Shown one piece after another: positions 1 to 64,000 of a stretch of 64,000 nt of DNA (the first letter of the stretch is position 1; the number at the start of each line of letters is the position of its first letter). Location of the stretch: the NCBI GenBank assembly GCA_020137815.1, contig CM035357.1:372001-436000 (forward strand), given 5' to 3'. This DNA comes from Hormiphora californensis. Its lineage: Eukaryota > Animalia > Ctenophora. The position numbers were made by a program, and so were the translations under genes. Under the pieces are notes generated by a model. It searched no databases. It was not told the origin of the DNA and saw only the letters and a program-made list of their open reading frames with translations.

Positions 1-597
1 TTATTACCAAACTATCCAATAGTTGATCAGTTATTGAGTTTAAATGGATCTTTTGGTGACATCTGGCTCGACCCCCGCTCAATCTCGGTCGCGCCAGGTG
101 TCTATGTCACCAACACCACCTTCATATATCGATGAATAAGGCCAAATTGGATTGTTCATACAAAGTGTCATCAGCTGCGACCGATCATAATGGCCAAATA
201 GTTGGTCCATAAAAGTAATAATTAGTACAAAGAACTCAGTACATTTATTTGGCAGCAATCTATTAATACCCGCTGAGAGATTTATCAGTATTGTCTATCA
301 TGTGTCCCACAATCTATATCATTTGATAATGTCTTATCTATATATCACTCCTCCGTGCTGCACTGCTTGTGTTCATGGGGCATCCACCAATAGGAGAGCT
401 TCTACCCATATCTATAGTATTTACTGAGAGCTTCATCTGACCCATATTCTACTAGATATAATGGGATGGGATACAGCTAGATATTATCTAGTATATCTAT
501 TAAACTGCTCTGTGCTGCTCCGTCACATCACACATATTATATCTAGTATATCTATAATATTGAACTGCTCTGTGCTGCTCCAGTGCTCCAATCTCCG

Positions 598-13597
<13,000 letters not shown>

Positions 13598-13753
13598 GAT
13601 TAAAGTACAGTGATGTATAAATCAGATGTATCTTGAATCTGAAACTCCTTTATCTATAAATCGAGCTATCAGTTATCAGGGAGTCCAATATCAGCAAACA
13701 GTAAAACACACGGTGTAAGCAAAGTAAATGTGCGTCTGAGCGTGTATTTTTTC

Positions 13754-13781
13754 CCTCTCTCTCTGTCTCTCTCTCTGTCTC

Positions 13782-13859
<78 letters not shown>
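13754..13859. repeat. (CT)n microsatellite upstream of the CaaX gene
   Basis: Dinucleotide run with a few ctgt interruptions. Confidence 0.95.
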
Positions 13860-13863
<4 letters not shown>

Positions 13864-14086
13864 CCTCCCTGTTAAATAATTTTTTGGCCATTATACCATC
13901 AGAGCTCCGCGGAGTTATATTTTCACCTCAAAAGTACCCCATATATTTTGCATGACACACCCCATATAATATTCGTCTTTCCCCTACATCGAGCCACCGC
14001 TTAATGGCATATATTCATGCCAACAGGTATACTGAGGTTATACACAAGCTATATAATCAGAGCATATATAATCATTATATTAAATA

Positions 14087-14720
14087 CTAGTAGCGCCCGT
14101 TCGCCCTACGGGCGAATTTCTGGGAAATGGTAGCTTGATTAAGGAACGCTGACATCACCTGCGTCCTGCACCATCCGTTCCTAGCCTATCTCGCACTTTC
14201 TCCCTACCCATGTTGTTGTACGCTCTGGGCTTCCTGACAATGTCAAGGTGCGAGCTTAAGAGATCAATGTCAGGGAGGTGCAGTGCTGTTCCAGAAAATC
14301 ATCACGTGAAAACTTGGCCGCTATGACTGTAGCCGATTCGGAGATTTCTATATTCGACTGGAGTAGGTAATCACCCTTGGGCGACGTTGGGTAAAGCTAT
14401 CAGTAGTCGTTGATTGGCTCGCTTGAACACGTTGGCGTAATCTGTCATATTCTCTAGCCTGCTCCCTGACAGCAGCAGTTCTCCTGGACCTAGATAAACG
14501 TTGCCTAATAGCGCTAGACTTCAGGACAGAAGTAAAAGAATGCACGTGCAGAATTGAATTCCCCTTGGTACCCAACTGCGACCGGGAGAGAGGTCTCCAG
14601 GTCCCTCTATTAATTGCACGTGCAAGTGTAGTTGCTAGGTGACCTGTGTCACACAATTTGCTTAGTAAGTAAGTATGATGTGGTGTCGAGAAAGTTCTAA
14701 TTGCAGCACCTTAACTAATA
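14087..14720 (-). mobile_element. Possible Helitron relic
   Basis: Minus-strand 3' end has hairpin ttcgcccgtagggcgaa shortly before CTAG|T. ORF fragment RQRLSRSRRTAAVREQAREYDRLRQR resembles charged N-terminal repeats of RepHel proteins. 5' boundary unclear. Confidence 0.4.
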
Positions 14721-16600
14721 ACTAGGCCATATAATACTGCTGCATGTCCTTCTCTCTCTCTGTATTTATTAGTTTTTTCATTTTTCAATTATTGTAAAAA
14801 GTACAGCAGCATCGCAGCTTGCTCAGGCCATTCCGCGTAACACGTGGTATATGTTAACATATTACATTCCGCATAACACGTGGTATGTGTTAACATATTA
14901 CAGATTGTGCTATTCAGATATATCATATATATTTTTGACCTTTTTGAAAACTTGCTCTTTCTCTATATGCGACCATTGATATGGTACGGCAGATCACTTA
15001 CTATACAGCTCAACGGGGGGAACTCAGAAATGAGTTCCTCGTGCCAGCTGAGCTCTTCGAGCTCAGTCCCGTTGCCGTGGACCTGTTGGCTGATGGTCCA
15101 GTGATTACGGTCAAATCACACCGGCTCTCTCCCCAAGTACGGGGAGTAAAATTTTGCCAGAGACCTAGCCGGACTCAATTTATGGCGCCGAGCTCTTGCA
15201 GTGATACTATCCCAGTTGAACTGACAATCTCACTTGTAAATAGGGTCTATCCCTAGGTTGGGTAAACGAGACCTATTAAGTTAGATCTCGGTTACCAAGC
15301 CTACTTAATCGCGGTCGCTGTTGACCATTATGAATTCAGCACATAATCTACTTAACACTAACCATAAACCCCCCTACAGGCCCTACAACTCAACCAACAA
15401 GAAGTAGCGCGCAAAGAACAATGCCCCAGAGCCCAAAGAAAGTGCACTCTTGCAGCATTCCGAGCGCGCGGCCATAACATTGTTATCTCTAAAATGACAT
15501 CATATAACACACACTCTCCATACTTAGCAATGTCTGGGAGAGGCAAACACCAGGCCAAGAGAGGAAAGAAGAGGAGTCGTTCCCCCAGTTCCTCACTATC
15601 CTCCATCGAACAGGCTAGGAAGAGATGCAAGATGCTGGAAATGTAAGTCCCTCTTTCTTCTGCTCCTAAAAACTATACCGCACAACCTCAACAACTACGA
15701 GTGAAGTCTTTCTAACACGCCCCCGCCTCAGGAAAGCGGCCCAACTCGAAGGCGGTGTACTTTACCACCGGGAGTTCCTGCAGATCCAGGACAAGGATTA
15801 CGCTGCATATGAACTCGCCCTGCTACCCCTCTGTGCGGAGCTAGGCATTACACTTCACCGCTCTAAATCTGGCAGAGCGATATTTGTCAAAGGCAAGGAG
15901 AATCTGGTACCTGAAAGGGTCCCGAGAGAATTAATCTATATCCCCAGGTAAGACAGCACCCCCTCCCCTCTCTTAAACTTATCACAAATTGAAACCACAC
16001 ATGAACTAACCACATTGCCCCCCAACAGGCTCGAATCGCATAGTGATTACCTCCGAATAACTCTGCCCTCACACACTCCCGTGAGCCTTCTACAAACCCA
16101 GGAAACCATCCAAATAGTGATCAACGGGCTAACCAAGAACAAGGTAAAGTCAGATGACCCAAAAGCCGTGTGCAAGCCGCTGTTACCTCCAAAAATGAAC
16201 AAGGTATGTACCCAACTGTATATTGAACTGCCCCCCAAGGCAACGGTCACAGGCCTGGACCCCTCAGATTGGGCATTCCATGTATTTAAACCTTACTCAG
16301 TTGAGCATATAAAAAAGAAAAAGGCAACGACGGAATTGATGGACGTCTAGCATGTTTACGCACTAGCACAGATGTATTTTCTTGAATAAGTATTGCTGTA
16401 TTGTGTTATTTTGTCGGGATTTAAAAATGCTGATTGTTAAAGATTCTTTCCCCTTTTTAACTTCCTAAAACAAAGAAAGCATGGGCTGTTTCTTATCTCC
16501 TTCTTCTTTTTCCTGCATTACCACAGCACGAAAAACAAACCCCCCCTGTTTTATCCAGGTCTTACCCAACTACAACTCTAACACCAACTAACTCCTAGCT

Positions 16601-18397
16601 ATGTCCCCCCCATCAGGAAGACGACGAAAACGCTACAAATCCCATCCTACACCAGTCAGTAACCCCGTTACACATGACACCACCGCTACATATAGCACCC
16701 CCGCCAGTAACTCCGTTACACATGGCACTCCCGCCAGTAACCCAGTTACACATGGCACCCCCACCAGTAACCCAGTTACACATGGTACCCCTGCGAACAT
16801 ATGCACCCCCGCCAGTAACCCAGTTACACATGGCACCCTCACCAGTAACCCAGTTACACATGGTACCCCTGCAAAATCATGCAACCCAGCAAGTTACACT
16901 GGTACACACAGCTCCCCTGCTAACAGTAACACCTCCGCTAGAAAACACAACACCTACAACAACTCTATAGGTTCCGCTGCTCCCCTACCCAACATAAATA
17001 ACACAGTCCCACCACACGTTAAACCAAACAAACGTAAAAAAATTAACCACGACAATTTCTTCACAGAGATAATCCAGCACAATCTGCACACCGAGATAGG
17101 AGCAACAAAAGACATCATGGGAAAGCTGGCAAACAACAAATTCTTAGCTCTCCAAGAACCATACACAGGTAATAACGATAGAGTAAAATTTGTACCAAGA
17201 AATGCCCGTTGCTTCGCCAAAGATCATGTAAAGCCAAAAGCGTGTATAATTGCCCCAAATAACATGGCCAAAAACGCACACCTACTAGCTACCCTAACTA
17301 ATGAAGAAATAGTCAGCATCAGATACAAATTTGACAGCAACAAAACCATAGTAATCACCTCAGCATACCTTGCTGCCCCAAAAGGACAGCAACAAATTAA
17401 CCCTGACACTGAATCCAAACTCCTCCAGACAAGCAAATATGTACGGGAGAAAAACATCGCCTGGATAATCTGCACCGACTCTAACGCCCGCAACCAAGCC
17501 TGGGGAGACCGAATCACGAACGACAGAGGTATCACCCTAGAGAGTATCCTTGAGGAAGAACAGCTTCTGATAGAAAACACATCTAATGAACCCACCTTCG
17601 TAAGTAAAAACGGTAAATCCCTAATTGACCTGACCATTACGAACGACAAAGCGCATTCTAGAATCCAAAAATGGTCCCTTGTCGACCCACCCCTTTCCGA
17701 CCATAAAAGGATTCACATTAAGATTAATCTAGGTAACCTAGAAGTAGAGAAGGTCAAACTACCAAAAAATACAGACATGACCCGCTATAGGGAACTGGTA
17801 ACCAAGAAATTCCATAAGATAGCAATTTCTGTAAACCCTGACCAGCACTCGATGAACAAAGAGTATAGGGATATCTGTGACGCACTAACCTCCTCCTTTG
17901 AAGAGGCCACTCCAACCACAGTCATAAACCACCTTAAATCCTCCCCATGGTCTCCACTAGCCACTGCCATTAAGCAGGAACTAAAACCTCTAAAAAAAGC
18001 TACAAACAAAACGGACGAAACCCGTGCTGAAATCAGTAGATTGAAAAAAGCCCTAGGGGATGAAATTAAAGGCTGCGAAGATAAACTTTGGAAAGAAAAA
18101 ATCTCAAAACTAAAGACCATCAAAGCGGTTGCCCAACAAATGAAAAAACAGTCAAAACCACAGGTAAAAATTTCAAAAATTGACACTGACCCCCACACAT
18201 CCTCAGATGATCCAGCAACAATCCTAAAGACGATTGCGGACACACATTTTCCCACAAACCCTGAAGAAACCAGAAATCCCTGGAAACAAAAGAATAAAAT
18301 CGACACACCAGTCGAAGACCAACTAAAGTTAAAACATCTCAACAAAGCTATCAAGCAGGTAAAAAGGGCCATTTGCACACCCAATCAGCTACCCTAA
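16601..18397 (+). pseudogene. Outer-element ORF2 5' part: 10-aa repeats (TPASNPVTHG), AP-like endonuclease, linker; RT missing
   Basis: Motifs QHNLH, LQEP, SAY, DSNA..WG..N.RG, PTF, IDLT, SDH. The sequence jumps from the pre-RT helix (LNKAIKQVK) to post-RT sequence (ILAGVEPL, another frame). Confidence 0.85.
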
Positions 18398-18743
18398 CTA
18401 TACTAGCAGGAGTGGAGCCACTGATCTTCCTTATAAACAAAGAAAGGGTAAACAATTACATCCACCTCACCATTAACAACAACTGGTGGTCCGACCCAAA
18501 CCACGGCACACGGGCTAAACTCACCCATTCGAAAGACATAGAAAACTACCTACGTCGCCTAAACCCAGAAGCTGGATTAGATATGTCCCCCACCCAATCA
18601 ATAACCTTCTCCCAAAACGAAAATATCCAAACAGACGGAACCATCGAAATCTACACATTGCTCTCTACACATTTTGTCACGGCTCTTGCACAGTACTCGT
18701 TGTAATCTACTTCCTACTTGCGAGACGCCCCAACAAGCTTAAC

Positions 18744-19032
18744 TCTACCGACAAGAGCATTCCACACTGTGGGTTCTTTACAAACTGGTAAATTACTACA
18801 TCCCTATTTACCAATTGAATTGAATTCATAACACCACCCCATTTCCTGTGTGACGGGGTGACATCCTCCATCCCGAAACGGAACGATATCTACCAACAAG
18901 AGCATTCCACACTGTGGGTTCTTTACAAACTGGTAAATTACTACATCCCTATTTACCAATTGAATTGAATTCATAACACCACCCCATTTCCTGTGTGACG
19001 GTGACATCCCCCATCCTGAACCGGATCGATAT
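18744..19032 (+). repeat. 145-bp tandem duplication in inner-element 5' UTR
   Basis: Near-identical units start at 18744 and 18889. Confidence 0.92.
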
Positions 19033-19362
19033 CCTATCCTTCCCTTACTCTCTCTACTCGGTACTGGTGACGGTACGCGGGCCCCTGAACTCTCAGGTAA
19101 GCAGCTACTACCCCACCGTTACCATACCATTTTCTGACAACCCTTCCCTTCCCCCACCGAGATCTGTCTGTTCAACTGTGCTGGTAGGATTAGGAAAGAG
19201 CCTACACCAGAGTCTTTGGTCAGCATCAGCAAGGTTTGAATTTCAAGAAATCACTTGTCAAGCCACCTGCCCTGAACAGTCCAGCTGCTATTTACATCCC
19301 TTCCTTCCGTCTATCCTTCCTACCCTTTCTGTGAACCAGGAAAAAAGTTAGGGAGCCCCGCA

Positions 19363-19450
19363 AAAAATTTCCACGGTCGGGACTCGATCCACCCTCCCTC
19401 CTGTCCCTCCGCGCGGTAACCAAAGCGTCATACCACTCGGCCACGGAGGC
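19363..19450 (-). ncRNA. tRNA-derived Pol III-type unit, antisense within the inner-element 5' UTR
   Basis: Minus strand has A box TGGCCGAGTGG, B box GGATCGAGTCC and a T6 run immediately downstream; cloverleaf is degenerate. Confidence 0.6.
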
Positions 19451-19481
19451 GACGAGAAATCAGCAATCAAGCCAAGTATAT

Positions 19482-22400
19482 ATGCAATCTCTGTGGAGTT
19501 TCAACCTAGGTTGGGGTGGAACTGCACCCACTACACCCGTTGCACCCGTCGATAGCAATGCAGACAAAGTCGAAGAAACCATTGAAGGCACCGGACAAGA
19601 GACTTTTAGCACCCCCGCCAGGATCATGAGGAAGCTTCCAAGTAGCATTAGACGGTCGTCTCCATATCTGCAACCTGCAGTTATAAGAGACAAGCTAAAG
19701 TTAGGAAGAAGACGTCGGACTATGTCAGCCCCATCCTCCCCCTCACATCGCCTTGCCCCAGCAGAATATCTTACGCTCGGGGCAGTAGGAGGCATCCGAT
19801 GTCTCAAAATGGAATCGGATGGAGTTTTGAAGATAGCGAATACTGCACATGGTCCTATTCTTCACAGATCCAGCACAGTAATTGGAGATGATTTTTCTTC
19901 AGATCGTGCAGAACTAGCTAAACAACTAGCGCAGGACATGCCCAGTGATGCTGCAGATGATCAATGTAACTTTAAAATACGGATCGGTAATTCTGGCACT
20001 GCCCAACTTTACTCTGATCTCGTCAAAACATTACAAAATCATCTGAAATCCTCTCTTCCAGCTGCAGCTCCCAGAAATCTGTCAATACTAGACACTCTAA
20101 TGGTGTCCTACACACGCGACAGCTGGATACCTGTCAGGTTTGATGGCACATCCACCAAGCCACTCGTGATACTCAACATTGGGTCAGAACAAATAATCCA
20201 CATGAGGAGCAAACACAACACCCTGGTGATAGATGTGCCCATGCCCCCTTTATCTGTGCTCTGTGTGGATCCCACCAAAGAATGGTCCAGTATCAACGTG
20301 GTTAAAGGACCTGATGAGACCTCTCCTGATCACCACTTCTGGGTGTTACTCACAGAATCTGTCCAACAAGAGGAGAAACAAGAAATAGCATCCCCCGATC
20401 TCAATACTACCAACCTGAAGATCGAACCTAGTATCTCCGATAGATCTCCCTCACCACTACCAACTGCATTATCCCCAGCTACCACTGAGTATCCTCTCAC
20501 AGTCAAAACTCCAGATAGTATTGGAAGCAATTCCAAAGCTGATAAATCTATTGACTGTATTAAATCCCCCACACCGAGCAGCTTCAATTCTGAAAGTCCC
20601 GGATTTGATAGTGACCGTTTCGTCAACTGGGAGATGACTGTTAACATGGTGAACTCCGCCAGAGTTAGTATCCTGAACAAGTTGATGGACGCAGCCAAGC
20701 TCCCACGTACACCAGGAATGGATCCATACTGCTCCAGACAAAACCTGCTCAACAAATTTCAGAAAATATATGAGGGTCAGGAATTCCCAACCCCTGAATT
20801 GTGCAGCACCATGCTAGACCAACTTACCAGTAAGGCCATAGAGAACGAAATTGTCCGTCTTGAGATAAACTTGGGAAGTTCATCATCTCTAAAGGACAAG
20901 AAAAAGGCGCTAGTTGATAGATGGTGCACCCGACAGAGCGCTAGTGACATCAGATCTGACAGCCACGTATCCACCACAAAATCTGATAAAAAACGTGAGA
21001 AAAAGAGGAAGAAAAAGTTGATGAAGCAACTATCAAAATCAAGTCAACTCTCAAATGAGGAAAAGCCTGCTCCGACTTCCGAGTCAGTGGAACCCGAAGC
21101 ACCTGTGACTTGTGCTGCTAGTAAATCAAGTGAGCCCAAGACCCAAATTCCCTCTAAACCAATCACCACCAGTTATCCCCCAGATGATATCTCCAACAAC
21201 CGGCCAATCAAAGTTCTAGAAGAGAGCCTGCTCCATTTGAAAGCTGAAGTAGCCAGTAACCGTCACATCGTGGATCTGCTGATTGACGAGGAGGGCAACA
21301 AGCCGAAGAAGTCCAAAAAGCTATCAACATCCAACGCCACTGAACCCGATCGAGTTAACGAACTTCTGAAGAAAATAGACCACCTCACCTCCATCAATCA
21401 GACCTTAGTTACGAAAGTGGACAAGCTCGCGGATTCAAACACCACTTTGGCAGATGCGGTTGGTCGAATTACAGAACAGAATGAGCTCCTCAAATGTGAA
21501 CTCAATGAGCTCAAGTGCGCCCACAGTACACTATTGGAAGCTCACAACTCTGCAATACTCCGCATACAGAATCTAGAAACCCGATCCTCCAACATGAATG
21601 CTGATATACTCCGACTGACAGAAAGTACGGAGGTGACACAAATGAATATTGCTGAAACCCCTGTCAGGCAGCCTACCCCTGTGGCGGTGGAACCTGAAGA
21701 ACAATCACACGTCCCAGACCAATTAAGGGACCTAGATACAGAAGTTGATGTCGACCAGAGCAACGTAAACGATGTCAACGGACTCTCTGACTCATATGCA
21801 TCAGCTATATCTAGCAGCAATGGAGCTCCTGTTGAACAGCCGACCGGCACGGGTGTAGCTCAAGTCGTGGACCGGACAACAAGACCCCCGGCAACTGACC
21901 CACGCTCTGCAAGCGGAGATGAAGGGCACCTCACCGCAAGAAGACGGATTCGGACAGCAAGATCTTCAGGACCACCCGCTGCGAGAGAATCATATCGGCA
22001 CCACTTTGTTCTTGTAATACACGATGGTCTGTTCGACGGTTTCAACAAAGCAGCCTTCCCCCGATACCTGAGGCTGAAACTGGTGAAAATCAGAAGCCTG
22101 AAAAATCTAGCAACCACAGAAATGGATGCCTTCATACGCTCAGTTGAGAGATGGAAACCAGCATGCGTGTACATCCATACAGGCTGGAATGACGCTAGAG
22201 AAGCTACACTGCCACTCGAGATCGCCGACCACTGCAGAAAAATATCCGATGCTGTTCTATCTGTATCCACAGCAACACCCAATCTTTGCTTTTCTACACC
22301 TTTCCATGTTGGTACTGATAACAGTCCCCTGGCTGACAGAGTGGAAGACACGTCCAAAGCAATTTTCCAATTCGTGTCCCAATTTAGAAGTCATTCTCAG

Positions 22401-22580
22401 AGGGTATATTCATATACCAACGACGATCTCTGGAACTTCACGACGACCTACTCCGGCGAAGCAGGACCTGTGCTACCATCATGTGAGAGGGGAACAAAAA
22501 TGATGTGGGCCTCCCTGAGGAACGGTATAATCAAAACACTTCGCTTGCCCAATCCGAGAAACAACAGATCAGATGATTAA
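19482..22580 (+). CDS. Retrotransposon ORF1p: degenerate AlkB/2OG-Fe(II)-like region, coiled coil, SGNH esterase-like C-terminal domain
   Basis: 1032-aa intact ORF; heptad-rich segment ~21350-21630; VLVIHDG...VYIHTGWND corresponds to SGNH blocks I and III; overlaps ORF2 start (ATGATTAA). Confidence 0.85.
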   Translation: MQSLWSFNLGWGGTAPTTPVAPVDSNADKVEETIEGTGQETFSTPARIMRKLPSSIRRSSPYLQPAVIRDKLKLGRRRRTMSAPSSPSHRLAPAEYLTLGAVGGIRCLKMESDGVLKIANTAHGPILHRSSTVIGDDFSSDRAELAKQLAQDMPSDAADDQCNFKIRIGNSGTAQLYSDLVKTLQNHLKSSLPAAAPRNLSILDTLMVSYTRDSWIPVRFDGTSTKPLVILNIGSEQIIHMRSKHNTLVIDVPMPPLSVLCVDPTKEWSSINVVKGPDETSPDHHFWVLLTESVQQEEKQEIASPDLNTTNLKIEPSISDRSPSPLPTALSPATTEYPLTVKTPDSIGSNSKADKSIDCIKSPTPSSFNSESPGFDSDRFVNWEMTVNMVNSARVSILNKLMDAAKLPRTPGMDPYCSRQNLLNKFQKIYEGQEFPTPELCSTMLDQLTSKAIENEIVRLEINLGSSSSLKDKKKALVDRWCTRQSASDIRSDSHVSTTKSDKKREKKRKKKLMKQLSKSSQLSNEEKPAPTSESVEPEAPVTCAASKSSEPKTQIPSKPITTSYPPDDISNNRPIKVLEESLLHLKAEVASNRHIVDLLIDEEGNKPKKSKKLSTSNATEPDRVNELLKKIDHLTSINQTLVTKVDKLADSNTTLADAVGRITEQNELLKCELNELKCAHSTLLEAHNSAILRIQNLETRSSNMNADILRLTESTEVTQMNIAETPVRQPTPVAVEPEEQSHVPDQLRDLDTEVDVDQSNVNDVNGLSDSYASAISSSNGAPVEQPTGTGVAQVVDRTTRPPATDPRSASGDEGHLTARRRIRTARSSGPPAARESYRHHFVLVIHDGLFDGFNKAAFPRYLRLKLVKIRSLKNLATTEMDAFIRSVERWKPACVYIHTGWNDAREATLPLEIADHCRKISDAVLSVSTATPNLCFSTPFHVGTDNSPLADRVEDTSKAIFQFVSQFRSHSQRVYSYTNDDLWNFTTTYSGEAGPVLPSCERGTKMMWASLRNGIIKTLRLPNPRNNRSDD

Positions 22581-25500
22581 CATTAACAGTAAACCTCCGG
22601 GACTCAACTTTGTCTCGTGGAACATCCATGATGCCCGTTCAAGGATTGAAGGGAATAAAGTCGAGTTACCAGACTTCAGTTTAGTTACCTCGGCAGCTCA
22701 CTTCATCTGCCTGCAGGAAACTAAACGCCCAGTCACGATGGCGGGTTTCCGATGTTATAATTCCAACAGATCCAAATCAAGGTCTGGAGGAGTATGCATA
22801 GCGGTAAAAAACGAGATATCACATCTGGTGTCGCCCATCAATTGCGACCACCCTGATGTCGCGGCCATCCAGATTAATAAAGGTGTGCTCGGTGAGATGA
22901 CCATTCTTATTAGTGCTTATGACTCTCCTGATATGAGCTCCTATAAAAAGTCTGGCAAGTGCGTTGATGACGCGGTAACTGACACTATCACTGATATTAT
23001 CTCTGAACATAATGAATCGGTATCCACCATTATTATGGGAGATTTCAATGCCAGAACAGGAAACCAAATTGGGAATGCCCATCAAAGTATGCAGTCCAAC
23101 TTCTACAATGGCGTCGGCAACAGCAACCTCCTAGCCGGCATCAACTGTCCCCAACTGGCTATGCTACCTGAGCGTTCCTGTAAGGACTCGATAACTAACG
23201 CGAAGGGAAAAGCTTTTCTGGATTTTGTGAGAACTAACGGTCTTGTCATCAGCAACGGCAGAGTCTTAGGCGATATATTTGGTGAGGTGACATGCATCCG
23301 TCCTAATGGGGCGAGCTTGGTTGACTATTGCTGCACCGATCTCGACACCTATGAGAGGACTAGCTCTTTTCATGTGGGCCCTGTCTCCCCAATATCTGAC
23401 CACAGGCCAATTCACCTTTCCGTCAAGAAACAATCTATATCTACCTGCTACCAAACCCTGATAAGCCCCCAACAAGCACCGCGTGGCTTTGCCTGGAACA
23501 CGAAGGACAACAAATCGAGTATTGACTTCCTACAATACCAAACTCAAAAGGAATTTGAAGAAGAACTAAAGCCCCTCCTCCTGTCACCACCCGAAAACCA
23601 GAATGATGTTCATGAACTAAACAACAGTGTTGTTGAAATATTCAGAAAACTAGCCTCTAGCACCTTGAAGATGAAGGGGAAGAAAAAGAACAAATTCCAA
23701 TGGTACGACAGAGAATGTGAGAAATCAAAAGAAGCTCTTGAGAAATGCTGCAAAAAGATATCTTCGAAATGTCAAGATAAAAAGATGAGCGAAGAATTTC
23801 ACTGCCAAAAGCGAACCTATCGCAAGCTTACCAGGAGAAAGAAAAACAGTTACAAGTGGAAACTGAACTCCAGAATATCTAACATGAACTCCCGCCAATT
23901 AAACTGGTCCGGAGTGAAGAAGCTCAAACATGAAACATCTGACGAGATTGACTTTGATGTCCTGGACCTACACAACTTCTACCTATTCTTCAAAAAGTTG
24001 TATTCCAGCAAGTGTGACAAACCGATCTCCGATCATCCTGATCCCTCTGATCCTGAGTTTTACAACACGAGCACTAACCAGCAAGCAGTATTTCTTCTAT
24101 GCCAACCAATCTCCAAAGCAGAGCTGTCCGATGCCATATCGCGACTAAAAACGAACAAAAGCCCCTCGATAGATCTGATTACTAACGAGATGCTTCGCTC
24201 CACATCTAATGTTACTAAAGACGTCCTTCTCACGCTTTTCAACGGTTGTCTCACTCACGGGTGCTACCCATGGAACACTTCTATCACTACTGTGATCCAC
24301 AAAAAAGGGGCGACAGACAACCCGGACAACTTTAGGGCGATCACCTTGGGTAGTTGCATAGGCAAGCTCTATAGTAATATCCTACTGACCCGTATGGCAG
24401 ACTTCAGAAAGTCCGTGTGCCCTGACACCGCCAACCAGCAAGGATTCGCTAAGGGTGCCCAGACCAGTGATCATGTCCTAACCCTTAAAACCATTCTGGA
24501 CAAGTATCTACACATAAAGAAGCGAAGGGTCATCGCCTGCTTTATTGACTATCGTAAAGCATTCGATACGGTATGCAGATCGGCTCTCCTGAAAAAGCTG
24601 GGCTCAATGGGCATATGTGGCAGCTTCTTCAACTGCATTTCCAACATGTACGAAAACTCATCCACTGCGATCAAACTCTCGGGAATGCTATCCGAATCGT
24701 TCTTTGTACGTATCGGTACGGAACAGGGGCACCCATTAAGCCCCGAGTTCTTTAAGATGTTCGTTGATGAGATGTCAAAGATGCTTAACAATACTAATGG
24801 ATCCTTCCCTATGCTAGGCGGAGTCAACATCACCCACCTATTATGGGCCGACGATATCGTGTTATTGGCATTAGACAGAGTTACCATGCTGAATCTCATT
24901 AGTGTAGTCGGTGAATATGCGACCAAATGGGAGCTCGAAGTAAACACTAGCAAAACCAAGATCCTAGTGTTCAACTCATCGGGGAGGATCCTAAAGGAAG
25001 CTAAAGGCTACTATCTACTCGGAAAAGAATTGGAAGCGGTGAAAGAATACACTTACCTGGGAATAACTTTCGTGGCCTCTGGTTCGTTGAAAACCGCCAT
25101 GAAAAACCTATCACTGAAAGCCACAAGAGCTATTTCAATACTGAGGAGGACTGTTGACGTTAATGCCCTATCAGCCTGGACAGTTTTCAAGCTGTATGAT
25201 GCTCTCATTGAGCCCATTCTGACCTACGGCTCACCGGTATGGCTTCCATCACTGGAGGTGGCCAAAGCTCTGGACCAGTCAACTAGCTGTGATACTTTTT
25301 TCAAGCGTCTAACCTCTGATACATCTGAGAAAGTGCACCTGAGATTCATTAAGTGGGCGCTTGGTGTCCATAAAAAAGCCACTAATACTGCTTGCTACGG
25401 AGACTCGGGCAGAGCTCCTACATTTATATCTGCGATCAACCGTGGTCTTTCTTACTTTGACCGAGTAATGTCAAAAGAAGCAGATGGTTCAATCCTAGGC

Positions 25501-26052
25501 CTTGCCGGGGAAGAACAGAGGTCTCTGAATCTAAATTGGTACTCCTTCTGGGAAAACATCCGCAACAATTTCACTAGAAATGACCTCGAGAGATTCATGA
25601 TTAACCACTGGGATCACTTGAGGCGGAACCAGTCTAAACTGAGCTATTACAACTCTGTGAAGTCAACGTACGGCTACGAGGAATATCTTAACCTGAGACG
25701 TGTAAACAGATGTGAAATTAGCAAACTCCGGCTAAGTGCACACGACCTAAGGGTGGAGACTTCCAGATACTCAAACCACCAAACACCAAACTACTGTCGC
25801 TTCTGTTGTGATGGACAAGCAAAACAGCTGCTCGATCAATTGCCACTTGCGGAACCACTCATCGAAAATGAACAGCATGTCCTAAATGAGTGCCCCACAT
25901 ACGAAGAAATGCGGCAAACTCTCCCAGACCACCTGCTCTCGGCCATCGCAAGCGGGGAAGCAGCAAACATTTACACCGAAAGGAATGGAAATGCCCTGAA
26001 CAGGTTCCTCAAAGCGTCACATACATTACGAGTCAATTATATGGAACCATGA
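22573..26052 (+). CDS. Retrotransposon ORF2p: APE endonuclease, reverse transcriptase, C-terminal Zn knuckle
   Basis: SWNI, LQET, GDFNAR, VDY, SDH (EN); KSPSID, NFRAITL, QQGF, FIDYRKAFDTV, GTEQGHPLSP, WADD, YTYLG (RT). Confidence 0.97.
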   Translation: MININSKPPGLNFVSWNIHDARSRIEGNKVELPDFSLVTSAAHFICLQETKRPVTMAGFRCYNSNRSKSRSGGVCIAVKNEISHLVSPINCDHPDVAAIQINKGVLGEMTILISAYDSPDMSSYKKSGKCVDDAVTDTITDIISEHNESVSTIIMGDFNARTGNQIGNAHQSMQSNFYNGVGNSNLLAGINCPQLAMLPERSCKDSITNAKGKAFLDFVRTNGLVISNGRVLGDIFGEVTCIRPNGASLVDYCCTDLDTYERTSSFHVGPVSPISDHRPIHLSVKKQSISTCYQTLISPQQAPRGFAWNTKDNKSSIDFLQYQTQKEFEEELKPLLLSPPENQNDVHELNNSVVEIFRKLASSTLKMKGKKKNKFQWYDRECEKSKEALEKCCKKISSKCQDKKMSEEFHCQKRTYRKLTRRKKNSYKWKLNSRISNMNSRQLNWSGVKKLKHETSDEIDFDVLDLHNFYLFFKKLYSSKCDKPISDHPDPSDPEFYNTSTNQQAVFLLCQPISKAELSDAISRLKTNKSPSIDLITNEMLRSTSNVTKDVLLTLFNGCLTHGCYPWNTSITTVIHKKGATDNPDNFRAITLGSCIGKLYSNILLTRMADFRKSVCPDTANQQGFAKGAQTSDHVLTLKTILDKYLHIKKRRVIACFIDYRKAFDTVCRSALLKKLGSMGICGSFFNCISNMYENSSTAIKLSGMLSESFFVRIGTEQGHPLSPEFFKMFVDEMSKMLNNTNGSFPMLGGVNITHLLWADDIVLLALDRVTMLNLISVVGEYATKWELEVNTSKTKILVFNSSGRILKEAKGYYLLGKELEAVKEYTYLGITFVASGSLKTAMKNLSLKATRAISILRRTVDVNALSAWTVFKLYDALIEPILTYGSPVWLPSLEVAKALDQSTSCDTFFKRLTSDTSEKVHLRFIKWALGVHKKATNTACYGDSGRAPTFISAINRGLSYFDRVMSKEADGSILGLAGEEQRSLNLNWYSFWENIRNNFTRNDLERFMINHWDHLRRNQSKLSYYNSVKSTYGYEEYLNLRRVNRCEISKLRLSAHDLRVETSRYSNHQTPNYCRFCCDGQAKQLLDQLPLAEPLIENEQHVLNECPTYEEMRQTLPDHLLSAIASGEAANIYTERNGNALNRFLKASHTLRVNYMEP

Positions 26053-26331
26053 ACACTTTTATATTTGCAGTAATCATATGTCAACTATTCCTGGTTAGGG
26101 CGTGTGTGGGTCTCGATGCTCCCAGCGTCTGCCTGAGTAGAGACCAGTGGTGCTGCCGTGTGTGTGCCTCGTCGCAAATCAATCGGTTTCGCGGAGGGAC
26201 AGGCAGGCGGGAGCATTGCTGATCTGGCAGTCGCTGGGCCCATCTGTGTTTTTTCCCCCTACTGTGCAGGATGGCACAGCCATGATGTTTTGGCTCTTTT
26301 CCTGTTGGTTTTATTCTATTCTATTCTATTC

Positions 26332-27171
26332 TACACAGACGGCTCAAAGATGGAAAGCAGTGATGGCCAAGTCACTGGTGCAGGAGCCATCATTATCTAC
26401 GAACATGAGTATAAAGTAATAATCCAACCTCTTGCACCCATAAATACAATCAACCAAGCTGAACTCCAGGCCATCTGCATGGTAGCCAACAACCTACTGA
26501 GAGGTGAAACAATGAACAAAAACATAATTATCTACACCGACTCCAAGACCACTCTAACGAGATTAACAAGAGGCTACTCAAACTCTATCCAATTAACAAC
26601 TACGATAAAAAGCCTTCTGAACCTACAGACACTCAACAACGTCAACATTCAAAAGGTCAAGGCGCACTCCAACATCCCAGGTAACGAAGCCGCAGACCAA
26701 ATTGCCAAGAGAGCTACAAGAGACAGCACCTCCACCGCAAACCCATTCGACCTAACAAAAACGCAACTTATGACATTAGTCAGAGACGACTGCACTAAGA
26801 AGTTCATAAAGCAAATCGAAAAGGCCAACTACTCCAAATGGACAACTACACTACTTTACAAACTCATCAGAGATTGTAAGAACCTGAAATTTACCAATAA
26901 ACAATATCTAAAAAGCTTAACACTCGCAACATCAGGACAAAACAACCTAAATAGCGCCATCTCACACAAAGACAAGTCCGAATCTGCCCTCTGCGAATTG
27001 TGCAATGTCAAAGAGAACGCGGAGCACAAACTACTACACTGCCCGGACCTAGATGAACTAAGATACAAACTGGACTACCAGGACATTGCCGAAAATGTTC
27101 TCACCCCCGACCAAAAACTCGACCTAGGGAAACTCTCCAAACTTACAGCCAAATGCAATCTATTTAACTGA
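26332..27171 (+). pseudogene. Outer-element RNase H and CCHC C-terminus
   Basis: YTDGS, QAELQAI, YTDS, KVKAHSNIPGNEAADQIAK, CELC..ENAEH.LLHC. Joins in frame to IEIYT at 18643-18657 when the nested element is removed. Confidence 0.92.
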
Positions 27172-30100
27172 GCACCCCTAACCATCCTGACCTGAAACAG
27201 GTAACAGAGTCGAGACTGTTACCTAGGAGGGACTACACACATGCACATCTACCTTAGGACCCGCGAGTAATGGGGCAGGTCTGGGCCCACTCGGCCACCC
27301 CGCCTCCTTAGGCAAGTATTAAATCCGCAAAATGCACACCACTGGGGGCTGATACTTGCGCAATGCCTCACAGTGTTACTTTAAGTGTAGACGCTTAACC
27401 GTGCAATATAAGTCTAAGAAATTAGACTTTTCCGGACCTCCTGGCTGTATGCAGATCTGTGTACTAGCGGTATCGACCCAAGGCCAAGAGTGTGATAAGA
27501 TTTGTCAACCGACACAGGCCTCACGGGCTGTGAGTTATCGCTAGTGACAAATTCGGAAGACCCACTTACTTCTACAGCTCCTTGCAGCAGTAGTAACCGA
27601 AGACCAGCCAGGGAGGCAGGTAAATTTCACCCATTGTCTTAACATACAAGACACGCTGGTCTCTATTAAGCCGTGAATCAAAACTCTTCTTGTGGTGCCG
27701 GAACAGTTCGAGGGAAATGTGGAGCTTGCTCTGCAGAACACCAGGACTGAACCGGAGAACACCAACACTGTCCCTTTGTGTGGAGGGTAGTGGCGTGGAG
27801 TGATTATAATGGAGGTCGGCTGTCGACCTATGATGGGGCAGCACAGTGGGCGGAATGATGGGAGGTGCTAAACACACACACACACACACTATACAGCTGT
27901 TGTTCCGTTTAATTTCCTAATGATAGCTGCAGTACTCACTATATAATGTGATCACATATTGGCTGGTAGGTATGCTGTAAAACATTTACCAACTCTGCAA
28001 TATGTGGCGGATGAAATAGCATTTAACGTTTTAGTTTCATATTACTAAAATTTAAAGCGGAATGAAATTATAGATTGAATATAATAGTAAATCTTCATTA
28101 GAGCTTCTTAGTAGGAGAGAATTGGGAAGCGATTCTGTCCGTGACAAATTTCAGACCTCAATTTCATTCTATAACGCCGAAATTTTATATCAATAAGCAC
28201 GTGACTCGATAGAACATTATTGAAGATTCAAAAATCTTGAGTTCTGTGACTTTACTACTTGCTAAAATTTTGTGACGTACTAAAATTCAATAGCTTCGAT
28301 TGGCATTATATGCTATAACAGAGTCTGTAGACCCCTTTTCCTTTTGCAGTGCACATGACAAAGCAGCCCTTTTATAATAACAGCCCTTTTTATAATAACA
28401 GCCCTTTTTATAATTACAGCCCTTTTTATAATAACAGCCCTTTTTATATTTAGCTGTTATCAAAATCGCACTAATACATTTCTAAGGTGCTCCCTCTCTG
28501 TATTCGATATATTGAATACTAACTAATAAGTGACAGCTGACCCCCTCTACTAAAAAGAAATGTTGAAGTTTGTAATTTAGCTCGTCAAAGAGATTTCTAG
28601 AGATGCTGCGATGAAGATGATGCGTGACTAGCAACGCTATATTTCTAACGGGGGAGAGGGGGAGAGAGAGGGAGAGACGTTTTATATTGCAGTAGGGGTC
28701 TTTATTTGGAAGATGCCGTTCGTTTTTTTTTGTTGGTTGATCAAATGCAATTGGTGAATTATATTATTTGATTAGTTAATTATTTAATTAATTAGTTGTC
28801 CTTGAAAACCAATATAAATTGTAATTTTTATGTTCTAACCTAAGTAACAATGGTGCTTGTAGTAGAGATACGGTAATGGAGGATACTGTAATGGTGCACG
28901 GACTTTGCGTAATGCGCGAGCGCTTTTAAAAGTTCATTTGGTCAGCACGTCATAGCGTGTTGATTGGCTCCGCTTGCACGTCGTCTAACCGTGACACCTT
29001 GTCGAACCGATATACCACGTATTCTCACTACAAGCACCCATGTGAAATCTCTATTATGTATAAATTATAAAAAGGACCGGTTTGAGAACACGTTCGAGTT
29101 ATTGCACAATACATGGTTCTTTAGGGTCACCTTTTCTAATGTTAAAGACTTTTTATTTAACAGCTTGAGCCGGTGAATATATTCATTTGGTGTTTGGTGT
29201 GTTGAGCAACTTGATGTTTGATATGATATTTGCGTGTTTTCTAGTTATGTTGCAACTTGATGATGTTCTCAGAAAGAAATTGTATTTCTGAGTAAAGCTT
29301 CAGACCCAAATTTACAGACTTTTTTTAGTAAGTACGTTATTCAAAACAATGCAATAAATGTCTCTCACTTTACATTCAAATAGGATTATAGAAGTTGGTA
29401 CTACAAGTGATTTAACAGTTTGGTTACGAAATAACCCCTCCCTTGCCAGCGCGAGAGGTTATTTCGTAACCAATATAACAATTTAATTTGTACGGCAGAA
29501 TATTCTCACCATCACCCACCTAGCTATAAGGGGGGAGGTTTTAACTTATAGTTTAATGGTAAAGAACTCAGCTTCTGTGGAAACTAAGCATATGATTGGA
29601 TTGTCTAGTCTCCCTCAATACAATAAAGCCATTAACAGCTGCTGCAGTCTCGACTACCAGTTGTGTATGAGGTAATATCGAAACTATAGTTGCCAATTTA
29701 TAGTTACCATAGTTACCATAGACAGTTTTAATATATAGTTGAGAATCATAGCTCCTTTATATGCGTCTATACAATATAATTTAAATTCCAGACTGAAAAG
29801 AATATATTTTATGTCTTCTAGTTTTAATTATATAGTTAACTACCTTAGTTAACTACGCCCTACAACTTCAGAAGATCTAGAGAAAGTCTGGTGCAATGCT
29901 TAACTATAAACGTCTGACAATATATGGCTCGGAATATGTCGCGATCGACTATAATCCCCCCCCCTAAACCCCCATATAAGTATAATTCTGAAGTTGTTAT
30001 AATAGTTCTTCAATTCTAGAGAAACTTTGATTTAAGCCAGAGTCGGGTAGGGATAGTATAAGAATCCAGTTGAATATTTTGACACCATTATAATAGTCAA

Positions 30101-30264
30101 TGGTGTCAAAACATTATTATAATTATTGTTAGGTGTCAAAACATTATTACTATTATTATTAGTATTAACCTGCCCTATTCTCCACGATTCTAGCTACTGA
30201 AACGATGGTGTTTTAGACCTAATCATACAGTTTACCATGACCCCTATTTTAACTAACCCACCCC

Positions 30265-31347
30265 ATGTTTCTAGCAATGAAAGTGTTCATCCCAGACTCC
30301 CCAGTTGACCTCTCATCTACAGTCTCCATCCCCCTCTACATCTACCAGTTCCTAATGATCACAGTGGCCCTGATCGGCAACAGTTTCGTTATCTACGCCT
30401 CCAGAAAGTTCAACGCACTACACCTTGATACAACCTCAGTACTACTAATCGAGAACTTGGCAGTAGTTGACATTCTGCTAGTGATAGTGGGATATGTTCC
30501 CAAACTGGTCACCCTATTCGCTGGTAACTGGGTCCTTGGAGGCAGCATCTGTTACTTTACAGCTTTCACCCAGTTCCTCCCTGGTGCGGTGGAGATACTG
30601 ACACTCACCATCATATCAGGTTATAGGTGCTATTGTGTGTGGCAACCCTTTCACAGTAAGCCTAACATAAAGATCACAAAACTAGTGATATTGGGGTTAT
30701 GGATTATTGGATCAGTTAACCCATTTACATTTGTTGTGGCTAACAAAAGTACTGCTATATTCGATGTTAGAACACTGTCGTGTGTGACTGATGTAGCTAA
30801 ACAACACGCCAAAATGACATTTATTGCCCTCCTGGTTTTTGGCATTGTTCCAGTATTATTGACGGTGTTATTTAATCTGTGTACCCTGGTCCCTACGTTC
30901 CTGTTTACCGCTGCAAGCAGGGCCCGCTCCAACAGACAAGCTATAGTAACAGTCAGCTGCATCTGTACAGTGTTCGTTATATCCTGGGTCCCATATATTG
31001 TCAGAGCTATCCTCAAGATAATGGGGTACAATCTACCTCTCTGGTTCTACAGTCTACAATATTGTCTGAACATTATCAGCCTGACACTAAATCCACTCAT
31101 CTACAGTCTGACCAACAGGAAGTTTCGCATGTTCATATTTAGCCGGTATAAGCGGCTCCGAAGGAACGTGGCTAGGACATTGTCGGTTAGAAGGTGTGTG
31201 GTTAGGAGTCCTGCTACGGTTAGTTGTAGTGAGCGGCAGATTAGTGCTGGCAAGTGTGGCAAGTGTGTAATGAACTTTCACAACGGGCATCATGATAGTC
31301 CGGGGTCCAACAAATTGGGACATATCGGGAACTCAACACGTGTCTGA
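30265..31347 (+). CDS. Intronless rhodopsin-like (class A) GPCR
   Basis: Seven hydrophobic segments; GN (TM1), NLAVVD (TM2), W.LG..IC, YR (TM3), SWVP (TM6), NPLIY (TM7). Confidence 0.93.
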   Translation: MFLAMKVFIPDSPVDLSSTVSIPLYIYQFLMITVALIGNSFVIYASRKFNALHLDTTSVLLIENLAVVDILLVIVGYVPKLVTLFAGNWVLGGSICYFTAFTQFLPGAVEILTLTIISGYRCYCVWQPFHSKPNIKITKLVILGLWIIGSVNPFTFVVANKSTAIFDVRTLSCVTDVAKQHAKMTFIALLVFGIVPVLLTVLFNLCTLVPTFLFTAASRARSNRQAIVTVSCICTVFVISWVPYIVRAILKIMGYNLPLWFYSLQYCLNIISLTLNPLIYSLTNRKFRMFIFSRYKRLRRNVARTLSVRRCVVRSPATVSCSERQISAGKCGKCVMNFHNGHHDSPGSNKLGHIGNSTRV

Positions 31348-31480
31348 GTGTGTGTGACACGGTGTGTGTGTGTGTGGGTGAGTGTGTGAGGGGTCTCGGT
31401 GGGGATCTGAGAGAGAGTGTGAGTGACGGGTCTGAGTCTGAGTGTGTGAGAGTGTGAGTGTGTGTGAGTGTGAGTGTGTG
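31346..31480. repeat. GT/GAGT-rich microsatellite starting at the GPCR stop codon
   Basis: Imperfect (GT)n/(GAGTGT)n run. Confidence 0.85.
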
Positions 31481-32484
31481 AACCCTTTGGGGACGATAAG
31501 CCCACACTTACACAGGAAATTGTGTTTTTTTCTATGAACTACTTCTACTGGGTGATGACTCGATTATTATCGTCCCCAAAGGGTTAATATTGTTGAATAA
31601 ATCGGGTTCAGTTTGCCCTGTTTTAGGGGCCTGTAATTTTGGGAAAATTTTATCACTGTTTTTATGTTTTTATGTTTTTTGTTTTAATATTTGTTTCTTA
31701 ATTATATTGACCTGGTTGACCAGATTTTAAAACAAAACACGTATTCTTCGATACCCTTCTACTTCGATAATTATCAGACACGTTCACTTTATATTCAAAA
31801 TCATTCAAAGAAAAGGTGAAAGTGTCTTAATATGATCATACCCATGTATTTAGGTACCCACTTAGGTATCCATTCACCGAACCATTTCGCAAGTGTTCAT
31901 TATAATATAGACCAAGAAAGTATAGGTACTCATTTATTTTTGATTTGAACGACGTACCAAGACACTAATTGAAGTTTCCCATTTAATTGCATGTTCCCAT
32001 TTCCCAATCAATGCCATATAAGTTGTTTCTGATTTGAAATGTCGGTAAAGATCTAGATTGCTGCAGCATTCTACTAATGAATCTTGCTTAGCTCAATCGA
32101 TTTAGCTAAGCAAAATTGATTAGTTCTAGTTCCAGACAGGCCAATGCTCTGACAGTGAGTTCCACGAATGAAATAGAAGAGTTGCTGGAATACTTGGAAT
32201 TGGTTCAAAACTCTACTTCCTCAAATCAACTCTTTCATAATTGAACTGCCACATCTTGCACTGGCCTCGAAAGTATAGCTTATAGCAATTAGGGCGGTGC
32301 ATGTCGTTTAGGTGGCCACCAATACCTTATAAATTATATGATGTAACAAATCTACTTAGCTAAGTAAGCTTAGCAAGCCCTTTCAATGCAGTAATCAACT
32401 CAAGGTCTATAAATCCACGTTCATTCAACAGCTCTCAAATTATATACCGGTTAAGCCATTGTGTGAGTCAACTCAGGTCTCAGT

Positions 32485-33114
32485 GAGGGAAATCATACGA
32501 CTCTTACTGCAGTTAGCGACAATCGAGAAAACAGATAGCATAACTCTTTTAAGCGACAGTGCTGTGTAATTTCTCAAAACTCTTATTCTTAGTGAGCAAC
32601 AGGGAAAAGAATTGGGGAGAGAAAGTGAGAGACAGGGTGCCCCCTTGAGAGAGATTATCTCGCGCGGCACATTGGCACGTGCGGTTTGGGCGCTGGCAGG
32701 CTTTTACATGTTGCAACATGTAAAAGCCTGCCAGCGCCCAAACCGCACGTGCCAGAGCGCCGCGCGTTACTATCTTGCTCTCTCTCACTCACTAGCTGCA
32801 TTCTGATTGGCTGTTATCGATCACATGTACGCAGTCACAGGCTATCCCTGTGTACTAGGACTTATCACGTGACCTTTCACGTGACCAGATGCTGTGATCC
32901 CCGGTCAGTTAAGAGTTTTAAGAGTTTATACGTCGCTAAGTAGCGGCGCTTACCACACAAGAGAATGGAATCACCATTCTCTTACTCTTGATATCTCTTA
33001 CAAGAAAATAAGAGTTATTTTGGAAAACAGTCAGCACCTGTCGCTTACTCCAGTAAGCGATTGCGAAATCAATCAGCACCTGCTAACTTCAGTAAGAGTC
33101 GTATGATATCCCTC
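32485..33114. mobile_element. MITE with ~35-bp TIRs and internal ~100-bp GC-rich palindrome
   Basis: gagggaaatcatacgactcttactgcagttagc / gctaacttcagtaagagtcgtatgatatccctc; palindrome 32661-32766 centred on acatgttgcaacatgt; TSD unresolved. Confidence 0.75.
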
Positions 33115-34096
33115 AGTGGCCTGAACCTGAGGTTCAGGCACGACTGTTTCCCCATAGTACCAAGTACCAACATACTTCACAGTAGCGGTACACAGTTGTG
33201 GTTGTGGCTGAATGGAAGCTATGATGATAGTGTCGTAGTGCAATTATACCCCAGAGATCTCATTATAATAGTAATCTCTGATCCTTATAACTAGCTATAG
33301 CTGAATATACTATATCATTGCATCATGCTATCACGAAGTCACGAAGTCACGATCAAGTCACGAAATCACGGCTCACAGTCATTATCCCATATTTCACATA
33401 TTCCACATGGCTGCTGCTGCAGTACACATGATGACATGGTGTTGTGGTTGAATGGAATATGATAATATTATCATATGGTGCAATTATACCAGCTAAAGGA
33501 ATGTATATTGGAATTTTGAAAAGTTTCAGAAAGAAGATATTCCAGTCTCCCGATATATATAATTATCTCATGGTGTACATGACGACTTTTTTTCTGCATA
33601 TTCAGTAGGTATTCACATCTTATCCACTAAAAGATGATCTTGCTCTATCTACTATGACTATCCAGTTGGAGAGCGTGTATATAGTTGTAACAAAGAGAAC
33701 AACTTGCTTTTTCTCTTTCTTATACCCACTATATCATGATACGCACTGTCTGGCGCCGCGACCCCAGAATCAAATGGGGTATGGCGCCGCCATACAGGAT
33801 ACACAGTAAGAACACAGTATACACTGTATACTAAACAGTCCACAGGTGTCAGATCTCATTGTTCACCGTCTTCACGGATAACTGATCCCTTGTTTTGAGT
33901 GTAACAAGTGTAACTGATCCCTTGTTTTGAGCAAGAAAAGTACTGATGCAAACATTAAGCTGAGATTTTTTCTCTTTCTTATACCCACTATACATCATGA
34001 TACGCACTGTCTGGCGCCACCACCCCAGAATCAAATGGGGTATGGCGCCGCCATACAGGATACGCAGTGAGAAAACATTATACACTGTATACTATA

Positions 34097-34542
34097 AGGA
34101 ACCATAATAAAGTTCAAGAGCCTCCAAGAGCGCACCCCATCCAAGAGAGACCAAAATCAAGAGCGCACCACAATCAAGAGAGACCAAAATCAAGAGCACA
34201 CCACAAGCAAGAGAGACCAAAATCAAGAGCACACCACAATCAAGAGAGACCAAATCAAGAGCGCACCACAATCAAGAGAGGCCAAATTCAAGAGCGCACC
34301 AAAATCAAGAGAGACCAAAATCAAGAGCACACCACAATCAAGAGAGACCAAATCAAGAGCGCACCACAATCAAGAGAGGCCAAATTCAAGAGCGCACCAC
34401 ATCTGGTATCTTCTGGATAAGGAGCTCTCTTGATTTTGGTGCGCTCTTGATTTGGTCTCTCTTGATTGTGGTGTGCTCTTGATTTTGGTCTCTCTTGATT
34501 GTGGTGCGCTCTTGGAGGCTCTTGAACTTTATTATGGTTCCT
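34097..34542. mobile_element. MITE with TATA TSD and internal ~30-bp subrepeats (Kolobok/Sola-like, unresolved)
   Basis: TIR aggaaccataataaagttcaagagcctccaagagcgcacc; TATA at 34093-34096 and 34543-34546; empty paralogous site at 33821-33848. Confidence 0.85.
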
Positions 34543-34561
34543 TATACAGTCCACAGGTGTT

Positions 34562-35138
34562 TTGGTTACGAAGTCACCCCTATTATTGCATATAGGGGTG
34601 ACAATACCGCCTACCTAAAAATGAAAATTTACGGGACCTTCTCATAAAAAGTTATCGAAAACTTGTCTAAAACCTATCTAAAACGTATGGTACTAGTTTG
34701 TATAGTAACCAGGACCTGAATTCTACAGAAAGTAACGACCGGTAGCGATTACACCACATGTTTAACAACAGAGGTGTGTCGCATAACTCCTTATATGGGC
34801 ATAAAATTCCAATCTTGTGGAATTTTTTCTGACTCGACTATAGCTTAGTTATCAATGAATCCACCTCTAATACCTTTGGAATGGCATTTTGCACATTTCT
34901 GAAGGTTTTTGTAGCCAAATTCCAGCATCTTCATATTTTTCCAAAAACAAAAACAGTGTTAATGGCCAAAATATCGAAAAATTCCGGTATGTAATGGTAG
35001 CTCAGACAATTTCCTCGGTATGTTCAAAAAATTAGAACTTTCTGTTTTGTAGTTTGGACACAGGAATTTTTTTCCCGCCGTACAAGCGATATTATTACCC
35101 CTCCGTGAGCTAGCGCAGAGGGGGAATTTCATTACCAA
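34562..35138. mobile_element. Non-autonomous DNA transposon with TTGGT termini and 9-bp TSD
   Basis: ttggttacgaagtcacccc / gggggaatttcattaccaa; TSD acaggtgtt at 34553-34561 and 35139-35147; related ends near 13170-13321 and 29420-29473. Confidence 0.8.
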
Positions 35139-36140
35139 ACAGGTGTTCAGATCACATTGTTCGCCGTCTTCACGGTTAAATGATCCCTTGTTTTGAGCAA
35201 GGAAAGTACTGATGCAAACATATAAACGCTGGGATTGTTATAAAAGCACACTTGAAAAAGTGATGCTAATATATTCTTTCATTCCAGAAAAGTGCGTACA
35301 CTGTTACTTTATCATTGTTACACGACGGATGCTGTAACCCTCCTTATGCATTTGTTGCGGGGCACGGAGAGATCAGAGGGTCAAAAAGGCATGTTTTAAT
35401 TTATGTTAGCTAGCCTCTTCTATTCTTAAGAATAAATTTATTCAAAATTTTAAAATGAAAAGTCTGACTGCACCACAAAGCTAACTGGCGATCTCTTTAG
35501 TTTTTGAAATGCATAAACTGGCGATCTCTTTAGTTTTTGAAATGCATAAAATATTCTTTGCATGCAGTTTCTTTCTTTGATCCCTTTAGCACACTAGGGG
35601 TCTTCTTTGAATTGGTGCGTTCAAGCTAAAATGAACAATTTCTACGAATGAAGGGCATAGCCTAGAATGCGCGTCCATTCCCTGTACTCCTGTTGGGCAC
35701 GTCGCGCCCCTCATGTTCACGCACCCGTAGGGCGATCCTCTACGGGGCTTGCCCGCTACGCGGGCAAGTATTCCTGTAAAGTGCCCGGACCGGGGTCGAG
35801 ACTGGAGAGCCAAAAAAACAGAAGAAATAATAAAATTGTTTCCTGTCAGTGAAATAACAGGGGTCAGACGAAGCCGAATGCCCTAAATTGCAGAAAGCCC
35901 AATGCCCCAGATTGAGTCATGGTATAATGACCAAGTGGCAAGTCCTGGATTACTTGTCTCATATGAGACCCTCCTCTTCGCACCGGACCGTGAGGTTGCG
36001 CGGTGTACAGTCAGTGTATGACAATGGATCATCCAGTTAGATGCTATTTTCTTTTGTAGTATGAAGCGAACAGATTTTAAAATAGCACAGCTGCTGTTTG
36101 TGAGGTAACTTTCATGTTATTTTGATACCAAGATTAATCA

Positions 36141-37783
36141 GGCAATTTTGCATTTGCGGGCATCGCACTATAGACGCAGTACCCACGTACTATAGACGCA
36201 TTATAAACGCATTATAAACGCATTATAGACGCATTATAGACACACGCAATATAGACGCAATTTCGTAAGCAGCACTATAGACGCAATATAGACGCATTAT
36301 AACAGCAATATAAACGCATTTTTATAGACGCGACGCAGTATAGCCGCATTATAGGCGCACTACCCACCCCAAAATCACCTTATAGACGCACTATAGACGC
36401 ATTATAGACTGACTATAGCAGCACCATAAACGCTACATAGACCCATATAGACGCATGATAGACGCATTATAGACGCAAATCGCTTTTTATAGACGCCGCG
36501 TCTATAAAAAACGTGCTTTTTTAAGAAGCACTATAGACGTACTCAGACGCACGCTGCCATATTTGAGGCGCAGTTGGGCGAACTATAAACGCATTTTTGT
36601 CGCATATGAAAGGAAGCAGTATAGACGCATTATAGACGCATTATAGACGCATGTGCGCGAAATCGATAAAGACGCAATATAGGGAGAGGGAAAGAGGGAG
36701 GGATACAGAGACAGATCAGACAGAGACAGATGGACACAGATCTGAGACAGACGGACAGAGTAAGAGGGAGGGAGGGAGGGAGGGAGGGAGGGAGGGAGGG
36801 AGGGAGGGAGGGAGGGAGGGAGAGGAGGGAGGGAGGGAGAGGGAAGGAGAGGGAGGGACTGAGGGAGGGGTACAGGGACAGAAACAGACGGATAAAGACC
36901 TGAGACAGAAGGACAGAGTAAGATGGAGAGAGATTAAGATGGAGAGTGGAGAGAGAGAGAGTGAGACAGAGAGGGAGATAGTAAGCGCGTGTTTGTCCGT
37001 CCGTCTGTCTCTGTCCGTTTGTTTCCATCTCTGTCTTTTTCTGTCTCACTCTTTTTATGTCTCACTCCGTCCCTATATCACTATCTTTCCATCTTACTCT
37101 CTTTCCATCTTAATCTGTCCTTCTGTCTCAGGTCTTTATCCGTCTGTTTCTGTCCCTGTACCCCTCCCTCAGTCCCTCCCTCTCCTTCCCTCTCCCTCCC
37201 TCCCTAGTCGCCTCTCTCTCCCTCTCCTTTTTATTTTGCGTCTATATTGCGTCTTTATCGATTTCGCACACATGCGGCTATAATGCGTCTATAATGCGTC
37301 TATACTGCTTCCTTTTATATGCGACAAAAATGCGTTTATAAAACGCCCAACTGCGCCTCAAATATCGCACTGTAGCCTGGAGTACGTCTAAAGTGCTTCT
37401 TTAAAAAGCACGTTTTTTATAGACGCGGCGTCTATAAAAAGCGATTTGCGTCTATAATGCGTCTATCATGCGTCTATATGGGTCTATGTAGCGTTTATGG
37501 TGCTGCTATAGTCAGTCTATAATGCGTCTATAGTGCGTCTATAAGGTGATTTTGGGGTGGGTAGTGCGCTTATAATGCGGCTATACTGCGTCGCGTCTAT
37601 AAAAATGCGTTTATATTGCTGTTATAATGCGTCTATATTGCGTCTATAGTGCTGCTTACGAAATTGCGTCTATATTGCGTGTGTCTATAATGCGTCTATA
37701 ATGCGTTTATAATGCGTTTATAATGCGTCTATAGTACGTGGGTACTGCGTCTATAGTGCGATGCCCGCAAATGCAAAATTGCC
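36141..37783. mobile_element. Foldback/Mutator-like element, 1.64-kb quasi-palindrome
   Basis: ~540-bp near-perfect TIRs built from tatagacgca subrepeats; GG termini; 9-bp TSD gattaatca at 36132-36140 and 37784-37792. Confidence 0.93.
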
Positions 37784-38005
37784 GATTAATCATTTGAAGC
37801 TTCTAAATCCAGTCTCGGGGAAATTTCCGCTGTCATACCTTAATTTAGGTTAATCAAGAGAGTGGATTACGATTGTCTGATTCATCTTTATTTGTAAGAT
37901 TTGTAAGTTTTGTAAGAATTTAAGATTAATTGGGAATGTCTTTCTTTCTTATAGCTTAGGAAAGAGTATGCACTAAGAACCGCTTTTCAAATATTTAGCA
38001 GCTGA

Positions 38006-38661
38006 GGGGGACCACATACAGCACTGTACTGAAATTCGCACCGCCGTATGTGGTGCCTCTAACTTCAGTTCTCACTAGCACATACAACACTTTCGGTGCA
38101 AACTCCAGTACGCACTGCCGTATGTGGTGCCTCTTACTGATAAATATCGGTGGGACTATCAGTACACAATCTCACGTGAGCTTAACTCAGAAAAGATCAG
38201 TACGGTGCTGTATGTGCTCTTCGTACTGAACTGAAAGGTCACGTGGGGGTCACGTGCGCGCACTAGCCAATGACAGACCTGCATCTCACAATACACACAC
38301 ACACCCACACCACAGCAACCAATAAGAGGCGCACGCACTCTCACTACGACAGAAAGGGCCACACCTAGAACAAGGGCGAGATTATCCGACATATCGAGAA
38401 AATATGTGCTGCAATCTGGAAAGATAAGAGAGAGATAAGTGGAGATAAACATAACAAGAGAGAGAAAAGCGAGGTAGAGAGAGTTCGGTATTAGTGAGAG
38501 GAAGATATTTCACAAAAAATTACGTGTTTTTAGCTTGTTTTGAAGGTTTTTTATTGATTGTTCAGTAAGAGGCACCACATACACTCACTGTACTGAAGTT
38601 TCCACCGACAGTATGTGGTGCGACGTTCTGGAGTTCGCACCGGTGCTGTATGTGGTCCCCC
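38006..38661. mobile_element. PIF/Harbinger-like MITE
   Basis: TIR gggggaccacatacagcac / gtgctgtatgtggtccccc; flanks tga/tta (imperfect TNA). Confidence 0.65.
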
Positions 38662-39499
38662 TTAGGTTACCCCTCAACAAGGGAACTCCTCTGATTGGCA
38701 GCTGCTGCTAATTATCGACCTTTAATAACACCGGTGTAGGAGTAAGAAAATCTGTTTGTTTTCCAAATCATATTGGATCGATATAATAGTTGTGGGTACA
38801 GTTGCAGTGTACTATACTGCACTCAGATATATTCAACATTATATTGTCGACGCCAGGAAGTCTGAATAGACGTGATCCCTCTCTTGTATACAGATACGTA
38901 TCAGTCGCTTCAACGGCACACTATGAGAAAGGGAGTCATTGAGTCAATTATCTGCAGTTAGCGCCGCTTGAACGCCATTCTGGTTTCTGCAGGTCGTAAC
39001 ATCACGCACGAATCAGGAAATACTGGTCCCTGATTGGCTGATAACCAGTCACGTGACCTAAATAACGAGTCCTGATTGGTTGTTTACTAGTGAACGCCAT
39101 TCTGGGCTGTAACATCACGCACACTGCTCTCTCCAATGCACACTCCCTTCAGCACGGTTCTCATTCACAAGCTGTCCCTCTTTCTATTAGACCTCATTGA
39201 TCATACTTGCATCGTTTATCATAAGTAACATATGAACTTAGGACAGGATCCCTAAGAGTGGACATAAAATTGCAGACGTATTGCAGTATGTAAGAGCCGA
39301 ATTTCTTAACTACATTTACCTACTGGGTCATGTTTGTGCGAAGAATTAATTCCATAATTTCCACAAAGAAAGGGAAGTAATTTTGATATCTCCTTCTGGT
39401 GATCAACACACACGCCCTCTGTACAACAGTTTAATGGGGAATCTCTCATATACACGGGCAGAACTCGGTTAAGGAGAGATTAATTAGTATTCTGAATAA

Positions 39500-40392
39500 C
39501 AGGAAGCGACCGAATATTCGGTTCGGTTCGGTTCGGTTCGGTAGGAAATTTTGGCCGAACCACCGAATTTTTTGGTCAAAAAATGCCCAGAAATCGGGCT
39601 TTTTCATGCAAAATTTTTCAATTATTTCACGAAAATTGTATGGATTTCAATGTCAATTTCGCCGTATTAACCCTATTTCGAATCGGTGGTGCTATGTGGA
39701 AATGATTTCGCTAGTTAGCGGGTTCGATATGGATTGATTTGATACCTGACTTCCCGTCGAATCGTGTCCTCATGAGAGGGTCAACAAATTCAGAAACTTT
39801 TTTTTTCAAAAAATTCATCGATCAAGGTGTTAAGAATCATTACCTGAAATTTTGTGAAATTTTTTTTGTGAAAAATATTTTAAGTAAATTATGGTATACG
39901 AATCGTGTTTCTAATCGACAATGCTAAACGGGAGTGATGTTAGTAATTAGTGGGTCCGAGATGGATTGTGCTGATACGTGATCCCCCATCAAATCTAATT
40001 AGGAAATTTAGAGAGACACGATTCATGGTTCGTTTAATCCTGCTAATTAGCAATACCATTCCCGTATAGCATTGCCGATTCGAAACACGATTCGTACGCA
40101 AAAATTGACATAGAAAATTTACGATAAAATTGACTTTGAAAATTTTTTCACAAAATTGACTCTGAAATTTTTTCAAACATTTTTTAACAAAATTTCAGAG
40201 AATGATTCTCAATACCTTGATCGGTGCTCTCCATGACTTTTTAGAGAAACATTTATACAGAAAAAGTTTTGTATGGTTCGGTTCGGTTCGGTTACCGAAA
40301 TTCGGTTCGGTTCGGTTCGGTTCGGTAAAAAAGTTTTTCAAATTCGGTTCGGTTCGGTTCGGTGGAAAAAAACCCGGTTCGGTCGTTTCCTG
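39500..40392. mobile_element. hAT-type non-autonomous element
   Basis: TIR caggaagcgaccgaa / ttcggtcgtttcctg; 8-bp TSD ctgaataa; subterminal (GGTTC)n arrays. Confidence 0.9.
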
Positions 40393-42971
40393 CTGAATAA
40401 TGAGTTCAGAGCAAGAATTAATTAGGGAAGAAAATCGAAAAATCCGAAAGAAGTTTGTTATTTCTCATACAGGAAAATTATATGGCCTGTTTTCAGAAAA
40501 TGTAACTCTCTCACCGTATTTTATTCCATAAAAGTACGGTATGTGGTATGAATAAAGAGCATCCCACGGGAGACGTTTTGTTAGTGTGTGCAATTGCGCT
40601 CATGTTGAGTGACTCATGCTTGCACTTGCAAGTGTAAGCATTGAGAGGCGCTTACACCTAGTAAACTAGATGTGTTCTATCGAAGCTTTAACACATGTTG
40701 TCGAGACTGTCTCGAGTGTTCGAACATTATTACATTACATTACACGCCTGTCACATAGTATTTGTTGAACCCTCACAGAGCGGTGTGAGCTATATACAAC
40801 ATATTTTGAAGCCATCATGTGTTTTGAATTTTCAGGTTAAGTACTGAATCAGCTGTACTACTCATATTGGTAATACTGTATTAAAAGGTTACATGTTTTG
40901 TCAATAGTAGTGTACCATCACAACTAGGACAATTCAAATATCTTGACGTCGTGACTCGTGATCTGAGTCCATGGAGTTGTGAATCTCCTGGCAGGAGAAT
41001 ATTCTATTTCTTTTATATAGAAGAAAAGGCAGCTGGGATATCATAGTTAATTAAAAAGATTGAAGGAACAAATATATCACGTTCCGTTTGCGGCAATTAT
41101 TATTCAGAGAGGAGTTCTATCAGATATTCAGCATAGAATTGCGATTAAAATTATACTGAACAACCAATAGCTATTTCTTCATTATAATTTGGAACTGGAT
41201 AATTCGATGTAAAAATTGTTGTTTCAGTGCGTAATTGGTGAGCAGAGTGCTTTAGAATAAATCTCCATTAAACTAATTTCGCATTCACCGATTGAATTAT
41301 GATCTGTGACAGACCAATAATTCGTTAAATAATTAAGTTGAAAATTATATAAAAGATTATGTTGTTTCCTTCTTCAGTTTGCGGCAGCACACTTAAACAG
41401 TTAAACACGAGTTAAACGGTCGTCCATTATCTTGTCTCACGTGTATATCGATTATATCTTGTCTTAAAAGGGATTAGGGTAGTCATGTCAGTATGTCAGT
41501 ATGTCAGTATGTCACTGTACTGTTAACATGTCTACTTTGTCTACTACTTGTACTGACATTTGACAATGATCTACTCCCCCTTCTAGTTCATTGTTCAGTA
41601 ATTCAAGTTGCAGCTCTCAGGTAGCTCCAGCTCTGATAGATATACGTATATCATATAGCTACTCGTACAAGTATGAATTAGACAATAGAATTACTGGTAT
41701 AGTACCCATGGGTATCCTAGTGGTATGTAATTCTATAGGGTCTGGTACAAACTCAATCCCTTGCGGGATGAACTAGTGCATCTATAAAGTGTATCCTATA
41801 CACCTCAATTTAAGTTCACCAAATCCCTTGTGACCTCAATTTTAATTCGATATCATACACTTGTAAACGAAATCACTGTACTTAAACGCTAGCTTGTATC
41901 TCTCTGTCTATCTATAACTGCTCGAATCTGCAGATATAAAGAAGATTTAGATTTAATTGCTATAATAGACAAACGACTCTCTACAAATTTGGCTTCTAAT
42001 CATATGCATGTGTAAGAGCTATACTGTTCAGTAACTGTCGCCCCGGAAGATGCCAATGCCCGATATCAAAGTTATTCAAAGTTGCCATTGAATTTATTGA
42101 ACAGTTAGCTTGAAAGTATAGGTCATCACAGCTGTCAGAGCATTGGTCTGACAGGTCATATCATAGTTCGAAGCTATTTGCTGCTATATCATCCAAATGT
42201 TCCAAATGATTTTCTATCGTTTAACAGATAAGATCTTTTCCTTAGACTTTTTTTCTGGAAATCTTGGATAGGACGATTTTGAAAATCGCGATTTTTGATC
42301 CTACAATAATTTTTGTCAAAGTTAAAGTCTTTGTTCTTTTAGTACATTTGTAGCCACAATCCAGTTAATGTGAATATTCATGTGCTTGGAGATATCCAGT
42401 AATGATAATTGACATGCATAACCTTTTAATAACCTGACTTGAATACAATTAGCCAATTGAATATGTTCAAATACGAACACAAGTGTCAGGCGTCTCAACT
42501 GTCAAGCCAATGCTCTGACCATAGTTCTCGCGCCCTTTGATAGTGTCTCAATGAATATATTCACCGTGCCGCTATTTCCTTTATGTCGTTGGACCTAACT
42601 TTCACAAATGTCACATTTACCCTAACTACTCTCATTATACTCCTCGCTCTCGTACCTTTTACCTACATAGAATTTCATTATTTTCTCCATTGTTATTTTC
42701 CTTGCAGTAGTTTGTAGAACTGAGAATTATTGCTTTGGGGAATTTTATTATTTTCTAGATGTGACAATATTTCAATGGGGTATTATTATAATACTGCACG
42801 GGGTCCCCATTGTTATTAATTTCCTTGCAGTAGTTTGTAGAGCTGAGAATCTATTATATATGTAATCCATTAACATTTTAACACGTCCATCTTGTCTGTC
42901 TATTATAGCACATAATGGAAAGTACTTACTGGAAACCACTCATTCCATCCCATTAACACCCAATAGCATAT

Positions 42972-45900
42972 ATGGAAAGTTCAGCTGGTAACCACTCTTG
43001 GCTAACAAGGAACCTCAATTACACCTCCCTCAATGATGTACTATACTGGCCCCCACTTGAACAGGTTCTTGGTGCCTCTTACTACACCTTCATAATGCTT
43101 CTAGGGTGTTTTGGTGAGTTGTTAATTAATTGATTATTTGTTTTGGTGAGTTGTTAATAGATTAACTGATTATTGTGTATTAATTAACCCTTTTTGATGT
43201 CATGATTTGAACAATTGTTTTGCAGTCACAACTACAGTTAAACTTGTAAACTGTTTGGAATAAATTCAGTTGTAGAATTAACGAATAGTGTCTGACGGTG
43301 TATAAGGTCCAAATGAGGCACGGAGCTTTTCTGAATCAGGTTTTCAAGACGAATCCAACGCAACCGGAATTAGCTTTCTATCTTATCGGGAAGGTTCGGT
43401 TCACACACACTCATTTTTGGTCATTTTTGCGGCGCGAGCCAATCAGAGGCCAGAATTTCGAAATCCAGCCCTCTGATTGGCTCGCGCGGCTAAAAATGAA
43501 AAAAGTGAACCACACCTTCCCGATAAGATAGAAAGCTAATTCCGGTTGCGTTGGATTCGTCTTGAAAAGCTGATTCAGAAAAACTCCGTGCCTCATTTGG
43601 ACCTTATACACCGTCAGACACTATTAACGAAATACTGTAGTTACCAATCTATCCTATTAGACTATGCAGCTGCAGTAGTTTCCATGCTCTCTCTCAGCTG
43701 CAAATTTCTCAACTTTTTGATGACGTCAGAAGATTAAACCCCCCTTTAAAACAAAGTTCTAGTTCTAAGACTTCTTGAGAACTATACTGAAGGTTATCTG
43801 CCATATCCCCGATAAAATATTATAAAGCATATTAGAACCCCTATAGCAATTTGCCTTGTCAAGACAGATAGGTTAGGTTGTATGCCAAGCCACACCCAAG
43901 CTTTAATAACTATGTTTTAAGGCCCTAAAATATAGTTATTAAAGCTCTTGGGTGTGGCTTGGCAGTATACTCTACAACCAACCTACCTGAGAGAACTCTA
44001 ATCTACCAGACCTGACATTTGACAGTTAAGAAAGTCCGTTAAGGTCAAATCACCCCACTCATCCCATCCCCCGCTAAACTGCCTAACTAAACGGCCAGCC
44101 ATATAAAATATTAAAATGGCTTAAAGCCAATATTGCACTGATTGATTATGAAGAGGTTAAACTGTAAAACTAGCAAATCCTCGAAAACTCCTTTGGTAAT
44201 TCTGATTAAGCCAAAGCATACAGGTGGCATACAGGTGCAGCAGTCTGAGCTAGTAAACCACACCCGCCGTGCTCAAACTCTAATTTAACTTTTAATTTAA
44301 CCATTTCATTTCTGTATATAACTCATTTAATCTCAGAACGATAAAAATTTAACCATGTCTCCCAATGCAACCATGGCCTGGTAACCATGGTAATCTTGGT
44401 AACCATGGTAACCATGTATCACAATGTAACCATGTCTCTCCCTCAGGAAACGTGTTTATCATAGTGGCGACCCACAAAGTGAAAGCGATCTTCAGCGGAT
44501 CTCAGGACACTACTAATCATCAAGTACCTTGCAATAATCGACCTCCTGTCCTCCATCCTTCTCTATCCCAACTTCATCTACCTAGTCTCGGTGGGACATT
44601 ACAACCTCCCACCCTCTTACTGCATCCTACTTGGGATCTGGGAGATATACTTTCCCACCACATCTACCTTCCTAGTGCTGGTACTGGTAGCCTTCAAAGT
44701 GGATATGTTGCGGAATCCGTTCAGCTCACTAAATCACAACAGAGTTAAAACTCATATAATCTGTGTGATAACCTGTCTGTCTGGGGTCATTATCCCATCT
44801 GCACCCGTATACGGACTTGCTACGATGATATACGATCCAAAACGCCAGACATGCACCTTCGATTTCTATCCAGACTGGTATGAGGAACCTGCAAAATGTG
44901 TGTTTGTGTCCAGTGCAGTGTTTTTCTGTTGCGTGGCTCCCCTTGCAGCTATCACGGCTCTCAGTGTAGCGATTGTAGTGAAGGTCAAGGAGAGGACCAA
45001 GAAAATGGCACTGCAGAACGGGAAGGATGGGACTACACCGAACAAGGTAAAATTACTGCTTGGTAACCACATGGTAACCATGGTAACTAGTAACCATAGT
45101 TACACAGTTGATTCCTTGCAATGGCTGTCTTCAAATTTTTACTTTCGTCCAATTTTCTGTCGTAGAGTTAAAAATATTTTAACGACTTAACTTAAGCTGC
45201 TAGACGAATTAAGTGACCCTTCCCTAAAAACACAAAATTGATTCTAACCCCTCTTCCAATTCAGTCCGCCACAAAATCTATAAAAGTGGTTCTAACCCCC
45301 CTCTCCCTTTTTCAGTCCGCCACAAAATCTATAAAAGTGGTTCTAACCCCCCTCTCCCTTTTTCAGTCCGCCACAAAATCTATAAAAGTGGTTCTAACCC
45401 CCCCCCCCTCCCCCATAAAAAAAGTCGCTTGGCAAATTCCCTCGTCGCTCGGCAATTGGTTCGGCAACAACAGGTGGTTTGCCGAGCCAGTCGCTCGGCT
45501 AATCAAGGAAGTCGCCGTGTTTTCACCGCGTTCTTACAGAAAAAGTACATTTTTTCAGCACTTTTTTTCAAAATCTCCTGCTGAAAAATACAAAGTGCTG
45601 AAAAAATGTGCTTTTTCTGTAAGAACGCGGTGAAATCACGGAGACTTCCTTGATTAGCCGAGCGACTGGCTCGGCAAACCACCTGTTGTTGCCGAACCAA
45701 TTGCCGAGCGACGAGGGAATTTGCCAAGCGACTTTTTTATGGGGGCTCTCCCTCCCAGTCCGCTACAAAATCTATAAAAGTGGTGCTGATGGTAGTCCTG
45801 GCGTATGCAATAACGTGGGCACCATTCTTCTTTGCATTCACATGCATGCCTTTATCATGAGGACTGAAATCCCCGTTCCAAGGTAAATAATACAGTCGGA

Positions 45901-48900
45901 CTAAAATCCCAATTATCAATTTCATGGAAACATTGATTTTAAACATTGCAATGTAAAACTATTATTTTGCATTCTGAAATTCTGAAATTTTCCCATGTGG
46001 TCGCTATTGATATATTAGTTTGCATAATGCAAATTCAATTTTGCCGACTGAATAATTAAATTATGTCGAGGTAGTAGGTTGTTGAATATTAACTCCCTGA
46101 TGAAAAGCTTTTCTAATTGCAATTAGACAATTTTGACCGGTTATCTAAGTTTTCACAGTACACCATTTCCGGTGGTCTAACCACTTAGACCACCGGTTAC
46201 AGTGTACTGTGAAAACTTAGACCACTGCAAAAACACTAGTAATTATAAAGTAAAATACCGTTGCAGTGGCTATTGGTATGTGAAAAAAAATCGTTAGACA
46301 CTGTCTAGTCTAGTCACACCGCACACAGGAGGGTGAACATTACGTCATACACAGTTACACACCAGCCCTAACTGACTGCACAGGGCACACCGCCCCTAAA
46401 AAAAAAACCCTTGTTAAATCCTTTCTTCCCTTGCAAACTATAGGTCACGTGATGAAGAAGTACGTGGTGGGATGGGAACCAAACAAAAAATGAGAGGAAG
46501 GGAAGCATGAGGGACAGAGCGGGGGAAGGAGAGAGAGAGGGGAAAGAGTAGGAGGAGAAGACGAGAGAGATATCGCAGAGAGAGAGGAGAGAGAGAGAAG
46601 CAGAGCGAGAGGATGATAGAGCGAGAAAGAAGTAGCATGTAGTCAGGATGTAGCTATATATATATCTATATATCTGCGAATAATACTCTTATTAGATGAA
46701 GATATAATACTATCATTAGTATAGTAATTAGTCAGATAGATATTATTATAGAGATTATTATCGGAGTAAGACGACCATCAGATAATATATGAGAAGATCT
46801 CTTATAGAGATCGACGTATAGGAAATATATATGACGAAGAGATCGAGAAGTATATATATAGAAGATATATAAGAGATATAGTATTCCTATATATATAGAT
46901 AGATATAGATCGATATAGCATATAGCTGCTATTAGATATAGGATCTAGTCGAGAGAATATTATAGATGATTAGCGAGCTATAGTAATGAGAGATTATCGA
47001 ATGAGATATCTCTATAGATCGTCGCTAGATAGCTAGGCAGCTCTATCTCTCGCAGATCTCTATCTAGAGATCCTATATATATATATCTCTAGTATGACTC
47101 TCTCGAACACGATCTCATCTATATCTATATCTCTATATATCTCTCTCTCTCTCTATCTCCTCTAGCTCTACTCTCTATCTCTCACACACAAACCAATTAT
47201 CTTTCTCTCTCTCTCTCCTATATATATCTCCTCATCTCGTGATTCTATATATCTCTCTCTCTCTCTGTATCGATATCTATCTCTCTCTCTCCTCTCTCTC
47301 TCCGAGTCCCGACAAGCACAACGACACGCAGGGGGCCGCTCTTCGTCTCTATCATATCTTCAGCTCTGTCGCGATATATCCTATCGTTATCGCGATATCT
47401 CTCTCTCTTCTCGTCATAGCTCTCTCTCTCTCTCTCTCTCTCTCTCACTACTCTCTCTCTCTCTCACTCAATCTTTATCTCGTTCACTCAGTTTGTTTCC
47501 AAAATCATCTAATAAAATTAGATGACTGCTTTTACATGCTCTATTACACAACAATAATGTTAAAGATTCTTTCACTTTTAGGCCTCGCAGGCTCGGCCCA
47601 AAAGAACAACTACAGAGCTCGCAGGCTCGCTCAGTAGTTATACTTAGCGTGCCTCGCAGGCTCGGCAGGTAAGTAAAAGGATATACCTCGACCTATCGGT
47701 CTCGGTTCATTATTGTTGTATTTAGAACACTCGGCCTTCGGCCTCGTGCACTAAATAGTAATAGACAATTCTAACCAGTCATCTAATCATATATGAGCCA
47801 CAGGAGACAAGATCATTCCGTTTATCTTGATAATTTTCAGTGAATATAAAACCTCATAATCCCAGTTCGATAGAAGAGAAACATAGTGTTGTGGAGTATA
47901 ATAGCTGCATATTATTAAAATATTAGAATTTTCAATAGAAATATAATGAGAATATTGCACAGAGATAACTTGTTAGGGTTTATCGTAAAATAGTAAGCGA
48001 AGAACACGTCCACATTAACCCATTGCATACTCGTTATCACTTATCCCCCTCCCCCCAAAAAACACCACTGTTTTAACCTACCGCATCCGTTATCCCCCCC
48101 CCCCCACTACCACTGTGTTCTCCCCTCGGCCTCAGGGTTACTTAATAACTTATCCCCCTTCCTCTCAGGAGTGTGGTATTCTGGGCTAAAGCATCTCTCA
48201 TGACGAACCAGGCCCCCTCAGAGTTAAACACCCCTTTTATTCCCCTAAAATACCTAAAATACCGCTTCCTCAGGAGTACCAATGTATATTACCACACTAT
48301 TCCCCCTCAGGAGTGTGGTATTCTGGGCTAAAGCACACTAATACACAATTCCCCCTTCCTCTCAGGAGTGTGGTATTCTGGGCTAAAGCACACTAATACA
48401 CAATTCCCCCTTCCTCTCAGGAGTGTGGTATTCTGGGCTAAAGCACACTAATACACAATTCCCCCTTCCTCTCAGGAGTGTGGTATTCTGGGCTAAAGCA
48501 CACTAATACACAATTCCTCCTTCCTCTCAGGAGTGTGGTATTCTGGGCTAAAGCATCTCTGATGACGAACCAAGCAGTTAACCCCATTGTGTATATCTAC
48601 TCTAACACTTTGATCCAGAAATATTTTGTGAGGGATGTCCTCCCTCCCTGTTTATCTCGACTCTTCTTCCCTTCGGTACCTCTTATTTCGACCAACACCC
48701 AGGCTTTCACTAGTCGCGCAGGTGCTGCCCTGATAAACGATCACAAACCTGTGGGGAGAGAGGGTCGAACAAGCCAGGGTGCAAGGAGGGCGGTAGGAAA
48801 GGTGGTTAGAAGAATGTCGAGAGTGATTCAGAATAGTACTGGTAGCAATGTGACTAACACTGTCAATGTCAGCAGTGTGGCTAGTGAACTTGATCATTTT

Positions 48901-49302
48901 GAGAAGGAACACCCAACAGTTCAACAGTTTGGGTTGAGTGCTGTTGTTCCAGCTGATGAACACCCAACAGTTCAACAGTTTGGGTTGAGTGCTGTTGTCC
49001 CAGTAGATGAACATCCAACGGTACAACTGTTTGGGTTGAGTGCTGTTGTTCCAGGTGATGAACACCCAACAGTTCAACAGTTTGGGTTGAGTGCTGTTGT
49101 TCCAGAAGATGAACATCCTATTCAACAGTTTGGGTTGAGTGCTGTTGTTCCAGGTGATGAACACCCAACAGTTCAACAGTTTGGGTTGAGTGCTGTTGTT
49201 CCAGGTGATGAACACCCAACAGTACAACAGTTTGGTGTTGTTGTCCCAGCTGAAAGTGCCGATGACAAGTTGCCAGTCGATGATAAATATGAGGATCAGT
49301 GA
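42972..49302 (+). CDS. Four-exon class A GPCR (42972-43113, 44447-45046, 45759-45882, 48531-49302) with two apparent 1-nt frameshifts (pseudogene or consensus error)
   Basis: MESSAGNHSW..LLGCF G|NVFII; YLAIID; TWAPFF; NPIVY; GT-AG junctions. One extra base near 44490 and one missing base near 45840 must be corrected for a continuous frame. Confidence 0.8.
43286..43623. mobile_element. Palindromic hAT-like MITE in GPCR intron 1
   Basis: 338-bp near-perfect palindrome starting tagtgtctgacgg; 8-bp TSD ttaacgaa at 43278-43285 and 43624-43631. Confidence 0.92.
45411..45745. mobile_element. Palindromic MITE just upstream of the GPCR exon 3 acceptor
   Basis: ~160-bp arms ccccataaaaaaagtcgcttggcaaattccctcg / cgagggaatttgccaagcgacttttttatgggg. 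Confidence 0.85.
46490..47470. repeat. Degenerate AG/AT/CT low-complexity tract, purine-rich left half and pyrimidine-rich right half
   Basis: Noisy dinucleotide-like sequence with strand-asymmetric halves; may be a poorly resolved foldback. Confidence 0.7.
48907..49253 (+). repeat. 51-bp coding minisatellite (EHPTVQQFGLSAVVPxD, ~7 copies) in the GPCR tail
   Basis: Visible in DNA and in translation; length variants keep the frame. Confidence 0.95.
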
Positions 49303-50040
49303 TATGATGTATAAATTCGATTTTATTTAGCTTCAATTCTGATTGTATAATACATGTTTTTTCGGCTTTCAAGGGAATACCCTATCTATATTTAACGAAA
49401 ATCGCCCAGCCCACTTTGGAAAATAATTCCGCAATTAACCCATGGCAATTATTTTGGTGACATGGACACATGTGAGACATCGAATCAAATCAAATTTTTT
49501 CGAAGGTTGTTCGCTAAGAGGGGTCTGCAGCGTATGCCAATGTTGCTTTTTTTTTAAAAGGTAAAAAAAACGAAGGCTACCGTCAGTACTGTCGAGACTG
49601 GTGATGATCTTACATTGATTGGTTTCTAGTACGGCTGCTGCATACCAAAATTAATGTGTCTATCAATGTGTCAGTATTGGCCGTTAAAAGCTTCTAAACT
49701 ATCAGGTACCCTTTATCGTTGACCCACCCACGAAGAGAGCATTGGTCAATCTTTCAACTTTCATTAGGAAACCCACGAAGCTAGGAGAGCATGGTCAGGA
49801 TTTAGTAACTTGTCTCGACTTTCCTATGTCCTAATGTCCTATAGGACATTATAATTACAATCAGGTATTAGGACCTTTTATCGCTGACCCCCACGAAGAG
49901 AGGAGAGCATTGGTCAACAAGCATTGGCTGACAAGTGCCAATTTGATAACCTGTCTCGACTCTCCTATGTCCTATTGTCCTATATTGTAAGAGGAAATAA
50001 TTATAAAACCAGTCGAGACAAGTTATTATTATATTTGGAG

Positions 50041-53027
50041 TTTTTTTTTTTTTTTTTTTTTGGGGCATTAAGCTAAGGCGTACCAAGTCTCATACCACCC
50101 GGGTATAGACGGCATAGCCTGGAACCCTCCGTACGAACTCCCTTGTAATTCAAGGGAGAGCAGTGCACATTGGAGGGCCCTACGCTTGTCATTGTGTCTG
50201 TCTTGGTCTGTCTTTGTAGGGTTAGAACACTGCCTACTTTTCCCCACGATAATTGCAGTGTTGGCAGACGGCCGCACTCTTTGCGTTACCGGCACAACTC
50301 GCTCTGCTCGTTGGTACTAGGTATTAGGTGGCTAACCAAAGAGTAGAATTGAAGGTATAAACAACATCATAAATGAGTGAATGAAGGTATCGTTTTGCCT
50401 TTGAGAGTTTCTTGAGTTTAGTTTGGTCTGGAACAAGGTATCGTTTTGCCTTTGAGAGTGACATGTGGTTGGTTTGGTCTGGAACAAGGTATCTTTTTGC
50501 CTTTGAGAGTGTCTTGAGTTTAGTTTGGTCTGGAACTAGGTAACGTTTTGCCTTTGAGAATGTCTTGAGTTTGGGTCTGGAATCCCGATGTTTACCGTGT
50601 TTTGAATAGTCAATTACATTCATAATATAAACTTTACACAATCTGTGAACAGACAATACGGACAGGTGAACTTACAGAATTTTGATGAATGATTGGTACC
50701 GTGATGTTGTTGATGATGAGATGAGAGGTGTATGCATTTCCAGTGGAGATGAAGATAAACAAAAACGATTAAACACAGATAAGGGGTAGGACTGAATGTA
50801 GCACCAATGGACTGTAAAATGTTCTAGAATACTATGTGGATGGGACAGATAAGAACATTTGTTAGTTGTTACACGCGATAAGCGACTTAGTGCACCAAAA
50901 CACAAGGATTGTCTCTGTAGTGTGGTGTTTAGCAATGTCCGCTATATTGGGAGAGGTGGGTGGGGGAGGGCGGGTGGGGGTGGGGCGGTGGGTAATATTG
51001 ACCAAGAATGTAGCTGTAATTTAGTGATGAGACTAGGCCAGGCCCGAGAGACAGTTCAGTGGTAACTGGGAGGTCATGTGTGATGGAAATCAGAACTAGA
51101 GACATATTTGAGTTGTATTTTACTGAGGAAAACAGCCCTTTTTGGTGTATGAGACAAGCAAAAGTGAAACGAAATGCAACGTAACGAACGAGTAATGAAT
51201 AGAATTCTGCTCTGTGACTTGTTAGTGCTCCTTTATAAAACACGCAATGGCAAAGTACAAAGTTTCCCAAATTTAATTTAATGCGAAATTCCAAAGTTTT
51301 GGTCGATTTTGGTCTATTTTGCTGCCCTAAACTAACTATTGGACTGTGTGTTGCCGGAAAGACTGCTCTCTGGGGACTGAGAGATCATATTGTTCTCGAA
51401 TATTGGTATTTGAGGCGGATTTAAGTCACATTTTAGTGAGGGGAAGAGCTAATATTGACCAAGAATGTAGCTGTAATTTAGTGATGAGACTAGGCCAGGC
51501 CCGAGAGACAGTTCAGTGGTAACTGGGAGGTCATGTGTGATGGAAATGAGAACTAGAGCCATATTTGAGTTGTATTTTAATGAGGAAAACAGCCCTTTTT
51601 GGTGTATGAGACAAGCAAAAGTGAAACGAAATGCAACGTAACGAACGAGTAATGAATAGAATTCTGCTCTGTGACTTGTTAGTGCTCCTTTATAAAACAC
51701 GCAATGGCAAAGTACAAAGTTTCCCAAATTTAATTTAATGCGAAATTCCAAAGTTTTGGTCGATTTTGGTCTATTTTGCTGCCCTAAACTAACTATTGGA
51801 CTGTGTGTTGCCGGAGAGACTGCTCTCTGGGGACTGAGAGATCATATTGTTCTCGAATATTGGTATTTGAGGCGGATTTAAGTCACATTTTAGTGAGGGG
51901 AAGAGCTAATATTGGCCAAGAATGTAGCTGTAATTTAGTGATGAGACTAGGCCAGGCCCGAGAGACAGTTCAGTGGTAACTGGGAGGTCATGTGTGATGG
52001 AAATGAGAACTAGAGACATATTTGAGTTGTATTTTAATGAGGAAAACAGCCCTTTTTGGTGTATGAGACAAGCAAAAGTGAAACGAAATGCAACGTAACA
52101 AACGAGTAATGAATAGAATTCTGCTCTGTGACTTGTTAGTGCTCCTTTATAAAACACGCAATGGCAAAGTACAAAGTTTCCCAAATTTAATTTAATGCGA
52201 AATTCCAAAGTTTTGGTCGATTTTGGTCTATTTTGCTGCCCTAAACTAACTATTGGACTGTGTGTTGCCGGAGAGACTGCTCTCTGGGGACTGAGAGATC
52301 ATATTGTTCTCGAATATTGGTATTTGAGGCGGATTTAAGTCACATTTTAGTGAGGGGAAGAGCTAATATTGGCCAAGAATGTAGCTGTAATTTAGTGATG
52401 AGACTAGGCCAGGCCCGAGAGACAGTTCAGTGGTAACTGGGAGGTCATGTGTGATGGAAATGAGAACTAGAGACATATTTGAGTTGTATTTTAATGAGGA
52501 AAACAGCCCTTTTTGGTGTATGAGACAAGCAAAAGTGAAACGAAATGCAACGTAACGAACGAGTAATGAATAGAATTCTGCTCTGTGACTTGTTAGTGCT
52601 CCTTTATAAAACACGCAATGGCAAAGTACAAAGTTTCCCAAATTTAATTTAATGCGAAATTCCAAAGTTTTGGTCGATTTTGGTCTATTTTGCTGCCCTA
52701 AACTAACTATTGGACTGTGTGTTGCCGGAGAGACTGCTCTCTGGGGACTGAGAGATCATATTGTTCTCGAATATTGGTATTTGAGGCGGATTTAAGTCAC
52801 ATTTTAGTGAGGGGAAGAGCTAATATTGACCAAGAATGTAGCTGTAATTTAGTGATGAGACTAGGCCAGGCCCGAGAGACAGTTCAGTGGTAACTGGGAG
52901 GTCATGTGTGATGGAAATGAGAACTAGAGACATATTTGAGTTGTATTTTAATGAGGAAAACAGCCCTTTTTGGTGTATGAGACAAGCAAAAGTGAAACGA
53001 AATGCAACGTAACGAACGAGTAATGAA
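50041..53027 (-). mobile_element. Poly(A)-tailed non-coding retroposed insertion with ~174-bp flanking duplication
   Basis: T21 at 50041-50061; identical flanks 49869-50042 and 53028-53201; 5' end truncated mid-repeat. Confidence 0.8.
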
Positions 53028-53030
53028 TAG
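50993..53030. repeat. 457-bp tandem repeat, ~4.5 near-identical copies
   Basis: Units start at 50993, 51450, 51907, 52364 and 52821. Confidence 0.97.
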
Positions 53031-53738
53031 GACCTTTTATCGCTGACCCCCACGAAGAGAGGAGAGCATTGGTCAACAAGCATTGGCTGACAAGTGCCAA
53101 TTTGATAACCTGTCTCGACTCTCCTATGTCCTATTGTCCTATATTGTAAGAGGAAATAATTATAAAACCAGTCGAGACAAGTTATTATTATATTTGGAGT
53201 TATTAATAAGTAAAAGTTACTGGTTTAATTGGGTCGAGGTGACTGAGCCGTCGAACGGGGAAATCGACTTCATGATCATTAATCCAGAGTTTCTGAGTTT
53301 AAAATACAGTATAAAACAGCCGATAGTTGATAAACGGGACAAATGAACTTTTAATCAAATACAATCACATAAACTGAATGACAAATAAGATATGACATAT
53401 TCTCGACATACCACTTTTAATTAATATGTCGTGATTACTGTTTAATAGCCCAACTGGTCATTCCGAAAAATCAGATACAAACACATTAATGTGCCGCACT
53501 GTATATGAGTTACTCCAACCCTCCAGTTTCAATGCTTGTTTAACGAAGGAAGTAACCAAGCGATCCACTGGATTCGATATATCTAGGCGCATATCATATT
53601 CCCACAGTACTGATGTATTAGCACTATCTTTATATCGGATATCTCGAACAGCAACAATCCTTGTGTTTAAACAGGGTTCTTGCTTTCTAACCAGTTAGGC
53701 GTATTAAACAGGGCACATGTTATCTGCAGCGCTCACAT

Positions 53739-54133
53739 ATCATGATAATGAACTACATTAACCGTAGTATTATGCACTATGCTGCAGGGACATCACACAC
53801 ACACACACACACATCACCCACACACATGATATTGTATATATGTCGTGATTACTGTTTAATAGCCCAACTGGTCATTCCGAAAAATCAGATTTTTCGGAAT
53901 GACCAGTTGGGCTATTAAACAGTAATCACGACATATTAATTGAATTCGTGATCCTCGGATCAACTGCACGAAATCAGTGATGGCACCTCGTACCGTTGAA
54001 CGGTCGATTGATTCAATAACCTGTTGTTCAGGCTTGATCAATATCATGTGTGTGGGTGATGTGTGTGTGTGTGTGTGATGTCCCTGCAGCATAGTGCATA
54101 ATACTACGGTTAATGTAGTTCATTATCATGATA
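53739..54133. repeat. Nested inverted duplication
   Basis: 53739-53832 is inverted at 54040-54133; internal ~100-bp palindrome 53838-53936 whose left arm also occurs at 53424-53476. Confidence 0.85.
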
Positions 54134-54812
54134 CCACTTTTATTTAAAATAATTATAATTAAAGCATATGGCCCATCTTTACCTAGAGTTTCTGTAATCT
54201 GTATGATTTACAACTTATTACCGTCTTGGGAATTGAGCCAAACACTTTGTCCTTCAGATATTATCCTGGCTAGCACATTTTCATGGTTTTACCTCGCCAG
54301 ATAGTCCCACTTCCAGTGTATTTTATATTGAACCTCCAGTAAGGGCTCTCTCAGAGCACTGGCTTCTCTTGTTTTAAAAATCGTCGAAAAAGCTCTCACA
54401 AAAAGAAGAAAACACATGGCTCCAAATAGTCTCCACTAGACAGTACGTACAACATGTACAAAACAGACAGATAGTACACATGTACATCTGCAGCATCTAC
54501 CATGTACAAAAAACAGCATGGGATATTCATAGTTCTGAACAGCCAGCTGAGACCTCAGGTCTCAGAGATGAACACTAAACAGTCGCGTGACTGAACTTGA
54601 GGTTCAGTTACGATCTGTTTTACAACAAGGCGCTATTTACCGCAGATCAGCTCTCTTTACACATTGGCAAAAAAATATTAAAAATATAAAGTCACGTACG
54701 CACGTTCCTTGATCTGTTCGACAGAATTACTCGGCAGAATTACTTGAACTAGCTTTACTTGAATTACTTGAGTTAGCTTGAACAAATATATATGTTTTGT
54801 GTTCCGCATATA

Positions 54813-55458
54813 TCAGATGAGTCCCTGAAGCCCCCAGTACGTTGACAACAAGATAAGAGCACCCTGTAACCACCAACCAGTACCAACTATCCTGGAGGCC
54901 CCATTGACATACTCAGGCATCTCACCATTACACAGGTCCACATAGCACGGCACATTATAGGCACATTCCCCCAGCTCACTATTCAGGGAATATTTAGAAC
55001 TCTCTGTCATGAGGGATTTAGTAAGGATGGGAATCACACTGTCACATGCAGCGTGGGCGTAGGCACATGACTTCCAGCGGAGTTCGAATTTAACTGTGTT
55101 GATGATGTATTGGGTGCGGAATGAAAAGCAGGCATCGTTCTCATCCCCTGAACACTGTTCTGTGATGTTTTCTTGATTACAATCTGAATAGAGAGGGGAT
55201 GTTGTTAGACACGGTTTATTGATTTAAATAGACAGCTGAGTTTTTATTACGATACTAGAGCCAGATTTGTAACTGTTATTGTTGAAAAATAGTATTTCTA
55301 GTTTACCGGATTTATGTACCTATTCGATCGCTGAGTAGTCCAACAGATTCGGGTACTCTAGTTCCGTTCAGATAGGTGAAATCCATGCATTTGTGGCACT
55401 CGAGAGCAGAGGTTGTGTTGAGACAAAGGATGAGTAACAAACCCACAACCGTCCACAT
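54813..55458 (-). CDS. Ly6/uPAR (three-finger, quiver-like) GPI-anchored protein, 169 aa; exons 55458-55320 and 55183-54813
   Basis: Signal peptide MWTVVGLLLILCLNTTSA, then LECHKC; 10 Cys in the mature domain ending CYVDLCN; hydrophobic C-terminal GPI signal; phase-1 GT-AG intron. Confidence 0.88.
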
Positions 55459-56245
55459 AATTACATAGAGCTGTCAAGTGGATTATAATTATATAGAGCT
55501 GTTGTTGAAAAGAAATTAAGAGGAAAATAAAAGACTGGAAAGAAGAAGGGGCAATTATAAAAGACCGGAGCTAATGCACGTAAGGCTAGAGTTTTAATTG
55601 ATGCGTTAATAAAGTGTAAAGACAAAATTAATAGGGCCCGGAAATCAGACAGCCACTAAATAACATACAAAATTAATTTTATCAACTACAACCAATCATT
55701 GACAAATCCACTATGTGTCATAAACAATAAGTTATTGGTCCCCGTGTGTATTATAGGACCCCTACAACAGGCTTCACGCCCATGGCAACTTGTTGAGTAA
55801 GGGCAACAGCTTTTATAAAATCAAATCAAAGGCATGATGCTGATGGAAATCTACTACTTCGCTCCGACGCTGTCAGAGCATTGGTCTGACAGTACGGACG
55901 TACAGGACAAAAGAAAATATATTTGATTTTTGAATAACTATCTTCATAATGCACATACTGCGGAATATGATAACACAATGGAGAGGTCAATAAGATCAAT
56001 GAGAAAAGGGTCAATATGGTCAATAAGATCAATAAGAAAAGGGTCAATATGCTCTGACAGGCGAAGAGAGCTACATAGTACAGTACTGTCGAGCAATAAA
56101 AGGATCACAGTGATAAAGGATCTCGCTGTGAGTTACGTGATCTGCTCACATACAGTACGGGATGTCAGAACCGCGCTATATAAACTAGTTTTGATACGTG
56201 AAGGTTACTGGAAGAAAATCGAAATGGAAATGGATCAATTCAGTT

Positions 56246-56850
56246 TATTATAATTTGGAGATGTCGCGTCGAAGTGATGGTCGTTCGTTCAGCGGTATCT
56301 AAGCGACAGTGCTCCTTCATAAAACACTTTATGTGCCCAAAGCTGTAAAGCTGTTGCTCACACTTTTGGAACTTCCAGTGGAAGTTTATCAATATTTTCG
56401 AATGACTTTTAACATGTCAGTCCACATAGTTACCAATTCAGTTGCCATGGCAACAGTGTTATTGACGTTGAAAGGGCGAAAAGAAGCCGGGTGGGTTATC
56501 AAAAGGCCTTACTTGAAGCGCACCCAATGGGTGCGCTAGTCTCTATTATAATTTGGAGATGAACGTCGAAGTCGAAGTCGTTCGTTAGGCGGTATCTAAG
56601 CGACAGACTGCTCCTTCATAAAACACTTTATGTGATCAAAGCTGTAAAGCTGTTACTCACACTTTTGGAACTTCCAGTGAAAGTTTGTCAATATTTTCGA
56701 ATGACTTTTAACATGCCAGTCCCCATAGTTACCAATTCAGTTGCCATGGCAACCGTGTTATTGACGTTAAAAGGGGCGAAAAGAACCACCCGGCGAAGCC
56801 GGGTGGGTTATCAAAAAGCCCTTACTTGAGGCGCACCCAATGGGTAGTAG
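56246..56850 (+). mobile_element. Two head-to-tail copies of a ~300-bp non-autonomous Helitron
   Basis: Junction gcgcacccaatgggtgcg-CTAG|TCtctattataat at 56539/56540; same family as 60118-60433 and 61105-61379. Confidence 0.75.
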
Positions 56851-57893
56851 TAGTACCATAAAATACAAACAGTACGTTTCCAGCTAGGCTATCTTCCAAG
56901 CACTTTCAATCTAGGCTTGAGTAGAGGGAAGTATAGATCACGTACGAGCTTCTTTTACTATTCTTAGAACCGGGTTGTTGAGTAACATGAAGATGGGGAA
57001 AATAATGGGATACAATACTTTCTTCCCATACTGCAGCCGAGCAACCATTCACGTTTCAATTTCATACCTCTCTCAATCAATCTCTCTCACTCTCCCTCTC
57101 TCTTACTCTCTATCGCTCTCCCATTTACCTTGCTTATATCTATATACTAACTGGGTTGATGAGTAGCAACTAGAATGGACTGGAAAAAACAACAAGGGAA
57201 TCTTCTTCCGCTATATTGGCCAACTACATAAGCCCGATTGGCCAACTACATAAGCCCGAATCTGCCATTGGCGGTTCAGTTGCGGTATCAATACTTTGAT
57301 CTAAATTCCACCGAATACTAACCTAACTTTGTTTTAGTTACTCAAACCTTTTCTCTCCGTTGCTTTATATGTACCCAACTCCAACTTTCTCTCCCATGGC
57401 TCACTGTAAATTTATCTGTGTTCCACTATCTTGATATTATGCTGTCTACCCCTCCCTCTCCCACTCCCCCAAAGTTCACTTTAAACAGGGGGCAATCTCT
57501 GTGATTGAATCCAGTTTACATCCTTTCCAACAAAACATGTCTCCCCCTCCCGACCCCCCCCTCTTGTACTAGAACGGTGTGGTATACAGGATCATCACCA
57601 AATATATTATATATTATAGGTGCTGCCCTTATAGCTTGTCGTTCTAGAAGTCTATAGCATTTTCCTCCAAATTTTAACTACTCATCTCACCAGATCTCAC
57701 CACTATGGATAATTCTTCCCAAAAAAGCTCAACCACGGATACAGAATCACCCTGTATGACATATAAGAAGGAAAGTAATATAAGCATTATTTTCCTTCTT
57801 CTCTAGAAACTTCTCCGTTGCTATTGCTCTCAGCTAGATTTTGTTTTTTACCCAAGATTGGTTAAATTTTAGTTTCCAAAATACTGATCCTCA

Positions 57894-58877
57894 ATGTACA
57901 GAGTCATGAACGGATCAGAGTTCTATCTCCCGACGATGGTATCTATTCCCCTGGCGATTAGCAACTTTGTCGTTGCCTTCGTCGCCATCACTGGTAACGG
58001 CCTCGTCCTCTATTCCTCTCTCCGATATAATGCCATTCAAATTGATGAAATATCACTGGAGCTGCTTAGGAACCTCGCATTGGCTGACGTGTTGTATGCT
58101 ATCTGTACTATTCTCCCCTACTTCATCACCCTGTCCGTCCGAGAGTGGGTGCTTGGCCCGGTTTACTGCCTTATCCAGGGTAGAATCTCCTACATCCCGT
58201 GTTCAGTAAACGCCCTTACCGTCCTCTCTATATCGGCATACCGACTGAAACTCATCATTTCCCACCACATCTCTCTGAGGACAGTTAGGGTGGTGATTGC
58301 CATGATCTGGATGTTTACTATCTCTATCGGTGTCATAGGGCATATCTACCAACTGGGGGCATTCTTCAACCCTTATATCGGGGCGTGTATGAGTGATGTC
58401 GGGGCGACATCCATCCTGATGTTCTATCTAATTGTCATCGTGTGTATTCCTCTCGCAGGAATTCTATCTATCAATCTGGTTCTGCTGGGGGTAGCGATGC
58501 GGGAATACCACTCTATTAACAGCCGAGTCAACTTCAAAGCATTGTTCGTCATCATGGCCCTATCAGGGTCATTCGTGTTGAGCTGGGGACCCTATCTTGT
58601 CTTTACCTTCACATCAATGGCATCGCCTGATATCCCTCCGAGCACGGAGCTGATCATTTTCAATATATACAATCTGGACGTCTTTTGGAATCCCCTCCTT
58701 TACACGGTAACCAACAAACGCTTTGGGAGATATGTCCATGGCTTGATCTGTGGTGTGTTTGGATCTGGGAGTGGATCGGATGGGCAAGGTGTTTCTGATC
58801 GGAACGGAAATCGGCAAGGAAGTATTCCTACTCCGGTCAGTGATAAAGGAGCTACCACCAATGTGTCCAGTGTGTGA
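57894..58877 (+). CDS. Intronless rhodopsin-like (class A) GPCR, paralog of 30265-31347
   Basis: GN, NLALAD, WVLGPVYC, AYR, SWGP, NPLLY; shares VSIPL and TN(R/K).F motifs with the paralog. Confidence 0.93.
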   Translation: MYRVMNGSEFYLPTMVSIPLAISNFVVAFVAITGNGLVLYSSLRYNAIQIDEISLELLRNLALADVLYAICTILPYFITLSVREWVLGPVYCLIQGRISYIPCSVNALTVLSISAYRLKLIISHHISLRTVRVVIAMIWMFTISIGVIGHIYQLGAFFNPYIGACMSDVGATSILMFYLIVIVCIPLAGILSINLVLLGVAMREYHSINSRVNFKALFVIMALSGSFVLSWGPYLVFTFTSMASPDIPPSTELIIFNIYNLDVFWNPLLYTVTNKRFGRYVHGLICGVFGSGSGSDGQGVSDRNGNRQGSIPTPVSDKGATTNVSSV

Positions 58878-59099
58878 ACTGTGTGTGAACTGTGTGAACT
58901 GTGTGAACTGTGTGTGAACTGTGTGAACTGTGTGAACTGTGTGTGAACTGTGTGAACTGTGTGAACTGTGTGTGAACTGTGTGAACTGTGTGAACTGTGT
59001 GTGAACTGTGTGAACTGTGTGTGAACTGTGTGAACTGTGTGAACTGTGTGTGAACTGTGTGAACTGTGTGTGAACTGTGTGAACTGTGTGAACTGTGTG
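58870..59099. repeat. (GTGTGAACT / GTGTGTGAACT)n minisatellite starting across the GPCR stop codon
   Basis: 9- and 11-bp units, each containing the GTG-TGA end of the CDS. Confidence 0.97.
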
Positions 59100-59222
59100 C
59101 AGATGGAGTTGTAAATAAATCCCACAAATGAACAACAAGGATCCGGATAACTTGACACTGTTGAAGGAAAATGAAACTACTGTAAAAAGAGGGATACATG
59201 AACATTGAAAACGGTAGAATAT

Positions 59223-59725
59223 ATATCACTGCGCTGGCAAGCGCAAAGGTGGCCATCCCCTCCCCCCAGCCGCGCGTGCCAGAGTGCAGTAATAACTTTT
59301 TTCACTTTTTAGCCAAAAATGGCATTTTGCGACGCCCATAGGGAGGGCCCCACTGGACCAATCAGTCTGAAATTTGGTATACAGTGTCACAAAGTCTAGA
59401 TCTACTGTAGTTTAAAAGGGAAAGTCTCTATCTCTTTTGGTTTTAGAGATATGGCATCGTGAAAAAAGCAATAAGTGTCCCGGGTCTATCTATCTATCTA
59501 TCACTGCACTGGCAAGCGCAAAGGTGACCATCCCCTCCCCCCAGCCGCGCGTGCCAGAGTGCAGTAATAACTTTTTTCAGTTTTTAGCCAAAAATGGCAT
59601 TTTGCGACGCCCATAGGGAGGCCCCCACTGCACCGATCGGTCTGTTTAAAAGAACAAGTCTCTATCTCTTTTAGTTTTAGAGATATGGTATCGTGAAAAA
59701 AGCAATAAATGTCCCGGGTCTATGT
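59223..59725. repeat. Two tandem copies of a ~230-275-bp repeat
   Basis: tatcactgc.ctggcaagcgcaaaggtg...gtcccgggtcta twice; the second copy has an internal deletion. Confidence 0.85.
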
Positions 59726-59787
59726 ATCGGAACAAGATTTTTAATATCTTCTCTGGCTGCTAATCTCACTTTCTCTCTCACACAATA

Positions 59788-59852
59788 GGTAGAGCAATGG
59801 ACGCGAAACCCAGAGGTTGTCGGTTCGAGCCCGGCCCTCGCCAGATATTTTT
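59788..59852 (+). mobile_element. tRNA-derived SINE head fragment
   Basis: ggtagagca...GGTTCGAGCCC (B box)...cca followed by a T run; 5' acceptor half missing. Confidence 0.55.
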
Positions 59853-60117
59853 CTAATTTTCCTCCCTATTTAATCCTGAACAGATCTCATTCATTGAGGT
59901 TTATGTATCTATGGATAGACGCTGTTTTTACCAAAGTTGTCTAATTGTTCTTCTCATATGGATGAATCAACTGATGAGTCAGATCTGTCAGATTGATATA
60001 TTTTTGGCGTAGAGTTATAGAAGTGTTACAGAGACTACATAATTTAAAAAATGACTTTTGTCAGCTGTAACTATTTATCCCTGCAAATGTGCGTTTAATT
60101 CTTGTATTTATTCATTA

Positions 60118-60433
60118 CTAGCGCACCCATTGGGTGCGCCTCAAGTATAAAGGGCATTTTGATAACCCACCCGGCTTCGCCGTGTGGCTCATTTCGCCAC
60201 TTTCAACGTCAATAACACGGTTGCCATGGCAACTGAATTGGTAACTATGGTGACTGGCATGTTAAAAGTCATTCGAAAATATTAACAAACTTCCTCTGGA
60301 AGTTCCAAAAGTGTGAGCAACAGCTTTACAGCTTTGGGCCTATAAAGTGTTTTATGAAGGAGCAGACTGTCGCTTAGATACCGCCTAACGAACGACCATC
60401 ACTTCGACGTTCATCTCCAAATTATAATAGAGA
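60118..60433 (-). mobile_element. Complete non-autonomous Helitron (316 bp)
   Basis: A|TC 5' end, 3' hairpin then CTAG|T, no TSD. Confidence 0.8.
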
Positions 60434-60439
60434 TTTTTT

Positions 60440-60950
60440 CCCTGCCCGGGTGAATGCCCGAAGGGCATTCACCCGGGATGATGTTTTTAGCATGCACGTG
60501 CTAAAAAGATCATTCAGGGTTTAGAAATCAGCAGATCGTGTAGTTAACTAAAAGTGTCCGTCCGTCTGTCCACCGTTACACATAGTAACAAAGTCTGCTC
60601 CTTCATAAAACTTTCATCTCACGCTTCGTTGATTCAACAAAGTAAATGATTAACATACATTGTGGTGCGCAATTACTCGCTGATAGCACTTCTCACTACC
60701 ACCTGAAATCACTTTGGGCACCCTACAGCCATGCTATGAAGTGGAAGAACGTCTTCCAAGCATGAAACTACTGTCACACTAGTGACTCGAGTTGAGATGC
60801 GGTTAAAGTTGAAGCACTTGGTAACCGACTGGGGTCTCCTAAGCAACTGCCTTGGTTGCCACTTGCCATATCAACTGTTTTGATTACCATAGCAACTGCT
60901 TTGGTTACCATAGCAACTTACTTAGTTACCTTAGTAACCAACATCGCATC
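60440..60950. repeat. Interspersed repeat, inverted copy of ~11500-11965
   Basis: Shared tttttagcacgtgc.tgctaaaaaga palindrome, gtccgtccgt and ttaccatagcaac motifs; GC hairpin cccgggtgaatgcccgaagggcattcacccggg at its start. Confidence 0.75.
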
Positions 60951-61104
60951 ATCCAAAAAAATGCTCTTTGAGCAAAAAATTCATCAGGAAATCCAGTTTT
61001 GAAGCTTATTTATCAATTTTAAATCCATTTGCGGCAGGGAAACACCGCATTATGAATACATAATGCAATAATTCTTGTTGAGAGAAAACGACATAAGATA
61101 GACA

Positions 61105-61379
61105 CTTCTCGAAGTCGTTCGTTCAGCGGTATCTAAGCGACAGACTGCTCCTTCATAAAACATTTCATGTACCCAAAGCTGTAAAGCTGCCATTTACACT
61201 TTTGGAACTTCCAGTGGACGTTTATTAATATTTTCGAATGCCTTTTAACATGCCAGTCCCCATAGTTACCAACTCAGTTGCCATGGCAACCGTGTTGAAA
61301 GGGGCGAAAAGAACCACCAGGCGAAGCCGGGTGGGTTATCAAGATGCCCTTACTTGAGCGCACCCAATGGGTGCGCTAG
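61105..61379 (+). mobile_element. 5'-truncated copy of the same Helitron family
   Basis: Collinear with 56540-56845; ends gcgcacccaatgggtgcgCTAG|T. Confidence 0.75.
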
Positions 61380-64000
61380 TTATCTAGGTTACTGAATTGA
61401 TCCATTTCCAACTTCCCCAGTACCCGGGAATTCCCCCTGCATATAAAAGTACATTCAAAGTGTACAGCTGATCCCATTAAAAGTTTCTAAAAGTTTCTAA
61501 AACTCTTCCTTGTCTCAAGTTTCCGGTTCCATTTTATTTTCCATGTGGTATCTTTACCACTTTGTACAATTAATGTACAAGGCTCTGATCAGTCTTGGAG
61601 CAGCTAAAACTTAGTAAGGTAGTACATTAGCTATTACCAAGAAGATTCTCTTCCCCATTTAGTTCTTGCTCAGATCTCATATTCAGATTACCAAGAAGGA
61701 GTTTGCCAAACTCAGTTTGGGCTTGTTTTCTCTAGATGGCCTCTAGGTAAAACAAACCCTGAAGTGTTCTTAGAAACAGCTTAAGGTATTAAACCTGCTA
61801 GTATAGCAACTGGGGAAATTTTTCAAAGAAAACATAAACTTTTCTTGTCCCTGTTTTCAAGTCAATTAGTAAGATCGCCTCAGTTGCTGGTATAGGTTTG
61901 GTTCCAAGAACACATTAGGGTTTGTTTTACCTGATTTCAACTAGAGAAAACAAAACCTTCTTGGTAATTGCTAATATCTTTATGACATATTCAATTCGGT
62001 GCAATACTAAGAAAGTTGATAAGTTGTTTGTTTTTGTGTTCAACAAGCAGCAAGACCTCCAGTACAAATAGTTGGAACTAATGTGGAAAACAAACATAAC
62101 TATCGTGGTCTAATGTTGTCTAATGGTCTGGTATGTTGATCATCGTGGAAGGTCTCTTCAACCAATCTTCTGCTCAATCATCATCTGCCCGCGCTGTTCT
62201 CGAGAGTAGGGTATAATAGTCTGACAGCCCTTATGCAAAATCGTTTTTATTTTTACTTTCATTAATCATTATAATTGAGTCTAAGACTTCAGAGCCGTCA
62301 TCCACCTTGTAACTACTGTGTAGTTTCCGGGAGGGAGAGTTCATGTGTTTGCCAGTATATTATTATTATATTAGTAATAACTGGCATGAAGAACACACAG
62401 CCAAACCTCATCAAGCCAAACTTTGACATACCGTGCCAATTACACCCCAGCTGGCCAGCTAGGAGGCTTGACTGTTTGACTCGTCGTCGACCAGCGACAT
62501 GGACTAACTAGCCATGGTTGACAACCGGAAAGTTTTAACCGGAAAGTTTTTATTTATGTTCATCACGTTTTTTAAGTTATTTTTGGCCGCACCTCGATTT
62601 ACCGTGACAATTAAACCCCAGCTAGAAGTCCGGTAAATCGAGGCTTGACTGTTTGACTTGTCATATTATGGCTGTCGACAAACGTGACCTGTTATACGGA
62701 TAGTTATAATGCAGTCTGCCGCTGACAAGTTTTATAAGTTATTTTTGGCCGGGCTGTCATTTCCATATTCACTTTCTGTACATCTAATTTTCTACAACGC
62801 TTCTATTCACTATTGCAGTATAGTGTGATGTAGTTGCAGGAATAGCTATAGGATGGTCTGGATTGTATGGATTCTGCCAATATATCCAATACGATATTGT
62901 TAGAGCATTGTACAGTATCGGAGAGCAATTGTTCATTGAAGTTGTGAAGCTGAAAGATTATGTACATTGTTTGCCATGCTACGCAGTCTGTCTCTGTCTG
63001 GCGCCGCGACCCATCTGAGAATCAAATGGGGTATGGCGCCGCCATACAGGTCTGTCTCCGGGCTCGCGTAAGCTCACACCGGGCCTTCGGCCCGGCCCGG
63101 TGTGAGAGCTGACAGGCAAGGAAGATGTCAATACACTGTGTGAACATTATATCATGTGTACACTTTCCTATTGTACATGTATTGTACATCGTACAATGGG
63201 AAAGTGTAAAATATCATTTCGTCATTCCCGCGTGATGCCCATTGTACTTCTACTAAAAAGCAAAATTAATGGCATTGTCTATAGCTATTCTCCAAACAAT
63301 ATAGCCCCTCCCTTTTGACGCAATCCAGCTTTTTCCTCCTCGTGAAACCATGGCAACAGAGTTAATGCCACACCCATCTCATTGTTTTGAGTTTCCCAAC
63401 ACCCTCTAATTCTCCATTGTTATGAATTGCTAATCACATGATAACTGAGTCACACATATCTCACATGGTCTAGCTAAATAATCTCACATCTGACATATTT
63501 CACCATCTGTGCTTCAAGTTCCATGTGTATTGTGTAACGTTCTCATGCCCTCATAATATGAGGACATGACAGAGCGGCACATGTCCTCATAATTATCATG
63601 TGTAATTGCGTACTCCTATAATAATTCCACGGCCATATCATTTGCATTATATGCATGTTAAGACCTCTGAACTGGCCATGTTCCAGAAACTTCTTTTTCA
63701 CCGCGGCAGCAGCGGGCCATGTGATGTGCAGAAGGTCGAAGAAGCATAAAATTCCAGTCAGTAGCTGCTGTTGCAGACGTCACAGTTCGAGGCAGTATAA
63801 TTTGATTTGAAAATATGATGCTATTAATCTTAATAAGCTTCGGTAGCTCTCTCTCTTCTCTTGCGTCAGTAGATTGTCAATTAAAACAGCTCTCCTCCAT
63901 TTCTTGATTTTTCTCCAATTTGGATTCCGTTCAAATAGTTTGACAGTTTTAGTTTGGAATATACTCTGCCATGTCAATCATGCTCTGACAGAATATATGA

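What the first reader, a model, noticed from the sequence alone, without database searches (positions are those of the whole stretch)
19400..26203. 5' UTR and 3' UTR of the inner element are complementary across 6.8 kb
Seen: cctgtccctccgcg (19400-19413) is the exact reverse complement of cgcggagggacagg (26190-26203), and gcgacgag (19449-19456) of ctcgtcgc (26168-26175), in the nested order needed to form two helices together. The 5' block can alternatively pair locally with cacggagg (19442-19449). The predicted antisense tRNA-like RNA carries the same 14-mer as the 3' UTR and could compete for the site. Inference: virus-like RNA cyclisation or a switch between translation and reverse transcription. 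I do not know of this being described for LINEs.
Basis: partly seen in the sequence, partly recalled or inferred. Interest (0 to 1): 0.78.

Follow-up and report, generated by a model that had tools for sequence, protein, structure and literature searches.

The report
Comb-jelly LINE ends match, likely unpaired
A 14-letter stretch near the start of this jumping gene, likely of a comb jelly, is the exact mirror complement of one near its end, but each stretch sits inside its own local structure (a backwards tRNA-like promoter unit and a predicted 130-letter hairpin), so the match is more likely a by-product than a clasp that closes the RNA into a loop.

Summary
Both matches are exact. A match of 14 nt or more between these UTRs arises in about 1 of 1000 shuffles; the 8-mer alone is ordinary. 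The element is an intact two-ORF LINE (18658-26329), most like ctenophore elements, inserted into the RNase H start of another LINE.

The 5' block lies in an antisense tRNA-derived unit (A box, B box, T6) that a diverged sister family appears to retain. The 3' blocks are the two arms of a predicted 130-nt local rod (z -5.45).

Against a clasp: with the rod present, long-range pairing is predicted at 2% or less, and the 5' block binds no better than other windows. A diverged family carries 3 changes in the 14-mer and 2 in the 8-mer; 3 of these 5 break the long-range pairs unless its 5' end co-varies. That decisive test could not be run.

Verdict: by-product (old inverted relic or chance) about 0.62; working clasp or switch about 0.3. 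The scan noted 5'-3' pairing in LINEs of other genomes (unchecked notes), not in this family.

The parts
18658..26329 (+). Inner two-ORF LINE, full length or nearly so
   Evidence: Target-site duplication TCTACACA at 18650-18657 and 26330-26337; the outer reading frame runs into and out of it; contigs skip it at 18566-26409 in two runs
18744..19033 (+). Tandem duplication of about 145 nt in the 5' UTR
   Evidence: 95% identical copies
19057..19128 (+). Predicted 5' UTR hairpin block, shared with a diverged sister family; contains a splice-donor-like site at 19095
   Evidence: z -3.0; loose ends at 19057 and 19128 and joint 19128-19379; donor motif
19362..19450 (-). Antisense tRNA-derived, Pol III type-2-like unit: start 19450, A box 19443-19433, B box 19390-19380, T6 19367-19362
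   Evidence: A+B box pattern in 8 of 20000 Markov nulls; its first 16-mer is positions 3-18 of real tRNA genes in 3 of 21 database hits; transcription untested
19400..19413 (+). 5' 14-mer, between the two promoter boxes
19449..19456 (+). 5' 8-mer, spanning the start of the antisense unit
19626..22580 (+). ORF1: degenerate AlkB/2OG-like domain, probable coiled coil, SGNH-fold domain. Likely start at 19626; an upstream in-frame ATG lies at 19482
   Evidence: One of 4 relatives starts at the same place; SGNH fold E 4e-7; 2OG-oxygenase-like fold Z up to 5.9 on a weak model, Atlas score 0.92; coiled coil from sequence appearance and a weak Pfam hit
22531..26052 (+). ORF2: AP-type endonuclease and reverse transcriptase, no stops
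   Evidence: PF14529, PF03372, PF00078
26115..26244 (+). Predicted 130-nt rod-like hairpin in the 3' UTR; the 8-mer and the 14-mer lie on opposite arms
   Evidence: -75.4 kcal/mol, z -5.45, 0 of 200 shuffles; 13 of 20 variant places tolerated, P 0.035
26168..26175 (+). 3' 8-mer
26190..26203 (+). 3' 14-mer
26267..26304 (+). Predicted terminal stem-loop, likely the ORF2p recognition site
   Evidence: Fold; a diverged family gains one stem pair (loose end); function inferred from stringent LINEs (PMC3747384, passages)
26311..26329 (+). Tail of 5-nt tandem repeats
   Evidence: sequence
16592..27171 (+). Outer LINE (endonuclease 16592-18397, RNase H 26326-27171), interrupted at the start of RNase H
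   Evidence: PF14529 and PF00075; no RT hit in the three outer ORFs scanned

Best explanation
The two complementary stretches belong to an intact LINE, likely of a comb jelly, and each likely owes its persistence to its own local module, so the 14-nt match is likely a by-product rather than a working end-to-end clasp. At the 5' end an antisense tRNA-derived unit has kept its A box, B box and T run but lost the cloverleaf. It likely recruits TFIIIC/Pol III, giving an ~85-nt antisense RNA or acting as a DNA-level barrier for the element's promoter (inferred). At the 3' end the RNA is predicted to fold into a 130-nt rod followed by a terminal stem-loop and a repeat tail, the kind of signal that stringent LINE reverse transcriptases recognise (inferred). 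The rod would form as the RNA is made and hide both 3' blocks. The shared letters likely come from an old inverted copy between the two ends (about 0.35) or from chance (about 0.27).
For: Rod: z -5.45. 13 of 20 variant places in sister copies leave it intact, P 0.035. The commonest variant (26206, about 65% of depth in two runs) sits at a rod bulge but breaks the extension of the long-range helix drawn. In the most diverged family the three 14-mer changes each face a changed letter on the opposite rod arm: 4 near-axis Watson-Crick pairs of two changed letters, P 0.07. With the rod present the 14-bp helix has probability 0.022, 0.023 and 0.000 in three contexts and 0.001 in a fourth. The 5' block ranks 76-157 of 364 windows as a binder, and 402 of 600 shuffles bind as well. 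The 3' blocks are not more conserved than their flanks. 5' unit; a second contig family rejoins at 19379, the end of the B box, although only one family's depth covers the start of ORF1. Relic: similarity continues past the 14-mer on one side, P 0.017-0.033 in four scoring schemes.
Against: The exact match has P about 0.001 between the UTRs. With only the near parts of the 3' UTR the clasp forms at 0.99, and a 5-bp hairpin fills the gap between the two helices exactly. The clasp is within 5.3 kcal/mol of the local folds, and 7.2 below them if further end-to-end pairs are allowed. The rod's exact register is not well kept: 7 of 20 variant places break a predicted pair, and only 1 double change keeps a helix of 3 or more pairs in both versions (8805 of 20000 nulls reach 1). 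The invariant apical 24 nt (26171-26194) include the parts of both blocks that would form the junction. The relic signal is one-sided (inner flank P 0.78-1.0; both sides 0.07-0.21). No transcript or protein-binding data exist for either module.
Confidence: 0.62

Rival explanations
1. A working clasp and switch. The full-length RNA alternates between local folds and a 14-bp plus 8-bp end-to-end junction, likely helped by ORF1p, so that only complete RNAs are packaged or reverse-transcribed, or translation is switched off. The antisense Pol III RNA would open the clasp by pairing with the 5' block.
For: P about 0.001; nested helices around an exactly fitting hairpin; near-equal energies; both ends are retained across families whose coding DNA mostly fails to align at 80%; the 14-mer lies in the free spacer between the promoter boxes. 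Ty1 CYC5/CYC3 (PMC7969010, passages) and flavivirus ends (PMC12168079, abstract and section 24) show that such pairings compete with local hairpins.
Against: 3 of 5 changes of the most diverged family, and 1 of 2 changes of another, break pairs with this copy's 5' letters; the blocks are not preferentially conserved; low predicted occupancy; the one distant relative with both ends (L039, about 34% identical in ORF2) has no match above 8 nt.
Confidence: 0.3
2. Both blocks are copies of one free tRNA-derived SINE that inserted once in each UTR in opposite directions.
For: tRNA-derived head with intact boxes; weak similarity beyond the 14-mer; depth is about 7-10 times higher over the 3' UTR.
Against: No depth rise over the 5' unit; a T6 follows the head directly, with no body or tail; no second copy in the window; the 3' UTR lacks the A and B boxes; the raised 3' depth also fits 5'-truncated copies and overlapping contigs.
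Confidence: 0.06
3. An assembly artefact or a feature private to this copy.
For: No listed contig spans the whole element.
Against: Six runs from two studies hold 79-94% of the element's words; both blocks are covered by contigs of more than one run; the top-ranked differences near the 5' block lie at 19399, 19417 and 19418, outside it (398 lower-ranked rows not shown).
Confidence: 0.02

Closest known systems
Ty1 CYC5/CYC3 genome cyclization (PMC7969010, passages)
   Same: Complementary blocks near both ends of a retrotransposon RNA, with competing local pairings.
   Different: Ty1 is an LTR element that needs strand transfer and a tRNA primer, and its pairing has genetic support; a LINE primes at the target site, and here no pairing is shown.
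Orthoflavivirus CS/UAR/DAR cyclization (PMC12168079, abstract and section 24)
   Same: Multipart 5'-3' complementarity in competition with local hairpins.
   Different: The viral sequences are conserved and required; here the 3' blocks vary like their flanks and function is untested.
Esterase-bearing APE LINEs, RTEX and CR1 clades (PMC3905857, passages and section 12)
   Same: Two ORFs, SGNH-fold domain after a probable coiled coil in ORF1, APE and RT in ORF2, short tandem-repeat tail.
   Different: The paper reports conserved catalytic residues; here the GDS and DxxH motifs (recalled) are not evident in the alignment, and ORF1 has an extra 2OG/AlkB-like domain. RTEX placement is recalled from motif appearance, not tested on a tree.
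Stringent-type LINE 3' stem-loops (PMC3747384, passages)
   Same: Stem-loop just before a repeat tail.
   Different: An additional 130-nt rod lies upstream of it.
tRNA-derived SINE heads (PMC5786205, abstract and Discussion) and the BLV Pol III miRNA cluster (PMC12498455, abstract and section 10)
   Same: Type-2 internal promoter in a retroelement; the B box fits the published matrix and the A box fits 10 of 11 positions of its 15% consensus.
   Different: Here the unit is antisense inside an autonomous LINE's 5' UTR, is terminated at once, has no SINE tail, and is not shown to be transcribed.

Membership tests
APE-type LINE (non-LTR retrotransposon) | ORF2 with AP endonuclease and reverse transcriptase | tested here: met
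APE-type LINE (non-LTR retrotransposon) | Target-site duplication and repeat tail, no LTRs | tested here: met
   8-bp duplication and 5-nt tail; no long terminal direct repeat
RTEX clade | RT groups with RTEX references on a tree | not testable with these tools
   No clade-labelled reference sequences were returned
RTEX/CR1 esterase-bearing LINEs | SGNH domain in ORF1 | tested here: met
   Model pLDDT 84, Foldseek E 4e-7 to SGNH hydrolases
RTEX/CR1 esterase-bearing LINEs | Conserved catalytic triad | tested here: inconclusive
   Motifs read by eye only; no structural mapping
5'-3' cyclization elements (Ty1 CYC, flavivirus CS/UAR) | Complementary blocks at both ends beyond chance | tested here: met
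   P about 0.001
5'-3' cyclization elements (Ty1 CYC, flavivirus CS/UAR) | Blocks more conserved than flanks | tested here: not met
   3' side only: 5 of 22 against 9 of 59, P 0.51, one diverged family
5'-3' cyclization elements (Ty1 CYC, flavivirus CS/UAR) | Compensatory changes across both ends | tested here: inconclusive
   3' variants seen; the 5' letters of the same families were not among the 40 rows shown
5'-3' cyclization elements (Ty1 CYC, flavivirus CS/UAR) | Pairing required for replication | not testable with these tools
   needs a mutate-and-rescue assay
tRNA gene | Cloverleaf | tested here: not met
   ARAGORN 0 genes, Rfam no hit; acceptor and T stems broken by alignment
Pol III type-2 unit | A box, B box at suitable spacing, T-run terminator | tested here: met
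Pol III type-2 unit | Transcribed by Pol III | not testable with these tools
   no RNA holder listed
tRNA-derived SINE | Dispersed copies with body, tail and their own target-site duplication | tested here: inconclusive
   No depth rise, no tail, one copy in 64 kb; no whole genome was held

The most novel reading that the evidence does not exclude
A LINE that closes its RNA through a bistable 5'-3' clasp and encodes, on the opposite strand of its own 5' UTR, a Pol III RNA that opens the clasp: a self-encoded riboswitch-like control over translation versus reverse transcription.
Probability: 0.2. Interest if true: 0.8.

Novelty: new variant of a known kind. Interest (0 to 1): 0.42.

Why it matters
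If the clasp works, it would show that a LINE can check the completeness of its RNA as Ty1 and flaviviruses do, and it would give a direct test by compensatory mutants. Even without a clasp, an antisense Pol III unit retained in a LINE 5' UTR across diverged families would be an unusual control part. My full-text searches listed no paper whose title or abstract start describes either arrangement in a LINE. These are word searches of an open-access library, I read none of those listed papers for this point, and Repbase reports are not covered. On present evidence the complementarity itself is more likely a by-product.

Tried and rejected
No whole genome was held, so copies could not be collected. 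The single-protein scan of metagenome contigs found nothing. The alignment scan gave 80 loci, plus 1 viral and 2 genome loci. They are mostly 23-48% identical in ORF2, their 3' UTRs are unrelated, and nearly all lack the 5' UTR; only L039 had both ends and showed no match above 8 nt. The 13-nt match in L025 lies between a leader and a leader-like insert, not between UTRs. Rfam: no hit in the 5' UTR, two chance-level hits in the 3' UTR. No RNA holder listed. Run X11 (another organism) laid nothing on the 3' UTR, which can be false. ORF1 relatives did not reach into the 5' block. A 9-nt match (19459-19467 with 26215-26223) crosses the other helices and has negligible predicted pairing. The element does not start with the leader word found at the 5' end of L025: best match 18 of 28 in its 5' UTR. 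Foldseek gave no match for the ORF1 N-terminal model. I did not fold the diverged families' 3' UTRs: their differences were only partly listed (18 places assigned of 24 differences and 2 gaps), so all variant tests are at pair level. Assignment of variants to families rests on matching depth values. The B-box pattern was fitted after seeing the site; one search repeats the test with general consensus patterns (recalled). No full-length 7.7-kb fold was run.
Full report
Observation. Both complementarities are exact and nested. A match of 14 or more between the two UTRs appears in 5 of 5000 dinucleotide shuffles and in 6 to 13 of 10000 block or Markov nulls, so about 0.001. It is the longest inverted match in the element, but for the whole 7.7 kb it is not exceptional (110 of 300 shuffles, inflated by palindromes). 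The 8-mer adds little: ten other matches of 8 or 9 nt exist, counting it. In a scan of many LINEs, events at 0.001 will occur by chance.

The element. It spans 18658-26329, between an 8-bp target-site duplication, and interrupts an outer LINE at the first codons of its RNase H. Contigs from two runs skip it. ORF2 has endonuclease and reverse transcriptase domains. The named relatives are from Pleurobrachia bachei and Mnemiopsis leidyi, so the host is likely a ctenophore. ORF1 likely starts at 19626. It ends in an SGNH-fold domain and begins with a weakly supported 2OG/AlkB-like domain; three distant relatives have a clear one (3 of 13 proteins scanned, E 1e-16 to 1e-24). Esterase-bearing ORF1s occur in the CR1 and RTEX clades (PMC3905857, section 12). 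My RTEX placement is recalled and untested.

The 5' block. On the minus strand 19450-19362 reads as a tRNA-like start, an A box, a B box 53 nt later and a T6. The general A+B pattern occurs in 8 of 20000 nulls and only on that strand of the window. The B box fits a published matrix (PMC12498455, section 10). A 16-mer from its start matched 21 viral loci, of which 3 are tRNA genes matched at positions 3-18. The cloverleaf is lost. The 14-mer lies between the boxes. Depth does not rise over this unit, so it is not an abundant free SINE at 80% identity. A second contig family leaves the window's sequence at 19128 and rejoins at 19379, the edge of the B box, while the start of ORF1 carries one family's depth only. 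I infer that the unit is kept under selection; its letters in that family were not shown.

The 3' blocks. 26115-26244 folds into a rod of -75.4 kcal/mol, z -5.45, with the 8-mer and the 14-mer on opposite arms pairing with each other. A terminal stem-loop and the repeat tail follow. Co-folding gives the clasp at 0.99 when the 3' strand starts at 26150, but at 0.022, 0.023 and 0.000 with the whole UTR, and at 0.001 with the intact rod alone. The 5' block ranks 76-157 of 364 element windows as a partner, and 402 of 600 shuffles bind as well. Forcing only the two helices costs 5.3 kcal/mol against separate folds; allowing further end-to-end pairs gains 7.2. Energy therefore does not favour the clasp, but it does not exclude it, and no loop-closure cost for 6.8 kb is included.

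Variation. Laying four runs on 26090-26300 listed 22 variant places, 20 of them in the rod (the 2 outside were left out of the tests). A family at about 84% identity changes 3 letters of the 14-mer and 2 of the 8-mer. Three of the five break pairs with this copy's 5' letters and two leave G-U pairs. The rate equals that of the flanks (5 of 22 against 9 of 59). A second family changes the middle of the 14-mer. For the rod, 13 of 20 places are tolerated (P 0.035), and 4 pairs near its axis are formed by two changed letters (P 0.07). Against this, 7 places break the predicted register and only one double change keeps a helix of three or more pairs in both versions. The apical 24 nt have no listed change in that family, which fits either model. 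The commonest variant, at 26206, falls on a rod bulge but breaks the extension of the long-range helix, and no matching 5' row appears among the 40 shown. The 5' letters of the diverged families were not returned, so covariation across the ends is untested.

Origin of the match. Beyond the 14-mer the reverse complement of the 5' region resembles the 3' UTR on the outer side (P 0.017-0.033) but not on the inner side. This is weak support for an old inverted copy; it could also reflect purine-rich tracts or a longer panhandle.

Weighing. Shown: the match, the element's anatomy, the promoter-like motifs, the variant places. Predicted: the rod and the energies. Inferred: Pol III recruitment, RT recognition, relic origin. 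I put a by-product at 0.62 (relic 0.35, chance 0.27), a working clasp at 0.3, and a free SINE or artefact below 0.1. Unchecked notes of this scan report 5'-3' pairing in Rex1, lizard L1 and RTE elements of other genomes. They raised my prior for a clasp but are not evidence for this one; sequence look-ups found no note on this family.

Known systems. It would work like Ty1 CYC5/CYC3 (PMC7969010, passages) or flavivirus cyclization (PMC12168079, abstract and section 24), but the conservation criterion was not met on the 3' side. The 5' unit resembles SINE heads (PMC5786205, abstract and Discussion) and the BLV Pol III cluster (PMC12498455, abstract and section 10). Searches listed nothing that describes either arrangement in a LINE by title or abstract start; one search returned no paper, possibly because of how the terms were written. 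No supplements were read.

Noticed in passing
window 19095-19339: A near-consensus splice donor (19095) and the only strong pyrimidine-tract acceptor of the 5' UTR (19337-19339) frame a candidate 243-nt intron. The acceptor could also take a spliced leader; the next base begins the stretch that can pair with the 3' end.
   Followed up: partly
window 19626-20375; L025, L026, L039: ORF1 of this LINE group carries an AlkB/2OG-oxygenase domain, clear in three distant relatives and degenerate here. One search listed only an LTR-element precedent (PMC9289625, passages read, no LINE case seen).
   Followed up: partly
window 16592-18657 and 26330-27171: The outer LINE runs from endonuclease to RNase H with no RT hit, yet has appreciable depth and empty-site contigs in two runs: possibly an RT-less non-autonomous family.
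   Followed up: partly
window 19057-19128: Long hairpin (z -3.0) shared with a diverged family; no Rfam match; a candidate ribozyme or promoter element.
   Followed up: partly
L025 1-100 and about 6300-6360; L026 1-40: These relatives begin with a leader-like word; in L025 ORF2 is cut by a second copy of it followed by a donor-like GT and a complementary arm, like a spliced-leader RNA gene (identification recalled and prompted by scan notes).
   Followed up: partly
L004-L008, L019, L023 3' ends: Distant relatives share a short terminal stem-loop before a 9-11-nt tandem tail (read by eye).
   Followed up: no
window 26088-26096 and 19334-19342: Another 9-nt complementary pair between the UTRs, crossing the main helices; the start of its 3' part is retained in the diverged family's loose end.
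   Followed up: no
window 36141-37783, 45411-45745, 43284-43625, 34093-34546, 50993-53120: Several long inverted repeats (up to 542 nt, 97%) and a 457-nt tandem array.
   Followed up: no
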